The notes under the pieces are model-generated. The model had not been told where the DNA came from, did not search any database, and saw only the letters and a list, made by a program, of their open reading frames with translations. From Polyangiaceae bacterium (lineage in GTDB: Bacteria > Myxococcota_A > Polyangia > Polyangiales > Polyangiaceae), in the NCBI GenBank assembly GCA_016715885.1, contig JADJXL010000022.1, positions 11,588 to 75,587 of the forward strand: a stretch of 64,000 nt of DNA, given 5' to 3'. Positions within the stretch are counted from its first letter, which is position 1; the number at the start of each line of letters is the position of its first letter. A program made the translations under genes and the position numbers. Below are positions 1-64,000 of this stretch, in pieces.

Positions 1-3000
1 GTTGGGCAACTGTTGATCAACCTCCGATCTCCGGCGAATACGATTCGTTGGTTATCTACGTTGAATGGTGGCACTGGCGATGATTACATAGCGACGGTTT
101 TCGATTCCAATGCAACGATGCCCGTCACCGCCGTTGGTGCGCCATTCACGGGCGTCTTCCGACCGGAATACACGTTGACGCAATACGAGGGAACCGATTT
201 CCTGAATCAGAATGCGCTTGGTTCATGGAGCCTCGGAGTGGCCGATAACACGACCGGAACGTCGGGCACGGTCGAACGCTGGAGCTTGGCGTTGTGTTTG
301 GACACCGTCGTATTTTGCGGCAATGGGGTCGTCGATCCCGGCGAAGAGTGCGACGACGCCAATACGAACGATGCCGACGCGTGCACGCGCTTCTGCACCG
401 CCAACGAAGGGTGCGGTGACGGAAACATCGACCCCGGCGAACAATGTGACGACAGCAATGGTGCAGTGGGTAATGATTGTTCGCAGACGTGCGAAGTTGC
501 AATCACGTGCGGCGCTGGAGAGACGTCGATCGCCGTGACGAATGAAACGCCGACGTCGATCCCCGACAATAACTTGACATTCACGAGCTTGCCCGTGAAC
601 GTGGCGACGACGGGCAAAGTGCGAAAGGTGATTGCCACGATTGGCGGCATCAACCACACGGCAGATGCCGACTTGGACATTCAGCTACGTTCACCGAGCG
701 GCACGGTGCGCATCTTGTCCGATGACAATGGTGGCACCGGCGACAATTACAACACGACGATTTTCGACGACTCGGCAGGTGGAATGGTCGTCAATGCGAG
801 TGCGCCATTCAGATCGAAGTACCGTCCCGAGCAATCGTTGTCGACGACACCCGGGACCGATTTCCTGAGCGAGCCTGCCGCTGGAGAATGGGCGCTCGAG
901 GTGCGAGACGACGCGGCAACCAATGTCGGCACGTTCCTGAGCTGGACCCTCACGATGTGCGTTGCGACCGAGTGCGGAGATGGCAATCTGGGGCTCGGCG
1001 AAGAATGCGATGACGGCAATATGGTCGACAACGACCTTTGCTCCAACGGTTGTCAGCTCAATGGGGGCTGTGGCAATGGCAAGGTCGATGTCGGCGAAGC
1101 ATGCGACGACGACAACTTGGTATCGGGTGACGGCTGTTCCCCGACGTGCGACGTCGAATTGACATGCGCCCCTGGACAAACGTCGATCATGGTTGCAAAC
1201 GACACGCCGTTCGCCATGCCCGATGCGAATACGTTCGTCGATGCGCCCGTGAGCATTCCGACGGCGGGCGCCGTGAAGAAAGTCGTTGCGGTCGTCGGAG
1301 GCATCACGCATCCGAATGCGGCGGACGTGGACATCCAATTGCAATCGCCCATCGGCACGACACGCGGCCTGTCCAATGACCGAGGTGGCACGGACGACAA
1401 TTACAGATCGACGATCTTCGACGACTCGGCAACGACGGGCATTGCGTTTGCCACGGCGCCATTCTCCGGAAGATACCGGCCCGAGCAGACGATGTCGACG
1501 ACTGCGGGAACGGATTTTGCCCATCAAAACGCATTGGGCATCTGGAACTTGAAGGTCAGGGACGACGCCGTGGGTTTCCTCGGTACGTATGAAAGCTGGC
1601 GTTTGCTCATGTGCCTCGATACCGTCACGTATTGTGGCAATGGCATCGTCGATCCGGGCGAGGAATGCGACGACGGCAATCAAGTGGATGCCGATGCGTG
1701 CAGCAATGTGTGCAAAATGAATGAAGGTTGCGGTGATGGCAACATCGACGCTGGCGAATGGTGCGACGACAACAACGTGACCTCGGGCGATGGTTGTTCG
1801 TCGACCTGCGAAGTCGAAGTCACTTGCGCACCCGGTGAAACGCCGGTCATCGTCTCGGATGACCCCGCGAGCCCCATTCCGGACAACAATACGTTCGTCG
1901 ACTTCCCCCTGACGGTTTCCACGATAGGCGGGGTAAAGAAAGCCATGGTGGTCATTCGCAGCATCGTTCATCCGAACGTCGCCGACTTGGACATCCAATT
2001 GCTCGGGCCGAATGGGATGGTGCGTAATTTGTCCGATGACAACGGCGGAGTGAACGACAACTACGCGTCGACGTTCATTGCAGACTCGTTCACGTCGGCC
2101 ATCACCGGTGGCGCGGCGCCGTTCAGCGGCAAATACCGGCCCGAAGCATCGCTATCGGTCAATCCCAGTGTGGACTTCTCGTTGAAGAACGCAGCGGGCA
2201 CCTGGACACTTCAAGTGCGCGACGACGCAGCGACGAATGCCGGCACTTTCCACGGCTTTACGCTGGCTCTCTGCGTCGATGCCGCGAGCTACTGCGGCGA
2301 TGGAATCACCGGTGCCGGTGAAGAGTGCGACGACGGCAATACCGTCGATAACGACGCGTGTTCCAATGGCTGCCAGTTTACGGACGGTTGCGGCGATGGG
2401 AACCTCGACCCCGGCGAACAGTGCGACGACAATGACGTGGTATCGGGCGACGGTTGCTCGGCCACGTGCCAATTCGACATCGCATGCGGCAACGGTGAAG
2501 TACCCGTCCTGTTGTCGAATACGACGGCTACGTCCATTCCCGAAAATCCGAACGGCGTATTCAGCACGATGGACGTCGCCCAGCCTGGTGTCGTGCGAAA
2601 GGTCATTGCGTCGCTCGGTATCACCCATGCGTCGAATTCCCAAGTCTTCGCCTTCCTCGATTCTCCCTACGGCGTCCGGCGATTGCTCGCTTCGGGACTC
2701 GCAGGCAGCAACCAGACTGCCACGATATTCAGCGACGATGCGGCCATCGCCATCACCGGTGGAACAGCGCCGTACACAGGTCGCTTCAGGCCTGCACAGA
2801 CCATTTCGAATGCGGCTGGTTTTGCAAATCAAACCGCCATGGGCACCTGGCGTTTGCACGTCGGCGATGGCACGACAGGGACGGTCGGGACGCTCAATTC
2901 GTGGCGCCTCGCCCTTTGCATCGACCCGAGCGTCACGACGGTCTGCGGCAATGGTTATGTGGAACCCGGAGAAACCTGTGACGATGGCAATACGACGAGC

Positions 3001-3489
3001 GCCGACGGTTGCTCATCGACCTGTCAGCTCGAATTCACGTGCCCACCGGGCCAAGTGACCATCATGCAATCGTCCACCGACGGCCCGTTGCTCATTCCCG
3101 ATAACTTGTCGGCCGGTGTTCAAAGCGTCATCAACCTGGGCGATGCCTACACGGTGACCCGAGCGGTTGTCGTGGTCAACTCGATTACCCACTCGGTCGT
3201 CGGCGATCTCATCACGACACTCATCTCGCCTGCGGGCACGTCGGTCACGTTGAGCGCGAATGTCGGTTCGAGCGGCGATGATTATGTATCGACGGTTTTC
3301 GATGCTGGTGCAGCAACGCCGATTGCGTCGGGGACTGCTCCGTTCCGTGGAGTTTACGCGCCGACGGGGGTCCTCCCCAACGTGACTGCTCAAACGTCGA
3401 AGGGCACGTGGACGCTCAAGGTCGCGGACGACAACAGCGGCGCTGCCGGCTTGTTGAAATCGTGGACCATTGCGCTTTGCGGTAATTAG
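1..3489 (+). CDS. Secreted modular protein (5'-truncated at window edge): at least 6 tandem proprotein-convertase-type P-domains alternating with pairs of Myxococcus Cys-rich repeats (CxxxG..D.GEECDDGN)
   Basis: The ORF 13..3489 is open to position 1 in the same frame and the first residues (DLDI-like ...LRSP.GT...) lie mid-P-domain, so the gene starts upstream of the window. The P-domain signature (HT/HP..DLDIQL.SP.GT...L...GG..DNY..T.F.D..........G.W.L.V.D......G.L.SW.L..C) recurs 6 times and CGNG..D.GE.CDDGN-type Cys repeats recur 11 or more times. The module period is about 215 aa, or about 645 bp. Confidence 0.8.
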   Translation, partial: VGQLLINLRSPANTIRWLSTLNGGTGDDYIATVFDSNATMPVTAVGAPFTGVFRPEYTLTQYEGTDFLNQNALGSWSLGVADNTTGTSGTVERWSLALCLDTVVFCGNGVVDPGEECDDANTNDADACTRFCTANEGCGDGNIDPGEQCDDSNGAVGNDCSQTCEVAITCGAGETSIAVTNETPTSIPDNNLTFTSLPVNVATTGKVRKVIATIGGINHTADADLDIQLRSPSGTVRILSDDNGGTGDNYNTTIFDDSAGGMVVNASAPFRSKYRPEQSLSTTPGTDFLSEPAAGEWALEVRDDAATNVGTFLSWTLTMCVATECGDGNLGLGEECDDGNMVDNDLCSNGCQLNGGCGNGKVDVGEACDDDNLVSGDGCSPTCDVELTCAPGQTSIMVANDTPFAMPDANTFVDAPVSIPTAGAVKKVVAVVGGITHPNAADVDIQLQSPIGTTRGLSNDRGGTDDNYRSTIFDDSATTGIAFATAPFSGRYRPEQTMSTTAGTDFAHQNALGIWNLKVRDDAVGFLGTYESWRLLMCLDTVTYCGNGIVDPGEECDDGNQVDADACSNVCKMNEGCGDGNIDAGEWCDDNNVTSGDGCSSTCEVEVTCAPGETPVIVSDDPASPIPDNNTFVDFPLTVSTIGGVKKAMVVIRSIVHPNVADLDIQLLGPNGMVRNLSDDNGGVNDNYASTFIADSFTSAITGGAAPFSGKYRPEASLSVNPSVDFSLKNAAGTWTLQVRDDAATNAGTFHGFTLALCVDAASYCGDGITGAGEECDDGNTVDNDACSNGCQFTDGCGDGNLDPGEQCDDNDVVSGDGCSATCQFDIACGNGEVPVLLSNTTATSIPENPNGVFSTMDVAQPGVVRKVIASLGITHASNSQVFAFLDSPYGVRRLLASGLAGSNQTATIFSDDAAIAITGGTAPYTGRFRPAQTISNAAGFANQTAMGTWRLHVGDGTTGTVGTLNSWRLALCIDPSVTTVCGNGYVEPGETCDDGNTTSADGCSSTCQLEFTCPPGQVTIMQSSTDGPLLIPDNLSAGVQSVINLGDAYTVTRAVVVVNSITHSVVGDLITTLISPAGTSVTLSANVGSSGDDYVSTVFDAGAATPIASGTAPFRGVYAPTGVLPNVTAQTSKGTWTLKVADDNSGAAGLLKSWTIALCGN

Positions 3490-3521
3490 CCGACCTCACC
3501 CTGCAGCTCGCTTCATCGCCC

Positions 3522-4496
3522 TCACGACTCGAGCTGCGCTCGTCCCAATTCCACTTTCGCTTTCGGTGCAACGCTCGTCGTGTTCTCTTCGGCCCCAAGC
3601 AGCCCGTGCACGTTCCGCTCGATCGTCGCGGAAATGTCGTCGAGCGGCAAGTGGCTCAAGTTCCCCAGTGCAAACGGATTTTGCAGCTCCACCGCGATTT
3701 GATCGAGCGACGTCAATGGATACGCAACCAGCATCGTCACGACCGGCACCGCCCATTGAGAATCCATCTTGTGCAAGAGAGCGAAAGGCAAAGAGACCAG
3801 GAAAAATAGAATGAAACGCCTGATTTTGATGGCATACACGAGTGGCAAGGGCGTCTTCAGAATTCGTTCGCACGCGCCGATGTGATCGATGAGCTGCGCT
3901 CGCTCCTTGTCCGCCTGCATGAAAGCGAACGCATCCATTCCGTGTTTTTCACGCGCTTCTCGCAAGAGCTCGGCCAGCTTTTGCGCGACGAACGACGGCA
4001 TGTGACCCGATGCCCCAAGCCGCCTCGTTTCTTCAGCGCCGACGAGCGCCTCGACTTCGCTGCCAGGACGTTCGCCCCGGAGGCTTGCACGCGCAATGTG
4101 CGGAAATACCGCCGCCCATTTCACCATGCGCCTGCGCCAGTCCAGATCGGCCGGGCCATACGAAAGCGCAGTGATCGCAAGATTGCGCGATTGATTGACG
4201 ATCACACCCCATATCTTACGCGCCTCCCACCAGCGATCATGCCCCGCATTCGTGCGCAAAATGAGGAGCAACGCAAGCGCGGCACCCGCCATCTCGTGCG
4301 GCCCGACTTCGAGCGCGATGGCGACTTGGAACCGCGATTCGATGGCGTCGCTGACGAGGCAAATGATCGAGGCGATGAAGCCGCACGCAAGGACGTGCGG
4401 AATCACGTAGGGCGTAATCGAACCTTCGATCGCTATCGCTTGCCGAAGGAAGGTCGAAAGGGAACGATGACTCATGGCCTCGTGAGGATATCGCAA
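3522..4496 (-). CDS. Bestrophin/UPF0187 (YneE-like) family membrane protein, putative anion channel
   Basis: The 324-aa ORF carries ...DRWWEARKIWG... and ...ELQNPFALGN..LPLDD... motifs that resemble the conserved bestrophin RWWE and NPFG-D motifs, and has hydrophobic helices. Confidence 0.55.
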   Translation of the reverse strand: MRYPHEAMSHRSLSTFLRQAIAIEGSITPYVIPHVLACGFIASIICLVSDAIESRFQVAIALEVGPHEMAGAALALLLILRTNAGHDRWWEARKIWGVIVNQSRNLAITALSYGPADLDWRRRMVKWAAVFPHIARASLRGERPGSEVEALVGAEETRRLGASGHMPSFVAQKLAELLREAREKHGMDAFAFMQADKERAQLIDHIGACERILKTPLPLVYAIKIRRFILFFLVSLPFALLHKMDSQWAVPVVTMLVAYPLTSLDQIAVELQNPFALGNLSHLPLDDISATIERNVHGLLGAEENTTSVAPKAKVELGRAQLES

Positions 4497-4529
4497 TGCG
4501 CGAGGCTCGCAACGACAAACGCTGTGTTT

Positions 4530-5006
4530 TCACGACTTCGACGCAGGGGAAGACTTGGCCAGCATCGAGTCCAAGGCATAACGACCGCCGCCCCAAATTA
4601 CGAGCGGAATCCCGAGCGCCAGGGTGAGTAGATGATATTCGAATCCCTCACCCGATTTCGCTCCATGCCAATTCATGAAAAAACCCATCGGAGCGTGCAC
4701 CAAGACGATGGCGCCGAGCATGATCAAGGTAATGCCAAAAGCGGCCAGGCGCGTCGCGAGACCCAATATGAGCAGCAGCGCGCCAAAGAATTCCCCGATG
4801 ATCACGAGAAACGCAATGGGCGCAGGAAACTGCATCATGGTAAAGGTTTCCATGGTCTTGCTGAATCCCTGACCTCCAAACCAGCCAAGGACCTTCTGCG
4901 CGCCATGAGGAAACATGACGACGCCCAGCACGACACGCTGAATGAGTAGTGCGGAATTCGATGCGTCGGTGGCGAAAAACCTGCGAAGCCAGCCGTCCGA
5001 ATTCAT
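4530..5006 (-). CDS. DoxX family membrane protein
   Basis: The 158-aa protein is predicted to have 4 TM helices and a DoxX-like sequence (VVLGVVMFPHGAQKVLGWFGG...). Confidence 0.65.
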   Translation of the reverse strand: MNSDGWLRRFFATDASNSALLIQRVVLGVVMFPHGAQKVLGWFGGQGFSKTMETFTMMQFPAPIAFLVIIGEFFGALLLILGLATRLAAFGITLIMLGAIVLVHAPMGFFMNWHGAKSGEGFEYHLLTLALGIPLVIWGGGRYALDSMLAKSSPASKS

Positions 5007-5186
5007 GCTTAGCTCCTCCCGCTTCGGTGAAATCTATGTGTCTGCGGGCTGCGGCGGCATCCGGCATTGGGTGCAGAAGCGCTCGAAGGCGAGCATGATC
5101 GAGCGGGCAGACGTTGGCTCGAAACTCGGTCAGCGGTACTCATGCGACTGTCATTCGAGAGAATACCGGGCGGGTGTCTTTCAGGT

Positions 5187-7337
5187 TCACTGGTTCAGAA
5201 TGAGCGCATTCAGCGCACCTTGAATGATGGAGGCATCGCCCGCGCTGACGAGGGCCCCGCCGGGTGCATTGACCGAACCCGCAAGCCTCGCTTGCACCTT
5301 GATGGTATGCGTTCCGGGCGCAAGGTTGACGACCTGTCCCATGCCCCAGAAAGCCGTGGGACTCTGCCAGTTGGCAGCATTGTTGAGGCAATACAGGCGC
5401 TGGAAACCACCGTGCGGGAGCGCGGCGCCATCCACGATGAGCTGGATGTCCACGACCACGCTGCAGCTCGTCACGGTGCAGGTCAATGCCGGGACGACCC
5501 CGCCGTCGGTCTCGATGTAGACGAAGCTGCCGCCCGCTGAGGCGGGGACGTTGATCGTGGTATTGAGGCCCGGGACATCCGCGAACGTGAACGTGGTGGT
5601 GGTCAATGACCCGGTGCCCCAGGCATACGCCGCGGCTTGGCCGGTCGTACCCGTTGCGCCCGTGGGACCGGCGGGACCTTGCGGCCCGGTAGGTCCGACG
5701 TTGCCCTGGGGACCTTGAGCGCCGGTAGCACCCGTGGGCCCAGCGGGACCTTGAGGCCCCTGCGCACCGGTAGCGCCCGTAGGTCCGACGGGACCTTGCG
5801 GCCCCATGGGGCCCACGTTTCCTTGTGGACCCTGAGCGCCGGTGGCCCCGGTGGGCCCGATGGGACCTTGAGGCCCCTGCGCACCGGTAGCGCCCGTAGG
5901 TCCGATGGGACCTTGAGGCCCCGTGGGGCCCACGTCGCCCTGGGGTCCGGTAGGTCCGACCTCCCCTTGAGGCCCTGTCGGACCCATAGGCCCGGCAGGT
6001 CCGACCTCCCCTTGAGGCCCCGTGGGGCCCATGTTTCCTTGTGGACCCTGAGCGCCGGTGGCCCCGGTGGGCCCGACGTCGCCCTGCGGTCCCTGCGCAC
6101 CGGTAGCGCCCGTAGGTCCGATGGGACCTTGAGGCCCCGTGGGGCCCACGTCGCCCTGGGGTCCGGTAGGTCCGACCTCCCCCTGAGGCCCTGTCGGACC
6201 CATAGGCCCGGTAGGTCCGACCTCCCCTTGAGGCCCCGTGGGGCCCATGTTTCCTTGTGGACCCTGAGCGCCGGTGGCCCCGGTGGGCCCGACGTCGCCC
6301 TGCGGTCCCTGCGCACCGGTAGCGCCCGTAGGTCCGATGGGACCTTGAGGCCCCGTGGGGCCCACGTCGCCCTGGGGTCCGGTAGGTCCGACCTCCCCTT
6401 GAGGCCCTGTCGGACCCATAGGCCCGGTAGGTCCGACCTCCCCTTGAGGCCCCGTGGGGCCCATGGCTCCTTGTGGACCCTGAGCGCCGGTGGCCCCGGT
6501 GGGCCCCATGTCCCCCTGCGGTCCCATTGGCCCCATCGGACCCATCGGTCCGATGTCCCCTTGCGGTCCCATTGGCCCTGTCGGCCCCATCGGTCCGATG
6601 TCCCCTTGCGGACCCGTTGGCCCCATCGGACCCATCGGTCCCGTAGGGCCGGTCTCTCCCTGAGCGCCCGTTGCACCGGTTGGGCCCATCGGCCCCGGAT
6701 CACCCTGCAGACCCATCGGTCCCATCGGTCCAATGTCCCCTTGCGGACCCGTTGGCCCAGGCAAACCGTCCGCACCGGTTGGTCCGGCGGGCCCTGCGGC
6801 ACCCTCCGCACCCTGTGGACCCGTCGCACCCGTCGCGCCGGTCGGCCCCACGAGCCCCGTGGGCGGGCCAACCCATTCGCCATTGTTGTTGATGACTTCC
6901 GTGCCCCCGATGGAAACGCTCGTCGGATGAATGTCACCGTTGACATCCTGCGCGAGAAGCGCATAGGGCACGCTTTGTATCGGCGCGCGAGGCAGAAGCT
7001 CGGGTTCGCTGCCGACGGTGATTCCGAAATAGCGCAGCGATCCGTCGAATATTTTGTCCCCAAACGGGTTCTTCGAGCCGAGCGAAACCGAGTAGTAGCC
7101 TTCTTCGAAGGAGACCGAGTGCGTCTCGCTCCAAATGGGCACCGTGGCGTCCACCGTGTCGTAGATGGCGAACACCACTTCGAGCGATCCATCGATGGGC
7201 GCGCCATCGACATCGAAGAGCCGGCCTTGGTTGGTGATGGTTTGCGGAACGGCGGCGAGCGCATGATCAGCGACTGCAAAAATGCTGGTGGCCAGGATGG
7301 TCGCCGCAGCCCATTGCCGAAGTTTGCGAATCCTCAT
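5187..7337 (-). CDS. Secreted collagen-like triple-helix repeat protein (about 480 aa of Gly-X-Y) with a signal peptide and a C-terminal non-collagen domain
   Basis: The G-P-x-G-x-x run is uninterrupted. Starting at Met 7337 gives a signal peptide ([29 protein letters not shown]); the ORF finder extends to 7379. The C-terminal approximately 150 aa is a Thr/Val-rich beta domain. Confidence 0.85.
5881..6528. repeat. Three near-identical head-to-tail 216-bp (72-aa) tandem repeats inside the collagen-like gene, with more diverged copies extending to about 5665 and about 6700
   Basis: The string gcaccggtagcgcccgtaggtccgatgggaccttgaggccccgtggggcccacgtcgccctggggtccggtaggtccgacctcccc recurs at 5881, 6097 and 6313, a spacing of 216 bp. 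Confidence 0.9.
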
Positions 7338-7450
7338 GTCGCGCTCCACGCTCGAATCGCCCAGGGCACAAAGTCCCATCCGAGCTTTCCACGAGGCTAC
7401 GTGAAACGTTCACTGGCGGTCAATGCCGGTGCGCGTGCTCGACCGTGAGT

Positions 7451-7520
7451 CTCGGGCCCCCCATCGTAAACAAGCCTCGCGCAGCGCGCGTCCCACGTGC
7501 GCTGCGCGAGCGTACAAATC
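7451..7520. repeat. Intergenic repeat copy R1 (CCCCCCATCGTAAACAAG + about 50-nt GC-rich extension), about 80% identical to 27405-27470
   Basis: Direct alignment of 7441-7520 with 27400-27480 (gagtctcgggccccccatcgtaaacaagcctcgcgcagcgcgcgtcccac... versus gagcctcggcccccccatcgtaaacaagactctcgcgagcgcgtgtcccac...). Confidence 0.7.
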
Positions 7521-7686
7521 AAGGCCCGCTCTCGATCCCCCCAGATTGACAATCAGGCCCCTTTACGTCTCCGAAAAACCCTGAGAAGATGACAACGTTG
7601 TGCGCTCGGGTCGATGACGACGCGCGGCGCCATTTGGGGCTCGGCTGCTTCGGCGTGCTTCGCCCTTGATTCTATCGGAGGAAACC

Positions 7687-9363
7687 ATGCGCTTGATTGT
7701 TTCTCCCACGTTGCTTGCCATTTCTTGCGTCGCACTGTTCACCGCGGGCTGTAGTCCGACGGTCGATTCGTCTCCCTTGGCAACGGGCGGCGCTGGGGGC
7801 GAAGGTGGAGCTGGCGGCGCAGGAGGGGAGGCCGGCCAAGGTGGCGGCGGCGGCCCTTCGTGCATTCCCGAAGCCGAACAATGTGACGGGATGGACAACG
7901 ATTGCGACGAGCAAGTCGACGAGGACTGTCCGTGCATCGATGGTCAAACGCAAGACTGTTATTCGGGGCCGATGAACACGAGCGGCGTGGGCGCTTGCAT
8001 CGGTGGGCAGCAGACATGTAACCTTGCCGGCGAATGGGGACCGTGCATGGGCGAAGTGCTTCCCGGCACCGAAACGTGCAACAACGTGGATGACGATTGC
8101 AATGGTCTCGTCGACGACATGGGGACGACGTCGTGCGGCGTGGGTGCTTGCGGCGCAACGGTATTGGTGTGCGAAAACGGGCAGATGAATAGCTGCGTCC
8201 CGGGCAATCCGTCTCCCGAGCTATGCGATGGGCTCGACAACGATTGCGATCAGCTCGTGGATGAAACGTATCCCGGCAAAGGAAGCGCGTGCGATACCGG
8301 CGTTCCCGGCGCATGCGCGGCAGGGAAAACCGATTGCCTCATGGGCGCACCCATGTGCGTGCAAGACGTCATGCCGACGACGGAGATCTGCAATGGCGTC
8401 GATGACGATTGCAATGGCATGGCGGACGACAACATCGCGGGCACGGGCACGGCTTGCGGGACCGGGCTTGCGGGTGTGTGTTCGCAAGGTACCTATTCGT
8501 GCAAGTTCAACGTCATCGATTGTCATCCGGACATTCCCGCATCGCCCGAAATGTGCAATGGTCTCGACGACGATTGCGACGGCGTGACGGACGAAGACGA
8601 TCCTCAAGGTGGCGCCGTGTGCATGACGGGCATGCCCGGCATTTGCGCGACGGGCATCGAGCATTGCAATGGCGGCGCGATCGCGTGCGTGCCCGATTCG
8701 CTCGGGAATCCCGAGCTATGCAACGGCCTCGACGACAACTGCGATGGCATGGTCGATGAAAACAACCCGGGCGGCAACGCCGCGTGCGGATGCGGCGGCA
8801 CGACGCAATGCCAAAGTGGAGCGCTCAATTGCATCGGCGGCCCGACGACGTACTTCATCGAAGACTTCGCGGACAACGAAGCCGGCTGGACGCTCGATAC
8901 GGAATGGCAGATCGCGCCCGCCGTGTCGGGCTGCAGCGGTTACGATCCCGGTACGGATACGACGCCGACATCGGACAATGGCATCGCTGGCGTTGCCATC
9001 GGTGCATGCGCAGCGACGTCGAGCACGCACCCATACTATTACCTGACGAGCCCCGTCATCAATACGGCAAATGCGCCTGCAGTATTCCTGCAATTCCGAC
9101 GGTGGCTCACGAGCGACTATACGCCGTACATGAAGAACGTGATCGAAGTGTACAACGGCTCGAGCTGGGTGGTCGTTTGGGAAACGTTCGGCTCACCTGG
9201 AGTGACCGACACGTCCTGGCAAACGCCGGTGTACGACATTACGGCGCACAAAAATGCAAATATGCGAGTTCGCTGGGGATTCAATGTCGGATCGACCGGC
9301 GCATTCTCTCGCGGCCAATGGAACATCGACGACGTGCTCGTTGCGTCCGCCGCGTGCCCCTGA
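7687..9363 (+). CDS. Lipoprotein with 8 or more MopE-type putative metal-binding Cys repeats (E.CNG.DDDC[DN]G..DE) and a C-terminal jellyroll/MAM-like domain
   Basis: A GGAGG ribosome-binding site lies 5 nt before ATG 7687. The lipobox reads LFTAGC and is followed by a Gly-rich linker. A C-x-G-x-D-(D/N)-D-C-(D/N)-G motif repeats about every 45 aa. The last 180 aa are Cys-poor beta-rich sequence. Confidence 0.75.
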   Translation: MRLIVSPTLLAISCVALFTAGCSPTVDSSPLATGGAGGEGGAGGAGGEAGQGGGGGPSCIPEAEQCDGMDNDCDEQVDEDCPCIDGQTQDCYSGPMNTSGVGACIGGQQTCNLAGEWGPCMGEVLPGTETCNNVDDDCNGLVDDMGTTSCGVGACGATVLVCENGQMNSCVPGNPSPELCDGLDNDCDQLVDETYPGKGSACDTGVPGACAAGKTDCLMGAPMCVQDVMPTTEICNGVDDDCNGMADDNIAGTGTACGTGLAGVCSQGTYSCKFNVIDCHPDIPASPEMCNGLDDDCDGVTDEDDPQGGAVCMTGMPGICATGIEHCNGGAIACVPDSLGNPELCNGLDDNCDGMVDENNPGGNAACGCGGTTQCQSGALNCIGGPTTYFIEDFADNEAGWTLDTEWQIAPAVSGCSGYDPGTDTTPTSDNGIAGVAIGACAATSSTHPYYYLTSPVINTANAPAVFLQFRRWLTSDYTPYMKNVIEVYNGSSWVVVWETFGSPGVTDTSWQTPVYDITAHKNANMRVRWGFNVGSTGAFSRGQWNIDDVLVASAACP

Positions 9364-9376
9364 TTCGCGACGTGCC

Positions 9377-10288
9377 ATGTTGAAGCATCTCGCTCCGTGC
9401 GTGGTCGCCATCGTATCGCTATCGGCGATACCAGCGGCTGCGCACGAGGGCGTGAGCGCCGAAATCGTGGCGCTCGATATCAAAATCCAAAAGCACCCCA
9501 AAGATGCGTCGCTCTACATCGAGCGCGCCGCGCTGTACCGTCGCGAGGGCAAGTTCGTCGTGGCGCTCGACGACCTCGCGGCTGCGCATAAACTCGATCC
9601 GACGCGACGTGAAATCGCTCTCGAACGAGGGCTCACGCTCGCCGCAAAAGGCGATTCGAAAGAAGCCGAGGCGGCCCTGGGTGTTTATCTCGCGTCGGGT
9701 CCACCATCGGTCAAAGCGCTCGAAGCGCGCGGGAAAATCCGCGAAAAGGCAAAACGATTCGCCGAAGCTCGGTCGGACTATGCGGCTGCAGTCGTCCTGA
9801 AACCCGATCCTGAATTGTTTTTGGCTCGCGGCCGCATGGATGAAGCGCTCGGGCATTGGGACGCTGCGGTTCGAGGCTATGAAGAGGGATTGCGGGTGTT
9901 GTCGGGTGCCATCGTCCTTCGATTGGCGCTCGTCCGAGCCGAAGGCAAACGAGGCCATTACGATCGAGCCATCGCGCTCATCGACGAAGTTTTACCGGCG
10001 CTTCCTGTCAAGACCGAATGGCTGCTCCTCCGAGCGCAGCAGCATGCGGCGGCGGGCCGTGCCGAACATGCCCGCAAAGATCGGGAAGAAGCATTGCGCG
10101 AAGTGGACGCGCGCCTGTCTCGCCGCCCTACGGATCTCGCTCGAATATCGCGCGCCAAAGCGCTCCTTGCGCTGGGGCGCAAACAAGAAGCCATCACCGA
10201 GCTGCAAGGCGTGATGGCTCGGTCGCCCAAACTCGAAGAAGCTCGCACGTTGCTCGATGAAATCAACAAAATAACGAATCGAAAGTGA
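9377..10288 (+). CDS. Secreted TPR-repeat protein
   Basis: A signal peptide (MLKHLAPCVVAIVSLSAIPAAA) is followed by helical Ala/Leu/Arg-rich 34-aa-like repeats. Start 9377 was chosen because the 5' part of ORF 9254 overlaps the upstream gene. Confidence 0.6.
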   Translation: MLKHLAPCVVAIVSLSAIPAAAHEGVSAEIVALDIKIQKHPKDASLYIERAALYRREGKFVVALDDLAAAHKLDPTRREIALERGLTLAAKGDSKEAEAALGVYLASGPPSVKALEARGKIREKAKRFAEARSDYAAAVVLKPDPELFLARGRMDEALGHWDAAVRGYEEGLRVLSGAIVLRLALVRAEGKRGHYDRAIALIDEVLPALPVKTEWLLLRAQQHAAAGRAEHARKDREEALREVDARLSRRPTDLARISRAKALLALGRKQEAITELQGVMARSPKLEEARTLLDEINKITNRK

Positions 10289-10295
10289 ACCGGAC

Positions 10296-12608
10296 ATGAA
10301 ACGACGGTCGAGTCTTTGGGGTTTTGCTGCCGCCTTGTTGGCCATCACATCGCTGTCGAGCGAGACGCGCGCCGAAGTGCTCGAGAGAGCGCCTTATCTC
10401 CAGTCGACGACGCACGATTCGACCACCATCGTGTGGACGTCGGACGTCGGGGCGGCGAGCGAAGTTCGTTATGGCGCGAGCCCGGACAATTTGAGTCAAG
10501 TGGCAGCGGCCGCCGCTTCGGTGACGCAGCACGAAATCAAAATCTCGAACCTCAATCCCAATACCAGGTATTATTACTCGGTCGGTTCGCCCGGGAACGT
10601 GCTCGCTGGAGGCGATGCCGATCATTATTTCGAGACGAACCCGACCGTGGGAGCTCGAAAGAAGTTCCGCACGTGGATCGTCGGTGATTCCGGCAATGGT
10701 TCATCGCGGCAGAGGGCCGTACGTGACGCGATGTTTTCGTTCGTCGGAGCATATCGCCCGCATTTGTATTTGCACATGGGCGACATCGCCTACGATACGG
10801 GCACGACCAGCGAGTTCACGAATAACTTTTTCGGTATTTATCCGACGGTGCTGCGCAATACGACGTGCTGGCCGACGCTCGGCAATCACGAGGGGACGAA
10901 TTCGGATTCTGGAACGCAGACGGGGCCATATTATACGGCCTACGTGCTCCCGAAAGCGGGTGAAGCTGGAGGGCTCCCGTCGGGCACGGAAGCCTATTAT
11001 TCATTCGATTATGCCAACGTGCACTTCATCGTGCTCGATTCGCATGATTCGCCGCGTACGCCCGCGGGGGCCATGCTGACGTGGATGCAAGCGGATCTCG
11101 CGGCGACCAATCAGGAATGGATCATTGCATTTTGGCATCATCCTCCCTACACGAAGGGATCGCACGACTCGGACACCGAAGGGCGATTGATCGACATGCG
11201 GGAATACGCATTGCCCATTCTCGAAGCGGGTGGCGTGGACCTCGTGCTCGCTGGGCATTCGCATATTTACGAGCGTTCGTACTTGATCGACGGGGCGTAC
11301 GACACGCCGACGATGGCGCCGGGGCATATCGTCGATTCGGGCGATGGCAAACCGCTCGGAAATGGGCCTTATGTGAAATCGGCTGGAAATGTGGCACATC
11401 AGGGCACGGTCTATGTCGTCGCGGGGCATGGTGGAGCGTCGGTGTCGGGGTCGGCGGACCATCCGGTGATGTATTTCAGCGAAGTGGATCATGGCTCGTG
11501 TATTTTGGACATTCAGGAAAACCGTTTGTCGCTCGTGAACATTCGTTGGGACGGCGCGCTGACGGATAGGTTTGCCTTGGTTAAAGGTACGGGCATCGTC
11601 ATTGCAGCGCCCGATGGCGGCGAGACGTTGCAAAAAGGCACGACATACGACATTCAATGGGCGACCGTGGGGAGCATCCCCAACGTCAAGATCGAATACT
11701 CGATCGATGACGGAAAGACCTATTCGACGATCGTTGCATCGACGCCCAACACGGGCACACATGCGTGGACCGTGCCGGCCGTCGATACGGCAAAGGCGCT
11801 CGTGCGGGTATCGAACGCAGCCAACGAAGCCGTGTTCGATGAAAGCAATGCTGGATTCACGATGGCCGCTAGTGCTCCTGTCGAAGTCATCACGCTTGGC
11901 AGCGAATGGAAATACCATGACGACGGCACCGATCAGGGCTCGGCTTGGCTCGATGTTGCATTCGACGATGCTGCATGGAAATCGGGCAAGGGCCAATTCG
12001 GCTATGGTGAAGGTGACGAAGCGACGACGCTCATCGACGAATCGCCCAATCATCCATCTGCGTATTTTCGCAAAAAAATCGTGGTGAATGGGGACGTCAC
12101 GAAAGCCGACTTGACCGTGCTGCATGACGACGGCGTCGTCGTCTGGGTCAATGGCGTGCAAGTATTCTCCGAATATGTTGGAGATACGTCGTACGGTGCA
12201 TTTGCGAGCGGTCAAAGCCAGGACAACGAAGTGGACAACGCGTCCATTTCGCTTGCGCCGAATCCCTTCGTGATGGGGGAAAACGTCATTGCTGCCATGG
12301 TGAAACAAATCAGCCAATCGTCGAGCGACCTGTCGTTCGATTTATCGCTCACGCTCACGACCGCGGTGCCCAATGCATCGAGTGGCTCGGGTGCTTCCGG
12401 TGGTGCTGGGGGCAATCCCGGCACGGGTGGAGCCGGTGTTGGAGGCAATGGCCAGGGCGGCGCGAATGCCGGTGGCAATGGTCCGTCTGGAGAAACGGGC
12501 ACGTGTGGGTGTCGAATCGTGGGAGAAAGTGGATCGGCTGCGGTATGGTCTGCCCTTGGCTTTCTGTGTGTTGCGTGGTTGCGCCGCAGGCGAAATGCGG
12601 CTATCTGA
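10296..12608 (+). CDS. Secreted purple-acid-phosphatase-like metallophosphoesterase with extra beta domains and a C-terminal MYXO-CTERM sorting tail
   Basis: It has a signal peptide and the motifs GDSGNG / HMGDIAYD / GNHEG / AFWHHPPY / GHSH characteristic of calcineurin-like metallophosphatases. The tail is Gly-rich and ends ...GTCGCRIVGESGSAAVWSALGFLCVAWLRRRR, the MYXO-CTERM pattern. Confidence 0.75.
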   Translation: MKRRSSLWGFAAALLAITSLSSETRAEVLERAPYLQSTTHDSTTIVWTSDVGAASEVRYGASPDNLSQVAAAAASVTQHEIKISNLNPNTRYYYSVGSPGNVLAGGDADHYFETNPTVGARKKFRTWIVGDSGNGSSRQRAVRDAMFSFVGAYRPHLYLHMGDIAYDTGTTSEFTNNFFGIYPTVLRNTTCWPTLGNHEGTNSDSGTQTGPYYTAYVLPKAGEAGGLPSGTEAYYSFDYANVHFIVLDSHDSPRTPAGAMLTWMQADLAATNQEWIIAFWHHPPYTKGSHDSDTEGRLIDMREYALPILEAGGVDLVLAGHSHIYERSYLIDGAYDTPTMAPGHIVDSGDGKPLGNGPYVKSAGNVAHQGTVYVVAGHGGASVSGSADHPVMYFSEVDHGSCILDIQENRLSLVNIRWDGALTDRFALVKGTGIVIAAPDGGETLQKGTTYDIQWATVGSIPNVKIEYSIDDGKTYSTIVASTPNTGTHAWTVPAVDTAKALVRVSNAANEAVFDESNAGFTMAASAPVEVITLGSEWKYHDDGTDQGSAWLDVAFDDAAWKSGKGQFGYGEGDEATTLIDESPNHPSAYFRKKIVVNGDVTKADLTVLHDDGVVVWVNGVQVFSEYVGDTSYGAFASGQSQDNEVDNASISLAPNPFVMGENVIAAMVKQISQSSSDLSFDLSLTLTTAVPNASSGSGASGGAGGNPGTGGAGVGGNGQGGANAGGNGPSGETGTCGCRIVGESGSAAVWSALGFLCVAWLRRRRNAAI

Positions 12609-12631
12609 TGATGCAGCAAGGAACTTGAATC

Positions 12632-15487
12632 ATGCGCATAACTACGTTCGCTTCCATCGCAGCCACGTTCGCCATTCTTCCCATTGCTTGTTCGGATGAT
12701 CCAAACCCCATCGCCGCGACTTCGGCCGGATCCACATCCAGCGGGATGGGCGGCACTGGAGGTATGGGCGGCTCGGGAGAAGCTTCGAGCTCGAGCTCGA
12801 GCGGCATAACGACGTCGTGTGCGGATGATCTTCTTCCGCTCTTGAATCCGCGTTCGTTCACATTGGGAGAGACGTTTTATCTGCCGCGTATCAAGAGCCA
12901 TCCGGGGTGTTCCCCCGTCATCGAATGGAAGTCGGCGTCAGCGCCATTTGGAAGCAAAAACGTTCCATGGATGCGCGGTGCCCCCGAACCTCGATTCACC
13001 CCGGACCTTCCCGGTGATTACCTGCTCACGCTCAACGACCCGGCCAATACGGGTGTCGTGCTTCGCGTCGTTGCTCGGACGCCTGCCGAACGGTTTCGCA
13101 ATCATCACTTGACGCCGCTTTATGGCGCGGCTGCGGTCGATGGGGAATTGTGGATTGCCAATGGCGCGTCGTACACCGTGACGACGTTGACTGCTGGCGC
13201 GAATGGCACGTGGAAAAAGCAAGACGAAATTCCCGTGGGCAGTTGGCCCGCCGCCATTGCCCATCATCCGCAAAGCAATTACGTGGTCGTCGCACATCGC
13301 GGCAGCGATACCGTTGGATTCATCGACCGCACGCGAAAAGTGCTCGAAGATGCATTGTGGGTCGGTGACGAGCCGGTGGGTCTTTCCATGTCGAAGGATG
13401 GCAAATTGCTTTACGTGTCGCTCGCGACGATGCGTCAAGTGGCCGTGGTCGATGTGGAAAAACGCGAAGTGTCGGCGCGGATCGACGTTGGGTTCGATCC
13501 GCGAGCGGTCGTGCTTTCCCCAGACGGCAGTCGGCTTTATGTCGCGTCGTATCGTTCGGGGAACAAAATCAAGGATACGCGCGGCACGTACGGGCCGAAC
13601 GACGATCAAGACGTTTGGATCATCGATACGCAGACGAACAAAGTAACGGAGACGATCACGGGCATTTCGGCGGACCTGCGCGCGATGGCCATATCCGACG
13701 ACGGCGCCGAGCTCTACATTGCAGCGACCGACGGGGATCCGGAGCCTTCGCAAGCGGACCCCATGGCCGTGCCGTTCGTGCACGAAGTGGTCGTCGTGGG
13801 GGCTGACCCGGGCAAACCCGGATATGCGACGGTGCTGCGTCGAGCGGATCTGACGCGTCAAATGGGATCCGGCGGGCCGGTCGTCAATCCTTCGGGCGTG
13901 CTCGCCGTGGGGGATACTTTGTGGGTGTCATCGGAATCGTCGGACATCGTGGTCGCGCTCGATCGTGCGACGCTTGCAGAAAAGGCGCGCACGGTCGTGG
14001 GGCAGGGTGCTCGCGCGCTCGTGGCCGTGGGCGATCGCATTGCGGTGCATTCCTACCAAAGTCACGACGTGACCATTCTCGATGCGGCGGGTGCGGTCGT
14101 TCAACAATTGCCCGTCGCCGAGGATCCTCGTCCCGCCGAAGTGGCGCTCGGCGAACGCGTGTTCACGCGGCCGGGCAATGGATTTGCGGCCAATCATTCT
14201 TGTTCGAGCTGCCATATCGAAACGCAGAACAACGGAATGGTTTGGCGTTTTGGTCCGCAGATTTGGCACAATGCGCGTCCATTGCAGTTGCTCGATGCGA
14301 CGACGCCACTCGAATGGGGCGCGTACGTGTCGAGCACCGACAATTTTGGTTATCAGGGGCCAAGCTCCATCGTCGCACGTCCAGCGACGCCGGAAGAAGC
14401 ATTGGGCCTGAAGGCTTTCTTGGGCTCGCTTCTTGGAGCGCCGCGTGAAACGGGCCGCACGCGCCTCGATGGGAGCCTCACGGAAGCCGGCCTGCGCGGA
14501 GAAGAATTGTTCAATGGGAAAGCGGGCTGCTACGCATGCCATCTGACGCCGCTTTACACGACACGCGAATTCATTCCGGAAGGCAAATCGGGGGAACCTG
14601 CGGACGTGCCTTCGCTTCTTGGCGCATATCGGCACGGCATTTACTTCGTAAAGGGTCAAGCTCGGTCGCTCGAAGCCGCAGCCGATGTTGCCCTGGACTA
14701 CGTGAAAGTGGTGCTCACGCCCGAAGAAAAGGCGGACTTGGTGCAATTCCTTTACGAGCTCTCGCCGAAGGGTGCGCATCCATTGGGGATTTGGCCGGAC
14801 ATCGACAGCGCCGAGGGCGTGTATCCGAACGTTCGCCCGAGCGTCGCGTTTGCGGATCCCATCGATGATTCGGTGCCCGGAAAAACCGCCGCGCAAGTTG
14901 CGGCAGACTATGTCGTCCTCGAAACCGCGTCGGGTGATAAGGTCGCGGGATCCGTGGAGGTCGATGGAGGTCGGGTCGAATTCATCCCCGCCGCGCCGCT
15001 CTCTGCTGGGCAGTTTTACCGATTCCGAGCTCTTCCGGGATTGCCATTTCAATCGGGCGGCGCATTGTCAGCCGAACGCAAGTCGGAATTCCAGGTTGCG
15101 CAGCCGGCGATTGCTGCATGGCCGAAGAACATGAAGATGACGGTGACCGTGCCTGGCCCCGGCGGTATGCTCACGCCGCTCGATTACATGCTCGAAGCCG
15201 TCGATACACCACACCCCGGAGGCATGACGCTCATCATAAAACCTGTTCTCTTCGGCAGCCAGCAGCGTCAACAGGTATGGGCGCGCGTCGATGGCAGCAA
15301 TTTCCTCATGCAGAGCTTTGCATTGCCCATCAGCCCGTCCGGCGTAGGGGACGCAGCATTGGTGATGGGAACCGTGAAAACGGTCGACCAGGCGACGCAA
15401 ACCATTTCGCTCGTCGAAGGGACGCTGCGAATTGGAGGACCGGGAATCAACATTCCCGGCGTCGTGTTCAAGATCGTCCCCATGTGA
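12632..15487 (+). CDS. Lipoprotein fusing a YVTN-type beta-propeller to a di-heme cytochrome c peroxidase (MauG/CCP-like) domain, plus C-terminal beta domains
   Basis: Lipobox LPIACS. Repeated ...LYV(A/S)...V.V.D... propeller blades span aa 150-480. Two CxxCH heme sites (CSSCH, CYACH) lie about 110 aa apart. Confidence 0.7.
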   Translation: MRITTFASIAATFAILPIACSDDPNPIAATSAGSTSSGMGGTGGMGGSGEASSSSSSGITTSCADDLLPLLNPRSFTLGETFYLPRIKSHPGCSPVIEWKSASAPFGSKNVPWMRGAPEPRFTPDLPGDYLLTLNDPANTGVVLRVVARTPAERFRNHHLTPLYGAAAVDGELWIANGASYTVTTLTAGANGTWKKQDEIPVGSWPAAIAHHPQSNYVVVAHRGSDTVGFIDRTRKVLEDALWVGDEPVGLSMSKDGKLLYVSLATMRQVAVVDVEKREVSARIDVGFDPRAVVLSPDGSRLYVASYRSGNKIKDTRGTYGPNDDQDVWIIDTQTNKVTETITGISADLRAMAISDDGAELYIAATDGDPEPSQADPMAVPFVHEVVVVGADPGKPGYATVLRRADLTRQMGSGGPVVNPSGVLAVGDTLWVSSESSDIVVALDRATLAEKARTVVGQGARALVAVGDRIAVHSYQSHDVTILDAAGAVVQQLPVAEDPRPAEVALGERVFTRPGNGFAANHSCSSCHIETQNNGMVWRFGPQIWHNARPLQLLDATTPLEWGAYVSSTDNFGYQGPSSIVARPATPEEALGLKAFLGSLLGAPRETGRTRLDGSLTEAGLRGEELFNGKAGCYACHLTPLYTTREFIPEGKSGEPADVPSLLGAYRHGIYFVKGQARSLEAAADVALDYVKVVLTPEEKADLVQFLYELSPKGAHPLGIWPDIDSAEGVYPNVRPSVAFADPIDDSVPGKTAAQVAADYVVLETASGDKVAGSVEVDGGRVEFIPAAPLSAGQFYRFRALPGLPFQSGGALSAERKSEFQVAQPAIAAWPKNMKMTVTVPGPGGMLTPLDYMLEAVDTPHPGGMTLIIKPVLFGSQQRQQVWARVDGSNFLMQSFALPISPSGVGDAALVMGTVKTVDQATQTISLVEGTLRIGGPGINIPGVVFKIVPM

Positions 15488-15599
15488 GACAAACCCCCTG
15501 GACAAACCCTAAGGCAAACTCGATCGTTCGGTTCCGAACATTTGGCGTGCAAACAATTCTTGACACGCTGGACTCCGTGGGTGTTAAGTTCGCCGAGTC

Positions 15600-16595
15600 A
15601 TGGACGGAACGACCACGGATGGGCTGACGTTTGTCGACGTTTTACGGGTTTCTACGGATGACGGACCGGACGAACGGGCGGTTCTGCGCGAATCGCTGCT
15701 GCGGCCGCTCCCTGAAGTGCCGCCGCTCTATTTTTACGACGACGTTGGTAGTGCGCTGTTCGAGCGAATCACCGAGCTTGACGCGTACTACCAAACGCGC
15801 ACGGAAATATCCATTCTCGAGAAGTTTGGCGCGGCCATCATGCAGGTTGCGTCGCCGCGTCACATCATCGAGCTTGGCAGCGGAGCTGGGCGGAAAATTC
15901 GATTGTTGCTCGATGCGTGGGCCACGCGCGATGCCGAGCGGACGTGCACGATGCTCGACATCAACGAATTGTTTTTGCGGCAATCGATAACGCGGCTCGG
16001 GGCGGACTATCCGAACATCCGTTTTCGCGGCATCGTGGGCGATTTCGTGCAGGGTTTGGCCGATTTGGGTCCACCCGGCGGGCGGCTCGTGGTGTTTTTC
16101 GCCGGGACGATTGGCAACCTCGATCCGAACGAGCGGCGGCGGTTTTTGCGCGAGCTTTCCCGGGGAATGGATTCGACGGACACGTTTCTCGTGGGCATCG
16201 ATTTGGTCAAAGACAAGGCGCGGCTCGAGGCTGCGTATGACGATCCCGAAGGGGTGACGGCGGCGTTCAACATCAACATGCTCGAGGTACTCAATCGTCG
16301 ATTTGCGGGAAACTTCGACGTTGGGGCGTTTCGGCACCGAGCGTGTTACGACGCTGAAAATGCGTGGATCGAAATGCGTCTCGTGGCCACGCGTCCGAGC
16401 CGAGTTCGCCTGGAAAAATTGGATCTCGATTTGGATCTGTCCGAAGGTGCGGAAATCCGTACGGAAATCAGTTGCAAGTTCACGCGCCAGTCGCTCGAAT
16501 CGAGCGCCCGCGATGCGGGTTTGTCCGTCGTCGGTTGGTATTCGGATCCCGAATTGCTTTTTGCCGTGGCACTTTTGCGGAGAACCGACGCATGA
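15600..16595 (+). CDS. egtD: L-histidine N-alpha-methyltransferase EgtD (ergothioneine biosynthesis)
   Basis: Sequences YFYDDVGSALFERITELDAYYQTRTE, ELGSGAGRKIRLLL and LVGIDLVKD match the EgtD/Methyltransf_33 family; length is 331 aa. Confidence 0.8.
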   Translation: MDGTTTDGLTFVDVLRVSTDDGPDERAVLRESLLRPLPEVPPLYFYDDVGSALFERITELDAYYQTRTEISILEKFGAAIMQVASPRHIIELGSGAGRKIRLLLDAWATRDAERTCTMLDINELFLRQSITRLGADYPNIRFRGIVGDFVQGLADLGPPGGRLVVFFAGTIGNLDPNERRRFLRELSRGMDSTDTFLVGIDLVKDKARLEAAYDDPEGVTAAFNINMLEVLNRRFAGNFDVGAFRHRACYDAENAWIEMRLVATRPSRVRLEKLDLDLDLSEGAEIRTEISCKFTRQSLESSARDAGLSVVGWYSDPELLFAVALLRRTDA

Positions 16596-17863
16596 ACGAC
16601 GATGCATGTTCGAGCTTCGAGCGCGCCTTCGATGCTGCATGGTCTCGCTCGGACGAGATTTTTAACTTGATTCCCACGGACAGGCTGCTCGAGCGGCCCA
16701 TATCGCTACGACACCCTTTTCTTTTTTATCTCGGGCATTTGCCCGCGTTCGCGTGGAACCAAGTGGGAAACGCATTTCTGGGCGAAGGACAGCTCGACCC
16801 GTCGTTCGATACGCTTTTCGAGCGCGGAATCGATCCTGCCGACGACGATCGAGCGCGCGAGCAATCGATATCGAGTTGGCCCGGGATTGGCGAAGTCATA
16901 ACGTATCGCGATCGCGTGAGGAGCGCCATTCGGCAGCGTATCCCCGAAGTCTTGCGAGCTGTGGACGACGTGTTGGGGCAGCATGGGCGCATTTTGCACG
17001 TGGCGATCGAGCACGAGCTGATGCACCACGAGACGCTCATGTACATGTTGGCCCAGTGTCCCGAAGGGACGCTCGTTCGTCCAAAATGGGCGTTGCCACC
17101 CGAAGATGGTCCGGGAAAAAAACCGGAATTGCGGGAAGTGCCTGCTGGAATGGCGGCGGTTGGCGCTGAATTCAATGATGTCGAATTTGGTTGGGACAAT
17201 GAATTTGGCAAAGAAGAAATTTTCGTTCCAGCCTTTCGGATCGACTCTTTGCCCGTTCGTAATCGGGACTGGTTGGAATTCATCAAATCAAATCAGCTCG
17301 ACGAACGATGGTTGCCGGCAGGGTGGTTGAAGCAATGGCGAGAGCTATTCGTGAGGACCGTGTTTGGTCTGGTTCCATTCGAGCTGGCCGAGGGGTGGCC
17401 CGTGCAAGTATCTCGCGAGCAGGCATGGGCGTATTGTGCTTGGCGCGGAGGTCGTTTGCCGACGGAGGCGGACCTGCATCGAGCAGCTTACGGAGATGAT
17501 CACGAGAGAATGCGGCCATGGAGTGATGTTTCGCGCGATCGAGAGGCCGGCGATTTTGGTTTTTCGCGCTGGTACCCGTCACCCACGGGTCGTCATCCTG
17601 CGAGTGCGAGCGTATTCGGTGTCGAGGAGCTCGTGGGCAATGGCTGGGAATGGACGTGTACGCCGTTTTTGCCGCGGCCTGGGTTCAAGCCGTACATTCG
17701 ATCGTATCCAGGTTATTCCGCGGACTTTTTCGATGGTGAGCACGACGTCGTGTTCGGTGCATCGTGGGCGACCGACCCCGTTTTTCTGCGGCGCAGTTTT
17801 CGTAATTGGTATCGGAGCAACTATCCGTATGCGTTTACGAAGTTCCGCGTTTGTTTCACGTAA
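16592..17863 (+). CDS. egtB: Hercynine oxygenase / sulfoxide synthase EgtB (DinB_2 domain + FGE-sulfatase domain)
   Basis: The HX3HXE iron motif (HELMHHE) and the C-terminal FGE-sulfatase-like GNGWEWT motif are present. The ATG at 16592 overlaps the egtD stop (ATGA). ORF 16364 in the same frame is an upstream read-through. Confidence 0.8.
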   Translation: MNDDACSSFERAFDAAWSRSDEIFNLIPTDRLLERPISLRHPFLFYLGHLPAFAWNQVGNAFLGEGQLDPSFDTLFERGIDPADDDRAREQSISSWPGIGEVITYRDRVRSAIRQRIPEVLRAVDDVLGQHGRILHVAIEHELMHHETLMYMLAQCPEGTLVRPKWALPPEDGPGKKPELREVPAGMAAVGAEFNDVEFGWDNEFGKEEIFVPAFRIDSLPVRNRDWLEFIKSNQLDERWLPAGWLKQWRELFVRTVFGLVPFELAEGWPVQVSREQAWAYCAWRGGRLPTEADLHRAAYGDDHERMRPWSDVSRDREAGDFGFSRWYPSPTGRHPASASVFGVEELVGNGWEWTCTPFLPRPGFKPYIRSYPGYSADFFDGEHDVVFGASWATDPVFLRRSFRNWYRSNYPYAFTKFRVCFT

Positions 17864-20177
17864 TCAGCGTGCGCAAACTCGCGACGGTCGCGACGAGCTC
17901 GGTGGGATCGACCGGCTTTGGCACGTGCAGTTGAAAGCCTGCATTGAGCGCTAGAACGCGGTCTTCGGTGCGCGTGTACGCAGTGAGCGCAATGGCGGGG
18001 ACGCTCGCTACGCGGTCGGGCGCTCGAGCGCGTATCTTGCGCATGAGTGACAAACCATCTTCACCGGGCATGGCCAAATCGGAAATGATGACGTCCGGCG
18101 TGAAATCATTCAAAATGCGAATGGCTTCGGCTGCGTCGGCAGCGGGTTTGACGGATGCGCCTGCGATGGTCAGCACTTCTTCGAGGATTTCACGTGCATC
18201 GGGTTCGTCGTCGATGATGAGAATGCCAAGGCCCGTGAGTTTTCTGCCGTCTTGTTTTTGCGTCGCGGCGATGGGGTTTGGCGGAGTTATCGTTTTCGGT
18301 TTGGATATGGGCAGACGTACGGTGAACGTGGAGCCCATGTCGAGACCAGGGCTATGCGCTTGCACAGTGCCTCCATGCGCTTCGACGAGATGTCGAACGA
18401 TGGACAAGCCCAATCCCAAGCCGCCTGAATTACGCGTCAGCGTGCCATCGCCTTGACGGAATCGGTCGAAAATATGTGGTATGAGGTCGGCTCGAATTCC
18501 GCGGCCATTGTCCGACACGCGAATCAAGCCTTCGTCGCCGTCGCGCAGGACGCGCACGTCGATGGCGCCTTCCTTGGGCGTGAATTTGATGGCGTTCGAA
18601 AGGAGGTTCCAGACGATTTGCTGCAGGCGGCTCGGATCGGCAAAGACGGGAAGGCTGGTCGATTCGCACGTCGTTTGAATGCGGATACCTTTGGCCGTCG
18701 CTCCGGGCGAAACCGATTGAATGGCAGCTTCGACGACTTGGCCGAGGTCGACGATGGTTGCATCGAGTCGCAGTTTGCCCGCGGTGATACGGGAGGCGTC
18801 GAGCAGGTCGTCGATGAGTCGAGCCTGATGGCTGGCATTTCGTTCGATGGCTTCGAGCGCGCGCGGTTGGGCGCCTTCGCGCACGGCTCCGGTGCGTAGC
18901 ATACGGGCCCAGCCGAGAATGGCATTGAGCGGGGTGCGCAATTCATGGGACACGACGCCCAAAAATTCATCTTTGACGCGGTTGGCCTCCTGCGCTTCGT
19001 GATAGAGGCGAGCATTGTGGAGCGCCATTGCCGTTCGGTGCGCAATTTCTTCGGCAAATACCACGTCGGCGGGACTAAATTGACCCTGCGAATTGCCGAA
19101 GGCGAGCACGCCGACGGTTTCACCTCGCGCAATGAGCGGAACGATGATGACCGAACGCGGCGTGAGCCCGCGAAGGATATCGAGATGTCGTTCGTTGGCC
19201 GAAATGGTCCTCAAAATGTCGTCATCGACATCCGATAGAAGACGAGGTTTGCCGGTTCGCGCGGCCTCGCTGAGCGGGTGATGCGGGTCGAGCGGGTGCT
19301 CCGTGAATACTTCACGCAGGAGTTTTTCCTGCTCGGGATCCTCGTGAACGACGTTTTCGAACTGCGCTGCGCCGCCACCGGTCACCGTGCAAATCAAGCA
19401 AGAGTGAGCAAAGCTCGGCACCGTGACATGGGCCAGCGCATCGGTAATGGCGGAGGCGTCGAGGGAAGTATTCAGCACCGCGCTTGCTTCCGCGAGCAGA
19501 CCGAGGCGCCGTCGTTCCGTGTCGATTTCCGCCCGCGCTGCGCGCTCGGCTTCGTGCAGACACGCGCGTTCGAGGCATTGTGTGCATGTTCGCGCGACGT
19601 GAAGAATGAAGTCTTGATCTTCGGCCTTGCGGTATTTCGAGGGGGAAAAGCGAACTGCCATACCTCCGATGGCGCGACCATCGACGAGGAATGGCACTGC
19701 AACGACGCTATCGACGTCCTCGCTCCCTGGCATCGATGCCAGCGCCGGATAGAGTGTGCGATAGTCCTCGGCACTTTCGAGAATGACCAGCGCTTTGTGG
19801 CGAATGGCGTCGGTCAAAGGCGATGAAAATGACAGAGATTTTCGATCGTATCGATCGATCGATTCTCGAGAATGTCCAATGCCCCGAACGCAATCGACGT
19901 AATCGGCGCCGGGGGACAATGTCGCCACCATGGCCTTGCAGTTCGGAAGCATGGCCCCGAGGTGATCGACAATAATCTCGGCCACGGTCACGCGGCTCTT
20001 TGCATCCGCGAGATCGGCGGTCATGCGTTGAAGCGCCATGAGGCGCGCCGTCGTTTCTTCAGCAGCGGCCTTGGCCTGCTCGAGCCGCTCGATGTTGCGA
20101 GCAGCAGCCGAATGTTCATCGTCGGTTGACCCAGACGCCAATGCTCGGTTCCGAGCTGAGTGCCCATTGCGTGTCAT
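17856..20177 (-). CDS. Hybrid sensor histidine kinase with GAF-like sensor domains, HisKA + HATPase and a C-terminal receiver domain
   Basis: H-box HELRTPLNAILGW, G-box GGLGLGLSIV, and receiver LIIDDEPD...DLAMPGEDG. Confidence 0.8.
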   Translation of the reverse strand: MTRNGHSARNRALASGSTDDEHSAAARNIERLEQAKAAAEETTARLMALQRMTADLADAKSRVTVAEIIVDHLGAMLPNCKAMVATLSPGADYVDCVRGIGHSRESIDRYDRKSLSFSSPLTDAIRHKALVILESAEDYRTLYPALASMPGSEDVDSVVAVPFLVDGRAIGGMAVRFSPSKYRKAEDQDFILHVARTCTQCLERACLHEAERAARAEIDTERRRLGLLAEASAVLNTSLDASAITDALAHVTVPSFAHSCLICTVTGGGAAQFENVVHEDPEQEKLLREVFTEHPLDPHHPLSEAARTGKPRLLSDVDDDILRTISANERHLDILRGLTPRSVIIVPLIARGETVGVLAFGNSQGQFSPADVVFAEEIAHRTAMALHNARLYHEAQEANRVKDEFLGVVSHELRTPLNAILGWARMLRTGAVREGAQPRALEAIERNASHQARLIDDLLDASRITAGKLRLDATIVDLGQVVEAAIQSVSPGATAKGIRIQTTCESTSLPVFADPSRLQQIVWNLLSNAIKFTPKEGAIDVRVLRDGDEGLIRVSDNGRGIRADLIPHIFDRFRQGDGTLTRNSGGLGLGLSIVRHLVEAHGGTVQAHSPGLDMGSTFTVRLPISKPKTITPPNPIAATQKQDGRKLTGLGILIIDDEPDAREILEEVLTIAGASVKPAADAAEAIRILNDFTPDVIISDLAMPGEDGLSLMRKIRARAPDRVASVPAIALTAYTRTEDRVLALNAGFQLHVPKPVDPTELVATVASLRTLIT

Positions 20178-20416
20178 AATGTGCTGCGTCGATGCGCAGA
20201 TACCCCCCGGTAATATCGTGCAAGCTCCATAATAGCGTCGGTTCAGTCGTCGTGCGTCGACAAAATCATCCCAAGGGGGCAGGAGAGCACGACTGCGGAC
20301 GCGCTGTGTCCACGACGCTCGAAAGTGCCCCCCGCTGGCGGTCGCGCTGCCATTCTTTTACGTCCCGCACGTGGAAGCCTTTGCGACTCGTCGCGATACG
20401 GTACTAGATTCGCCGC

Positions 20417-21634
20417 ATGATCGCCCAAAACAGTTTGCGCAAGGTCTTCGTCATCGACGCGGTTCGCACGCCGATCGGCCGTTATGCCGGAGGTCTAGCA
20501 ACCGTTCGTCCCGACGACTTGGCCGCCCACGTCATTTCGGGGCTCGTCGCTCGTAACCAAGGTGTCGCAGCCGAGCTCGATCACGTGGTGTTTGGCGCGA
20601 CCAATCAAGCCGGTGAAGACAACCGCAACGTGGCGCGCATGGCGCTGCTCTTGGCCGGGCTTCCTTATGAAGTGCCCGCGGTCACCGTCAATCGCCTCTG
20701 CGGCTCGGGCCTCGAAGCCGTCGCGGATGCAGCCAGGCTCATCGCCTTGGGCGAAGCGGACTGTGTGATCGCCGGCGGTGTCGAGAGCATGACGCGCGCG
20801 CCGTTCTCCATGCCGAAGCAGGGAGCCGCGTTCGATCGCACGCCGCCGCCGGTGTACGACACGACGCTCGGATGGCGTTATCCGAATCCGCGCATGGAGG
20901 CTCGTTTCCCGCTGATTTCCATGGGCGATACGGCGGAAAACGTGGCGCAGAAGCACGGCATCTCGCGTGAAGATCAGGACCGCTTCGCGCTCGAGTCGCA
21001 CCGCAAGGCGGCTCGCGCTTGGCAAGAAAACGCGTTCGCGGCGGAGGTGCTGCCCGTTCCCGTGCCGCAGAAAAAAGGGGATCCCGTGATGTTTGCCCGT
21101 GACGAATGCATTCGGGCGGACGCATCAATCGAAGCGCTCGCGAAGCTCGCACCGGTGTTTCGCAAGGGCGGCTCCGTGACGGCGGGTAACTCGTCGCCGA
21201 TCAACGACGGCGCCTCGGGCTTGCTGCTTGTTTCGAGCGACGTGATCGAGCGGGCAGGGATCACGCCGATGGCGCGTGTCGTTGCAAGTCAAACGGCCGG
21301 AGTGGATCCCTGTTACATGGGGGAGGGGCCCATTCCCGCGGTCGAGAAGCTGTGCAAGCGGCTGGGGATCCGTGCGAGTGACGTGGACCTCGTGGAGCTC
21401 AACGAGGCGTTTGCCGCGCAGTCGCTTGCATGCATCCGCACGCTCGGGCTCGATCCGGCGCGCGTGAACGTCAACGGTGGAGCGATTGCGCTCGGGCACC
21501 CGATTGGTTCGTCGGGAGCGCGTATTGCGTGCACGCTCCTGCATGCGATGCGTGCGCAGAACAAATCGCTCGGCTTGGCGTCGCTCTGCATCGGCGTGGG
21601 TCAAGGCATCGCGACGCTCTTCGAGCGCGCGTGA
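20417..21634 (+). CDS. Acetyl-CoA C-acyltransferase (thiolase)
   Basis: [27 protein letters not shown] (active Cys) and C-terminal [17 protein letters not shown] thiolase signatures. Confidence 0.85.
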
Positions 21635-21711
21635 TGTCGTGCGGCAGTTTGTCTTGATGTAAGCGGGTAAGGAGTGCGTCGGGACGAACGGTTGTCCCGA
21701 CGCACCGGCTC

Positions 21712-22707
21712 TCAAGGCTGGCAAGTCTTGGTCATCATGCCTGCGCAGTTGTTGCTCGCGCACTCACCGTTGTTCATGCACGGCTCGTCGTTCTTCAGTC
21801 TGCAAGCGCCGGCCCCGTTGCAGACGCTCGTACCGTCGCAGGCAGGCGCGTCGTCGGTCATGCCGAGCGGAATGTTCGTGCACGTGCCTTTGGTCGCGTC
21901 GTTGACGTTGCACGACTTGCACGCGGTGTCGCAGGCATTGTTGCAACAGACGCCGTCGGCGCAGTCGTTGCTCCTGCACTCGTTGTTCGCTGCACACGTC
22001 TCACCGTTGCACTTTTTGCACTTGGTTCCGCCGCAATCGATGCCCGTCTCGTCGCCGTTTTGCATGCCGTCGCTGCACGAGACGCACTGCTCCTGAACGC
22101 AGCTCGGGTTCGCCCCATCGTTACAGTCGCCATCGTCTACGCAGTCGACGCACATGGCCATGGCGTTGCACACGCCCCCGTTGCAGTTTGACCCGACCGG
22201 ATCGTTCGTGACCATGGGCGTGCCGTTGTTGCAGCTTTCGGTGGTGCACATGTTGCCGTCGAACGGTGGGAGATCGCTGTCGTCGTTCACCGTGACGATG
22301 TTGCCCATGTCGTCGCAAGCATCAGCCTTGCAGTCGCCGTTGGTGGGATCATCGACGATCTCGCCTTGGTTGATGAACATCTGAACGCACATGGAATTGC
22401 TACAGGACCAGTTGATGCAATCCGTGTCGTTCGGGCAGTCGCCATTGTTGCTGCAGGGCATTCCGCCGCTCGAGCTGCTCGACGACGAGGATGAAGACGA
22501 CGAAGACGAGGACGAGCCGCCGCCCATGCCGCCCATGCCGCTGCTGCTGCTACTGCTTTCTCCCGCGCCGGCGCTGCCACCATCGTTCGGATTGGGTTCG
22601 AACTGATCGAAGTCCTGCACGCACGCGAATTGGATCAAGCCTGCCGCAAGAAGAAAAATCGAAGAAATTATCACGGAGCGTCGCACGACATCACCTCGCT
22701 TGGGCAC
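21712..22707 (-). CDS. Cys-rich lipoprotein with poly-Ser linker
   Basis: Lipobox LIQFAC, an S16 run, then about 40 Cys in C-x-x-C / CxxxC patterns. Confidence 0.6.
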   Translation of the reverse strand: MPKRGDVVRRSVIISSIFLLAAGLIQFACVQDFDQFEPNPNDGGSAGAGESSSSSSGMGGMGGGSSSSSSSSSSSSSSSSGGMPCSNNGDCPNDTDCINWSCSNSMCVQMFINQGEIVDDPTNGDCKADACDDMGNIVTVNDDSDLPPFDGNMCTTESCNNGTPMVTNDPVGSNCNGGVCNAMAMCVDCVDDGDCNDGANPSCVQEQCVSCSDGMQNGDETGIDCGGTKCKKCNGETCAANNECRSNDCADGVCCNNACDTACKSCNVNDATKGTCTNIPLGMTDDAPACDGTSVCNGAGACRLKNDEPCMNNGECASNNCAGMMTKTCQP

Positions 22708-22741
22708 ACGTCAGCCCGGCCAAAAAGTAGGCAAAACGGTA

Positions 22742-23674
22742 TCACGAGGACGGGCTTGGAAGGGGGTCGTTGGACGCCGACGCAAGGTGCGCGCCGGCCC
22801 CTCGCGCCTCGATCAAGTGCGGCTCGACTTTTGCCGCACGCACGCTCCTCGCCCCTCGCAACGCGGCGATCGTCGCTTGTTTCGCGGCGCTGGCGAGACT
22901 GCGCGCACGAGTGACCACGACAAGCGCTTCGTCGAGGTCGTGCAATTCACCGAGGCGACGTTGCATGCGCGTTGCTTGCTGCTGGAGCTTTTGCGCTTCT
23001 TCCCCAAGCTCGTTTGCAAACAGCTCCGCCGTGTATCGCAGGCGCTTCTCCCGAATACGGAGCGCGTGCATCGCATCAGCGTCGTCCACTTCGGCTTGCG
23101 CAGCTCGCCTGACGTCTCGAAGCGCCCGCTCGATCGCGTCTCGCGCTGCCTCACTTGCTGCGAGCGGTTGCTGCGGCTCCACATCGAGGAGCCGTTCGAG
23201 TTTGTCGAGCACGTCGTCGAGCGGACGGATTCTTTTGCTGCCAGCCGAATCCGCTTCTCGATTGGATGGTCCTTCGCGAACGATGCGCAAGATGGAGCGG
23301 CGTGCCGAGCGTGCCGCGTGCGCTCGACGCGCAAGCCAAGCATTCACTTCGTCAGCGGCGATCTGCGGCAGACCGAGCGATGCGAGCGTGCCGTGCAGAA
23401 CTTCGTCGTCACGCAGCGCTCCGGTCACGCGGGCGTAGTACCGAAGCTCGTTCTCGATACGCTCGATACGTTTGCTATTCCAAACCCTTCGTGCCGTGCG
23501 CAAGTGCGTGCGCATTCGCCGCAAGGCGACGCGAAAGTCATGCAGCGCCTCGTCGTCCGTGCAGCCTCGATCTTCGGCGGAGACCAGCACGCGTTGTTTC
23601 GTGTCTCGGGCCGTCACGATGAGCCGTCGAAGAGCAGTGGCGAGCAGGACGTGGGCCGCTACTGCTTCGTTCAT
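22742..23674 (-). CDS. CHAD domain protein
   Basis: Helical protein with the conserved His-containing motifs HDFRVALRRMR and HALRIREKRLRY. Confidence 0.6.
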   Translation of the reverse strand: MNEAVAAHVLLATALRRLIVTARDTKQRVLVSAEDRGCTDDEALHDFRVALRRMRTHLRTARRVWNSKRIERIENELRYYARVTGALRDDEVLHGTLASLGLPQIAADEVNAWLARRAHAARSARRSILRIVREGPSNREADSAGSKRIRPLDDVLDKLERLLDVEPQQPLAASEAARDAIERALRDVRRAAQAEVDDADAMHALRIREKRLRYTAELFANELGEEAQKLQQQATRMQRRLGELHDLDEALVVVTRARSLASAAKQATIAALRGARSVRAAKVEPHLIEARGAGAHLASASNDPLPSPSS

Positions 23675-25353
23675 ACGCGAGATATGGAGACCATGACGAC
23701 CGGACGTCGTCCTGTCTTGTGCTCGATGGTGCGTCGAGCAGCCAAGCGGCAGATATCCGCGAGGGTTTCATCCTGCGAGCGCACGCGAGGATCGGCATCG
23801 CCAATCGCGCGCGAAACGGCGATGGCTGCGGCGCGGAGAACATCCGATGCACCTTCGGCGTGATCGATGACGCCGTACTGCACGACACGTGGTGGTGCGG
23901 CGGTGGAGCCTCGGCGATCGAGAACCACGGTAACGAACGCGATCCCCGTACGACCCACCGAGGCGCGTTCACGAATCACTTCATCGGGCAGATCCCCGCC
24001 GGCGTGCGTGGCCACTTTGCCCACGGGCACACGCTTTCCTTTGCTGAGCTTCTTGCCCGCGTCGAGCTCGACGACCTCTCCGTTCTCGGCCACGGCCACG
24101 TCCGATACGCCGACGTCTCGCGCGAGCTCGGCATGGCGCACCAAGTGATGGTACGTGCCGTGAATCGGCAGAAACGCTCGCGGCCGAGTGAGCTCGATCA
24201 TGCGCGTTTGCTCGTCACGATGCGCGTGCCCGCTCGCATGCACGCGGCGATCGGTGATCCACGTGCGCAGTTCGATCCCCATGCGCAAAAGCTCGCCCAT
24301 CAAGTCGAACACGGGCCGATCGTTTCCAGGAATGATGCGGCTCGAAAGAATGACGACGTCGCCTGGATCGAGCCGCAGAAGCGGATGCGTGCCTGCTGCG
24401 AGCTTCACGAGCGCCGACATGCGTTCCGCCTGCGTGCCGCTCGCGATGCAGAGCACGCGTTCTCGAGGAAGCGAACCGACGAGCTCGGGCGGAACGACGA
24501 GATCGCTCGGGAAACGAATGCGCCCGGATGCAATCGCCGCTCGCACGTGATTCTGCACGCTTCTCCCGAGCAAGCAGAGCCGCCTTTTCGTCTGCACGGC
24601 AACGCGTCCAAGCACCGACAGCCGCTGCACGTTCGATGCGAACATCCCCACGACCACGCGCGTCTTCGCACTTTCGATGATGCCGGTGAGCGTGTCGCCA
24701 ACTTCGCGCTCGCTCATCGACCAACCTGGCGAATCGACGTTCGTGCTGTCGGACAAAAGCAGCTCGACACCTTCGTCACCAAGCGATGAGAAACGAGCTT
24801 CGTCGGTCAACTCGCCGTCGGGCGGGCTCGGATCGAGCTTGAAGTCGCCCGTGTGAACGACGAGCCCCGCCGATGTACGGATGGCGAGACCCACCGCGTC
24901 GACGATGGAATGCGTGACGCGAATCGGTTCGAACGCAAACGATCCAACCTCGTACGTCTTCCGCGGTGAAATGGGCAAAAGGCGCACCCGACCGCCACCC
25001 AGCTCGTGCTCCTCGAGCCGTTGTCGTGCCAGCTCCAGCGCATGCGGAGGCCCCCAGATCGGCACGTCTGCACCGATGCGTGCCAGAAGGTACGGCAAGC
25101 CCCCGATATGGTCTTCGTGGCCATGCGTCAGCACGACGCCGCGCACTCGACCCGTGTTCGTGAGCAGATGGTCGAACCGCGGGTGATAGACGTCGATACC
25201 CAGATCGGTGGTTGGAAACGTCACGCCGCAGTCGACGAGCAAGACGTCGTCACCTTGCTCGAACGCCATGCAGTTCATCCCAATCTCGCCGAGTCCGCCG
25301 AGGGGGACGATGCGAAGCGACGCGTGGTCTCTCGCCGAATCGTTCGACAACAA
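23671..25353 (-). CDS. rnj: Ribonuclease J
   Basis: MBL fold HGHEDHIGGLP, N-terminal LGGLGEIGMNCM, length 560 aa. Confidence 0.85.
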   Translation of the reverse strand: MLSNDSARDHASLRIVPLGGLGEIGMNCMAFEQGDDVLLVDCGVTFPTTDLGIDVYHPRFDHLLTNTGRVRGVVLTHGHEDHIGGLPYLLARIGADVPIWGPPHALELARQRLEEHELGGGRVRLLPISPRKTYEVGSFAFEPIRVTHSIVDAVGLAIRTSAGLVVHTGDFKLDPSPPDGELTDEARFSSLGDEGVELLLSDSTNVDSPGWSMSEREVGDTLTGIIESAKTRVVVGMFASNVQRLSVLGRVAVQTKRRLCLLGRSVQNHVRAAIASGRIRFPSDLVVPPELVGSLPRERVLCIASGTQAERMSALVKLAAGTHPLLRLDPGDVVILSSRIIPGNDRPVFDLMGELLRMGIELRTWITDRRVHASGHAHRDEQTRMIELTRPRAFLPIHGTYHHLVRHAELARDVGVSDVAVAENGEVVELDAGKKLSKGKRVPVGKVATHAGGDLPDEVIRERASVGRTGIAFVTVVLDRRGSTAAPPRVVQYGVIDHAEGASDVLRAAAIAVSRAIGDADPRVRSQDETLADICRLAARRTIEHKTGRRPVVMVSISRV

Positions 25354-25577
25354 AACACTCCTTGTGCCGATCTAGGATCGGCAATCGAGCAGCCGGTCAG
25401 ATGTCGCGCAAGTGTAGCGCGATGTGCAGAGCGAGCGGGCATCGCACTGCTACCGTTCCGTACTGTGTCGCTCTACGTTGCGCTTGCCTCCCCAATGCGA
25501 CCGGCCATGCATCTGGAAATGTCGAGGCCCTGAACCTTTGCTGGCACCATAGATGTAGCTAGCGATCGGACACCACC

Positions 25578-27308
25578 TTGCTCCTCGCGCTCCTCACCAA
25601 CCTCCTGCTCCTCGTCACGTCGCCACTGCGCCTTCTTCGACGCGCGTTCGTGTCGCCGCGCAAAGGCTACGTTCTGCTCGAAATCGATGGTCGCGTGGTC
25701 GACAACGCGCCGCCGAGACCGCGCCTGCTCGCTCGATGGACCCAGCCCCAAAAGCCGCCGCCACTGACGCTCGTCGCAATGCACGAGGTCGCACGGCTGC
25801 TCGCCGCGGATGCGCGTCTCGAAGGGCTCGTCGTCCGTGTGCGCTCGCTCGCAGCAGGCCAGAGCGTACTTGCATCGATGCGCGCCGTTCTCGCCAAGCT
25901 TCGCGATGCCGGAAAAGACGTCGTCGTTCACGCGCCCATGGGCGCCGACTCCGACGTCATGTTTCTCGCATCAGGCGCCAAGCGCATCGTCGTCGGTCCT
26001 GAAACGCACGTCGCCCCGCTCGGATACGCCGTCGAGATGAGCTTCTTCAAACGCGCGCTCGACCGCATCGGCGTCGAGCCTCAAGTGTTCGCTCGCGGCA
26101 CGTACAAGTCCGCGGCCGAGCCTCTGGTGCGCGAGGACATGAGCTCGGCGCAACGCGAGCAGCTCGAGGAGGTCATCGGGACGCGCCATGCACTGCTCGT
26201 CGAAGCGCTCGCCGAACGTTGTGGGGGCGATCGCGCAAAAGCCGCCGAGTGGATCGACACGGGCCCCCATCGTGCCTCGCAAGCGGTCGAGCTCGGCCTC
26301 GTTGATCACGTCGCGTACGACGACGAGCTCGATGGGCTGCTCGGCGCGCCGCACGGAAAGCGTGCGCGCTTCGTCGCGTTCGGGCGTTACCACCGCATCA
26401 AGCGCCCAACGAAGTGGCGACCGCTGTGGCCGAGGCCGGTCGTCGGGCTCGTCGAAGTGCACGGTCCCATCGTGTCGCAAGTGCGCTTCTCGATGGGCGC
26501 CATCGCTTCCGAACACGCGGTCGTGCGGGCCATCCGAGCGGCACGCGTCAACCCGCGCATCGCCGCCGTCGTGCTGCACGTCGATTCCCCTGGCGGCAGC
26601 GCCATCGCCTCCGACCGCATCCACCACGAAGTCGAACGCCTCGCGTCGGAAAAACCCGTCGTGGCCTACTTGTCGAACGTGGCTGCGAGCGGCGGCTATT
26701 ACGTGGCCGCGCCCGCACGCGCCATCGTCGCGCAGCCTCAGACCATCACCGGCTCCATCGGCGTCGTGGCCACGCATTTCGTGCTTCGTGGCTTGCTCGA
26801 CAAGCTCGGCGTCAGCACCGACGTCGTCAAGCGAGGCGCGCGTGCCGACCTGAACTCCCCCGTACGTCCGCTCGAAGACGCCGAGCGAAGCGTGCTCGAG
26901 CGTGAGGTCGACGCGTTCTACAAGACTTTCGTTTCCGTCGTGGCTCGCGGCAGAAAGCGCTCGGTCGAGGACATTGAAAAGCTTGCTCAGGGCCGCATCT
27001 ACAGCGGCACCGAGGCCCTTGCGCGAGGGCTCGTCGATGAGCTCGGCGGCCTCGACCGCGCCATCGAGCGGGCGACGGACTTGGCCGGCTATCGGCGTCT
27101 CGAACCGGTCATCGTCAGACCGACCCGGTTTTCGATACCCCCTCCACCGCCCATTCCTCGGGTTGCCGAAACGATGCTCGCGGCGGTTGGGCTCGACCGC
27201 ATAGTGGGTGAACGCCTGGCGCTTGGACTGAACGTCGCCCAAACCGAGCTGGTTCTGCTGTACGAGCCCTTCGGTTCGGATGGACGAACTTGGCTCGATG
27301 TGACGTAA
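25578..27308 (+). CDS. sppA: Signal peptide peptidase SppA, 67K type (tandem S49 domains)
   Basis: Two ClpP/crotonase-like S49 repeats with a GGYYVA / SGGY motif; length 576 aa. Confidence 0.8.
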   Translation: MLLALLTNLLLLVTSPLRLLRRAFVSPRKGYVLLEIDGRVVDNAPPRPRLLARWTQPQKPPPLTLVAMHEVARLLAADARLEGLVVRVRSLAAGQSVLASMRAVLAKLRDAGKDVVVHAPMGADSDVMFLASGAKRIVVGPETHVAPLGYAVEMSFFKRALDRIGVEPQVFARGTYKSAAEPLVREDMSSAQREQLEEVIGTRHALLVEALAERCGGDRAKAAEWIDTGPHRASQAVELGLVDHVAYDDELDGLLGAPHGKRARFVAFGRYHRIKRPTKWRPLWPRPVVGLVEVHGPIVSQVRFSMGAIASEHAVVRAIRAARVNPRIAAVVLHVDSPGGSAIASDRIHHEVERLASEKPVVAYLSNVAASGGYYVAAPARAIVAQPQTITGSIGVVATHFVLRGLLDKLGVSTDVVKRGARADLNSPVRPLEDAERSVLEREVDAFYKTFVSVVARGRKRSVEDIEKLAQGRIYSGTEALARGLVDELGGLDRAIERATDLAGYRRLEPVIVRPTRFSIPPPPPIPRVAETMLAAVGLDRIVGERLALGLNVAQTELVLLYEPFGSDGRTWLDVT

Positions 27309-27333
27309 CGTGCAGGTTTGGAATAAGGCAAAT

Positions 27334-27420
27334 TTCGGGGGGGTATGGGGGGGCCGAGCCTCGCCGTGTTTTTGTGCGAAGCGCAAAAACACCGGGAGGC
27401 GAGCCTCGGCCCCCCCATCG
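27334..27420 (+). repeat. Hairpin repeat element R2: TTCGGGGGGGTATGGGGGGG-[imperfect long hairpin]-CCCCCCCATCG
   Basis: G7-TAT-G7 at 27337-27353 and C7 at 27410-27416. The internal near-inverted repeats are ccgagcctcgccgtgtttttgtgcg / cgcaaaaacaccgggaggcgagcctcgg. Confidence 0.8.
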
Positions 27421-28037
27421 TAAACAAGACTCTCGCGAGCGCGTGTCCCACACGCGCGAAGCGAGCGTCCAGGTCTGGCCCGGTTTCAAACGCGGTTTGG
27501 CCGGGTGCATTTCGAGCCTGATCCCGCAAAATTTGCGTTTGGCCGGGCGCCTCATCGCGCCGCATGCATGTTTTGCCGGAGAACCTCGAGGCAAGGAAAA
27601 TGTGCATGTATTCCAACGCACTGCGTTGGGGTTGCCAAACCCTTGCAGTCGAAGGCGAGCATTGTGGACAAACTGCGCGAAATCTGTGCAGTTGTTCCGG
27701 TCAACCTGGGGGTCGAGGTACGGGTGTTCAGAAATCGCGTAGCGCCTTACACACCCTATATGTTGAGCCGAGTGTTGACACCTCGCGCTACCTGTAGAAG
27801 AGAATGGCTCCCCGGTGACTCCGGGACACCGACCGAGACGGGCCGATGGTTCGTCCCGGAGGAGTGATCTCATGTACCCCCTGAAAGCATTGACAGTGAG
27901 CAGCCGTGCAGACGGCTCATGCGTGCGGACGGGGAGGGGCGAGCCTTTTAGGGTTCTTGCAGGGCGATGAATTGAGAGGGGCGAATTGGGGCCTGGGGTC
28001 CCAAGGTGCCTTTTTTTGTCTGAGGAGACAATACTGA

Positions 28038-31000
28038 TGGCGCAGCCGATGATCGTTGGGGATGGCGGAAACGGAAAGTTGGCAGCAGACGCAGTGCGTT
28101 CGGACAGCCGCCCACCGGAATCCGGTGCTGTGCGACGGGGTTCGAAGGCCAAACCCGCTGCCAAAACTGCCGGAAAAACCCCTGCCAAACGCGAAGCGAA
28201 AAAAGCTACGCGCCCCAAGGGCCTCACGTTCGACCGTCATTTCACGCGCCGAGGCACGGACCCGCTCAACGAAATCGTTTGGGAGCGTAGGTCCAGCGTC
28301 ATCACCAATCCCGACGGCTCGGTCGTCTTCAAAATGGAAGGCGCTGAAATCCCCGCGAGCTGGTCGCAACTCGCCACCGACATCGTCGTCTCCAAGTACT
28401 TCCGCAAAGCTGGCATTCACGGCAACAAAGAGGTTGGCGAGACGAGCGTTCGCGAAGTCGTGCATCGGCTCGCGAAAACCATCCGCGAAGCGGGTGAGTC
28501 CTTCGGTGGCTACTTCGCCAACGGCAAGGAAGCGGACACGTTCGAGGCCGAGCTTTCACACATGCTCGTCAATCAGCTCGGCGCCTTCAATTCACCGGTC
28601 TGGTTCAACTGCGGTCTTTGGCATCGCTACGGCATCCAAGGAACCGCAGGCAACTACGCCTGGATCGAAGACCCGAAGGACGAAACCGCTCCGGGCACCA
28701 TCGAAGAGATCCAATACGCCTACGAACGCCCGCAATGCTCGGCTTGCTTCATCCAGTCCATCAACGACGACTTGATGAGCATCTACGACCTCATCAAGAG
28801 TGAAGCGCGCCTCTTCAAGTACGGCTCGGGCACCGGCACGAACTTCAGCACCATCCGCGGCAAGCAAGAGAAACTCTCCGGCGGCGGCACGAGCTCGGGT
28901 CTCATGAGCTTCCTCGAAGTCTTCGATCGCGCCGCCGGCGCAACCAAGAGCGGTGGTACGACGAGGCGCGCGGCCAAGATGGTCTGCCTCGACATGGACC
29001 ATCCTGAAATCCTCGACTTCATCGAGTGGAAGGTCCGCGAGGAGCGCAAGGCGCAGATGCTCATCTCCTGCGGCTTGCCTTCCGACTTCAACGGCGAAGC
29101 CTATCACACGGTCAGCGGCCAGAACTCGAACAACTCCGTGCGCGTCACCGATGAGTTCATGCGCGCCGTCGGCGTGGGCGGGACGTGGGAGACGCGCAGC
29201 CGAACGAACGGCGAGGTCATCGACACGTACAACGCTCGCGAGGTCTGGAAGACGATCGCCGAGGCAGCGTGGGCTTGTGCCGACCCCGGCGTTCAATACG
29301 ACACGACCATCAACCGCTGGCACACCTGCCCGAACTCGGGCCGCATCAATGCCTCGAATCCGTGCTCCGAGTACATGTTCCTCGACGACACGGCTTGTAA
29401 CTTGGCGAGCCTCAACCTCACCAAGTTCCTCCGCTCCGACGGTTCGTTTGACATCGAAGGATTTCGTCACGCTGTGCGTGTCTTCTTCGTTGCGCAGGAG
29501 ATCCTCGTCGACTTCTCGTCGTATCCGACGCGATCCATCGCCCGAAATTCGCACGACTACCGCCCGCTCGGTCTGGGCTACGCCAACCTCGGCACCATGC
29601 TCATGCTGCTCGGCATCCCCTACGACTCGGATGAAGGACGAGCCGTTGCTGGTGCCATCACGGGCATCATGTGCGGACATGCCTACAAGGTTTCGGCCGA
29701 GATGGCTGCGACGCGTGGACCGTTCCCCGGCTACGCCAAGAACCGCGAGCCGATGCTTCGCGTGATGGGCATGCATCGCGACGCCGCGTACGCGATCGAT
29801 CGTGACAAGTGCCCCGAGGGTCTCTGGCGGGCTGCTTGTGAAGACTGGGACGAGGCTTTGCGCATCGGCCAAGAGCATGGCTATCGCAATGCGCAAGCGA
29901 CCGTGCTCGCTCCGACGGGAACGATCGGCTTGCTCATGGACTGCGACACCACGGGCATCGAGCCCGACTTCTCGCTCGTGAAGTTCAAGAAGCTTGCTGG
30001 CGGGGGCTATTTCAAAATTGTCAATCAGTGCGTCCCCGAAGCGCTTCGGCGCCTCGGTTATTCCGAGCACGAGGTTCAGGAGATCGTCGCGTACGTATCC
30101 GGCACGAACACGCTCTTGGCAGCGCCGCACGTCAATCGAGCGTCGCTGAAGGCTCGCGGCCTGACGCATGAAGACCTCGCGAAGATCGAGAACGCCATCC
30201 CTGGAGTCTTCGATCTCGAGCTTGCGTTCAGCCCGTGGGTGCTCGGTGAAGAAGCCTATGCGCGACTCGGCATTACGCCCGAACGACGCACGCCCGGCTT
30301 CTCGCTCCTGCGATCGCTCGGCTTTACGTCTGCCGAAATCGCGGAAGCCAACGAGACGATCGTCGGTCGCATGACGATCGAGGGAGCGCCGCATCTGCGC
30401 GAAGAGCACTACGCGGTGTTCGATTGCGCCAACCGTTGCGGCAAGATTGGCAAGCGATTCCTCGCGCCCATGGCGCACATTCGAATGATGGCGGCAGCGC
30501 AGCCGTTCCTGTCGGGCGCCATCTCCAAGACGGTGAACCTGCCGAATGAAGCGACCGTCGAGGAGGTGCAGCGAATCTACGAAGAGGGGCACCGCTTGGG
30601 GCTCAAAGCAGTCGCGCTCTATCGCGATGGGTGCAAGGCGTCGCAACCGCTCTCGTCGTCGGGTGATTCGAAGAAGGACAAGAAGGAGGAAAAGGTCGAG
30701 GCGGTCGAGGTCATGGCGCCGAAACCGATCGAGCCGGCTCTTCCGGTGCTTCGCCCGACGGGTGTGCGCGTGCGTCTACCCAAGAAGCGGACGGGGTTCA
30801 CGCAAGAAGCGAAAGTTGGAGGTCATAAGATCTTCGTTCGTACCGGTGAATACGTCGATGGAACGCTCGGTGAGATCTTCATCGACATGCACAAGGAGGG
30901 CGCTGCCTTCCGGTCGCTGATGAACTGCTTCGCCATGAGCGTGTCGATCGGTTTGCAATACGGCGTGCCGCTCCAAACGTTCGTCGATCAGTTCACGTTC

Positions 31001-31378
31001 ACTCGGTTTGAGCCCCAAGGAGTCGTCGAAGGGCACGACTACGTGAAGCTGTCGACGTCGATCGTCGACTACATCTTCCGCACGTTGGGCATCGAGTACC
31101 TGCATCGGTACGACTTGGCTCACGTGCAACCCGAGCCGAATGTGGCGATTCAGGATCCGACGGACACGCGTGCGCAGGAAAGCTCGTCTGGCGTGCCCGT
31201 TCTGCCTGCGGCCACGCGTGCCCCCTCGCATGAACGCACTGCGTCGAGCGCGCTCGATGCGCAGCTCGAAGACATGATGGGCGACGCTCCCGTGTGCGAC
31301 GGTTGTGGTCACATCACCGTGCGCAATGGCGCTTGCTACAAGTGCCTGAACTGCGGCAACAGCATGGGCTGTAGCTGA
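28038..31378 (+). CDS. nrdJ: Class II (adenosylcobalamin-dependent) ribonucleoside reductase, long form with C-terminal Zn ribbon
   Basis: GAGGAG lies 9 nt before ATG 28038. RNR class II motifs are present and the C-terminus reads CDGCGH...CYKCLNCGNS. Confidence 0.85.
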
Positions 31379-31387
31379 GGCCAGTCG

Positions 31388-31476
31388 CGATGGGGGGGCT
31401 CGCAGGCGGCTCTGTGAGTGTTTTGGCCAAAGGCCAAATGACGGGCCGACTGCTCTGCCCCCCATACCCCCCCGAA
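31388..31476 (-). repeat. Hairpin repeat element R3, an inverted-orientation copy of the R2 termini (CGATGGGGGGG...CCCCCCATACCCCCCCGAA) with a different internal palindrome (ttggcctttggccaa)
   Basis: The reverse complement of 31458-31476 equals 27334-27352, and the reverse complement of 31388-31399 matches 27409-27420. Confidence 0.75.
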
Positions 31477-31540
31477 TGGGCCTCGTTTCAAACTCTTCGG
31501 TGTTCTAGCCGCAAGCTTGAAGAACGGGTAAACGGGATTC

Positions 31541-32011
31541 ATGTCGACCCCTGCTCGCCTTCCGCTCTTGCTCGTCTCCATCGTCCTCATCGCCGCCGTG
31601 ATCGTTGGTTGCGGCAAGAAGGAAGAGGAACCGGTGGTTCTCACGATGCCTTCGGCTGCTCCAACTCCGGTCAAAGCGACCGAGGATCCAGCGCCTGCAG
31701 CAGAGCCCGCTGCTGCCGCTGGAAGCGCTGCTGCTGCCACCGATACCGCCGCCGTTGCCCCAGCAAATCCTCCGCCGGTTGAAACGGCAAAAGCTGCCCC
31801 GCCTCAACCCATCGATGGTTGCTGCTCGGCGCTCACGGCCATGACGAAGGATGCGAAGGTCGATGCCGGCACGAGGTCGAAAGCGACCGCGGCGTCGGCG
31901 ATATGCAATGCAACGGCAGCGCTCGTCAAAAGCGGCAAAACCTCGCGCGCATCGACCCTCACGCAGATCAGAGCGACGATGGCAGGCAAGGCACCAGCCG
32001 CCTGCAACTGA
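31541..32011 (+). CDS. Ala/Pro-rich lipoprotein, unknown function
   Basis: Lipobox LIAAVIVGC; low-complexity Ala/Pro N-terminal half; 4 Cys in the C-terminal half. Confidence 0.5.
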   Translation: MSTPARLPLLLVSIVLIAAVIVGCGKKEEEPVVLTMPSAAPTPVKATEDPAPAAEPAAAAGSAAAATDTAAVAPANPPPVETAKAAPPQPIDGCCSALTAMTKDAKVDAGTRSKATAASAICNATAALVKSGKTSRASTLTQIRATMAGKAPAACN

Positions 32012-32022
32012 TGACGCACACC

Positions 32023-33003
32023 TCAGCGGAAGTGGTCGTAACCTCGTTGTTCCACTGGGACAAACGCTGCTCCGGGGCCATCGAGCACCAAGTCGGAATC
32101 CGTTTTTTCTGACGGAAGCACGCGGCCGATGGGGATGAACCCCGGCGGAACCTGTCCCGCTGGGACCGTCATCACCAGCGCAAAGTCCTCACCGCCATGC
32201 AGCGCCAACTGCAACGGGTCGGCACCTACGATGCGCGCCGCGCGCTCGAGCTCCGGCGTCACGAGCTTCGTCGGATCGAGCGCGATGCGCACGCCACTGC
32301 CTCGAACCAAGTGTCCCACGTCTCTCGCAAGTCCATCGGATACGTCGATGGCAGCCGTCGCGACATCGCGCGCGGCAAGCCCATCCGCAATGCGTGCAAC
32401 GGGACGCCTGTACGCGCGCAGTGCAGGCTCTGCATCAGGGTGCGCATCCGGACGAGCGTTCGTCTTGCCAACCGATGCTTGGAGCAGCAACAGTCCCGCC
32501 GCGGACAAGCCAAGCGGTCCAGCAAGCACGACCGTGTCTCCCGGACACGCTCCCGCGCGTGTGAGCGGGCGACTCGATTCACCGAGCACCGTCGTCGTAA
32601 TGGAGACTTCGCTGCCACGTGCGAGGTTTCCGCCGACGATCGGCATGCCGAGCTCACCCGCCGCTTCGCTTTGACCCTGCAAGATGCCACGCAGGTCGTC
32701 GTCGCTGAAATCGGCTGGCAACACGAGCGCAGCCAAGATGCCGATCGGCGCCGCTCCCATCGCACCAAGGTCACTCGCTGCAGCCATCGTTGCGCGGTAA
32801 CCGACGTCCACCATCGACACGAAGTCGCGACGAAAGTGGACGCCCTCGACTTGCGCATCGATGGTCCACACGAGCGGCGTCTTGCTCGGAGCAAGCACGG
32901 CTGCATCGTCACCGATGCCCACGAGTGTTCGGTCTGCATTACCCGTCGCGAACGTCGAACGGATGAGGTCGATCCGTGCTGCTTCCGAGCTGCGATGACT
33001 CAT
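32023..33003 (-). CDS. thiL: Thiamine-monophosphate kinase (PurM-like fold)
   Basis: The IGDDAAVL...VEGVHF motif is present. Start 33003 was chosen because the ORF extension to 33141 overlaps the upstream kinase gene. Confidence 0.7.
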   Translation of the reverse strand: MSHRSSEAARIDLIRSTFATGNADRTLVGIGDDAAVLAPSKTPLVWTIDAQVEGVHFRRDFVSMVDVGYRATMAAASDLGAMGAAPIGILAALVLPADFSDDDLRGILQGQSEAAGELGMPIVGGNLARGSEVSITTTVLGESSRPLTRAGACPGDTVVLAGPLGLSAAGLLLLQASVGKTNARPDAHPDAEPALRAYRRPVARIADGLAARDVATAAIDVSDGLARDVGHLVRGSGVRIALDPTKLVTPELERAARIVGADPLQLALHGGEDFALVMTVPAGQVPPGFIPIGRVLPSEKTDSDLVLDGPGAAFVPVEQRGYDHFR

Positions 33004-33010
33004 CGCCGTT

Positions 33011-34459
33011 CTATCCGTCGAACCGCACCGCAACGGCAGTCTGCGGCGACGTTTCCGACGCAGGCGCTGCTGGCAGGCGGACGACGAAGACCGCACCTTG
33101 AGGCGTGTTGCTCTCGATGTGCACCGTGCCGTGATGCCCATCGACCAAACGCTTCACGATCGAAAGGCCGAGCCCCGTTCCTTCGTATTCACGCGAATGC
33201 CGCTGATCGACTTGGTAGAACGGATCGAAGACCTTCGTGCGTTCCTCTTCTGGAATTCCGATTCCCGTGTCCGCCACGCGCACTTCGATCATCTGTCGCA
33301 ATGGCGCGAGGAGCACCAAACCAGATTCGTCACCATCTTCGTCGTTCACTTCGACTTGCCTGGCCGATAGCGTGACGCGACCGTTTGTCGGGGTGAACTT
33401 GATCGCGTTCTCCGTCAAGTTGATGAACACCTGACGAAGTCGTTCGGGATCGCCAACGACGACAGGCAAATCTTCCGGCGCGTCGACCTCGAACGTGATG
33501 CCTTTCTTCGATGCTTTCGGAGCGAGCGTCGACACGGCTTCCATGAGCACCGACTTGATGAGCACGTCGCCGCGACGAATCATCACCGTGCCGCTCTCGA
33601 GCTTCGACAGGTCGAGAAGACTCATGATGAGCTCGAGCAAGTGATTGCTCTTGGCTTCGATGATCTTCACGAACTCGAGTTGCCCGGGAGTTAGCTCGCC
33701 GGCGATTCCACCGGAAAGCATTTCGCTGTAGCCGAGGATCGACGTCAGCGGCGTGCGAAGCTCGTGTGACACCGTCGCAAGGAAGTGGCTCTTGAGTTTG
33801 TCGAGCTCCTTTTGCTTGGCATAGGCCTGCTCGAGCGCAGAGGTCTTCTTCGTCAGTTCTTTGAAGCTCTCGCGCATCGACGCGATGTGCATCGTCGACG
33901 TCAAGTGCGCTTTGTGCCCACTCCAGAGCACGACATCGAGCACGGCGACGAGATGCTTGGCGACCGCCTCCGCAACGACCTCCGTCGCATGCGGCATGAG
34001 TGGCAAAAGCTCCGCGACCCGCGCCACGTCGATACGGCTGCTCACCTTGAACAGCGCATCGGGAATGGTTTCAATCGTCGGATCGACATACGGTCCGACG
34101 ATCACGCGGCCGATGACGTCGCCTTCGTATTGAATCGGCATCAGCCGATACCGGGCGCCCGTAAAGCACGGATGCTGCGTGCCTTCCTTCGATACGAGGC
34201 GCAAGCGTTTGACCTCGGCGACGACCTTGGCGCATGCCCGCCGTCCCGACGGCTCCTCGTTCACCATCGCGCAGAGGCTGCATTCGTTCGTCGTGCTGGC
34301 CAAATTCGTGCCCGAGCCCGAAACGATGCGCACATGCATGCCGAAGATCTGCTCGAACGAACCCACCATCGTTCGAAGCGACTCGCGATCGACGAGATCC
34401 TCGAGTCGGGGCGGGCCCAAGCCAATCGCATCGGCGCCCGTCGAAGCTTCGTCATTCAT
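33011..34459 (-). CDS. Sensor histidine kinase with an N-terminal Cys-containing PocR-like sensor domain
   Basis: HisKA H-box HELRTPLTSILGYSEML and HATPase GTGLGLSIVKRLVDGHHG. The N-terminal 200 aa carry C..C....C...C and PCF motifs reminiscent of PocR. The start is set at Met 34459, immediately after the stop of the mglA-like gene. Confidence 0.75.
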   Translation of the reverse strand: MNDEASTGADAIGLGPPRLEDLVDRESLRTMVGSFEQIFGMHVRIVSGSGTNLASTTNECSLCAMVNEEPSGRRACAKVVAEVKRLRLVSKEGTQHPCFTGARYRLMPIQYEGDVIGRVIVGPYVDPTIETIPDALFKVSSRIDVARVAELLPLMPHATEVVAEAVAKHLVAVLDVVLWSGHKAHLTSTMHIASMRESFKELTKKTSALEQAYAKQKELDKLKSHFLATVSHELRTPLTSILGYSEMLSGGIAGELTPGQLEFVKIIEAKSNHLLELIMSLLDLSKLESGTVMIRRGDVLIKSVLMEAVSTLAPKASKKGITFEVDAPEDLPVVVGDPERLRQVFINLTENAIKFTPTNGRVTLSARQVEVNDEDGDESGLVLLAPLRQMIEVRVADTGIGIPEEERTKVFDPFYQVDQRHSREYEGTGLGLSIVKRLVDGHHGTVHIESNTPQGAVFVVRLPAAPASETSPQTAVAVRFDG

Positions 34460-35187
34460 GGCGTTCCCCCAGGCAGAACGTTCGACCCGACCGCGCCCAT
34501 ACGCGTCGCAATCAGCTCGCGGAACGGCGTCGTCACGCCCAATTGCTGCGCTGCCGTTCGGACCATTTCGTCGCCGTCGATCGACAACTTCTTCGCCAGT
34601 TGATGGCTCTGATCCAGCGAACGCCATGTGAGCCAGAGCAAACAGATGAACGTTTCGACTACCCCGATGCCTCGCGTCGCAACCGCTCGAAACACCGGCT
34701 CACTGCCTTTCGCAGCAAGACGCACGAGCTCTTCGTCGGTCCGAATGTCCGGCATGTCGCGCTTGTTGAACTGAATCACGAGCGGCATCTTTCTGATGTC
34801 GATGCCGCTCTCCTTCAAGTTCTGACGCAAATCCAAGAACGCCTCGGCGTTGCGGTTCGTCTCGGATATGCGCGAGTCGACGATGAGCGCGACTCCATCG
34901 GCACCTTGAAGCACGAGCTTGCGTGTCGCTGAGTGGATGGGTTGTCCAGGAACGGTGAAAAGCTTGATGCGAAGAGAGAAGTCACCATCCTTCGACTTGA
35001 ACGTCAGCGGCAAAAGGTCGAAGAAAAGCGTGCGATCGTCCTGCGTTTCAAGCGTCATCAGGCGACCGCGCGTGTCGGACCCAGCGCGCGCGTGCAAGGC
35101 CACGAGGTTCGTGGTCTTGCCGCTCAACGCTGGCCCGTAATACACGAGCTTGATGGTGATCTCGCGAGAGGCGAAATCGAGCTGCAC
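34456..35187 (-). CDS. MglA-family Ras-like small GTPase paralog with a 50-aa C-terminal extension
   Basis: About 40% identical to M. xanthus MglA over 190 aa: SREI.IK.VYYGPALSGKTTNL, DRTLFFDLLPL (Arg-finger position), TVPGQ (catalytic Gln), NKRD. Confidence 0.85.
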   Translation of the reverse strand: MQLDFASREITIKLVYYGPALSGKTTNLVALHARAGSDTRGRLMTLETQDDRTLFFDLLPLTFKSKDGDFSLRIKLFTVPGQPIHSATRKLVLQGADGVALIVDSRISETNRNAEAFLDLRQNLKESGIDIRKMPLVIQFNKRDMPDIRTDEELVRLAAKGSEPVFRAVATRGIGVVETFICLLWLTWRSLDQSHQLAKKLSIDGDEMVRTAAQQLGVTTPFRELIATRMGAVGSNVLPGGTP

Positions 35188-35246
35188 GAGAGGATTGTCG
35201 CACGCAACAGGGCCGCGCGTCTTGCTCGATCAGTCGGCCCGTTCAA

Positions 35247-37031
35247 TCACGATGCGGCCACTTTCTCCTGCGATGCGCCCGACGCCCACACACCACTGCG
35301 CAGACTTTCCAGTTGTTCGATCACACCCGCGAGCGCCTTTGCTTCCGCATCACACGCTGCAATCGCCGTCTCCACGCTGAGCGCTGTGTTCGCTCGTTCA
35401 GCCTTCGCAGCACCGAGCACTTCGATGACCTCGCGATGCAGCTCTTCACCAGCCGTCACGACCCACGCATCGAGCCTTTGCGCGAACTCCTGAATCATCT
35501 CGTCGAGCTTCGGACCAACCTTCGTCGCAGCTTCACGCACGGCAATCGGCGCAAGCTCCTTCGCCCGCTTCTTCGTCTCCGTTTCGATCATTCCCTTCAC
35601 GTACACGGCCAGCACCGGAGCCGCGACCGCGAGGATTCCACCAAGAAGCACGTTGAACGTCATCACCGCGAGGCCCGCGCCAAACAGCGCAATGACGCCG
35701 ACGTCGTATCCGAGCGTGTCGACTTCGACGTTCGGTGTGCGAAGGTTTGCCCCGAGCGCCTCACGCACGCGCTTGGCAACCTCGTGCGCATCGTCGCGAA
35801 CGAGCGCGATCGTGCGCTCCGCGAGCGCTTCGAGCGCGTTGGCAATTTCCTTCGTCTCCGCCTGCGCCCAATCCGCAAACGTTCGCTCCAGGAACGGCCC
35901 GAGGTGCACTTTCAATTCATCTGCCGGCGCATTGTCGACGACATCGGGAATCTGTCGCGTCACGTCGGCGACAAACCTTTCGAGGTCCCGCTGCACCCAC
36001 GCCTGAATCCTCGCGACCTCTTCGCGAATCCCAAACCGCCGCTCCTCGATCGTCTTCGATTGTCCCGCGAGGTCTCGCTCCAGCATCTCGATCCGCCGGC
36101 TCAGCTCTTCACTCGTCATCGCCGCTGCCCGACGTCGCGCGTCGATGCCCTTGCCAAGCATGCGCGCCGCCTCGATGCCTTCACCGAGCGCGTTGTCGAG
36201 CAAGATGCGCCCGCGCTCTTCCGCCAAGAACGTCGTCAGGTGCTGCAGCAATTCGGGCATGCCGCTCTCCGTCGCTTGCCCATCGAGCGCCTTCCTCGCA
36301 CACACCGGAAATACGACCGGACTTCGCACCAGCTTGGCCAGCTCCGAACGAATGTACGCGAGCGCTTCGACCTCTTCGTCGGAGCTCCAAATATCGCGCT
36401 TCGTCACGACGAAAACGATCTTGTCGCGCGATTGCCCGAGGAGTTTTTCATTCAAGAACACCCGCTCGCTCTCCTTGAGCGGCTGACCCGCATCGAGAAG
36501 AAAGAGCACCGCGTCCGAACGAGGAATGTAGCTGTACGTGATGTCCGCACGCTGAAGCGACAGGTCGTTCACGCCTGGCGTGTCGACCAAAACGATGCGC
36601 TCGCGAAGGATCTCCGCCGGGTAATACACTTCGAGCCGATTCACGTCGTTCGCGACGCTTTCGGTCCCTTTTTCCTGACCAACCGCAAACTTGCGCACTT
36701 CCTCGAACGCCATCGTTTGACGTTCACCCGAAGCTCGCACGAGCTCTGCGCGAGGCTCGGCCGCATATTCGAGGTGGTGAATCACGGCCGTCGTGGGTGT
36801 GACGCCGACCGGGAGAACTTCTGCTCCGAGCAGCGCGTTCACGAACGTCGTCTTGCCATGGTTGAACTCGCCGACGACGACCAAGTGAAACCTGTCGGCT
36901 TCGAGTTTGTCGACGACATCGGTGCCGATACGACCGGCAAGCGATTTGGCGCCTACGCGAGCGGCAATCGTCACGACGTTGCGCAGCGCCGTCGCAACCT
37001 CGAGCTGCTTCGTGCGAAATGATTCGAGCAT
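35247..37031 (-). CDS. Bacterial dynamin-like protein (BDLP), large GTPase
   Basis: G1 GEFNHGKTTFVNALLG, G3 DTPG, G4 TKRD; length 594 aa with long helical stalk regions. Confidence 0.8.
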   Translation of the reverse strand: MLESFRTKQLEVATALRNVVTIAARVGAKSLAGRIGTDVVDKLEADRFHLVVVGEFNHGKTTFVNALLGAEVLPVGVTPTTAVIHHLEYAAEPRAELVRASGERQTMAFEEVRKFAVGQEKGTESVANDVNRLEVYYPAEILRERIVLVDTPGVNDLSLQRADITYSYIPRSDAVLFLLDAGQPLKESERVFLNEKLLGQSRDKIVFVVTKRDIWSSDEEVEALAYIRSELAKLVRSPVVFPVCARKALDGQATESGMPELLQHLTTFLAEERGRILLDNALGEGIEAARMLGKGIDARRRAAAMTSEELSRRIEMLERDLAGQSKTIEERRFGIREEVARIQAWVQRDLERFVADVTRQIPDVVDNAPADELKVHLGPFLERTFADWAQAETKEIANALEALAERTIALVRDDAHEVAKRVREALGANLRTPNVEVDTLGYDVGVIALFGAGLAVMTFNVLLGGILAVAAPVLAVYVKGMIETETKKRAKELAPIAVREAATKVGPKLDEMIQEFAQRLDAWVVTAGEELHREVIEVLGAAKAERANTALSVETAIAACDAEAKALAGVIEQLESLRSGVWASGASQEKVAAS

Positions 37032-37056
37032 CGCAAGCTCTCTTTCCTATCCAAAC

Positions 37057-37950
37057 CTATCCAAAAACCTTGATGAATCCATGAACTTGGTCGTCGACTT
37101 CCTCCATCGACAAACCTTTTCCCTCTTGCCCCACGTGATGCATGTAGAGCTCGCTTTGCGCGAACGTACGTAGCGCCTTCACGCGCGTCGGTACCCACGG
37201 ATGCGTCTGAAGAAGCTCGCGAAAACGTCCCACGCTCTCCTTGCCTTCTTCGTGCTGCGCCAAGAATGCTTCCAAGTTCAGCTCGGAATAAAGCTTGGCC
37301 GAGCCTAGTGCGAGCTTGGCAAGCGCGCGCGTCGAAACGTCGAGGTTGCGGGAGCATAGAAGGCTCGCGCGATCGCAGGTGATCTCCGCTCGTCGCAACC
37401 AGCTTCGGAGAGGAATCATCGCTGGATAAACGATCCACTGGACGAAGATCGAAACCATGACCTGCAAGTAGTGCATTGCGGTCAAGTACACGACGTGGCT
37501 GTTGTGGATGTGCCCGCACTCGTGACCGATGACGCTGCGCAATTCTTCATCCGTGAAGTGATCGACGAGCGCCGAATGGATCATGATGAAGGAATCGTCG
37601 TTCGTCCCGTACGTCGCAGCATTCATCTGCGGGCTGTTGACGATGTAGACCGTAGGCGTGGCAATGCCGAGCGTCTGCGCGCATTCGGCCGCTAGACCAT
37701 GCACGCGTGGAAACTGATTCGGCCCGACTTTGACTCCGTGACCCAAGAGATCAGCCTTGCCTGATTCCTTGAAAAAACGAACCGACGCAGCCACCGCAAG
37801 CTCGACCGGCTTCATCCTCTCGAATGCCATGCGTGTCGCGTGATCGGACGCGTACGCGTACGCATGACCCCCACCGTCCGATCCACCCGCGCGTTGCTCT
37901 TTGCGGCTCGCGACGAAGCCTTTGAAATCGAGCGTTCCGACTTGTGCCAT
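37057..37950 (-). CDS. M48-family Zn metallopeptidase (HtpX-like)
   Basis: HExxH in IGHECGHIHNSH; length 297 aa. Confidence 0.7.
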   Translation of the reverse strand: MAQVGTLDFKGFVASRKEQRAGGSDGGGHAYAYASDHATRMAFERMKPVELAVAASVRFFKESGKADLLGHGVKVGPNQFPRVHGLAAECAQTLGIATPTVYIVNSPQMNAATYGTNDDSFIMIHSALVDHFTDEELRSVIGHECGHIHNSHVVYLTAMHYLQVMVSIFVQWIVYPAMIPLRSWLRRAEITCDRASLLCSRNLDVSTRALAKLALGSAKLYSELNLEAFLAQHEEGKESVGRFRELLQTHPWVPTRVKALRTFAQSELYMHHVGQEGKGLSMEEVDDQVHGFIKVFG

Positions 37951-38164
37951 GAAGTTCGAACGTAACGGCGGGGATGCTGCGGTGCAACCGCACCTCCCGC
38001 TTCATCACGCAATTCGACGAGCGCTTTGCACACCCTTCACAGATGCCTTCACGCACGTCGTCATGAACGCGCGCGACCTGCCTGCCGATCACAACAACCT
38101 TTCGAAATTTTCTGCCCCTCCCAGACGAACAAGGCTTGCGTTATGAACGGAGAACCACCCCCGC

Positions 38165-39994
38165 ATGCCTCAAATCTACGGAAACACGAACGGGCTCAGC
38201 CCCGCCGCACACAAGACACTCGAACGCATCTACCGCCGTAAAGTGCCCCTCGAGCACATCGCGACGCCGGAGCTCATCAAGTCGCTCGCTGAAGCATCCA
38301 AAGAGACGGGCCGCCAAGTTGGTGCTCTCGTTCATCGATCAGGCGCGATCGACTACGTCATCGTTGGTGATGCAACGAAACTCATGCTCCCCGACATCGG
38401 ACGCCTCCGCGCGGCCGAAGGACGCTTTCGTGCACTGCGTCTCGTCCACACGCACCTCTACAACGAGCCGCTCACGCGCGATGACATCGTCGACCTCGTC
38501 CGCCTGCGTCTCGACCTCGTCGCCGCCATTCAGCTATCCGCCGAAGGCGAAGCGAAGACGATGGACTACGCGTACAACACGCCGCCTTCTCCCGTCGCTG
38601 CGGATGAAGATCCACGCAACCGACTGCCTTACAGGCGCGTCGAGCCGCAACCGATCGGTCGCATCGATACGGACTTCGGTGCGCTCATCGCCGCGCTCGA
38701 AGACGAATTCGCGAAACGTTCACGCACCGTTTCGACGACGGCCAAAGACGGTCGAGCCATCCTCGTGCACGTCGCGGAAAAGTCGAAACAAGGCGCATAC
38801 ACGAACGCAGAGGAGAGCTTGCGTGAACTGTCCGAGCTGTCACGCACGGCCGGTGTCGACGTCGCCGACACGGTCATTCAGCTTCGCGAAAGGATCGACC
38901 CGCGCCTCATCGTTGGTAAGGGCAAACTCGACGACATCGTCTTGCGCGCGGCCGAGCTCGATGCGGCCACGCTCGTTTTCGATCGCAATTTGAACCCGTC
39001 GCAGGCTTCGGCGATCGCCAAACATTCGGATCTGAAGATCCTCGATCGAACGCAGCTCATTCTGGACATCTTCGCGCAGCGCGCCGAATCGGCCGACGGC
39101 AAGCTTCAAGTGGAGCTGGCGCAACTCAAGTACGCGCTTCCGCGTTTGTCCCAAAAGGACGATTCACTCTCGCGTCTCACCGGCGGCATCGGCGGCCGTG
39201 GCCCTGGCGAAACCAAGCTCGAAATTGGACGTCGGCGCGCGAAAGAACGCGTGAGCTTTCTCGAGGACGAGCTCAAGAAATTGAGCCGTCAGCGTGAACA
39301 ACGCAGGCGCAAGCGCTCGAGACAAGGCGTGCCGATCGTGAGCATCGTGGGCTATACGAACGCGGGCAAGAGCACGCTGCTCAATACGCTCACGGGTTCC
39401 GACACGATCGCCGAGGACAAACTCTTCGCGACGCTCGACACGCGTTCGCGAAGGCTGCGTTTTCCGGAAGAGCGTGAGGTGATCATCACGGACACCGTGG
39501 GCTTCATTCGCGAGCTGCCCAAGGACCTGTTTGCAGCGTTTCGCGCAACGTTCGAGGAAACGGCGGATGCGGATCTTCTGCTGCACGTGGTCGACGCGAG
39601 CGATCCTGCGCGGGATCAGCAGATCGCCACGACGGAGGAGCTGCTTGGGGAGCTTGGTCTGGCGTCGATTCCGCGCATCGTGGTGTTCAACAAGATCGAC
39701 TTGATCGAGCCGGGTGAAGCGCGAAGGCTGCTCGTGGGACGCAAAGATGCGGTGATCACGAGCGCGCGCGATCGCGAATCCACGCGCGCGCTGCTCGCCA
39801 TGATTGCTTCACGTTTGAAGGAACGATGGGAACGGTCGAGTTTGTCTGGGTACAGCAGTGCGACGGACGAACCGCAACTCGACGCGGGCGATGAAGACGT
39901 TGCAGCGGTAGCGATGCTGGAAAATTCGTCGCTCACGACGCTCGAAGAAATGCTGGCGAGCAAGCGGTATCGTCGGACCACGATTGGGGCCTGA
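38165..39994 (+). CDS. hflX: GTPase HflX (long form, about 170-aa N-terminal extension)
   Basis: HflX N-domain coiled coil with G-domain SIVGYTNAGKSTLLN, DTVGF, NKID. Confidence 0.85.
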   Translation: MPQIYGNTNGLSPAAHKTLERIYRRKVPLEHIATPELIKSLAEASKETGRQVGALVHRSGAIDYVIVGDATKLMLPDIGRLRAAEGRFRALRLVHTHLYNEPLTRDDIVDLVRLRLDLVAAIQLSAEGEAKTMDYAYNTPPSPVAADEDPRNRLPYRRVEPQPIGRIDTDFGALIAALEDEFAKRSRTVSTTAKDGRAILVHVAEKSKQGAYTNAEESLRELSELSRTAGVDVADTVIQLRERIDPRLIVGKGKLDDIVLRAAELDAATLVFDRNLNPSQASAIAKHSDLKILDRTQLILDIFAQRAESADGKLQVELAQLKYALPRLSQKDDSLSRLTGGIGGRGPGETKLEIGRRRAKERVSFLEDELKKLSRQREQRRRKRSRQGVPIVSIVGYTNAGKSTLLNTLTGSDTIAEDKLFATLDTRSRRLRFPEEREVIITDTVGFIRELPKDLFAAFRATFEETADADLLLHVVDASDPARDQQIATTEELLGELGLASIPRIVVFNKIDLIEPGEARRLLVGRKDAVITSARDRESTRALLAMIASRLKERWERSSLSGYSSATDEPQLDAGDEDVAAVAMLENSSLTTLEEMLASKRYRRTTIGA

Positions 39995-40015
39995 CCAATC
40001 GCGAAGCGTAAATGC

Positions 40016-40054
40016 GAGAGCGCCCTGCGTTCGCGATCGAGGCGAATGCAGGGC
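40016..40054. terminator. Bidirectional stem-loop terminator between convergent hflX and the Pro-rich protein gene
   Basis: agcgccctgcgttcgc-gatcgag-gcgaatgcagggcgct forms a 16-bp stem (one G-U) with a 7-nt loop. Confidence 0.55.
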
Positions 40055-40077
40055 GCTTTGCGCTTCTGACAGATGGA

Positions 40078-41334
<1,257 letters not shown>

Positions 41335-41439
41335 ACTCGACTCATCTTCGATCTTTGAGATCGGGAGACATAACCCTCACTGCGCTCTCGACACAAGAGG
41401 TTTGCGCACTTTGCTTGCGCTTCTTGATCTCGGGGTACG

Positions 41440-42045
41440 TCACGGCGGGTCGCGTTCGTCGAGCCACGTTGGAAATCGCAATGTGGCGTCGATGCCAAAC
41501 CCCCGCACCGCTTCGGCCATCTTCGCCGCTCGCTCTCCCCGAGGCAGCCGAGCCCGCAGTCGCCCGAGCGCATCGAGGAACCGGCCGAACCGCGGATCCG
41601 CAAAGAGCACCTCGAGATCTTCGCGGATCCGCCGCAACGCTCCCGGCGCCGCGCCGCCCGAGGCGAACGTCATCGTCATCCCAGACGCATGCACGACCGC
41701 ACGATTCGCGAACGTCGAAAGCTCCGGCCGATCAAGCGTGCAAAGCAGGCGCCCCTCATCGACCGCCCGCTTGTAAAAAGGCGCTGCACGATCCGCATCG
41801 GTTGTCGCGACAAACACCAGCACCTTGCCATCGACGTCTTCGAGCCGTGCCTCCCGCCGCTCGAACACCACTCGCCCCTCGGCCACCCACTGCTCGACCG
41901 CTGGATCCAGCGGCCCCGTCGTCACGACCAAGACCCGCGCGCCCGCATCGAGCAGCCGTCCGATCTTGGACACCACCTCACCACTCGCACCCACGACGAG
42001 CGCTTCGCGCCCCGCCACATCGAGCTCCACCGGGAAAAAACGCAC
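41440..42045 (-). CDS. Precorrin-2 dehydrogenase / sirohydrochlorin ferrochelatase (siroheme synthase N-terminal domain, SirC/Met8-like)
   Basis: The 201-aa protein has an N-terminal Rossmann fold (ALVVGASGEV..K...LL.AGARVLVV). Confidence 0.55.
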   Translation of the reverse strand: MRFFPVELDVAGREALVVGASGEVVSKIGRLLDAGARVLVVTTGPLDPAVEQWVAEGRVVFERREARLEDVDGKVLVFVATTDADRAAPFYKRAVDEGRLLCTLDRPELSTFANRAVVHASGMTMTFASGGAAPGALRRIREDLEVLFADPRFGRFLDALGRLRARLPRGERAAKMAEAVRGFGIDATLRFPTWLDERDPP

Positions 42046-42175
42046 GGCGCCGTCAATAACACACGTTGCGCTTGTCTATGGTTTGTTTATAGATTATCAA
42101 ACATTAGACACACGTTGTCACAACGTCCGACGACGTGTCGTTGCGGTCACGCATACGAATTGAAGGAGGTCGGTC

Positions 42176-44383
42176 GTGGACAGAAGCAACCAAGCGCAAG
42201 CGGTCACTGCGATCAGTGCGACCGAACGCATCCCGGGCGCGACATTTCGCGCTGCGGTGGCGCGGTTTGTCGAGCGAAACCCAGGGACTTCACGCGAAGC
42301 GCTCGCACGCGCTCTGCGGCAGCGGCTAGCGACGCGCGGGATCGACTATCACCTGCGTACACTCAAGCGGCAGATCTCCGGCGCCGTCGCAACCATTCCG
42401 CCGGAAGTGCACTCCACGTTGCGCGACATCATTTCCGAGCTCGTTGGGGGCGATGCCGCTCATGACAATCATGAACGACTTGCGAGCATCGACGACGGTT
42501 TCGACATCGGCGCTGCGGACGTTCTTCCGATCTACATTGCCCGCGAACGAGCTCTCCCGCTCGCAAAGCTCTGGCTCTACCTGCATCCGGATCAGTCGAA
42601 GCGCGCGCTGGCGTTGCGTTTGCGCAGCGAGCTCGAACGTATGGGCATCCGCCTGAACATCGATTCGTTGCAAAGCATCCTCGCGGGCAAACAGCAGCTC
42701 GTGCGGCGCGAGATCAAAGACGTGCTGCTCGGGATGTTGCAGGCCGACGGCATCGAGAATGCGGAGCAGGCCGAAGCGCGCTGGAACGAATTGTCGAACG
42801 AGATCCACGCTTCGCACGAAGGTCGCTTCTTCGAGAACGCGCGGAAGATCCACGACGTCGCTTGCGCTTGGAAAGTCGTCCACAAAGAACCGTCGTCGCG
42901 CAAGCTTGCATTGCGGCTCAAGGAACGCCTCCGTGAACGCGGGATCGAGATGGGTTTGCCCCACATCCAGAAGCTCGTCGACGGCCGCGCTCGGCGAGTT
43001 CGTCATGGCGTAGCGACGGCCATCGAAGAGATCTTGCAACTCGATATGGAGGCGCAGCCCGCTGCCGTGCCGACACCAGCGGCATTGATTGCCAGCGAGC
43101 TCGACTTGGCGTGGGTGCGGGCCGAGCCGATTGCGGCGATGGCGCAGAAGTACGTGGCGGCCAATCCGGGCACGACGATGCGCAAGCTTTCGATCCAGAT
43201 GTCGCATGTCGTCGAGCGGCTTGGTTATGCGACGAGCCCCAATACGATTCAGCCGATCCTTGGTGGTCACAAGAAAAAGACGCGCGGTTTCGTCTATCGC
43301 GCGATGTTGGAGATTGACGGTCAGTCCATGACGCCTGTGCCGATCGAGCACGTGATTGGGCATGCCGCGCGGCGAGATCGCGAGCGCAAGGCGCAGCCGT
43401 CGGCATCGGATGAAGCGCCTGCATCATCCGATCCTCAGCCACAGCCGGAGCCAATGCCAGCGCCCAAGCCAATGGTTCGGCACGTCGCCGAAGATGCTCC
43501 TGCGCCACAATCCGCCACGCGTTCGACGTTGGCGGCGTATCGCTTCGCCATTTCGCGTTGTCAATCGCTCGACAAGGCAACCGAGCTCGAGCTTGCGTGG
43601 CGTTATCGACGGGACGGCGACATCGCCGCGGCCCATGCGCTCGTCGAAAGCCATTTGCAATTCGTCGTGAAGGTAGCGTCGCAATTCCGAGGGTACGGGA
43701 TGCAGCTCGCGGATCTCGTCGAAGAAGGAAACCTCGGGCTCCTCGAAGCCGTGCGTCGATTCGAACCGTCGCGCAATCTTCGTTTCAAGACGTACGCCAT
43801 TTATTGGATACGTGCGTTCGTCGTGGAACACCTTTTGCGTGAATGGAGCATCGTTGGTGGCGGCAGCGGAGCGCTCGTGTCACGCACATTTTTTCGATTG
43901 CGTCGAGAACGAGCACGACTCGAATCATTGCTCGGCGAACACGACAGCACGATCGACGCGGCCCTTGCCAAACGTTTTCACACGTCCGAGGATGCCATTC
44001 GCACGATGACCCAGCGCGTGGGCAGCCGAGATACGTCGCTCGATGCGTCGCCGGGCGGAGACGGTCCTTCGCTTTTGGATCTGCTTTCGGATCCGATGTC
44101 GGATCCGGAAGTTCAAACGGCAACTGCGCAGCGCAATGCATTCGTGCGCAGCGTGGTGGACGATGCGCTCGAATCATTCGATTCTCGCGAACGGCTCATC
44201 GTTCAAACGCGGCTCTTTGCGGGCGACGATGAAGTGAGCCTCGCCGATTTGGGCAGGCGTCTCGGCGTTTCGCGCGAACGCGTGCGGCAGCTCGAGGAGC
44301 GCACGAAGTCGAAGTTGAAGAGCGCTTTTGAAGCGGTGGCGAACCAATCGCAATATTGCGGTGTCGAAGCCTTGTGTGCTTGA
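42176..44383 (+). CDS. Sigma-70 family RNA polymerase sigma factor (RpoH-like regions 2-4) with an about 450-aa N-terminal extension of four tandem 58-aa repeats
   Basis: AGGAGG lies 5 nt before GTG 42176. The C-terminal 280 aa read LVESHLQFVVKVASQFRGYGMQLADLVEEGNLGLLEAVRRFEP...YAIYWIRA (regions 2.1-2.4), followed by a region 4 HTH. Confidence 0.8.
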   Translation: MDRSNQAQAVTAISATERIPGATFRAAVARFVERNPGTSREALARALRQRLATRGIDYHLRTLKRQISGAVATIPPEVHSTLRDIISELVGGDAAHDNHERLASIDDGFDIGAADVLPIYIARERALPLAKLWLYLHPDQSKRALALRLRSELERMGIRLNIDSLQSILAGKQQLVRREIKDVLLGMLQADGIENAEQAEARWNELSNEIHASHEGRFFENARKIHDVACAWKVVHKEPSSRKLALRLKERLRERGIEMGLPHIQKLVDGRARRVRHGVATAIEEILQLDMEAQPAAVPTPAALIASELDLAWVRAEPIAAMAQKYVAANPGTTMRKLSIQMSHVVERLGYATSPNTIQPILGGHKKKTRGFVYRAMLEIDGQSMTPVPIEHVIGHAARRDRERKAQPSASDEAPASSDPQPQPEPMPAPKPMVRHVAEDAPAPQSATRSTLAAYRFAISRCQSLDKATELELAWRYRRDGDIAAAHALVESHLQFVVKVASQFRGYGMQLADLVEEGNLGLLEAVRRFEPSRNLRFKTYAIYWIRAFVVEHLLREWSIVGGGSGALVSRTFFRLRRERARLESLLGEHDSTIDAALAKRFHTSEDAIRTMTQRVGSRDTSLDASPGGDGPSLLDLLSDPMSDPEVQTATAQRNAFVRSVVDDALESFDSRERLIVQTRLFAGDDEVSLADLGRRLGVSRERVRQLEERTKSKLKSAFEAVANQSQYCGVEALCA

Positions 44384-44419
44384 CATTCCTCGAATCGTTG
44401 CCGCTTTTCCAATTCAAAA

Positions 44420-45091
44420 CTACTTCTTTTCCGGTGGCGGGTTCGGCGGGTAAAACGATTGCGTACGAAACGCAAGCTTCCTGTCCGCGTCGCTGATGCG
44501 CGTCACGAAAAGGCCCACGAACGATCCGAACAGCGAATCACCTTTGCTCACCGAAGCCGTTCCATTCGGACGCGTCACCCACTTTTTGATCCTGTCGAGC
44601 GTCTCTTGACTGATCGGATTGACCTCCACGAGCGCGGCCACGAAAAACCGCGCACTGCTCGCCAATTCAGCACGCTCGACGAGGCGCAATTTCTTTGCTT
44701 CCGCACATTGCCGCAGCACGCCCTCCTGATTGACGGCAACCGAATTCGTTTGCCCACCAGGTTGGGTGATTTGTAGTCGATAAACTTCGTCCCACAAATC
44801 ATATACGATCTTGCATGATTTCGCCGTAAGGGCGATGGGATCGCCGCCGTTGTCACGAAATAGCCACGCTCGCAGGACAATCACCGTCGGCAATCCACTC
44901 GCGAGCTTTTTCGATATTTCCGCGTCCACCACATCCCGAAATGCGACGCTCAAAAGGACGTGTTTCCCCTCGAGCGCTACTTCGGCATGACGACTCGGTA
45001 GCGCCGCCGGCGTCTTCGGAGGCTCCGCCCAAAGCGGCTTGGACCAAGCCAATAACAAAGCCAGCGTCACGACCGCCCGCCTCGCTTTCAC
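44420..45091 (-). CDS. Secreted/periplasmic hypothetical protein
   Basis: Signal peptide MKARRAVVTLALLLAWSKPLWA. Its start overlaps the stop of the upstream Omp85 gene by 4 nt (ATGA). Confidence 0.55.
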   Translation of the reverse strand: MKARRAVVTLALLLAWSKPLWAEPPKTPAALPSRHAEVALEGKHVLLSVAFRDVVDAEISKKLASGLPTVIVLRAWLFRDNGGDPIALTAKSCKIVYDLWDEVYRLQITQPGGQTNSVAVNQEGVLRQCAEAKKLRLVERAELASSARFFVAALVEVNPISQETLDRIKKWVTRPNGTASVSKGDSLFGSFVGLFVTRISDADRKLAFRTQSFYPPNPPPEKK

Positions 45092-46617
45092 TTGCGCTCT
45101 CCATTGCGCGACGCAATCAGTCCAATCAAATTGGAGAAGGCGAGCGTTATGCCGCCGAGCTTCGTATCGATACGTAATCCCAAATTTCCCGTCAAATCGA
45201 TCGGAACCCGGCGAAACCCTTCGTAACCCGGCGGAGGATCCGTGAATTCACGCCGAGTCGCCACGGAATACACGCCGAGCGACCCGAACATATCCACACC
45301 GTACACGGATTCACGACCCACGTAGAGCGGAATTCGATATTCGGCTTCGAGCTTTGCGGCAAAATCGCCATAACGTACTTCAATGATGTCCGTATTCAAA
45401 AAATTGGGCGGCTGCCTTCTATCCGGTGCGAGATCGAGCAGGCGATCGGGCAAAAGATCCGTGAAATCGCCGACGTAAAACCTGCGAAAAAATGGTGCAT
45501 CTCCCGCAATGACTCCAGCAAACGCTCCAAGGCGGAGCACGTGTTTTCGCGGCAATGGAAACCAGCGGCGAAAGCTCGCTTCGAAGCTTTGATAAGCATA
45601 ATCGCTTCCGGGCAGCGTCAACGTGACGCCAGCTTGCGCAAACGTCCCTCGGGCCGTCAAAAAAGGTGCGTCGCGCGTGTCGTACGTGAGCGCTGCGCGA
45701 AGCTCCGAGAGCACGCTCCTGCCCGGCAGAATCGAAAACAATATGGGCTCGCGCGCATCTCCGCGCATGTGCGAGGCCGCGACGGGTACCGTCGCATTGA
45801 CTTGCTCGAAATGGTATGCGAGCGAAAATGCCGAAGCGATTCCGAGGTCATGACCCGTGCCCACCGTGGCGCCAAAGCGACGATAAGCAACGACGGCATA
45901 ATCCGTCACCTCGCGCTGCGGAATCTGCGGCGCCTCGAACGTGACATCCCGATTACCGAAAAAGTCGCGCCCATCGTTGTAAAAGAGCGTGGCCGCCGCC
46001 GACCAGCCCGTTCCCACGAAGGATGGATCCACGAAGCGCGTCTGCAATGCATATTGATCCGCAGCAATGGCAATACCCGCGCCGAGCGTGATTCCCGTAC
46101 CCGCCAAATTCGTCTCGGCCACTTGTAGACCCAAAAACGCCGAAAGCGGTCGAGCATTGCCAGCGGTATCTTCATCCGCCGCGACGCCGGCAGAGAGATT
46201 CTCCACGATGAGCGTGTTGCGTTCGACGACTTCTATGACGAGCACCGCCGCGCCACGTCGCGAACCTTTGCGAAGGCCCATGTCGACGGTCGAGAAAAAC
46301 CCCGTGCCCAAAAGCCGATATCGGGTCAGCTCCAATTCGGGATCGGCGACGTCGAGCAAATCCCCTGCGCGAAACTTGACGTAGCGCAAAATGACGCGAC
46401 CCGCGGTGCGCACGTTTCCCCGCAGCTCGATGCCTTCGAGCACGTATCGAATATGCTGCCGATCTTGCGTGCCCGTCGCCGCGGTCGTGGAATCACGCGC
46501 CTCCGGCAACCGAGGTGCTTTCGCGTCCTCGCTGCGCGCGGGAGCCGTGATGGCCACGAGTGCCAAAAGCGGCGCGAAAAAGCGAGCGATCTCGACGCCG
46601 TCAAACACACACTTCAT
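45088..46617 (-). CDS. Omp85 (BamA/TamA-like) outer-membrane protein, POTRA + 16-strand barrel
   Basis: Signal peptide; POTRA-like IRYVLEGIELRGNVRT...RAGDLLD; C-terminal barrel with alternating aromatic strands, ending ...GLRIDTKLGGITLAFSNLIGLIASRNGERK. Confidence 0.7.
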   Translation of the reverse strand: MKCVFDGVEIARFFAPLLALVAITAPARSEDAKAPRLPEARDSTTAATGTQDRQHIRYVLEGIELRGNVRTAGRVILRYVKFRAGDLLDVADPELELTRYRLLGTGFFSTVDMGLRKGSRRGAAVLVIEVVERNTLIVENLSAGVAADEDTAGNARPLSAFLGLQVAETNLAGTGITLGAGIAIAADQYALQTRFVDPSFVGTGWSAAATLFYNDGRDFFGNRDVTFEAPQIPQREVTDYAVVAYRRFGATVGTGHDLGIASAFSLAYHFEQVNATVPVAASHMRGDAREPILFSILPGRSVLSELRAALTYDTRDAPFLTARGTFAQAGVTLTLPGSDYAYQSFEASFRRWFPLPRKHVLRLGAFAGVIAGDAPFFRRFYVGDFTDLLPDRLLDLAPDRRQPPNFLNTDIIEVRYGDFAAKLEAEYRIPLYVGRESVYGVDMFGSLGVYSVATRREFTDPPPGYEGFRRVPIDLTGNLGLRIDTKLGGITLAFSNLIGLIASRNGERK

Positions 46618-46641
46618 CGCCTGAACATGCCGGCAGCGCCC

Positions 46642-48558
46642 TCAGTTTGCCTTCGGAATGTATTGCGGAATGACGAAATATACGAGCTTGATGCCGTTTT
46701 TCCCGCCAAGCACTTGGCCTGCCGGCGTTTCGACGCGAATGAGCGCGCGCATCACGAGCAGTGACGGGGGTTTGACCGTGGTGTTTTCCGCATGCACGCG
46801 GAACGTGACGGGCGCGTTTCCACGCAACCCGAAGAACGTGGACTCCGAGCGACTCGAATAAGGAAGCGGCATGCCCGCGCTTTCCACCGTTGCAATCTTC
46901 GTAATCAGCGTGCTCGCATCGAAAGGACCCACGTCGACCACCGGGTTTTCGTACGCCGCGTCGGGCATTCCATCGCCCGTACAATCGACGTCGCCTGCAC
47001 AAGAATAATTCGTGCGTGACGTCGTCACGTCCTGCAAACCTGCACCCGCCAAACGCCCGAGCAATCGAACGACTTCCTTCGATACATTGCCAGCTCCTAC
47101 GTCGGCCGTTGGAACGAGCGGATTGATTTTCCCGCCAAACTGCGGATCGTACCACGTGCTGTCGGTCTTGATTGCAAGGTCGGTGAGATCGAGCCGTGCG
47201 GCATTGGGATTGTTTCCCGAAACTGGCACACCAACGACCTTGGCATGGATGCTCTTCAGCGCATTGACCGTATCGAGATACGATTTGACCGTGCCGCCGA
47301 CTTTGGTCGGATCGTAGTTGTAATTCGAGTTCGACCCATTGTGGAATGCGGCGTCGGTGATCATCACGAAAATGGGCAATCCGCCCGGACGGAAACACGG
47401 AATGCCAATGCCTCCAGGGAGCGCGCACGAATAAGGCGTACCCGGATTCCAAATTCCCCCAATCGTCAGCGCAAACGTGTCGTTTTTCGCGGCAAGCCAC
47501 AATGCTTGCGTCGTCGCCTCGGGAGCATCCCCGCCGCCTCCAGCCGTGAGCGCGCCGAGAATCGTCTTCGTTGCCGCGGGCGCCGAATATTTTTGACCGT
47601 CGAAGACCGGAGGCGCCATGTCGCCCTTGACGGTTTGCGCATTGATGTTGAATTGGTACCGATAAAGCTGATCCCCGTTCTCGCCATAAGGCAGCCACGG
47701 GACGTCCCGGAATTCACCGACGCCAATCCACGCATCATCGATTGCCGGAATCGGGGGATTCGCGGCGGGATCGCCATTCAAAATCGTCGGAATGATCTCC
47801 GTGTCGATCGATGCTTTGAGGTTGTCGATCGCCGGCTGCATCGACGCGGTCGTGTCGATCATGAAATAAATGTCCGCTTTCGCGATGCCCGTCGAAAACG
47901 TGAAATCCTTGGTTTGCTCGCCTTCCTGATACGGAAGCACGAAATAAAGTCCCGCATCCGCCGGCACCGACATCTCGCTCGTGGGATCCGAATTCGCTGC
48001 AACTTCGATGACGTCGATCACGCCGTCCTTGTCACAATCGATGGATACCCGACATCCCTTCGTGCCGTCGGGATCGTACGCTGATTCCTGTTTGTCCGGT
48101 ACGCCATCGTTGTCGCTGTCGAGATCCCGTACGTCGGGATCACCATCGCCATCGGTGTCAGCGAGCGGATCACAGGAATCGTCGCGCGCTTGTCCCGGCG
48201 TATCCGGTGGCAAGAAAGGATTCGCCGCTTCGTCTTTGTCGAGTACGCCGTCACCATCGGCGTCGTCATCGAGCGCATCGGGGCTGCCGTCGCCGTTCGT
48301 GTCGTGATCGGGACCTTTCTCGAGCGAGTCCGCAATGAGGTCCTTGTCCTTGTCCGTAGGGTCGGCGCAGGCGTTGCCCGAATCGAAGAAGAGGATGCCG
48401 CCATCACCACCCATTCCGGAACTGGAACCGGACCCGGAAGCGCCGCCGGTGCCAGTCGTCGTCGGTCGATTGATCGTCGAATCGGGTGCGCACGCGGCGA
48501 GCACGACTGCGACAAACGATGCTCCGAGCCCAAAAGAACGAGTGCGGGAGAGCTTCAT
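46642..48558 (-). CDS. Lipoprotein with thrombospondin type-3 Ca-binding repeats (DxDxDGxxD) and a vWA domain
   Basis: Lipobox VVLAACAP; DTDGDGDPDVRDLDSDNDGVPD; vWA MIDAS DIYFMIDTTASM. The start is set at MKLSRTRSF (48558). Confidence 0.7.
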   Translation of the reverse strand: MKLSRTRSFGLGASFVAVVLAACAPDSTINRPTTTGTGGASGSGSSSGMGGDGGILFFDSGNACADPTDKDKDLIADSLEKGPDHDTNGDGSPDALDDDADGDGVLDKDEAANPFLPPDTPGQARDDSCDPLADTDGDGDPDVRDLDSDNDGVPDKQESAYDPDGTKGCRVSIDCDKDGVIDVIEVAANSDPTSEMSVPADAGLYFVLPYQEGEQTKDFTFSTGIAKADIYFMIDTTASMQPAIDNLKASIDTEIIPTILNGDPAANPPIPAIDDAWIGVGEFRDVPWLPYGENGDQLYRYQFNINAQTVKGDMAPPVFDGQKYSAPAATKTILGALTAGGGGDAPEATTQALWLAAKNDTFALTIGGIWNPGTPYSCALPGGIGIPCFRPGGLPIFVMITDAAFHNGSNSNYNYDPTKVGGTVKSYLDTVNALKSIHAKVVGVPVSGNNPNAARLDLTDLAIKTDSTWYDPQFGGKINPLVPTADVGAGNVSKEVVRLLGRLAGAGLQDVTTSRTNYSCAGDVDCTGDGMPDAAYENPVVDVGPFDASTLITKIATVESAGMPLPYSSRSESTFFGLRGNAPVTFRVHAENTTVKPPSLLVMRALIRVETPAGQVLGGKNGIKLVYFVIPQYIPKAN

Positions 48559-48647
48559 GGTGAACCTCTGCGCTCTGCCGAAAAAGCAAGCGTCGACTCG
48601 TGAGCGTATCACGATGAACCGGCCGTTTTCGCGGGTCGAATGGGCCT

Positions 48648-49316
48648 TCAGCGTGCTTTGTCGCGCTGGGCTTTCTCGACGATGCCGCTCGTTCCAGCGC
48701 GCGCAGCGAGCACCGCGAGGACATCGCGCACAGGCACGTTGCGCGACGCGAGGCCTACGAGCAGGTGGTAGACCACGTCTGCTGCTTCCGCTGCGACGCG
48801 ATCGTAGGGCTCGTTTGCGATTGCTCGCGCAAGCTCGTCCGCCTCTTCACGAAGCTTGTCGCCAATCTTCGCAGCTCCACCATCGAGCAGCGATCGCGTG
48901 TAACTCTTCTGCGCAGTCGATGCTTTGCGCGACGCGATCTCGCGTTCGAGCAGCTCGAGAAACGCTGCGGCATCCGTGCCCGTATCTTCCGCAGTCCCGT
49001 CGGTTCGTACGCGCCGAAAGAAACACGATGGTTGCCCCGTGTGACAGGTGGGCCCTTTGGGATCGACGAGGAAAAGGAGCGCGTCGGCGTCACAGTCTGC
49101 GACGATCTCGTGGACATGCAGCGCGTTGCCGCTCGTCGCTCCCTTTTCCCAAAGCTCCTGACGTGATCGACTGAAGAACGTTGCGCGTCCTGTTTCGATG
49201 GTACGCGCGAGCGATTCCCGGCTGACGTACGCGACCATGCGCACTTGGCCGGTGAGGCGATCTTGCACGACGGCGGGGACGAGCTCCGATGCTGCCCAGC
49301 CGATTTGCACGATCAA
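48648..49316 (-). CDS. hisIE: Bifunctional phosphoribosyl-AMP cyclohydrolase / phosphoribosyl-ATP pyrophosphatase
   Basis: HisI Cys/His motif C..DALLFLVD..GP.CHTG; HisE EEADELARA...AEAADVVYHLLV. Confidence 0.85.
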   Translation of the reverse strand: MIVQIGWAASELVPAVVQDRLTGQVRMVAYVSRESLARTIETGRATFFSRSRQELWEKGATSGNALHVHEIVADCDADALLFLVDPKGPTCHTGQPSCFFRRVRTDGTAEDTGTDAAAFLELLEREIASRKASTAQKSYTRSLLDGGAAKIGDKLREEADELARAIANEPYDRVAAEAADVVYHLLVGLASRNVPVRDVLAVLAARAGTSGIVEKAQRDKAR

Positions 49317-50845
49317 CTCTCCTCGGCCTCGGGTGGATTGCTCGTGCGCTCTTCGGTGCTCTTTTTCTTCTTGGGCGCGGCTTCGGCGGTTTCACCCGTT
49401 TGAGCACCAACGTCTTTCGACTCGGCAGGCTTGCGTGTCTTCTTCTTTTTCTTGCGCGGGGCCGCTTCGCTGTCGTCGGCCGCTTTCTTTTTGGGCTTCG
49501 CCTCGCTGGCGTCGTCATCGTCTTCGTCCGCGACCTTGCTGACGACTGCCGCTTCTGCAACTGCTGCTTCACCAGCTAGCAGCGATGGCGGCAAGACGAT
49601 GGCCATTGCTGCCGCGGGATGAGCGAGGGCGGCTTGGTAATAAACGGAGAATGCCATGCACGCGGCGACGCCCGTCGAGAGAGCGACGGCTTGCGACGTC
49701 GAGAGCTGCACCGTGACCGATGTGCCGAACGACTCTGGTTTGAGTGCAAAGAAAACGACGATCGCGGGGATGAACCCGAGGACGCGTGTGACGCTGCGGA
49801 TCGTCGGGTTTTCGATCATCTTCGACGGGCCGATGATGTAGCCGATCGCGAAGAGGATGAAGGACAGAGGCATCAGGACGTGCTCGGGAAGCGAAGGCGG
49901 AATCCACCCTCGTTCGTCGTCTGCACGCAGCATTTCGAGGCTGAAGCGGCAGATGCCGTAGGCGAACGTGAAGATCAAAAAGATTTGACCTCGAAACTTT
50001 TGGTAGCGACGCGAGATGAGCAGCAGCGCAAGCAAACTTGCGCCTACGAGTGACTCGTAGAGTTGTGTGGGATGCACGGGCAACGATGCCGTCGCGTCGT
50101 CGGAGATGAGGTGCTTCTTCAGGTGCTGCAGCCACGCGGGAGAACCCGAGGGGCCGCCACCGGAAGCGTCGATGAGGCCCGTGTCCCAACGGGGAAACGT
50201 GCCGAGTTTTTGCAGGAACGCGGGAGCGTCTTTCGGCAATTGATGCCCGAAGTCGCAACCGAATAGGTAACAACCGATGCGCGTGATCATCAGGCCCGAT
50301 GCGAGGCTCGGGACGGCCACGTCGGCCCAGGGCAAAAGCGGGAGGTTGTATCGTCGCAGGTAAAAGAGCGATCCGAGGAACCCACCGATGAACCCGCCAT
50401 ACGCGACGAGTCCGCCCTTGCGCACGTCCATCATGGCCGGAAGCGAGTCGAATTCGTCGAGGTTCGTCAGGATGTACAAAATGCGGCTACCGGCGACGGC
50501 AGCGACGGCGGTGACGACATAGTTGTTTGCCATCACTTCCTTGGGCAAACCATCTCGTTCCGCGAGCCCCAGCGTCAGATACCATCCGACGACGAGCGAC
50601 AAACCGAGCATCACGCCGTAGCTGTAGATGGGCAGTGGGCCTATCGCGAACGTCTTGCCTTGCATCTTGAAGGCATAAGCGGCGAGAGCGAGGGCGGCGA
50701 CGCCGGCAATGATCGCGCCCCCCTTGCTTTGCGCGCGGAATTGAAAAAAGGCGACGACGAGTGCAATGGCCGCAGCGACGAGCAGAAGCCACATGAGGGG
50801 GACGTCTGCGTGCGGAATCGGAATGCGAAACAGGATGGGATGCAC
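49313..50845 (-). CDS. lgt: Prolipoprotein diacylglyceryl transferase with an about 200-aa C-terminal TM + Lys/Glu/Ala-rich tail
   Basis: The N-terminal 300 aa match Lgt (TRIGCYLFGCDFG, HPTQLYES). The gene stop overlaps the hisIE start (ATGA). Confidence 0.75.
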   Translation of the reverse strand: MHPILFRIPIPHADVPLMWLLLVAAAIALVVAFFQFRAQSKGGAIIAGVAALALAAYAFKMQGKTFAIGPLPIYSYGVMLGLSLVVGWYLTLGLAERDGLPKEVMANNYVVTAVAAVAGSRILYILTNLDEFDSLPAMMDVRKGGLVAYGGFIGGFLGSLFYLRRYNLPLLPWADVAVPSLASGLMITRIGCYLFGCDFGHQLPKDAPAFLQKLGTFPRWDTGLIDASGGGPSGSPAWLQHLKKHLISDDATASLPVHPTQLYESLVGASLLALLLISRRYQKFRGQIFLIFTFAYGICRFSLEMLRADDERGWIPPSLPEHVLMPLSFILFAIGYIIGPSKMIENPTIRSVTRVLGFIPAIVVFFALKPESFGTSVTVQLSTSQAVALSTGVAACMAFSVYYQAALAHPAAAMAIVLPPSLLAGEAAVAEAAVVSKVADEDDDDASEAKPKKKAADDSEAAPRKKKKKTRKPAESKDVGAQTGETAEAAPKKKKSTEERTSNPPEAEES

Positions 50846-50973
50846 GGGCTCTCCTTACGCTCGCCGCAAGTGCCGGGCAAGCGCGCTGTCTCAATTGCGG
50901 CGGTTGCCCGCTACCGGGGACGACTCGATAGCCGGATCTTTGGTTCAGCGCCCAGCACTGCTACGATGCGCCC

Positions 50974-51729
50974 GTGCCTGCACGAGCCATCGTTCCAAGT
51001 GCATTTTTCCTCGTGATGCTCGTGTCTTGCGTGCCCGAAGGGCCACCTACGGGAGACCCGTTGGGCTCGACGGTTCGTCCGCCCGCGACGCTTCCTGCTC
51101 GCAAAGCCGCGGATTCGGCGCACGTCGCGCCAACAGGCCCGATGATTACGGCGCCCTACGAAGACTCGTTCGATCGCGCAGAGCTCGGTGACGACTGGAA
51201 CGCACTCGCTCCGAAATGGCGCATCGACAATGGACGTCTCTGCGGACAAGGCGCGAGAAACAAGGGAATTTGGTTAAAGCGTAGAATTCCCACGAATGCG
51301 CGTATCGAGTTCGACGCGATTGCCGAAAGCGCCGTGGGGGACATCAAGGTCGAGGCGTGGGGCGACGGTCGGAGCGGCGCGACGAGTACGTCCTACACGA
51401 ACGCGACGAGTTACATCGCCATTTTCGGCGGCTGGAAGAACTCCAAACACGTTCTCGCCCGAATCGACGAACACGGAAACGACAGGCTCGAGATCGACAT
51501 CGATCCCCAGAGCGATGACGAACGCGAAAGAGCCGTATCTTCGGGGCAGAGTTACCGTTTTCGTATCGAACGTGCGGACGGCCGCACGGTCAGTTGGTCG
51601 ATCAACGGCACGGTCTACTTCAACTTCGCTGACGACGATCCGCTTACCGGGCCGGGTCACGAGCATTTCGGGTTCAACGATTGGGAAGCCCCGGTCTGCT
51701 TCGACAACCTCCGGATTACGCCGCTTTGA
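50974..51729 (+). CDS. Lipoprotein with a LamG/concanavalin-like jellyroll (DUF1080-like) domain
   Basis: Lipobox LVMLVSC; beta-rich 200 aa with W..DNG.L motifs. Confidence 0.5.
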   Translation: MPARAIVPSAFFLVMLVSCVPEGPPTGDPLGSTVRPPATLPARKAADSAHVAPTGPMITAPYEDSFDRAELGDDWNALAPKWRIDNGRLCGQGARNKGIWLKRRIPTNARIEFDAIAESAVGDIKVEAWGDGRSGATSTSYTNATSYIAIFGGWKNSKHVLARIDEHGNDRLEIDIDPQSDDERERAVSSGQSYRFRIERADGRTVSWSINGTVYFNFADDDPLTGPGHEHFGFNDWEAPVCFDNLRITPL

Positions 51730-51733
51730 ACGC

Positions 51734-53368
51734 ATGGATTTCAGCGAGGTTGACCACGCCCTGGAAGAGCTCGAAAGCCGCATCGAACGGCTGAAGGCGC
51801 TTTACGAGCAGTACTTCATGGGCATCGAGAAGCTCGAGCCGCTCGTGCCGCGCAAGGACGTCGATCGGCGCATCATGATTTTGCGGCGCGAGCAAGTTCG
51901 CAACACGGCGCAGCGTTTCAAATTCCAAACCCTCGTACAGCGTTACAATTCGTTCCAGCAGTACTGGGCGCGCGTGGCTCGCGAGATCGACAACGGGACG
52001 TATCATCGAGACGTCGCGCGTGCTGCAGCTCGTTTTGGGGCCAAAGAAACGCTCACGATTTTCGGCAGGAAACAAGCTGAAAAGTATCAGCGTCTCGTTG
52101 CAAATCAGGAAGCACGGCGAGCTCGCAGGACGACGACGCACACGATCGACGAAGAGATGCTCGCGGATGACGAGCTGTTGTTCGTCGACGACGAGCAAGA
52201 GGCCGAAGACATTGCCGACGCGGATGATGAATCGCGTCCGACGCCGGTGATTGCGAAGCCGACGCAAGGGTCCGCGCCGCCTCTTGCCATTCCGCCGCTT
52301 CCGCCACCACCGAGGGCGTCGAGTCCTGGAATGCCGTCGGTGCCTCCGCCGCTTCCACCCGTCGTGCGTGGGTCTGGGCAGATGCCGGCTCCGATCGTGA
52401 ATGTAAAGGAGGACGTCCCCGAGGAGCTCGACCTCGCAGACGACGACATTCTCGAGTACATCCCGGACAAACCAGGCGGAGCGCGAAGGAAGATTCGGCC
52501 GGACACGATGTTTCCGATCATGATGCGGCGTCCGTCGGAGACGCTGCCGAAGGCGGAACCTTCGTCGCAAGAGCCTGCGCCGGCACATCGATCGCAGACG
52601 ATGCCGCTCGATCCCGAAGCGAAAAAGCGGCGCGTGGCTGCGCTCGCGGCTCAGGTGAAGCATCGAGGCAGCCAGACGACGATGCCGCAAGCGGGGTCGA
52701 CTCGTCCGCTCGATCTGGAGTTGGATCTTGGTGGGGGAGCGCGAGCGCGAGAGGAGCAAGGGGCGAAGGCGGAGCGAGCGCTGGATCTGGATTTCGACCG
52801 AGGCTCACAGCCGAAAGAGAAGCCTCCTGCGAAAGCAGAACGGCCGCTGGATCTGGCGTTGGATCAAGGCTCGCGCGTGCGTGAAGAGCAGGCCGCAAAG
52901 GTTGAACGGCCAGCGCCGCAGGTAGCTCCCGTGCGAGCCGAAGCGGAAGGTTTGGCTGGACGCACGGAGCCGCGTGAAGAGCGCATCGAAGCGCTTCGAG
53001 CAGCGGTCGCGGCAGAAGCTAGAGAGCAGGCTGCAGCGCAAGCAGGACGTGATCCCGAGGCTACTGAAGAACGGCGAGCGGCGGGGGCACGAGCAGCGGC
53101 TGCTGCGCGAGAGCGTGCTGCGAGTGCGCGTGATGCGACTGGAGAAGCGGCTGGTTTGTCGGATAAGCGCATCCGGCAGATTTATGGTGAGTACGTCGAT
53201 GCGAAGCGTTCGGTGAAAGAGTCGACCGCGGGCGTTACGTTCGACACGCTTGCCAAGCAGCTTCGGCAACAAGCCGAGAAGCTCGAAGCGTCGCATCCTG
53301 GTCGAAAAGTCGACTACAGCGTGGTGATGAAGAACGGCCGTCCGACGCTGAAGCCCGTCTTGCGTTGA
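51734..53368 (+). CDS. Hypothetical protein: N-terminal coiled coil, Pro-rich linker, three about 25-aa RPLDL.LD.G repeats, Ala/Arg/Glu-rich region, conserved C-terminal domain
   Basis: Start at ATG 51734 (MDFSEVDHALEELE...). The upstream part of ORF 51296 overlaps the previous gene in another frame. Confidence 0.6.
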   Translation: MDFSEVDHALEELESRIERLKALYEQYFMGIEKLEPLVPRKDVDRRIMILRREQVRNTAQRFKFQTLVQRYNSFQQYWARVAREIDNGTYHRDVARAAARFGAKETLTIFGRKQAEKYQRLVANQEARRARRTTTHTIDEEMLADDELLFVDDEQEAEDIADADDESRPTPVIAKPTQGSAPPLAIPPLPPPPRASSPGMPSVPPPLPPVVRGSGQMPAPIVNVKEDVPEELDLADDDILEYIPDKPGGARRKIRPDTMFPIMMRRPSETLPKAEPSSQEPAPAHRSQTMPLDPEAKKRRVAALAAQVKHRGSQTTMPQAGSTRPLDLELDLGGGARAREEQGAKAERALDLDFDRGSQPKEKPPAKAERPLDLALDQGSRVREEQAAKVERPAPQVAPVRAEAEGLAGRTEPREERIEALRAAVAAEAREQAAAQAGRDPEATEERRAAGARAAAAARERAASARDATGEAAGLSDKRIRQIYGEYVDAKRSVKESTAGVTFDTLAKQLRQQAEKLEASHPGRKVDYSVVMKNGRPTLKPVLR

Positions 53369-53407
53369 CGAACGGGTCGAGCGATCGCTTTGCGTGCAAA
53401 CGATCCG

Positions 53408-53854
53408 TCAGTGATGCATGGATCCGCTGCGTGAAGCTCGTTCGGCGCGAATGGCGCGACGGGTCATGCGCGGCGGTGAAGGGGTGTTTTGGCAGAAGAG
53501 AATGGCGCAAGCCGTTCTGTCTGCTTCGCGCATGCGAGTGCACAACTCTCCAAGGTCCTCATCGCTGTCGACGACGTCTGCCTCGTGCGGCTGCGTCGAG
53601 CTCGGTTCGTAGAGGATGTTGTCGAGTGCCACCCAGCGTCCGCGGTATTCCTCGGAACGACACATTTCGGGCCACGTCATACGAGCGGCCACGCGGCGTT
53701 TACTGCCCATTGCCTGTGAACGACCTTCTGCTCTGCTGCATCGACCAAGGGCGTTCGGGGCGAAGGGCGCCAAATGCGACCAGCAGTCCCGAATGACGAA
53801 CTCGACTTCGTTGTGGTGGGTCGAGCTCAGCGGGCAACGTTCTTTCGTCGCCAC
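53408..53854 (-). CDS. Small hypothetical protein (possibly shorter, starting at MTWPEM)
   Basis: This is the only ORF without Arg/Cys-rich junk composition in the 640-bp gap, but there is no recognisable domain. Confidence 0.3.
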   Translation of the reverse strand: MATKERCPLSSTHHNEVEFVIRDCWSHLAPFAPNALGRCSRAEGRSQAMGSKRRVAARMTWPEMCRSEEYRGRWVALDNILYEPSSTQPHEADVVDSDEDLGELCTRMREADRTACAILFCQNTPSPPRMTRRAIRAERASRSGSMHH

Positions 53855-54008
53855 GCGAACCTTGGCAATCAGAGCTGTTTCTGTGGCGTTTCATCGCCAA
53901 TCGAGAATCCATCTAGCACCAGCGGGAGACGCGCGTCAAGCGCGCGCCATCGCTGTTGCATGTCAACTTCATGACGGGTTGCGATCGATCGCGTGGAAGC
54001 ACGCGCGA

Positions 54009-55916
54009 CTACTTGCACTCTTTCGGAAGTGCGTTCTTGCCGCTCGATGCGCCGATCGCGGCAGCTTGATTCGCGATACCTTTTGCTGCGCACTTTTTCC
54101 TTTGCACTTCGCGTGCAGCAGACGCGTCGATGGCGGCGAGCGCGCTGCTGCGCTTGGGCCCGGCGCACGAGCGGTATTGCGAGATCGCGAGCGATGTGTT
54201 GGTGCCGCGCGCAAGCGAGATGGCGGCGTCGCAAGCGGCGTCGGCTTTGGGATCCACCGATGGAGTTGGCTTCGATGTGGTGGTCGTCGTCGACGCCGTG
54301 GAGCCAGAGCCTGCGGTGGAGGTGCCTGCAGCAGTCCCGATCGTACCTGTGGAGGACGACGCAGGCTCGGCCGTTGCGCTGCTCGATGGTGTGGTTGGTG
54401 GATCCGATGCGACGACGACAGCCGTAGGCGTCGTAGCTGACGGCAAGGTGAGCACTTCACCGTCGCTGCCCGAGCTCTTGCTGCCGCTGAACGCGAAGAT
54501 GACGCCGACGATGCCAAGCAGCGTGAGCACCGCGATGCCGGCGATGATGGGCATCATGTTGTTCGACTGTTTGCCCGCGGCTTGAGGTGGTGGAGGCGGA
54601 GCGGGATAGGCGGGGCCTCCCATGTGTCCGTGCATCGGCTGCTGATGCGTGTGCATCGGCATCGCTGGCATCGGCTGTGGCGTCATGCTCATCGCTGCGC
54701 TTTGCCCCGTGTCGACGACCGTGCGACCTGCGGGCGCATGCATGGGCTGCGGCTGCTGCTGCACGAAGAGCGGTTCGCCGATCTGGGTGCCGCCCGGACG
54801 CGCCGGCATCGGACCACTTGGCATGCCCTGCATTTGGCCACTTGGCATCGCGTGCATTTGGCCGCTTGGCATCGCGTGCATCTGACCGCTCGGCATGCCG
54901 GCCATGGCCATGCCTGCACCTGCGTGAGCGGCTTGTTGTCCGGTTATGGGTGCACCTGCGCGAGCACCACCCAGCGACAGTTCCTCGAAAAACTGCTTCA
55001 CGGACGCTTGGCGTTTGTTTCGATCTTTCTCGAGACCACGCAGGATCGCGGCTCGCATCTTCGGCGGCACGTTCGCTCCGACCGGCGTTACTTCGAACGG
55101 AAACGGTTGTGCCGTCAGATGCTGCGTTGCCCATGCCCACGGCGTATCGGCCTCGAAAGGAAGCCGTCCGGTGAGCATTTCGTACGTCACGACGGCGAGC
55201 GAGTAGATGTCGCTGCGGGCATCGAGCTCTTGTCCACGAAACTGCTCCGGACTCATGTAGGGCGGTGTTCCGAGCACCGTGCCTTGCTGCGTGAGTTTTT
55301 GCTCTTTGGAGTCTGGTCGTTCGGCGCGTTTGGCGATGCCGAAGTCGAGCACTTTGACGTAGTCGTCTTCGCCGGCACGCTTGGTGAGGAAGATGTTTGC
55401 CGGTTTGAGATCGCGATGAACGATGCCTTTGTCGTGTGCTTCTTGGAGCGATCCGGCGGCTTGTCCGATGATGCGTTCGACGCGTTCGGGTTGCATCGCG
55501 CCGCCCTTCTCGAGGGCTTCTTCGAGCGACGTACCAACGAGCAGCTCCATCGCGATGTAGAGCTCGCCGGTGTTGGTTTGTCCGAAGTCGTAGACCTTGA
55601 TCGTGTTGGGGTGTTCGAGTTCGGCGACGGTGCCGCATTCGCGGTTGAAGCGAGCGAGAACTTGAGGGTCTTTGGCGTATTGCGCGAGCAGCGTTTTCAC
55701 CGCGGCTTTGCGCACGGTGGTGCCCATCTGTTGCTCGGCGGTGTACACGCGCCCCATGCCGCCCTCGCCGAGGATGTCGGTGATGCGATAACGACCGCCG
55801 ACGATCGAGCCGATCAAGGGATCTTCATCGGACGTGGGTGTTGGGAGCGGCGCGCCGCATTTGGCGCAAAAGCGAGCTCCATCGATGTTCGAGTGGTGAC
55901 AGGCGGGACACTCCAT
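54009..55916 (-). CDS. Ser/Thr protein kinase with N-terminal Zn ribbon, Pro/Gln/Met-rich linker, one TM and a Thr/Ser-rich extracellular C-terminal domain
   Basis: MECPACHHSNIDGARFCAKCG; kinase subdomains GEGGMGRVY, HRDLKPANI, DFGIA; three 24-bp repeats encoding PSGQMHAM. Confidence 0.85.
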   Translation of the reverse strand: MECPACHHSNIDGARFCAKCGAPLPTPTSDEDPLIGSIVGGRYRITDILGEGGMGRVYTAEQQMGTTVRKAAVKTLLAQYAKDPQVLARFNRECGTVAELEHPNTIKVYDFGQTNTGELYIAMELLVGTSLEEALEKGGAMQPERVERIIGQAAGSLQEAHDKGIVHRDLKPANIFLTKRAGEDDYVKVLDFGIAKRAERPDSKEQKLTQQGTVLGTPPYMSPEQFRGQELDARSDIYSLAVVTYEMLTGRLPFEADTPWAWATQHLTAQPFPFEVTPVGANVPPKMRAAILRGLEKDRNKRQASVKQFFEELSLGGARAGAPITGQQAAHAGAGMAMAGMPSGQMHAMPSGQMHAMPSGQMQGMPSGPMPARPGGTQIGEPLFVQQQPQPMHAPAGRTVVDTGQSAAMSMTPQPMPAMPMHTHQQPMHGHMGGPAYPAPPPPPQAAGKQSNNMMPIIAGIAVLTLLGIVGVIFAFSGSKSSGSDGEVLTLPSATTPTAVVVASDPPTTPSSSATAEPASSSTGTIGTAAGTSTAGSGSTASTTTTTSKPTPSVDPKADAACDAAISLARGTNTSLAISQYRSCAGPKRSSALAAIDASAAREVQRKKCAAKGIANQAAAIGASSGKNALPKECK

Positions 55917-56265
55917 GATGCGTAAGACCCTCTACCCCAAGTCTTTGCGCGCCGCTCACATTCTTGCTTCGTTGCGGCGAGCTTTGCGTGTCGCGAGTGC
56001 TATTGGACGCGCAGGATCGCAAGTCGCAAGCATTCTGTGCAAGAAGTTGACGCCCGTTGTGTGAACGTGTTCGGGACGATGGTGCAGGGAGCGTGGACGG
56101 TTTGTGGTAGGGATGATGCTGAGGCAGAGATCGCGAGGATTCGTTGGGGACGGGTCGGAAGAACGGACGAACAACAAATCGTGCAACGACTCTTGACATG
56201 CCCATTGCAAGGGGCTAAGAGCCTGCTCCCCTTCGCCGGGACTGGTCTGTCTTCGAGGAGGACTC

Positions 56266-56338
56266 GCTGGCGTAGCTCAATCGGTAGAGCACCTGCCTTG
56301 TAAGCAGGGGGTTAGGGGTTCAAGTCCCCTCGTCAGCT
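56266..56338 (+). tRNA. tRNA-Thr (anticodon TGT)
   Basis: Cloverleaf gctggcg / D-arm agctcaatcggtagagc / anticodon loop cTTGTAa / T-arm ggttcaagtcc / cgtcagc. Confidence 0.85.
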
Positions 56339-56483
56339 CCGTGGGGTTCAGACGGGGGGCGAACCCGGTGGCAGATCATGAAGAGAACGTAAAGGCCGAT
56401 TGAGGAACGGGAGAGACGAGAGCCAAGGAGACGCGTACTGAGACAAACCGTGAGTAGACACGGGATCGTTTGCATTGACATAT

Positions 56484-56567
56484 GGAGGGTTGCCCGAGCG
56501 GCCAAAGGGAGCAGACTGTAAATCTGCCGGCGATGCCTACGTTGGTTCGAATCCAACACCCTCCACC
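56484..56567 (+). tRNA. tRNA-Tyr (anticodon GTA), long variable arm
   Basis: ggagggt...gcagactGTAaatctgc...ggttcgaatcc...accctcc. Confidence 0.85.
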
Positions 56568-56652
56568 GAAACGCCGAAAGGTGTTTCGACCAGCAGGGCC
56601 GGCTCGATCGTTTGAGGACGAAGCAAAGGGGAAACTCGATGCTTTCAGATTC

Positions 56653-56728
56653 GCGGGCGTAGCTCAGTTGGTAGAGCGTCAGCCTTCCAAGCTGAACGTC
56701 GCCGGTTCGAACCCGGTCGCCCGCTCCA
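56653..56728 (+). tRNA. tRNA-Gly (anticodon TCC), CCA encoded
   Basis: gcgggcg tagctcagttggtagagc ...cTTCCAa... ggttcgaaccc cgcccgc tcca. Confidence 0.85.
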
Positions 56729-56738
56729 CCGGCCCATT

Positions 56739-56814
56739 GCCCACCTAGCTCAGTTGGTAGAGCACGTCCTTGGTAAGGACGAGGTCGTCGGTTCAAGCCC
56801 GATGGTGGGCTCCA
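56739..56814 (+). tRNA. tRNA-Thr (anticodon GGT), CCA encoded
   Basis: gcccacc tagctcagttggtagagc ...tTGGTAa... ggttcaagccc ggtgggc tcca. Confidence 0.85.
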
Positions 56815-56872
56815 CGAAGGGAAGAATTGCTCGCGCGACCGAATTGGTCGGCAATCGTCAGGAGACAGCTCG

Positions 56873-58063
<1,191 letters not shown>

Positions 58064-58074
58064 CGGGTGACGAG

Positions 58075-58239
58075 GTGCAGGCCAGCGGTGGGCGCAAAAC
58101 GCGAGAGACGGTTTCGTTGGCCTGCACCGAGTGCAAGATGAGGAATTACAAGACGACGAAGGCTCCCGGTAGCCACATAGAGATCAAGAAATTTTGCCCG
58201 ACGTGCAAGAAGCACACTATGCATCGGGAGACGAAGTAG
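58075..58239 (+). CDS. rpmG: 50S ribosomal protein L33
   Basis: Starting at GTG 58075 gives a 54-aa protein, ...[45 protein letters not shown], with the conserved L33 Cys4 Zn-ribbon motif. It was found as the tail of a mixed-frame ORF. Confidence 0.75.
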
Positions 58240-58276
58240 AGGTTCCGCTCGGCTCGCAAAGTGCCAAGCGGACTGA

Positions 58277-58349
58277 AGGGGTATAGCTCAGTTGGTAGAG
58301 CAGCGGATTCCAAATCCGCAGGTCGGGAGTTCGAGCCTCTCTGCCCCTG
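58277..58349 (+). tRNA. tRNA-Trp (anticodon CCA)
   Basis: aggggta tagctcagttggtagagc agcgga-ttCCAaa-tccgc ...ttcgagc... tgcccct g. Confidence 0.85.
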
Positions 58350-58461
58350 CTGGGGCCCTTTTTCAGTAGCGGTACGGCAGCGAGATAGGGCGCCTGCTCA
58401 AAGATTCGGGTTGGTTGTCGATGCTTTGGTGAGCATCGATGGTGTGGTCGAGACAAAGGCG

Positions 58462-59100
58462 ATGGCAACACGAAAAGAAAAAGATGCGGCGAAGAAAGGC
58501 AGCGAAGAGGCTGCTGACGACGCTGCTCGGGACGAGGGCTCGGAAGCCTCGCTCGTGGTGCGTGAGTCGTCTGATCTCGAAGCAGCCGCAGGCGATTCGG
58601 AAGAAGCGGAAGAAGAAGAGTCGCAAGACGGCGAGCAAGACGAAGCGGCTGCGGATGACTCGGAAGACGCCGTTGCGCGGCCGCTCGGCGCCGACCGTTA
58701 TGTGATGGCTGGGTTTTTCGCGGCAGCCATTCTTGGTGGGTACATTCTTGGCAAGGTGGTTCAGACCCTCTGGTCGGATCTTGCTAGCCGCGATTGGTTC
58801 AACCAATCCTTGCCCTCGCTTGCGGCAGTGCCCGAAGAGAGCCGGACGACCTTCGCGATGGTCTTTGGTGGCATCGTTGCTCTCGTGGTGGTGCTTCGAA
58901 CGTATCGTCGTCCTGATGTGCGAACGTGGACCGACGAAGTGGCTTCGGAGCTCATGAAGGTCAAATGGCCGACGAAGAAGGACGTCACGAACTCGACGTT
59001 GGTCGTCATTGCAGCAAGTTCCTTTGCAACGTTGTACCTAGCGTTGCTCGACAGGTTGTGGTCGTTCGTGACCAGCATCGTCTACGGGACCGGGAGCTAG
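58462..59100 (+). CDS. secE: Preprotein translocase subunit SecE with a long acidic N-terminal extension
   Basis: Conserved position between tRNA-Trp and nusG; 3 TM helices; the C-terminal part contains the conserved KVKWPTKKDV motif. The start is taken at ATG 58462, after the tRNA. Confidence 0.75.
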   Translation: MATRKEKDAAKKGSEEAADDAARDEGSEASLVVRESSDLEAAAGDSEEAEEEESQDGEQDEAAADDSEDAVARPLGADRYVMAGFFAAAILGGYILGKVVQTLWSDLASRDWFNQSLPSLAAVPEESRTTFAMVFGGIVALVVVLRTYRRPDVRTWTDEVASELMKVKWPTKKDVTNSTLVVIAASSFATLYLALLDRLWSFVTSIVYGTGS

Positions 59101-59121
59101 TCCGTTCGGGAGCCACGAATC

Positions 59122-59652
59122 ATGGCGAAGAAGTGGTACGTCATTCACACCTACTCGGGATTCGAGGCGAAGGTGCGCGATGCGCTCCAGCAGCGGGCCA
59201 AGCAGCATGGGCTCGACGACAAGATTGGGGAGATCCTGATCCCGAGCGAAACGGTTACGGAGAACCGGCCTGGCGGTAAGACGCGAGTTCGTCAGAAGTT
59301 GAGCCTGCCGGGGTACATTTTCGTCGAGATGGACATGAGTGAGGTCGTGTGGCATCTCGTCAAGGACACGCCGAAGGTAACTGGTTTCATTGGCAACCAG
59401 ACGCCGCAGGAGGTGCCGGCGCCGCAGATTGAGAGTTTGCGGCGAGGCATCGTCGAGGGGGCGGTCAAACCCAAGCCGAAGCTGACTTTCGAGGTAGGCG
59501 AAGAAGTTCGCGTGCTCGATGGGGCTTTCGCCAACTTCACGGGCACGGTGGATGACGTGAAGATGGATAAGCAGAAGCTGAAGGTGAAGGTGTCTATTTT
59601 CGGGCGCCCCACGAGTGTGGAGCTTGATTTTTCAGCCGTGGAGAAGCGTTGA
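59122..59652 (+). CDS. nusG: Transcription termination/antitermination factor NusG
   Basis: MAKKWYVIHTYSGFE...KOW motif; length 176 aa. Confidence 0.95.
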   Translation: MAKKWYVIHTYSGFEAKVRDALQQRAKQHGLDDKIGEILIPSETVTENRPGGKTRVRQKLSLPGYIFVEMDMSEVVWHLVKDTPKVTGFIGNQTPQEVPAPQIESLRRGIVEGAVKPKPKLTFEVGEEVRVLDGAFANFTGTVDDVKMDKQKLKVKVSIFGRPTSVELDFSAVEKR

Positions 59653-59709
59653 GCGACGCTGCCGCGCGGTAGAGAACGGTTCATTTCCAGAACAGACGGG
59701 TAATTAGCA

Positions 59710-60153
59710 ATGGCGAAGAAGGTCACCGGGTACGTCAAGCTCCAGCTTCCTGCGGGGAAGGCCAATCCTTCGCCGCCAGTTGGTCCTGCGCTTGGGCAGC
59801 ATGGTGTGAACATCATGGCGTTCTGCAAGGACTTCAACTCGCGGACGTCGTCGCAGGAAGGGATGATCATTCCGGTCGTGATCACGGTGTATTCCGACCG
59901 GTCTTTTACCTTCGTTTTGAAGACGCCTCCGGCGTCGGTTCTTTTGAAGAAGGCTGCTGGGCTTCCGACGCAGAAGAAGCCTGGAGCGGGTTCCAAGGAG
60001 CCCAACAAGGTGAAAGTGGGTCAGGTTACCCAGAAGCAGCTTCAGGAGCTTGCACAACTCAAGATGCAAGACATGAACACGACAAACCTCGAATCCGCAA
60101 TGCGGAGCATGGCGGGCACGGCTCGTTCGATGGGTATTACGATCGTCGATTGA
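59710..60153 (+). CDS. rplK: 50S ribosomal protein L11
   Basis: [36 protein letters not shown]. Confidence 0.95.
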
Positions 60154-60315
60154 GGGCGCAGGTCGCGCTCGTTGCGGGCTGTCGTACTCGCATTCGGCGC
60201 TTGTGCTGCGTAGTCGTGGAGCGGTAGAAGAGCACCCTCTCGTGATGAGAGGAACAGCACCACGGTTGAACGGCGCACCGTGGGAGGCGTAAGCCGATAG
60301 GGAATAGGAGGGCAG

Positions 60316-61026
60316 ATGCCGAAAGTCGCCAAGAAACGCGCTGCGGTCCAAAGCTTGGTCGATCGTACGCGCAAGTACTCGCTTCATGAAGCGTGTACGC
60401 TTGTTAAGAAGGCTGCTACGGCGAAGTTCGACGAAACGGTCGACATCGCAGTGCGGCTCGGCGTGAACCCGCGTCATGCCGATCAGATGGTTCGTGGAGC
60501 TGTGGTTTTGCCGCACGGGACTGGCCAAAGCGTTCGGGTCCTCGTCTTCGCCAAGGGCGAAAAGGCGAAGGATGCGGAGGCAGCAGGCGCAGACTTCGTT
60601 GGCGAAGCCGATCTGGTGGCCAAGATCCAGGAAGGCTTCATGGACTTCGACCGGGTCATCGCGACACCGGACATGATGGGTTTGGTCGGTAAACTCGGCC
60701 GTATCCTTGGTCCGCGCGGACTCATGCCGAACCCGAAGGTCGGAACGGTGACTGTCGATGTGAAGACGGCCGTTTCCGAAGCGAAGGCAGGCAAGGTCGA
60801 GTATCGGGTCGAGAAAGCGGGCATCGTGCACGCTCGGATCGGCAAAGTCTCGTTCAAGGAGGAGGCGCTCGCAAAGAACGCTGAAGCCTTGATCCAGGCT
60901 CTGGTCCGCGCGAAGCCATCGACGGCCAAAGGGGTGTATCTGCGGAGCATCACCATGTCGTCCACGATGGGGCCCGGTGTGCGGATTGATCCGGTGCATC
61001 TCAGCGGTGCGGCGGAGGAGGGCTGA
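60316..61026 (+). CDS. rplA: 50S ribosomal protein L1
   Basis: 236 aa: [16 protein letters not shown]... Confidence 0.95.
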
Positions 61027-61028
61027 GC

Positions 61029-61565
61029 ATGGAGCGCGCGGATAAAGAAGTTGAGATCGGCGAGGTCAAGCAACGCTTCGAGCGTATGACTTCGGCCGTT
61101 TTCCTCGACTTCAAGGGTCTCAACGTCGCGGTTGTTACCAAACTGCGCGACGAATTCCGGAAGGCGGGCGTCGAGTATCGAGTCGTGAAAAACACGCTCG
61201 TTCGTCACGCGATCAAGCATCACAAGTGGGCGGACAAGCTTGACGACACGCTGACTGGAATGACGGGGATCGCTTGGAGCTACGAGGATCCGAGCGCGGC
61301 CGCCAAGGTCGTGAAGGCCTTTCGCAAGGAGAAAGAACACGAAAAGCTGAAGATCAAGGCAGGTCTCATCGAGGGGCAGGTTCTCAATGCCGATGGCGTG
61401 GAGAATCAGCTTGCGACGATGCCTGGCAAGAACGAGCTTCGAGCGTCGCTTTTGGCAACGATGGCGGCGCCGATGCAGCAGTTCCTGCAGCAATTGAACG
61501 CTCCTCTTCAGAATTTCGTGTACCTGCTGAAGGCGAAGGAGGACGCGGCCGACAAGGCGGGCTGA
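61029..61565 (+). CDS. rplJ: 50S ribosomal protein L10
   Basis: 178 aa; it starts 2 nt after the rplA stop. Confidence 0.9.
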   Translation: MERADKEVEIGEVKQRFERMTSAVFLDFKGLNVAVVTKLRDEFRKAGVEYRVVKNTLVRHAIKHHKWADKLDDTLTGMTGIAWSYEDPSAAAKVVKAFRKEKEHEKLKIKAGLIEGQVLNADGVENQLATMPGKNELRASLLATMAAPMQQFLQQLNAPLQNFVYLLKAKEDAADKAG

Positions 61566-61690
61566 TTCAGCCTGCGTTTTTGCCGTCCGAACGTGAGAAA
61601 GGGCATTGCGCCCTCGAGGTTTTGTTCTAGAGACGCGGCCCAGGGTGAGAGCACCAGAAGGGGCGCGCAGAGGGTCGAAGGAGTCTTGTC

Positions 61691-62077
61691 ATGGCTGAGA
61701 TCACGCGGGAGCAGATCGTCGATCACCTTTCCAACTTGACGGTCATTCAGATCGCCGAGCTGATCAAGGATCTGGAGAACAAGTGGGGCGTCAAGGCTGC
61801 ACCGGCGGCCGTTGCCGTTGCTGCAGGACCGGCGGCTGCTGCCGAAGCGCCGAAGGTTGAAGAGAAGACCGAGTTCGATGTCGTGTTGGCAACCGCCGGC
61901 GCGAACAAGATCCAGGTCATCAAGGCCATTCGTGAGATCACGGGCCTTGGTTTGAAGGAAGCGAAGGACCTCGTCGAGGCCGCACCGAAGAACGTCAAGG
62001 AAGGCGTTTCGAAGGCCGATGCCGAGGAAATGAAGAAGAAGCTGACCGAGGCAGGTGCGACGGTCGAGCTCAAGTAA
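61691..62077 (+). CDS. rplL: 50S ribosomal protein L7/L12
   Basis: [29 protein letters not shown]...ATVELK. Confidence 0.95.
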
Positions 62078-62110
62078 GGATCTCGGCTCCCCTTCGAGGG
62101 GCAGCGTGAT

Positions 62111-62170
62111 CCGCCGTTACGCGACGGCGGCAGGGGTGAAATGCCCCTGCCGCACGTCCAGTTTTGTATT
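62111..62170 (+). terminator. rplL-rpoB intergenic attenuator: two hairpins (ccgccg-ttacgcga-cggcgg; ggcagggg-tgaaat-gcccctgcc) followed by a T-rich run
   Basis: Stems seen at 62111-62130 and 62129-62151, followed by gttttgtattt at 62161-62171. Confidence 0.55.
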
Positions 62171-62312
62171 TCGACGGGCTAGCGGACACATGAGTCCGGT
62201 TTGTCCGTCGGGACCTTTGATGGCTGTTTCGAAGCTTCGAGGCTGATGCTCGGTTTCGTGGAGCGCGATGGCGCATGAGGCGCGCGCACCCGTAGGAGCC
62301 GGAGGAATATCG

Positions 62313-64000
62313 ATGCCGTCGGTCGTCCAATCCAACTTCCGCATCCGTAAGAATCTGGGGCGTGTTCGTCGTATCATCGACGTTCCCAACCTCATCGACA
62401 TCCAGAAATCCAGCTACGACAAGTTTCTGCAAATGAGCATCCCGCCGCACGAGCGGGAAGAAGTCGGGCTCCAAGCGGTCTTCCGCTCGGTATTTCCTAT
62501 CAAGGACTTCAATGGGACGAGCGAGCTCGTCTTTGTGTCCTACAACCTCGAGCCGCCAAAGTACGACGTCGAGGAATGTCGCCAGCGAGGCATGACCTAC
62601 GCGGCGCCGATCAAAGTCACCAATCAGCTCATGATCTACGACACCCGTGACGGTGGCGAGCGCATCGTGCGCGACATCAAGGAGCAGGAGGTGTACTTCG
62701 GCGAGCTTCCGCTGATGACCGACACGGGTACGTTCATCATCAACGGCACCGAACGTGTCGTCGTCAGCCAGCTCCATCGTTCGCCCGGTGTCTTTTTCGA
62801 TCACGACAAAGGCAAGACGCATTCGAGCGGCAAGCTGCTCTATTCGGCGCGCGTCATTCCGTATCGCGGATCGTGGCTCGACTTCGAGTTCGACCCGAAG
62901 GACATCATTTACGTGCGTATCGACCGTCGCCGGAAGATGCACGCCACGGTCCTTTTGCGCGCGCTCGGCTACTCCACGCAGGACCTGCTCAACTACTTCT
63001 ATTCGACGGAAACCGTCTATCTCGAGAAGGGCGGCAAGTACGCCAAGAGCATCGAGTACGACCTTCTCGCCGGTCAGCGCGCGACGCGTGACATCAAGAT
63101 CAAGGAAGATGTCATCGTCAAGAAAAACACGAAGTTCACGCGCGCCGCGATTCGCAAAATGAAGGAAGCGAAGCTCGAACGTCTCGGCATCGAGATCGAA
63201 GAGCTCGTCGGCAAAGTCGCCGCGCATGACGTCGTCGACCCGGAAACGGGCGAGGTCATCATCGAGGTGAACGAAGAGCTGACCGAATCGAAGCTCGACC
63301 GCATTCGTGATGCAAAGCTCGACAGCTTCCGCATCCTCTTCATCGACGGCCTCAACGTCGGCTCGTACCTGCGCGACACGCTGCTCGCGGACAAGGTGAA
63401 GACGCAGGAGGATTCGATCCTGGAGATCTACAGGCGTCTGCGCCCCGGTGATCCTCCGACGCTCGAGACGGCCAAGACGCTGTTCCAGAACCTGTTTTTC
63501 AACCCCGAGCGTTACGACCTGTCGAAGGTCGGTCGTCTCAAGTTGAACTACAAGTTTTACCGCGACTTGCCTGAGGGGCAGCGGCCGAATTTGGACCTCA
63601 CGGTTCTCACGCCGCAGGACATTCTCGAGACCGTTCGGCATCTCATCGAGCTGAAGAATGGTCGCGGATCGGTCGATGACATCGACCACCTCGGTAATCG
63701 TCGTGTGCGTGCCGTCGGTGAGCTGATGGAAAATCAGTACCGAATCGGTCTCGTGCGCATGGAGCGAGCGATCAAGGAGCGTATGAGCATGTCGCAAGAG
63801 ATCGACACGCTCATGCCGCACGACCTCATCAACGCCAAGCCGGTGAGTGCGGTCGTGAAGGAGTACTTCGGTAGCTCGCAGCTCTCGCAGTTCATGGACC
63901 AGACAAACCCGCTGTCCGAAGTGACGCACAAACGTCGTTTGTCCGCGCTCGGTCCGGGCGGTCTGACGCGCGAACGAGCGGGCTTCGAAGTGCGCGACGT
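62313..64000 (+). CDS. rpoB: DNA-directed RNA polymerase beta subunit (3'-truncated at window end)
   Basis: GGAGG lies 7 nt before ATG 62313. The N-terminus reads [40 protein letters not shown]. The frame stays open to 64000, so the ORF finder did not list it. Confidence 0.9.

Follow-up and report, generated by a model that had tools for sequence, protein, structure and literature searches.

MITEs usually measure 100–400 bp and are bounded by defined terminal inverted repeats (TIRs) and target-site duplications (TSDs) of fixed length. E. coli REPs stabilize the upstream mRNA and, at up to about 15 nt from the stop codon, reportedly stall terminating ribosomes (Liang, Rudd & Deutscher, Mol Cell 2015). 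A REPIN is built from two copies of one REP in inverted orientation and is tied to a single-copy RAYT gene that is itself flanked by REPs (Bertels & Rainey, PMC3116915; PMC3337134).

We compare with these systems the hairpin elements around nrdJ in a 64-kb window, i.e., the whole stretch of Polyangiaceae DNA that was analyzed. The two elements that bracket this gene, R2 and R3, are probably old members, by now diverged, of a family of extragenic hairpin repeats that resembles REPs and BIMEs; R1 represents a decayed third member. The sequences of R2 and R3 lie where the original prediction had placed them. The features are as follows:

R1, 7389–7466, plus strand: 5′-truncated or degenerate copy, with an imperfect hairpin at 7389–7456 and CCCCCCATCG at 7457–7466
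7467–7513, plus strand: R1 linker TAAACAAG and second hairpin, homologous to 27421–27469 (89% over 47 nt, E 1e-7)
sppA, 25578–27308, plus strand: peptidase S49 gene, stop codon 25 nt before the G-run end of R2
27309–27321, plus strand: left copy, CGTGCAGGTTTGG, of the 13-nt imperfect direct repeat that encloses the insert of R2 and hairpin 2
R2, 27334–27420, plus strand: TTCG-G7-TAT-G7, near-perfect hairpin of ~30 bp, C7-ATCG
27421–27469, plus strand: R2 linker TAAACAAG and second hairpin with a GC stem and a UCCCA/CCC loop (ΔG −27.8, z −2.9)
27466–27478, plus strand: right copy of the 13-nt direct repeat, CGTCCAGGTCTGG, orthologous to the post-stop sequence of relative L123
27477–27491, plus strand: GGCCCGGTTTCAAAC, exact match to the pattern GGCCNNGTTTCAAAC
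nrdJ, 28037–31378, plus strand: class II, B12-dependent ribonucleotide reductase gene, bracketed by R2 and R3 and native to the locus
R3, 31388–31476, minus strand: TTCG-G7-TAT-G6 … C7-ATCG, R2-type termini with a diverged interior
31479–31493, plus strand: GGCCTCGTTTCAAAC, second exact match to GGCCNNGTTTCAAAC, 2 nt from R3

R2 and R3 have exactly the same ends, as had been predicted. The identity comprises 19 nt at one terminus (TTCGGGGGGGTATGGGGGG) and 12 nt at the other (GCCCCCCCATCG), and this match of 31/31 has a probability of ~1e-6 at the rate seen in the interior. There, identity is 37/56, compared with 30 for the mean of the shuffles (p = 0.005), indicating weak homology. The predicted difference between the internal palindromes thus applies insofar as the interiors have diverged, but they are not wholly unrelated. 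As the ends are exact while the interiors are only weakly homologous, the termini are constrained. The G7TATG7 core yielded no match in any of 100 shuffles, and all five G7 runs of the window lie inside R2 or R3. Extending the likeness by ~17 nt beyond the TTCG side gave 12/17 identical positions, which is not significant.

Both elements fold into long hairpins (R2, −60 kcal/mol, z = −5.7; R3, −45 kcal/mol, z = −2.7). The closure by G7:C7 proposed for both has to be amended for R3, whose hairpin is closed by a C6 run, while its C7 lies outside and stays unpaired. Read on the strand of the nrdJ mRNA, R3 is CGAUG7-[hairpin]-C6AU-A-C7GAA and starts 11 nt past the nrdJ TGA. The 10-nt inverted pair ATG7C/GC7AT is simply the base of the hairpin.

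Like R2 and R3, R1 is intergenic and hairpin-forming. Its arms CCGAGC/CTCGG resemble those of R2, with which it also shares the C6ATCG end, and it contains no G-runs. The sequence directly 3′ of R2 (27421–27483) has 63 nt in common with R1. The second hairpin of R1 (ΔG −34.6, z −5.1) carries a compensatory C-G to U-A change beside the loop. R2 and its second hairpin form a BIME-like cluster made of two different hairpins. R1 is located in a divergent promoter region; a minus-strand ORF at 7563–7937, considered as the gene served by R1, was discarded, as there is overlap with a real lipoprotein gene whose product has a signal peptide and lipobox.

The terminal signature extends far beyond this locus. 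A family member is defined here as a hairpin clamped by ATG6–7/C6–7AT plus one extra G6–7 run joined via T, so that the top strand reads G6–7-TAT-G6–7 … C6–7-AT with an interior that may vary provided it is self-complementary. At least 120 metagenome contigs and one Methylomirabilota MAG display the signature, which places the family ends in two phyla, Myxococcota and Methylomirabilota. Among the metagenome matches listed, at least 48 distinct interiors occur, all self-complementary and belonging to at least 10 mutually unrelated types. Since the same signature recurs with so many different self-complementary interiors, the termini of R2 and R3 are not a coincidence of G/C composition, and the initial view of a REP- or MITE-like repeat is borne out; R2 and R3 are also missing from the corresponding spacers of seven relatives. 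Across the family, interiors measure between 9 and ~58 nt, and most members are 34 nt long. A scan of genome contigs with the 19-mer, in a set excluding the source MAG, returned two matches, a chance one in Streptomyces and the informative Methylomirabilota MAG. Copies of the Methylomirabilota type are accompanied by one to three companion hairpins, which differ from the companion of R1 and R2. The metagenome matches probably derive mostly from one clade. For a low-GC locus with a long-form copy (L024), a homologue search returned only metagenome proteins (DUF932).

The extra G run is found in 1 of 120 generic ATG6…C6AT hairpins of viral contigs and is therefore specific to the family. Viral matches to G6TATG6 were rejected as instances of the same element, as only 8 of the 125 listed have a C6 nearby; viral contigs also contain a separate, unrelated phage motif, C6-TT-G6-TAT-G6. 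The window holds two intact copies (R2 and R3) and one partial copy (R1), and three additional copies occur in 684 kb of metagenome loci (~0.4 per 100 kb). Extrapolated from these sequences, this density apparently means tens of copies in a genome, where REPs typically reach hundreds. At gathering threshold, Rfam matched only tRNAs in the window and none of R1, R2, or R3; E-value scans of R1, R2, R3, and the L002 copy returned just miRNA/lncRNA noise far below threshold. A literature search on the motif, on Rokubacteria repeats, and on REPIN/RAYT in myxobacteria retrieved nothing specific to the family. With no match in Rfam or the literature, this extragenic repeat family is previously undescribed.

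Family members are placed with a pronounced polarity. Counting ORFs of at least 100 codons, an opposite-strand ORF ends between −1 and +15 nt from …CCCCCCAT in 62 of the 80 listed copies of the main type and in 8 of 20 listed copies of other types. Overall, ~70% of listed copies show this stop-proximal placement in one polarity, versus 3% of random positions. R3 obeys the rule behind nrdJ, whereas R2 is oriented in the rare way with respect to sppA. The metagenome copies lie between genes, and the 73 genes next to them are real and span 71 Pfam families, which rules out a gene-specific regulon; therefore, the element is generic. Y1_Tnp is not among the 25 most frequent of these Pfam families. 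TAG stops beside elements are not convincingly enriched (39% vs 29% background, n = 41).

Comparison with relatives places the elements in a conserved gene context. R2 and R3 are surrounded by sppA, nrdJ, and a gene for a 156-aa protein, with RNase J, AIRS, and histidine kinase genes further out, and the order and orientation RNase J, sppA, nrdJ, 153–156-aa gene, AIRS, and PocR kinase match those of relatives without the repeats. Seven syntenic Polyangium-like relatives (nrdJ 83–91% identical) have neither element in the orthologous spacers. R2 is missing from its spacer in L123, L125, L126, and L247, and the empty R3 site in L248 and L249 leaves a spacer of only ~40 nt between nrdJ and the next gene. 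In other relatives, the post-nrdJ spacer contains unrelated hairpin inserts of ~125 nt or a ParE/antitoxin pair. A scan of ~66 kb of Polyangium relatives detected no family copies. R2 and R3 are thus lineage-specific hairpin insertions at two hypervariable spacers. Xenologous replacement of nrdJ was also considered and is ruled out, as its divergence keeps step with that of its neighbors. Spacers behind stop codons in these genomes are generally rich in unrelated GC hairpins.

These spacer comparisons show that this Polyangiaceae lineage gained the copies, at two spacers that evolve fast and happen to flank the native nrdJ. On our reading, their inverted bracketing of the gene is incidental. 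We infer a cis-acting function of the family on RNA at the 3′ ends of genes. In a transcript of the usual polarity, the stop codon would be followed by AUG6-hairpin-C6AU, A, and C6, and the very stable stem-loop is predicted to start inside the terminating-ribosome footprint. For nrdJ, R3 would serve to mark and protect the mRNA 3′ end and to insulate the gene partly from the one that follows so closely in relatives lacking the element. R2 and its companion hairpin in the sppA–nrdJ spacer could block read-through from sppA, though in the polarity unusual for the family. Spread may have proceeded by a copying mechanism that needs conserved termini.

The original prediction that the elements could serve as a terminator or UTR structure is partly supported. 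A role at the 3′ end is plausible for R3, given its distance from the nrdJ stop and its typical family polarity. However, neither R2 nor R3 is a canonical intrinsic terminator, because a U-tract is absent: A scan for intrinsic terminators was negative at R3 and at R2 picked up nothing but partial stems in the interior, with the tails AUCGUAAAC and AUACCCCCCC. An involvement of R2 in the nrdJ 5′-UTR is disfavored because a conserved NrdR-box/−35-like region lies ~480 nt downstream of R2.

An origin as a classical MITE seems unlikely. In this case, the elements would be non-autonomous derivatives of a DDE transposon that insert with target-site duplication, the ATG7C clamp serving as terminal inverted repeat. 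Consistent with such an origin, R2 and hairpin 2 form a block of ~145 nt between the imperfect repeats CGTGCAGGTTTGG and CGTCCAGGTCTGG, the right copy of which agrees at 16/17 positions with the single post-stop sequence at the empty site of L123. R3 is flanked by a different imperfect repeat of 7–9 nt, GGCCAGTCG/GGGCCTCG, and relatives possess empty sites. However, the 13-nt repeat on its own is not significant by shuffling, the two putative duplications are unlike in length and sequence, and the block between the 13-nt repeats lacks terminal inverted repeats. Moreover, 34 nt, the size of most members, is too short for a MITE, and the family has no known transposase.

It is similarly improbable that the elements are structural switches, in which the homopurine mirror repeat G6–7-TAT-G6–7 and the complementary C run adopt a non-B structure, be it an intramolecular G·G:C or C+·G:C triplex, a G-quadruplex, or register-shifted alternative hairpins. 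The machinery of transcription or of translation termination would recognize such a structure, which would account for the conservation across phyla and the abutment to stop codons. R2, R3, and every sub-family recovered have the outer run and the TAT linker without variation, whereas generic G6/C6 hairpins almost never do; G7-TAT-G7 fits G3-N1-G3-N3-G3-N1-G3, the unrelated phage motif combines the same three runs, and placement is strictly polar and stop-proximal. Against this, the metagenome set was ascertained by G6TATG6 itself, which makes invariance within it partly circular, and most copies have G6 instead of G7, permitting only two-tetrad quadruplexes. Further, C+ triple runs are unfavorable at neutral pH, and the outer run could arise from a simple 9-nt slippage duplication, as in the (G6TAT)n of L075. 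We regard it as doubtful that the G6–7-TAT-G6–7/C6–7 module is more than the end of a selfish repeat, namely a conserved nucleic-acid device (triplex, quadruplex, or register-switching hairpin) in unrelated soil phyla, situated within the terminating-ribosome footprint and coupling translation termination to transcript 3′-end formation or decay; R2 and R3 would then be long-interior versions, the complementary ends of which might in addition pair across a read-through sppA–nrdJ transcript.

A device specific to nrdJ is highly improbable. In this scenario, the inverted pair would drive inversion or excision of the 4-kb segment, as the original prediction had suggested, or would pair in a read-through sppA–nrdJ transcript, so that the nrdJ mRNA is looped out. 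In the 64 kb, both intact copies do flank one gene (chance roughly estimated at ~4% if placement were random over ~50 intergenic spacers), and cofolding of R2(+) and R3(+) RNA gives −131 kcal/mol versus −105 for the separate hairpins. However, gene order and orientation are the same in the seven element-less relatives, nrdJ has diverged no differently from its neighbors, and no recombinase gene is adjacent. The inverted identity of just 19 + 12 nt also speaks against recombination, as it falls below the minimal processing segment of RecA of ~23–27 bp. Elsewhere, the family occurs as single copies behind unrelated genes, and R2 lies upstream of the conserved promoter-like region. Chance likeness of two independent GC-rich terminator hairpins, although post-stop spacers here are full of such structures, has a negligible probability in view of the shuffles, the terminal identity, and the recurrence of the signature in more than a hundred other contigs.

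Very probably, nrdJ does not reside on an invertible or mobile cassette. The REP/BIME-like family to which we assign R2 and R3 stands out by its ends, a homopolymer clamp with a mirror-repeat G run, shared between Myxococcota and Methylomirabilota. For high-GC soil bacteria without canonical terminators, it offers a natural system in which to ask how hairpins close to stop codons affect translation termination, operon polarity, and the 3′ ends of mRNA, and also which enzyme copies such elements.

Among known systems, integron attC sites resemble the family in their conserved ends, their imperfect palindromic interior of variable length, and their fixed polarity directly past a stop codon. In contrast to attC, the ends are G/C runs without RYYYAAC/GTTRRRY core sites, and the copies around nrdJ are inverted rather than direct. 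The locus has neither an integrase nor a cassette array, its neighbors being housekeeping genes in conserved synteny. The family shares with Rho-independent terminators a GC-rich stem-loop directly past the stop codon, but its stem is followed by AUA-C6–7, which would give a strong instead of a weak RNA:DNA hybrid. MITEs such as Correia/NEMIS, ERIC, and RUP are likewise small non-coding inserts with inverted ends that are co-transcribed with their neighbors and polymorphic for presence and absence; the family differs in the shortness of most members and in its weak TSD evidence.

As in REPIN–RAYT systems, long hairpin-forming non-coding repeats persist in a lineage, and the conserved parts are presumably recognized by a mobilizing enzyme. 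R2, a near-perfect 30-bp hairpin, could be read as an inverted doublet, whereas the 34-nt short forms of the family cannot. In contrast to a REPIN, the doublet of R2 and hairpin 2 consists of two different hairpins. REPs and BIMEs of Enterobacteria and Pseudomonas share several traits with the family: They are short imperfect palindromes, strictly extragenic, mostly located at gene 3′ ends or between convergent genes, often clustered with other hairpins, and evolving in their interiors while pairing is kept. The GTAG head of REPs is absent, and the stem is instead preceded by TTCG-G7-T in the window, while the sequence before G6-T is variable in other members, mostly GTT or GCG. Beyond this, the family is set apart from REPs, which typically number 100 or more per genome, by its apparently lower copy number, its homopolymer G/C clamp with the extra G run, its very tight (−1 to +5 nt) and polar stop-codon placement, the wide span of its interior lengths, and the occurrence of the same ends in two phyla.

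The two hairpin repeats that bracket nrdJ lie where the original prediction placed them, as does their exact common sequence at the termini, TTCGGGGGGGTATGGGGGG (19 nt) and GCCCCCCCATCG (12 nt). The elements read as follows.

7389-7456, hairpin of R1, a degenerate copy: imperfect hairpin, then CCCCCCATCG, without G runs
7474-7513, second GC hairpin (hairpin 2) at R1
27334-27420, + strand, R2: TTCG-G7-TAT-G7, long palindrome, C7-ATCG
27428-27469, hairpin 2 at R2
31388-31476, minus strand, R3: R2-like architecture

Coincidental similarity of G/C tracts is dismissed, as the core of the repeats finds no match in any shuffle of the window; all five G7 runs of the 64 kb lie inside R2 and R3. R2 folds on either strand into a long hairpin (-60 kcal/mol, z = -5.7), as does R3 (-45 kcal/mol, z = -2.7). 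The length of both hairpins had thus been described correctly, but closure by G7:C7 does not hold for R3, whose stem is closed by G6:C6 while its C7 forms the outer, unpaired run. The supposedly different internal palindromes have indeed diverged, but are still weakly homologous, with 37/56 identical positions versus 30 +/- 2.7 in shuffles (p = 0.005). At this interior rate, the terminal identity of 31/31 is improbable (P about 1e-6), and the ends of the repeats are thus real and constrained. R1 and R2 have a further 63 nt in common 3' of CATCG, formed by the TAAACAAG linker and hairpin 2, in which a compensatory C-G to U-A change adjoins the loop.

As judged by sequence matches, the family extends across genomes. 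A 19-mer scan of representative genomes retrieved TTCGGGGGGGTATGGGGGG-CCATTTCGGGG-CCCCCCATC between two convergent genes of L002, a Methylomirabilota MAG that has another copy 4 kb from the first; one external copy only is taxonomically typed. In metagenomes, the pattern G6TATG6-N(9-69)-C6AT yielded at least 120 matches, a set that was collected by means of this very motif and probably stems mostly from one clade. About 85% of the matches listed are of a 34-nt, Methylomirabilota-type form, preceded by one to three tandem copies of a companion hairpin that is distinct from it and itself conserved, TCGAGGGGYGCCMCGGCTTCGCCGGGGCGCCCCGAGCGTT (L003-L122, e.g. L005, L023, L040), an organisation that is BIME-like. 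Between convergent genes, this composite fills the entire spacer, both stop codons abutting. Among the matches listed, the interiors measure 9-43 nt and comprise 48 distinct sequences of at least ten unrelated types, all self-complementary; thus, the clamp of inner G run and C run and the outer G run stay constant, and the interior co-varies. Only 1 of the 120 ATG6...C6AT hairpins listed from viral contigs, mostly T-tailed terminators, carries an outer run, which is therefore not generic to G6/C6 hairpins. In the metagenome loci, the density of additional copies is about 0.4 per 100 kb.

Further sub-families have the G6TATG6...C6AT core (L015, L044, L048, L069, L079; L042, L107), one of them followed by extra G-run/C-run modules (CATGATCGGGGGGTTCCGGGGGGTCGCCCCCCCGG) and another arranged in tandem units of ~55 nt (L042). 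Many phage contigs of different backbones carry a common gCCCCCCtt-GGGGGGTATGGGGGG-ttttt, then a T/C-rich tract and short direct repeats that resemble iterons (L129, L139, L141, L144, L150, L152, L155, L168, L180, L194, L198, L212, L238, L240, L242). This motif has one C6 and the family's G6-TAT-G6 mirror repeat, ordered differently, and resembles a conserved cis-acting site of phages, perhaps ori, cos or pac.

Placement of the family is polar and stop-proximal. With every copy oriented as G6TATG6...C6AT before adjacent ORFs were scored, an opposite-strand ORF of at least 100 codons ends within 15 nt of ...C6AT in 78 of the 123 copies listed, mostly at -1 to +5 nt, compared to 3% of random positions. 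Once duplicates and copies close to the end of a contig are excluded, the main type scores 62/80 and the other types 8/20. The abutting ORFs are real genes, and since they span 71 Pfam families (OmpA, ABC permeases, CoA-transferases and dehydrogenases among them), the element is not gene-specific; they display no clear stop-codon preference. In the mRNA, the stop codon is thus followed by AUG6-hairpin-C6AU, A and C6. R3 conforms, its ATG7 starting 11 nt after the nrdJ TGA. R2 breaks the rule by facing the sppA stop, 25 nt away, with its G-run side, and R1 precedes a lipoprotein gene, within a divergent promoter region.

The bracketed ORF encodes a class II B12-dependent ribonucleotide reductase (likely start, ATG at 28037) whose product has a 100% identical counterpart in a Polyangiaceae MAG. 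It is preceded by RNase J (-) and sppA (+) and followed by a 156-aa gene (+), an AIR-synthase-like gene (-) and a PocR histidine kinase (-). Gene order and orientation are the same in seven relatives (nrdJ 83-91% identical), and because nrdJ has diverged to the same degree as its neighbours, it is, on this comparison, native to the locus. R2 and R3 are absent from all seven. In two of them (L248, L249), ~40 nt separate the nrdJ stop from the next gene, TGA-CGA(GA)TCTAGCCGC..., an empty site relative to which the window spacer has about 125 extra nucleotides, R3 included. Two others (L125, L126) carry unrelated hairpin-rich inserts of similar length to the window's, and an antitoxin/ParE toxin pair sits between nrdJ and the 151-156-aa gene in L124 (8548-9095) and L247 (5014-5561). 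R3, these inserts, the toxin pair and the empty sites together mark the spacer as a hotspot of lineage-specific insertions, and synteny identifies the R2 and R3 copies as lineage-specific gains. The relative L123 is without R2 and hairpin 2, which in the window are bordered by an imperfect direct repeat of 13 nt (27309-27321, 27466-27478). In L123 the post-stop sequence is single, and the right copy of the repeat agrees with it at 16/17 positions. By itself the repeat is not significant by shuffling and is suggestive only. The window has exactly two copies of GGCCNNGTTTCAAAC, each on the + strand and partly ancestral in relatives: just right of the R2 cluster (27477-27491) and 2 nt right of R3 (31479-31493), despite the inversion of R2 and R3. 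Target preference, gene conversion or coincidence could account for the pair.

Inversion or excision of the nrdJ segment, raised in the original prediction, finds no evidence: synteny is identical in relatives without the repeats, no recombinase gene lies nearby, and inverted identity amounts to just 19 + 12 nt, shorter than RecA-dependent recombination needs. Two intact copies would flank one gene by chance with a probability of roughly a few percent, and the bracketing may reflect two permissive, hypervariable spacers. In a read-through transcript, the R2 and R3 ends could pair (-131 vs -105 kcal/mol, calculation only).

A 5'-UTR role of R2 in nrdJ is likewise disfavoured, since R2 lies about 480 nt upstream of an NrdR-box-like CACTA..TAGTG adjoining a -35-like TTGAC (near 27850-27900). 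The non-coding region 27480-28036, whose DNA sequence is strongly conserved from about 27480 on in Polyangium-like relatives, contains several small hairpins and, just before the nrdJ SD/ATG, a terminator-like hairpin with a T7 run (27986-28015). It has no Rfam match, and could serve as a long regulatory leader or an attenuator, or encode an unannotated sRNA. Elsewhere in the window, repeat-rich secreted-type proteins cluster at 13-3489, 5187-7379 and 7687-9363 (a large ORF with Myxococcus-type Cys-rich repeats of 660-nt period, a minus-strand collagen triple-helix repeat protein and a lipoprotein with MopE-like metal-binding motifs), and five tRNA genes at 56266-58349. The ORFs after the latter, by size and order alone, are presumably the usual nusG/rplK-rplA-rplJ block.

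Of the proposed terminator and 3'-UTR roles, the former fails in its canonical form, as R2 and R3 are without a U-tract and thus not canonical intrinsic terminators; the latter gains from R3 standing in the family's stop-proximal polarity. We infer a REP-like action of the family, as a hairpin at RNA 3' ends. Its stem would begin inside the mRNA segment under the terminating ribosome and so could form only after ribosome release; the folded stem would then bar 3'-exonucleases and lessen read-through into the gene that follows. E. coli REPs that lie no more than 15 nt from a stop codon reportedly stall termination and trigger trans-translation as well. As to the spread of the copies, the ends are conserved exactly, which suggests a protein that recognises them. 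A reading of the G6-TAT-G6/C6 module as a structural switch tied to translation termination, by triplex, quadruplex or register shift, seems improbable.

At the level of the window, hairpin repeats at gene ends are ordinary; the family itself is moderately interesting, since it joins a homopolymer clamp to a mirror-repeat G run, has identical ends in both Myxococcota and Methylomirabilota, and abuts stop codons in a single polarity. No Rfam family matches the elements, and full-text literature searches found nothing on the motif. Among known systems, REP/BIME elements and REPINs resemble the family most, but membership in REP/REPIN is not established; the GTAG head is absent here. MITEs, terminators and attC sites have single features in common with the family.

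Follow-up and report, generated by a model that had tools for sequence, protein, structure and literature searches.

The window (the entire 64-kb stretch of DNA that was analyzed) contains a run of five co-directional genes on the minus strand, beginning with an M48 zinc metallopeptidase (37057-37950; 297 aa) and continuing with a bacterial dynamin-like protein (BDLP; 35247-37031; 594 aa), an MglA-like GTPase with a GTG start (34456-35187; 243 aa), a PocR histidine kinase (33011-34459; 482 aa, taking as its start the ATG that overlaps the stop of the GTPase gene), and thiL, encoding thiamine-monophosphate kinase (32023-33003; 326 aa), which lies just beyond the span given to the run in an earlier sequence-only reading. 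The ORF map, together with Pfam and TIGR profiles, bore out the five genes, their domains, and the motifs quoted in that reading, and the ORF coordinates confirmed its gaps of 25 nt between M48 and BDLP and 59 nt between BDLP and the GTPase; the kinase and thiL are separated by 7 nt. The GTPase stop, described there as abutting the kinase start, was found by direct reading to overlap it by 4 nt in the form of ATGA (34456-34459, minus strand). The longest kinase ORF extends to 34627, and gene callers on identical metagenome contigs place the start at 34459. On the plus strand, hflX (38165-39994; Pfam) is divergent from the M48 gene, and the intergenic region between them in the ORF map (37951-38164) is the likely site of the promoter driving the run in this genome. 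A consensus scan was uninformative, returning zero promoter-like sites and fewer terminator-like sites than shuffled sequence, and an Rfam search of the window at the gathering score yielded five tRNAs only, with no TPP riboswitch.

The GTPase retrieved MglA chains only in a phmmer search of the PDB (E values of 1e-47 to 1e-49), matched M. xanthus MglA structures at ~47-50% identity (PDB 6h17, E=1.3e-49), and had no strong Pfam match. The 14 best Foldseek matches of its AF2 model were all MglA (TM-scores of 0.80-0.85 on the target), far above Ras/Rab. The motifs SREITIKLVYYGPALSGKTTNL, DRTLFFD, TVPGQ, and NKRD are present, and DRTLFFD and TVPGQ are invariant across the GTPase family; the G-domain fold, RT (G2), TVPGQ (G3), and NKRD (G4) are common to this protein and the MglA proteins of M. 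xanthus and T. thermophilus. Group 1 MglA proteins are characterized by GxxxxGK[ST], a G4 motif of [NT]KxD, an Arg beside the G2 Thr, and TVPGQ replacing DxxGQ (Wuichet & Sogaard-Andersen 2014), and the GTPase carries GPALSGKT (35113-35136, minus strand), NKRD, the intrinsic Arg, and TVPGQ, with MglA proteins as its nearest relatives. Judged from its sequence, it is a Group 1 MglA-family protein with every catalytic hallmark in place, in agreement with the MglA paralogy proposed earlier; the Sorangium orthologue sce0386 has already been catalogued as an orphan Group 1 MglA (Wuichet 2014 Table S2).

Several features set this protein apart from the GTPase of the MglA/MglB switch. Ala20 (codon 35128-35130) stands at the position of MglA Gly21 and Ras Gly12, and both the GPALSGKT P-loop and this Ala were found in 83 of the 85 family members from the loci. 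Of the 132 MglA-family representatives whose P-loop could be read, 108 have Gly at the equivalent position, 21 have Ala, and three have Pro, and Gly is retained in a subclade that may include Myxococcia. A C-terminal extension of ~55 aa (34459-34626, minus strand), absent from canonical MglA and kept in all relatives, was modeled by AF2 as a lengthened helix alpha5 plus three short helices (pLDDT 75-87). It matched no Pfam family (best hit IF2_N, E=0.11), and a helix-turn-helix assignment suggested by the pattern AAxQLGVxxP...L..R was rejected on the same result; the HTH_17 domain of a related 400-aa protein (P0419) lies ~150 residues further along, belongs to a different family, and lends it no support. 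In the NJ tree, the kinase-linked GTPases formed one clade with M. xanthus MglA outside. No MglB was recovered by tblastn (E<=1) with M. xanthus MglB, a query verified as identical to PDB 6h5b_B, from the 64-kb window and 87 related loci, a search that may miss very divergent Roadblock proteins, and a Pfam scan of conserved neighboring ORFs contained no Roadblock domain. No MglB was found within 10 kb of the GTPase, and this locus has no mglB within four genes, the arrangement of the canonical MglA/MglB module; the missing adjacent MglB/roadblock partner inferred from the sequence held up.

In the downstream gene, Pfam placed a PocR domain (33929-34399; 2.2e-19), HisKA (33590-33793; 1.9e-19) with the phospho-acceptor His232, and HATPase_c (33065-33454; 9.6e-29), all on the minus strand, and the H-box HELRTPL, N-box NLTENAIKF, G1 box DTGIG, and G2 box GTGLG were readable. 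Neither a receiver domain nor a transmembrane segment or convincing hydrophobic stretch was found in the protein, which is predicted to be a cytoplasmic PocR-domain sensor histidine kinase. The PocR domain of some distant kinases (L092, L088) is degenerate or escaped detection. A Cys/His cluster in PocR was considered as a metal site and discarded as a family feature, with Cys63 and Cys76 present in 36/82 proteins and Cys98 in 59/82. The thiL product scored 234 bits against TIGR01379 (cut-off 184).

At the upstream end of the run, the M48 protein matched Peptidase_M48 (5.9e-26; 91.9 bits versus a cut-off of 20.3) and carries the HExxH zinc motif as HECGH (residues 143-147; 37510-37524, minus strand), with no strong transmembrane segment in its sequence; assignment as an HtpX equivalog was rejected at 57 bits against cut-offs of 245-420. 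The BDLP matched Dynamin_N (3.2e-32) and Nostoc BDLP 2j68 (1.3e-19). Its G domain (36399-36884) contains G1 GEFNHGKT, G3 DTPG, and G4 TKRD, and a hydrophobic stretch of ~40 residues forms a predicted paddle hairpin (residues 443-484; 35580-35705, minus strand). The pair can be classified as a Peptidase M48 member and a bacterial dynamin-like protein. NCBI has a "dynamin family protein" from a Polyangiaceae MAG that matches the BDLP at 100% identity, and an exact look-up of the window protein (P0121) gave no record. The BDLP resembles Nostoc BDLP 2j68, Campylobacter DLP1/2, and IniA in its Dynamin_N G1/G3/G4 motifs, helical stalk, and paddle hairpin, but its partner gene encodes an M48 peptidase and not a second dynamin. 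We found no paper describing an M48-dynamin pairing.

Which of these adjacencies count is settled by comparative data rather than by chance. Among 84 related loci of the class Polyangia, all 83 that were informative had the kinase immediately after the GTPase, and the GTPase stop and kinase start overlapped by 4 nt in 50 and by 1 nt (TGATG/TAATG) in 16 of the ~84 loci, giving a total of at least 66, with several further cases mis-scored by the script. The ATGA overlap is best read as translational coupling of the two genes. The kinase was again directly downstream in five less closely related lineages (43-48% identity) whose flanks are unrelated; in relatives of this identity range, the pair adjoined Lon, M50/DinG, GNAT, che genes, mfd, or CNNM. 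One 665-aa ORF (P0258) joins GTPase, PocR, HisKA, and HATPase_c; this fusion was seen once, in a single MAG, and an assembly frameshift could account for it. The tie between the GTPase and the PocR kinase is thus tighter than the sequence-only reading could know, with the overlap kept across Polyangia and beyond. Some conservation around the run merely reflects relatedness, because the synteny of hflX, APH, RNR, SppA, and RNase J is common to Polyangium and Sorangium, and this synteny favors a view in which the GTPase-kinase adjacency is inherited order without function. The persistence of the pair where all flanking genes differ, together with the conserved start/stop overlap, argues against it. 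The related possibility that the GTPase is a polarity-switch MglA with its MglB elsewhere conflicts with the separate clustering of the kinase-linked GTPases from M. xanthus MglA, their family-specific C-terminal extension and P-loop signature, and the presence in Sorangium of a separate, canonical MglB-MglA pair; we regard both versions as very improbable.

The two upstream genes behaved differently from the GTPase and kinase. M48 adjoined BDLP wherever both occurred, and in 28 of 29 loci the gap between them measured 8-99 nt, but the neighborhood proposed as a module was conserved only in part: GTPase, kinase, and thiL were kept, and M48 and BDLP were not kept together with them. The proposal that all five genes form one signalling/membrane-remodelling module, with BDLP and M48 as effectors or partners of the MglA paralogue or kinase, draws on their co-directional order and short gaps here and in 13 loci of the Polyangium/Sorangium type, on the occurrence of the cassette within 10 kb of the GTPase in 33/69 informative loci (three configurations), and on a precedent from E. 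coli, where a dynamin-like GTPase partner system signals to DgcE (PMC6510439). Those 13 direct tandems, however, account for the only loci among the 69 in which M48-BDLP was directly upstream of the GTPase, and they were restricted to one Polyangium/Sorangium subclade. The cassette was inverted in place in 10 loci, which would break any operon, parted from the GTPase by argH and an opposite-strand gene in five, and absent within at least 5 kb in 36/69. Relatives share the frame hflX-APH-[cassette]-[argH]-GTPase, and the cassette was missing from the APH-argH-GTPase frame in ~14 loci, from Sandaracinaceae-type loci, and from 7/7 distant contexts. (Two apparently conserved families from ORF clustering, X394 and X186, proved to be antisense ORFs of hflX.) The five-gene module is therefore largely refuted as a conserved unit, and we consider it unlikely as a functional one, although the proximity seen in 33 loci may reflect a residual functional link rather than ancestry alone. 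By comparison, thiL, which had been treated as an appendage, is a better-kept partner than M48 or BDLP: it followed the kinase in at least 70 of 79 loci, and of the five distant contexts in which a kinase lies downstream, four also have it, even though the other flanks have turned over completely. The junction is short, at 7 nt in this genome, and in L094 the two genes overlap by 4 nt; every thiL tested, distant copies included, exceeded the TIGR01379 cut-off (218-256 bits in relatives). These observations would suit a chiefly metabolic unit in which the PocR kinase/GTPase senses or controls thiamine-phosphate/TPP status with thiL as the functional core. Such a unit is nonetheless improbable in view of the loci where thiL was lost or moved while the GTPase-kinase pair persisted (L067, L068, L079, L092, L097), the lack of a TPP riboswitch in the window, the common occurrence of housekeeping genes at operon ends, and the lack of any known tie between PocR domains and thiamine.

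We conclude that the run probably consists of two independent units that are adjacent in this lineage, a GTPase-PocR kinase-thiL operon and an M48-BDLP pair, a division predicted from gene order. In the first unit, gene order suggests that the GTPase and kinase would be made in fixed proportion and act as a complex, in which the ligand state of PocR could be coupled to the nucleotide state of the GTPase. The kinase may replace the missing MglB-type regulator, or the GTPase may gate kinase autophosphorylation; output would pass to an unlinked response regulator, to GTPase effectors, or to both. The M48 peptidase and the paddle-bearing dynamin-like GTPase would constitute a separate two-gene, membrane-associated cassette, possibly co-transcribed with the first unit in this genome (59-nt gap) yet not its conserved partner. 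The literature searched contained no description of a GTPase-PocR kinase-thiL unit.

In Polyangiaceae, the GTPase is probably the equivalent of SofG from M. xanthus, a likeness drawn from published descriptions. SofG (MXAN_6703) is a 239-aa orphan that is not stimulated by MglB, has the bactofilin BacP and PilB/PilT as partners, needs GTP hydrolysis for its function, and has no known GAP (Bulyha et al. 2013, cited by PMC4316618 and PMC4085708). Both proteins are orphan Group 1 MglA paralogues of ~240 aa (239 versus 243) with an intrinsic Arg, and, in keeping with a SofG subfamily of ~240-aa orphans extended beyond the G domain, the GTPase has 243 aa with a 55-aa extension. Every myxobacterial genome listed carries a single orphan of 220-242 aa, with the exceptions of Anaeromyxobacter Fw109-5 (271 aa) and an older SofG annotation (298 aa), and the single Sorangium orphan of this size class is the orthologue of the window GTPase. 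A GNAT gene flanks both sofG (MXAN_6704) and the 47%-identical relative P0249, and MXAN_6705 is a PilT paralogue. A search with a Gly-type relative (P0402) returned uncultured sequences only, and we found no paper mentioning SofG with a kinase or thiL. By analogy with SofG, effectors of the GTPase could include a bactofilin scaffold and type IV pilus ATPases. The variability of position 21 (Ala, Pro, Gly) would fit a GTPase without an MglB-type GAP and with probably slow GTP hydrolysis. A comparable case is the orphan MglA of Bdellovibrio bacteriovorus, which has Ser21 and no MglB and was interpreted by its authors as permanently GTP-bound; A/S21 was present in five of nine species without MglB (Milner et al. 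2014, PMC3983030). That protein shares with the window GTPase a natural substitution at position 21 and the missing MglB, but at 197 aa it has canonical length and no C-terminal extension, and it acts together with RomR and a TPR protein, with no kinase partner reported (PMC3983030). The requirement of SofG for hydrolysis, set against the Ala of the Polyangia GTPases at the Gly21 position, sits uneasily with a GTP-locked reading of this residue.

The earlier statement that a small GTPase with a dedicated sensor kinase is an undescribed arrangement was too strong, since MglA-family GTPases also occur together with histidine kinases in actinobacterial conservons. The conservon (AGPS; four core genes, CvnA-D) is the closest analogue of the GTPase-kinase unit, being likewise an operon of these two components without a response regulator, and its GTPase is considered part of the signalling path (PMC4316618, PMC13343842). 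Conservons, however, need the Roadblock protein CvnB and the DUF protein CvnC (PMC4316618, PMC13343842), both missing here; their GTPase belongs to Group 2 (GTPGQ, no intrinsic Arg) instead of Group 1; most of their kinases are anchored in the membrane and carry a HAMP domain and a C-terminal LPxR motif, whereas the PocR kinase is soluble; and they are confined to Actinomycetota, whereas this unit occurs in Myxococcota. Our unit could function in a conservon-like way without belonging to that group. A more specific but less likely idea is that the PocR kinase is a dedicated regulator of a SofG-type GTPase, as a GAP/GEF substitute or a reader of its nucleotide state, in a Roadblock-free myxobacterial hybrid of G-protein and two-component signalling that would relay a metabolic signal to pole organization; the cytoplasmic signal could possibly be tied to thiamine diphosphate supply via thiL.

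Separating the two units removes a false lead, and the dynamin and M48 genes merit study as a pair of their own. For SofG-type GTPases, which lack a known GAP or GEF, the coupled PocR kinase provides a concrete candidate regulator or partner, and the unit would show small GTPases and histidine kinases to be paired outside Actinomycetota as well, in a simpler, Roadblock-free form.

The ORF map placed five minus-strand ORFs in a run at 32023-37950 of the window: an M48 peptidase (37057-37950; Peptidase_M48, with HECGH), a bacterial dynamin-like protein (BDLP; 35247-37031; Dynamin_N, with G1, G3, and G4 motifs and a hydrophobic paddle of ~40 residues), an MglA-like GTPase (34456-35187; PDB and fold matches to MglA), a histidine kinase (33011-34459; PocR, HisKA, and HATPase_c, with H, N, G1, and G2 boxes), and thiL (32023-33003; AIRS, above the TIGR01379 equivalog cut-off). 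Both the domains (Pfam, TIGR01379) and the spacers of 25 nt (M48-BDLP) and 59 nt (BDLP-GTPase) agreed with the sequence-only reading; a further 7 nt separate the kinase from thiL, and the same gene boundaries were picked by gene callers on identical metagenome contigs. The GTPase stop had been described as abutting the kinase start; the junction is indeed close, but its actual form is an overlap, with the tetranucleotide ATGA at 34456-34459 common to both codons. Inspection of the kinase sequence and domains revealed neither a transmembrane segment nor a receiver domain. Its PocR domain carries a Cys-Cys-His-Cys set (kinase residues 63, 76, 96, and 98); just 36-59 of 82 orthologues retain it, and it may represent a subclade-specific metal or redox site.

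The BDLP was 100% identical to a protein of an NCBI Polyangiaceae MAG, and the nearest named relatives of the GTPase were found in Polyangium (84-88%) and Sorangium (75-77%). Since the housekeeping genes flanking the run (hflX, class II ribonucleotide reductase, SppA, RNase J, and thiolase) stand in an order common to Polyangium and Sorangium, conservation inside that subclade alone says little. The APH-family phosphotransferase gene that occupies the hflX/M48 interval in Polyangium and Sorangium (loci L004-L017) was missing from the window, where a 214-nt divergent spacer (37951-38164) lies directly between M48 and hflX. Elsewhere in the window, tRNA genes for Thr, Tyr, Gly, and Thr, a 428-aa ORF (56777-58063), and tRNA-Trp follow one another at 56266-58350, an order that resembles the classical tRNA-tuf-tRNA-Trp arrangement; no TPP riboswitch was found in the window. 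Opposite the BDLP gene lies an antisense ORF of 569 aa (35313-37022, plus strand), similar shadow ORFs face hflX, and the "conserved families" obtained from ORF clustering were discarded as antisense shadow ORFs, typical GC-rich artefacts.

Gene order was scanned across the class Polyangia with one genome per species, giving 80 loci (54-91% identity) from Polyangium, Sorangium, Minicystis, Labilithrix, Sandaracinaceae, and many MAGs; with four Polyangium/Sorangium loci fetched earlier, 84 loci in all were available, and tblastn was used to locate on them the window's five proteins as well as additional neighbours. The kinase lay immediately 3' of the GTPase in 83 of 83 informative loci, with a stop/start overlap of 4 nt (NTGA) in 50 and of 1 nt (TGATG/TAATG) in 16, and was followed by thiL in at least 70 of 79. 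Judged from sequence, translation of the kinase gene is coupled to that of the GTPase gene. The conserved frame reads hflX-APH-[M48-BDLP]-[argH]-GTPase-kinase-thiL. Where argH lies before the GTPase, the two are ~1.1 kb apart, and this gap contains a 345-aa opposite-strand ORF (L025:8894-9931, minus strand, in one related locus) that was assigned to no family and encodes a transmembrane helix at its C-terminal end.

Conservation of all five genes as a neighbourhood, as envisaged in the sequence-only reading, thus held for the GTPase, kinase, and thiL but not for M48-BDLP, which was immediately 5' of the GTPase in only 13 loci, forming the Polyangium/Sorangium subclade that includes the window. 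The two cassette genes adjoin each other wherever both occur in the 84-locus set (gap of 8-99 nt in 28 of 29), and their position relative to the GTPase varied: argH and an opposite-strand gene intervened in 5 loci, the cassette was inverted in place in 10, and it was distant and inverted in 1. In 36 loci, ~14 of them still with the order APH-argH-GTPase, scoring near the GTPase locus found no cassette over a distance of at least 5 kb; upstream sequence was too short for scoring in 15 more. By gene order, the link of M48-BDLP to the GTPase is not conserved; the cassette is probably a separate membrane-associated unit, and it may be co-transcribed with the GTPase unit in this genome. In two MAGs (L031, L032), M48 is intact ~3.0-3.8 kb upstream of the GTPase and BDLP is detectable only as a fragment of ~170-180 residues (30-36% identity), which suggests that the dynamin gene is decaying there.

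Representatives of further clusters, with 43-48% identity to the GTPase, had neighbours quite unlike those in Polyangia, and M48 and BDLP were missing from all seven of these distant contexts. In P0249 (JGI 3300047160), an opposite-strand GNAT gene precedes the GTPase, PocR kinase (4-nt overlap), and thiL, with an entire chemosensory cluster (MCP, CheW, CheY, CheA, CheC/X) coming straight after thiL. The order is Lon, GTPase, PocR kinase, and thiL in P0245 (L090, L091); M50, an unknown 252-aa gene, GTPase, PocR kinase, and thiL in P0254 (L093); and M50, a DinG-type helicase, GTPase, PocR kinase, thiL, and mfd in P0402 (L094). P0255 (L092, a Kofleriaceae MAG) has M50, an unknown 203-aa gene, GTPase, a kinase in which PocR was not detectable, and CNNM, with thiL absent, while the contigs end after GTPase and kinase in P0292 (L088) and after M50, an unknown 172-aa gene, and GTPase in P0252 (L089). 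The GTPase-kinase pair persists through complete turnover of its surroundings. A single 665-aa ORF, P0258 (L097:3045-5042), from contig CAYSBA010000074.1 of the low-GC MAG GCA_964429075.1, joins the GTPase to PocR (weak match), HisKA, and HATPase_c, with no thiL downstream; it could be either a true GTPase-kinase fusion or an assembly frameshift and, being a singleton, is taken as suggestive only.

A small conserved protein (~170-250 aa) is encoded directly 5' of the GTPase in Sandaracinaceae-type loci and three distant lineages (L062:9396-9947, L076:3634-4176, L089:1611-2129, L092:7338-7949, and L093:7173-7931), often with an M50 protease gene just 5' of it. Its cytoplasmic part is helical and bears the motif W..L...WDD..H..F; a transmembrane helix lies at the C terminus, and some copies also carry a CxxC zinc ribbon at the N terminus. 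The protein matched no Pfam family and was absent from the window; the GTPase-kinase-thiL unit may ancestrally have had it as a fourth member.

The GTPase lacks a strong Pfam match. A PDB search with it returned MglA chains only (E=1.3e-49, about 47-50% identity), the 14 best fold matches of its AlphaFold model (pLDDT 71, pTM 0.77) were all MglA, with Ras and Rab far behind, and the published hallmarks of Group 1 MglA were found, namely, an arginine beside the G2 threonine, TVPGQ, and NKRD. It is a true MglA-family protein, as first proposed. Unlike canonical MglA, it has alanine instead of Gly21 (the Ras Gly12 equivalent) and adds a C-terminal extension of ~55 residues, predicted as an extended helix alpha5 and three short helices. 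Alanine occupies position 21 in 83 of 85 family members from Polyangia loci, and proline or glycine in other branches. MglA proteins with alanine or serine at this position tend to be without MglB, and Ser21 of Bdellovibrio MglA has been interpreted as a GTP-locked state (Milner et al., PMC3983030). The suspected lack of an adjacent MglB partner was likewise confirmed: tblastn with a query checked against PDB 6h5b_B found no MglB homologue in the window or 87 loci, a search that very divergent Roadblock proteins could escape.

Among 155 G domains placed in a quick, unbootstrapped neighbor-joining tree, those of the kinase-linked GTPases formed one clade of 31, with M. xanthus MglA outside; sequences outside this clade were mostly 276-836 aa, with glycine at position 21. 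The nearest 50%-identity MglA-family representatives (P0257-P0390; P0419) are mostly 276-836 aa and combine an N-terminal MglA domain with a long C-terminal region; P0419 (400 aa) terminates in an excisionase-type HTH_17 domain. They appear to constitute an extensive group of multidomain MglA proteins on which little has been described. The Sorangium orthologue sce0386 (242 aa) is listed by Wuichet and Sogaard-Andersen as an orphan Group 1 MglA, alongside a separate MglB-MglA pair. Their 2014 table gives one orphan of 220-242 aa per listed myxobacterial genome (Anaeromyxobacter dehalogenans and strain K, 230; Corallococcus, 241; M. fulvus, 239; Stigmatella, 237; Haliangium, 220; Sorangium, 242), apart from exceptions annotated longer: Anaeromyxobacter Fw109-5 (271 aa) and M. 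xanthus MXAN_6703, or SofG (tabulated at 298 aa, although the text gives 239 aa). MglB does not stimulate SofG, no GAP is known for it, and it depends on GTP hydrolysis; it binds BacP, a bactofilin, and is responsible for positioning PilB and PilT (PMC4316618, PMC4085708). The neighbour of sofG, MXAN_6704, encodes a GNAT acetyltransferase, and a GNAT gene holds the same position beside P0249. We consider it likely that the window GTPase belongs to the SofG family.

The arrangement had been thought undescribed. Our literature search found nothing on an MglA paralogue paired with a PocR kinase, thiL, or dynamin, but histidine kinases are paired with MglA-family GTPases in actinobacterial conservons (AGPS), which, also without a response regulator, are the closest working analogue. 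In contrast to conservons, the window unit has no Roadblock or CvnC protein and its GTPase is of Group 1; by its composition, it is not a conservon member. Wuichet 2014 described the gene neighbourhoods of Group 1 as not highly conserved, so that work did not report kinase coupling for this orphan subclade. On the basis of gene order and sequence, from which all functional statements on the unit derive, the GTPase and kinase would form a complex of fixed stoichiometry in which the cytoplasmic PocR sensor is coupled to the nucleotide state of the GTPase. The kinase could give the GTPase the regulation that MglB gives MglA, or the GTPase could gate kinase activity. The persistent thiL may be a passenger or a pointer to a metabolic input, and output would be relayed by SofG-type effectors, an unlinked response regulator, or both.

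Follow-up and report, generated by a model that had tools for sequence, protein, structure and literature searches.

A probable SofG orthologue of a Polyangiaceae bacterium and its gene linkage to a PocR-type histidine kinase

Results

A GTPase gene and a histidine kinase gene overlap in a co-directional cluster

The window analysed here, by which we mean the whole stretch of 64,000 nucleotides (64 kb) of Polyangiaceae DNA, contains a gene that a sequence-only reading had picked out as an unusual MglA paralog with a C-terminal extension and no cognate MglB. The gene lies in a cluster encoded on the minus strand, and the genes and the overlap between two of them are listed below in order of transcription.

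37057..37950, minus strand: M48 peptidase, the first gene of the co-directional cluster (Pfam Peptidase_M48, 5.9e-26)
35247..37031, minus strand: dynamin-like GTPase of 594 aa, 59 nt upstream of the SofG-type GTPase gene (Pfam Dynamin_N, 3.2e-32)
34456..35187, minus strand: SofG-type small GTPase gene (243 aa, GTG start, TGA stop)
34456..34459, minus strand: ATGA overlap of the GTPase stop codon TGA and the kinase start codon ATG, read from sequence
33011..34459, minus strand: soluble histidine kinase of 482 aa with PocR sensor, HisKA and HATPase_c domains and without a receiver domain
32023..33141, minus strand: ThiL-like AIR-synthase-family gene after the kinase (Pfam AIRS and AIRS_C), given as the longest ORF

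The kinase matched the Pfam families PocR (1.7e-19), HisKA (1.5e-19) and HATPase_c (7.5e-29) and has the H-box SHELRTPL; its start within the ATGA is supported by the gene call on contigs that encode an identical GTPase. The ThiL-like gene probably starts some 8 nt downstream of the kinase stop codon; on one contig (L001) gene calling places a 326-aa gene at this distance of 8 nt from the kinase gene. The cluster, from the M48 peptidase through the dynamin-like protein, GTPase and kinase to ThiL, is fully syntenic with Sorangium, where the M48 peptidase gene has the same position. The dynamin-like gene is also found upstream in Sorangium and in a Polyangium locus (L032) and nearby in two further loci (L017 and L035), and is absent from other lineages. 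Since it is a neighbour only in Polyangiaceae, we rejected it as a partner and left it out of the conserved unit described below. An AIRS-family gene follows the kinase gene in many distant loci. Scanning the cluster for promoters and terminators gave fewer sites than chance would predict.

The GTPase has an intact Group 1 G domain

The G domain and its motifs are positioned as follows.

34603..35187, minus strand: G domain, residues 1-195, the counterpart of full-length MglA (aligned to MglA residues 4-187)
35113..35136, minus strand: P-loop GPALSGKT, residues 18-25, with Ala20 at the position of MglA Gly21 and Ras Gly12
35017..35037, minus strand: Switch I / G2 motif DRTLFFD with the intrinsic arginine finger R52 (aligned to MglA R53)
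34942..34956, minus strand: G3 motif TVPGQ, residues 78-82, with the catalytic Gln82 (read from sequence)

The assignment of this protein as an MglA paralog was upheld by sequence and structure searches alike. A phmmer search against the PDB matched residues 3-187 to M. xanthus MglA (6h17) with E=1.3e-49, and in tblastn M. xanthus MglA was 44.5% identical to the window GTPase over 191 residues. The AlphaFold2 model of the protein (mean pLDDT 83.6, pTM 0.86) was aligned by Foldseek with the MglA structure 6h17 over 193 columns, giving a TM score of 0.89 normalised to the target. Pfam and NCBIfam returned no specific family for the protein, and its Arf and small_GTP matches were weak and below threshold. 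It had also been noted that the catalytic arginine and glutamine are intact, and indeed R52 of DRTLFFD and Q82 of TVPGQ are invariant in the alignment of close homologues; among wider-family members the Arg-Thr version of the G2 motif was present in 63/63 and TVPGQ in 61/63. The nucleotide-binding motifs GKT and NKRD (residues 141-144) are likewise intact. Group 1 of the MglA family is defined by an intrinsic arginine in G2 (Wuichet and Sogaard-Andersen 2014, PMC4316618), and the window protein combines a Ras-like G domain, an Arg finger beside a conserved Thr, and TVPGQ rather than DxxGQ or GTPGQ. We conclude that the ORF at 34456-35187 on the minus strand is a genuine Group-1 MglA-family GTPase.

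From these motifs, and by analogy with the biochemistry of SofG, the protein is predicted to bind GTP and to hydrolyse it by means of its intrinsic arginine finger and glutamine. The sequence-only reading had expected hydrolysis only in the presence of a GAP, which is contrary to the in-vitro GTPase activity of SofG, an activity that depends on its arginine (PMC4316618). The rate of hydrolysis is uncertain because Ala20 sits at the position of MglA G21. This position was occupied by Ala in 46, Gly in 8 and Pro in 9 of the 63 family members, and the alanine may make the GTPase slow or insensitive to a GAP, unlike Myxococcus SofG, which has glycine there.

The C-terminal extension is a conserved feature

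Beyond the point at which MglA ends, the window protein continues for about 48 residues (196-243), as the sequence-only reading had recognised when it described a tail of 50 residues that is absent from canonical MglA. Two parts can be distinguished, the first of which begins within the last residues of the G domain.

34537..34617, minus strand: family-wide extension core, residues 191-217, with no more than 3 gaps per column across 63/63 short-form GTPases
34459..34536, minus strand: lineage-specific distal tail, residues 218-243, consisting of GVTTPFRELIATRMG followed by a disordered end

The best 120 homologues, which include proteins from Polyangium, Sorangium and Polyangiaceae, cover 93-100% of the query, are 234-313 aa long (most of them 239-254) and are 70-95% identical to it; the columns of the tail are conserved across their alignment. 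An identical GTPase protein is furthermore encoded on four independent metagenome contigs. From the alignment of the 63 short-form GTPases we derived, in the present analysis rather than from the literature, a motif for the core of the SofG-type tail, [LI][DE]xx[HY]x[LF]xx[KR][FLH]G[LVI]xxxxF[LIV]xx[VLI]xxx[LVF]G. Most members have Gly at position 202 (45/63) and Phe at position 208 (53/63), in place of which the window GTPase has S202 and M208. AlphaFold2 places helices in the core at residues 197-201 and 205-215, with pLDDT means of 87-90 over 10-residue blocks. The distal tail could be aligned in only about 20/63 members, belonging to the Polyangiaceae and near relatives; here a helix is modelled at residues 222-227 and the pLDDT of residues 233-243 is below 50.

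Although the length of the extension was thus read correctly, its description as hydrophobic and basic did not stand. Residues 196-243 are neutral overall, with a net charge of +1 and a mean Kyte-Doolittle hydropathy of -0.03, and the stretch FICLLWLTWRSL that had been quoted for the tail aligned with TLKAVAKLVLTEL, which belongs to the helix that ends the G domain in MglA. The hydrophobic segment FICLLWLTW (residues 180-188) falls within the corresponding last helix of the window protein's G domain, which is modelled as residues 176-195.

The GTPase groups with SofG, apart from canonical MglA

For comparison with SofG we used a stand-in for the DK1622 protein, the Myxococcus protein cluster P0383, which was reached with a Cystobacter query and identified by synteny. 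P0383 is 239 aa long, M. fulvus and M. stipitatus are represented in its cluster, and its gene is one gene away from two genes for PilT-like ATPases of 568 and 368 aa. As MXAN_6705/6706 adjoin sofG, which is MXAN_6703 (PMC13584747; table of PMC4316618), and the PilT-like neighbours of P0383 match them, we took P0383 as the SofG ortholog. The window GTPase was 51% identical to it over 241 residues, tail included. In a neighbour-joining tree, a distance tree on 200 columns, 64 short tail-bearing proteins, SofG and the window protein among them, were split from 21 canonical or long MglAs with a bootstrap of 98/100.

The window GTPase is therefore best explained, as judged from sequence comparison, as the SofG ortholog of the Polyangiaceae, SofG being the second polarity GTPase of the MglA type in myxobacteria. 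The protein is not a novel kind of paralog: the tail and the orphan status that had made it appear unusual are typical of the SofG-type clade and are its hallmarks. Orphan Group-1 MglAs were already catalogued in 2014, including the 242-aa Sorangium protein sce0386 (PMC4316618). [quoted passage not shown] Pfam scans of 37 proteins predicted from the window revealed neither a bactofilin nor a pilus ATPase.

A PocR-type kinase gene follows most SofG-type genes

A homologous PocR-type kinase gene lies directly downstream of the GTPase gene in 53/63 non-redundant short-form loci, including that of Myxococcus sofG, compared with 0/20 canonical or long MglA control loci. Six loci of distant metagenomic homologues that are 44-50% identical show the pairing. 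The N-terminal domains of the kinases are mutually homologous among Myxococcota, Geobacter-like, Nitrospirota and gamma/beta-proteobacterial loci (hhalign probability 98-99%). The 4-nt ATGA overlap of the window recurs in three Sorangium genomes and in Myxococcus, and 37/63 loci have [A/G/T]TGA at the GTPase stop. One clade, comprising seven loci, is an exception; it has no downstream kinase gene, MeaB-like and RibBA-like neighbours being found instead, and keeps the tail motif. Kinase binding therefore cannot be the only function of the tail, unless the kinase gene has been relocated to another part of these genomes. We found no paper linking SofG with a histidine kinase in the searchable literature, although a mention in a subscription paper is possible, and the pairing of SofG-type GTPase and kinase is the one feature described here that we did not find described there.

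No MglB gene accompanies the GTPase gene

The statement that no cognate MglB is encoded nearby held for adjacent genes and for the 64-kb window as a whole. M. xanthus MglB gave best E-values of about 2 in phmmer and tblastn against the window, an HMM built from six MglBs gave a best E-value of 0.68 for a Roadblock gene in the 64 kb, and Pfam scans detected no Roadblock domain among 37 predicted proteins. As a control, the same MglB query detected MglB in loci of other phyla at E-values of 1e-24 to 1e-49. Across the loci compared, an MglB gene was present in the flanks of 0/63 short-form loci and of 5/20 long or canonical MglA loci. The window thus lacks the canonical arrangement, in which mglB is within about four genes of mglA, and has that of the SofG-type orphans, with no adjacent mglB. 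In two distant loci (L009 and L011) small genes upstream of the GTPase gene were considered as hidden Roadblock GAPs and rejected, since their translations, inspected by eye, have a zinc-ribbon and transmembrane look.

The lack of an adjacent gene need not mean that there is no GAP. MglB is reported to be a GAP for SofG in trans, a finding of Kanade et al. 2021 as cited in PMC11016934 and PMC13408092. The literature is divided on this point, as PMC4316618 describes no stimulation of SofG by MglB. By analogy, an MglB encoded elsewhere may act in trans on the window GTPase. Given this possibility, and since SofG-type genes usually occur as orphans, the protein would be able to do without an mglB next to its own gene.

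Discussion

We consider it likely that the window GTPase is a SofG ortholog which carries the folded tail of its whole clade and which forms, as gene linkage suggests, a signalling pair with the kinase encoded next to it. The genes for the GTPase and the PocR-type kinase form a two-gene unit that has been inherited together across several phyla. It is this linkage across phyla that leads us to propose one signalling pair, in which the kinase would control the nucleotide state of the GTPase or would itself be switched by the GTPase, with the C-terminal extension as a candidate for the surface that contacts the kinase. A bolder version, to which we give somewhat less than even credence, is that the pair is an ancient, co-inherited G protein-kinase unit of Myxococcota, Geobacter-like, Nitrospirota and some gamma/beta-proteobacterial genomes, in which the PocR-type or reduced PocR-like kinase would be the dedicated regulator or effector of SofG and the C-terminal helices its docking surface.

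With respect to the extension, the sequence-only reading had offered membrane targeting or partner binding as roles. Binding of a partner by the tail is possible, and the alignment and the model together are best explained by an appendage of folded helices that is a defining feature of the entire SofG-type clade, and not by a membrane anchor. A different role would be an intramolecular one, independent of the kinase, in which the tail would lie against the G domain beside its last helix, on the surface that in MglA receives the C-terminal helix of MglB, and would there tune nucleotide exchange or block this mode of MglB binding. The tail continues straight from the last G-domain helix and is confidently placed in a compact model, the kinase-less clade keeps its motif, and MglB is described as a GAP for SofG that, in contrast to its behaviour with MglA, comes off SofG-GTP (PMC13408092), all of which would fit. 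Such packing is, however, compatible with a kinase-binding role and does not exclude it, and as a replacement for the kinase-linked reading we think it unlikely.

Ras and Rho are tethered to the membrane by lipidated or basic C-termini, and the extension of the window GTPase could be supposed to act as a comparable amphipathic or polybasic tether. The extension is genuine, and some 11-residue segments, near residues 189-191 and 204-207, have a moderate hydrophobic moment of up to 0.58. The neutral charge and near-zero hydropathy argue against this role, as does the position of the quoted hydrophobic stretch in the G domain. The short helices of the tail, confidently modelled as part of a compact structure, are furthermore unlike a floppy helix, and conservation falls on specific residues (G202 and F208) rather than on a pattern of charge or hydrophobicity. 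In addition, the reported localisation of SofG in M. xanthus depends on the bactofilin BacP and not on the membrane (PMC4085708). We found no support for a membrane-targeting tail and regard it as quite improbable.

It could also be asked whether the protein is simply the main MglA of this organism, acting as its switch between front and rear polarity, to which a tail has been added and whose neighbouring MglB has been lost. All of the Group-1 catalytic motifs are kept, identity to MglA is 44-50%, and the host sequence examined was the 64-kb window rather than a full genome. Against this, the protein groups with SofG and apart from MglA in the tree, and its locus is completely syntenic with that of the 242-aa protein in Sorangium. 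S. cellulosum So ce56, moreover, has a separate mglB-mglA pair with a 196-aa MglA (sce7248) beside its orphan sce0386 (PMC4316618), and we judge this alternative very improbable. Finally, an origin of the extension in faulty annotation or sequencing, through a missed stop codon or a frameshift, is refuted by the comparative data, namely the identical protein on four independent contigs, the homologue coverage with its conserved tail columns, and the stop/start overlap with the kinase gene that is kept in Sorangium and Myxococcus, and it can be set aside.

Returning to the preferred reading of a SofG ortholog linked to a kinase, the GTPase itself is ordinary, being the ortholog of a catalogued and partly characterised family, and the value of the analysis lies in the outcome of the comparison. 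The histidine kinase gene directly after sofG-type genes, in about 85% of loci and several phyla, is a concrete candidate for a SofG partner. In the literature examined we met no exchange factor or signalling input for SofG. If SofG and the kinase do form a unit, SofG and the window GTPase would gain an input or output pathway that is undescribed in the searchable literature, and a pairing that proves functional would add a second case, beside the actinobacterial conservon, of a Ras-like switch wired to two-component signalling.

Comparison with known systems

Among described proteins, sce0386 of S. cellulosum So ce56, a 242-aa orphan that was catalogued without characterisation, is the probable direct ortholog, although it is matched by length and species only; Sorangium proteins of 242 aa are 74-77% identical to the window GTPase. 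SofG of M. xanthus (MXAN_6703) belongs to the same clade and resembles the window protein in length (239 aa, compared with 243 aa), in its Arg finger and TVPGQ, and in having no adjacent mglB. In both cases a gene for a PocR-type histidine kinase is directly downstream with a stop/start overlap. The two differ in the P-loop, where the window GTPase has Ala and the Myxococcus and Cystobacter proteins have Gly, and in the distal tail, where residues 218-232 of the window GTPase are of a Polyangiaceae type unlike Myxococcus SofG. Their upstream neighbours also differ, being dynamin-like and M48 peptidase genes in the window and acetyltransferase and PilT paralog genes in Myxococcus.

The canonical MglA-MglB systems of M. 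xanthus (MXAN_1925/1926) and Thermus thermophilus have the fold and the Group-1 motifs in common with the window GTPase, at 44-50% identity. Unlike these, it has no adjacent MglB, bears a 48-residue helical extension, belongs to a separate clade and is linked to a kinase. The actinobacterial conservon (CvnA kinase, CvnB Roadblock, CvnC and CvnD GTPase) is similar in that the gene for an MglA-family GTPase adjoins that for a histidine kinase and no response regulator is present, an arrangement which in the conservon suggests that the G protein is the partner or output of the kinase (PMC4316618). CvnD, however, is a Group 2 GTPase without an arginine finger, its kinase is a membrane protein with a HAMP domain, and the conservon includes Roadblock and CvnC genes, whereas the unit in the window has a Group 1 GTPase, neither a Roadblock nor a CvnC gene, and a soluble PocR-type kinase without HAMP. 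We conclude that the window unit is not a conservon and that the resemblance between the two is one of logic only.

Family assignment of the GTPase

The open reading frame that the sequence-only reading took for an MglA paralog is the following.

34456-35187, minus strand: GTPase gene, 243 codons, GTG start, TGA stop

When the window protein was compared with all PDB chains using phmmer, MglA entries were the sole matches (E = 1.3e-49 over residues 3-187 for M. xanthus MglA, 6h17, and 3e-47 for Thermus MglA, 3t12), and M. xanthus MglA aligned to the ORF by tblastn with 44.5% identity over 191 residues. An AlphaFold2 model built from a 90-sequence alignment (mean pLDDT 83.6, pTM 0.86) matched MglA structures with a TM of 0.89, normalised to the target. 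The searches and the model bear out membership of the MglA family. The proposed catalytic arginine and glutamine are likewise in place: the arginine finger (R52 in DRTLFFD) and the G3 motif (Q82 in TVPGQ) are present in the window protein and invariant among the aligned homologues. It is the arginine finger together with TVPGQ that defines Group 1 of the MglA family (Wuichet and Sogaard-Andersen 2014, PMC4316618).

The window gene is assigned to the SofG kind

For Sorangium cellulosum So ce56, four Group-1 proteins are listed in the supplementary table of the same survey (PMC4316618).

sce7248: 196 aa, coupled to mglB
sce1402: 196 aa, orphan
sce0386: 242 aa, orphan
sce2413: 433 aa

It also reports one orphan of 237-241 aa per Myxococcaceae genome, that of M. 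xanthus being SofG (MXAN_6703, 239 aa after re-annotation; PMC4316618). As a stand-in for SofG we used P0383, a 239-aa Myxococcus protein whose cluster, which includes M. fulvus and M. stipitatus, was reached with a Cystobacter fuscus family member as seed. In Myxococcus sp. CA040A two PilT-like ATPases (568 and 368 aa) are encoded one gene away, matching MXAN_6705, with its long N-terminus, and MXAN_6706, which adjoin MXAN_6703 (PMC13584747).

With P0383 the window protein shares 51% identity over 241 residues, a span that takes in the tail (E = 2e-82). A neighbour-joining tree of 85 sequences separated 64 short tail-bearing proteins, among them the SofG ortholog and the window protein, from 21 canonical or long MglAs, among them M. 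xanthus MglA, and the split had a bootstrap of 98/100. Synteny with the Sorangium locus extends over the whole cluster (M48 peptidase, dynamin-like protein, GTPase, kinase, ThiL). We conclude from these sequence comparisons, in which P0383 is taken as the SofG ortholog, that the window gene is SofG's ortholog in Polyangiaceae and that it probably corresponds to sce0386. The suggestion that this is an unusual orphan paralog, possibly with a membrane anchor, is only partly supported: the protein is an orphan MglA paralog, but it belongs to the already known SofG kind and is not a novel paralog, and its tail is not hydrophobic/basic. The best named matches are 85-88% identical, the G+C content of the window is 60.8%, and the source organism is an uncultured relative of Polyangium.

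Long-form Group-1 MglAs of 320-400 aa were also seen in Planctomycetota (loci L056, L065, L076 and L085), with mglB directly downstream, not upstream. Holophagae-type MAGs (loci L072, L079 and L092) encode proteins of ~785 aa with the MglA domain at the N-terminus and a C-terminal end that, by eye, resembles a receiver domain.

The C-terminal tail

The extension beyond MglA is real. The best 120 database homologues, in which the named organisms are Polyangium, Sorangium and Polyangiaceae, are 234-313 aa long (most 239-254) and 70-95% identical, with 93-100% coverage of the query; conservation extends through the tail columns of the homologue alignment, and the identical protein is found on four independent metagenome contigs. 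The end of the gene runs into the next one.

34456-34459, minus strand: ATGA overlap, the GTPase TGA stop sharing nucleotides with the ATG start codon of the gene that follows

Three Sorangium genomes and Myxococcus have this 4-nt overlap too. Given the homologue coverage, the conserved columns, the four contigs and the shared overlap, a mis-set stop or frameshift is excluded.

The description of the tail as hydrophobic/basic did not hold up. FICLLWLTWRSL, which had been quoted as hydrophobic, aligns to the final G-domain helix of MglA and sits in a modelled helix (residues 176-195); residues 196-243, which lie past the MglA end, have a net charge of +1 and a mean hydropathy of -0.03. The tail is modelled as short helices at 197-201, 205-215 and 222-227 (10-residue block pLDDT averages of 87-90), followed by a disordered end at residues 233-243. 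Apart from this description, what the sequence-only reading observed was largely correct.

Across 63 non-redundant short-form proteins, that is, tail-bearing SofG-type GTPases from the genome scan and metagenome look-ups, residues 191-217 have no more than three gaps in any column and conform to [LI][DE]xx[HY]x[LF]xx[KR][FLH]G[LVI]xxxxF[LIV]xx[VLI]xxx[LVF]G. Residues 218-232 (GVTTPxxELLAxRMGG) are found only in about 20 of the 63, from Polyangiaceae and near relatives. Unlike the SofG-type proteins, canonical and long-form MglAs lack the 191-217 motif. On these alignments, the C-terminal tail is a hallmark of the SofG-type family.

A histidine kinase gene accompanies the GTPase gene

33011..34459, minus strand: kinase gene, starting at the GTPase stop; 482 aa, soluble, with HisKA and HATPase_c behind a PocR sensor domain; the H-box is intact and a receiver domain is absent

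This arrangement is repeated in Sorangium and in six loci of distant metagenomic homologues (44-50% identical), and a kinase gene follows Myxococcus sofG too. One scan of species-representative genomes recovered it in most of 80 loci, both in Myxococcota (Cystobacter, Archangium, Enhygromyxa, Plesiocystis, Kofleriaceae) and outside (Geomonas/Geobacter, Thermodesulfovibrio, Magnetomicrobium, Marinobacter, Rhodoferax, Desulfocapsaceae). The kinase gene is directly downstream in 53 of the 63 short-form loci, a count that leaves out L049, whose kinase was overlooked by the ORF filter, and L080, whose contig ends too early to tell; [A/G/T]TGA occurs at the GTPase stop in 37 of the 63. In 20 canonical or long loci no kinase gene lies directly downstream, and five of these 20 have MglB.

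Ten kinases outside the PocR-positive lineages matched only HisKA and HATPase_c in Pfam, and profile-profile comparison found the N-terminal 130-200 residues of the non-PocR kinases homologous to the PocR type (probability 98-99%, E 1e-14 to 1e-21). On this homology across lineages, the kinases therefore make up a single family that has been co-inherited with the GTPase.

Outside the PocR-positive lineages, the SofG-paired kinases (loci L048, L050, L054, L055, L057, L061-L063, L068, L071, L075, L083, L086 and L090; genes just after about 5650 in most of them) have a shorter N-terminal domain that, in the profile alignment, is homologous to PocR and lacks the cysteine-bearing segment. The conserved linker helix LTSxMHxxxVxxSYxEL is kept, as if the sensor had been cut down.

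Seven loci that form one clade (L036, L040, L041, L042, L044, L045 and L047; GTPase match at about 5001-5680 in most) have the tail and no downstream kinase. Judged by eye from ORF sequences, methylmalonyl-CoA-mutase-like and MeaB-like GTPase genes lie upstream in this clade, and RibBA-like, MoxR-like and further genes downstream.

Group-1 neighbourhoods have been described as ones that 'vary widely', in an account from which the SofG-kinase pairing is absent (PMC4316618), and we found no paper linking SofG to a kinase in the searchable literature.

The P-loop

35113-35136, minus strand: P-loop GPALSGKT, with Ala at the position of MglA Gly21/Ras Gly12

In both Ras and MglA, hydrolysis is impaired when this residue is changed, and G21V locks MglA in the GTP form. 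It can be seen that Ala predominates among the 63 SofG-type proteins (46, with Pro in 9 and Gly in 8, the last including Cystobacter and Myxococcaceae-type loci). Since substitution here impairs hydrolysis, many family members may, by analogy, be slow or GAP-insensitive switches. P0383 has Gly where the window protein has Ala, so the kinetics of the latter may differ from those of M. xanthus SofG.

MglB and GTPase activation

No MglB was detected in the window by phmmer and tblastn with M. xanthus MglB (identical to PDB 6h5b_B; best E about 2) or with an HMM from six MglBs (best E 0.68), and Pfam scans found no Roadblock domain among 37 predicted window proteins. In a positive control, the M. 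xanthus MglB query did find MglB beside long-form MglAs in Planctomycetota and Acidobacteria loci (E 1e-24 to 1e-49). The claim that a cognate MglB is missing therefore stands for these 64 kb by three tests, but an absent neighbour need not mean an absent GAP. SofG GTPase activity in vitro is arginine-dependent, and according to the 2014 survey MglB gives SofG no stimulation and its GAP is unknown (PMC4316618). Passages in two later papers (PMC11016934, 2024; PMC13408092, 2026), citing Kanade et al. 2021, name MglB as a GAP for SofG and state that it dissociates from SofG-GTP, and to that extent the published accounts conflict. As these passages name MglB a GAP for SofG, a missing adjacent mglB does not equate to a missing GAP.

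Other features of the window

35247-37031, minus strand: dynamin-like GTPase, 594 aa, 59 nt upstream of the SofG-type gene and preceded by an M48 peptidase
38165-39994, plus strand: HflX-type GTPase, 609 aa, recognised domains from residue 216 only
17856-20177, minus strand: hybrid histidine kinase, 773 aa, with GAF, HisKA, HATPase_c and receiver
13-3489, plus strand: protein truncated by the window start, at least 1158 aa, with five proprotein-convertase P-domain and four DUF4215 matches
7666-9363, plus strand: 565-aa protein with three MopE-type metal-binding motifs
56266-64000: five tRNA genes (Thr, Tyr, Gly, Thr, Trp)

The dynamin-like neighbour is kept in Sorangium and Polyangium (loci L004-L006 and L032), lies nearby in L017 and L035, and is missing in other lineages; Polyangiaceae may thus have an operon that combines GTPases of two different classes. 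The N-terminal ~200 residues of the HflX-type GTPase have no family match, and a 621-aa version occupies the same place in Sorangium. The hybrid kinase lies ~14 kb from the SofG-kinase pair, and no stand-alone response regulator was found among the 37 scanned window proteins. The products of 13-3489 and 7666-9363 are likely to be secreted proteins with repeats. Judged by ORF size and order alone, the tRNA genes appear to surround a standard tuf-secE-nusG-rplKAJL-rpoB cluster, an ordinary housekeeping context that would show the window to be chromosomal.

A possible signalling pair

The fold, motifs, clade, tail conservation and gene linkage are shown by the analysis; the conserved pairing of SofG with a kinase gene came out as a by-product and merits experimental work. 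The linkage suggests that the SofG-type GTPase and the downstream kinase would form a signalling pair for which the tail is a candidate docking surface; as its family suggests, the window protein would hydrolyse GTP through its own Arg and Gln. The seven-locus clade, which keeps the tail and has MeaB-like and RibBA-like neighbours in place of the kinase, speaks against the simple version of such a pair. The proposed pair resembles the actinobacterial conservon, in which a kinase gene is likewise joined to that of an MglA-like GTPase and no response regulator is encoded (PMC4316618), a likeness in logic and not in membership.
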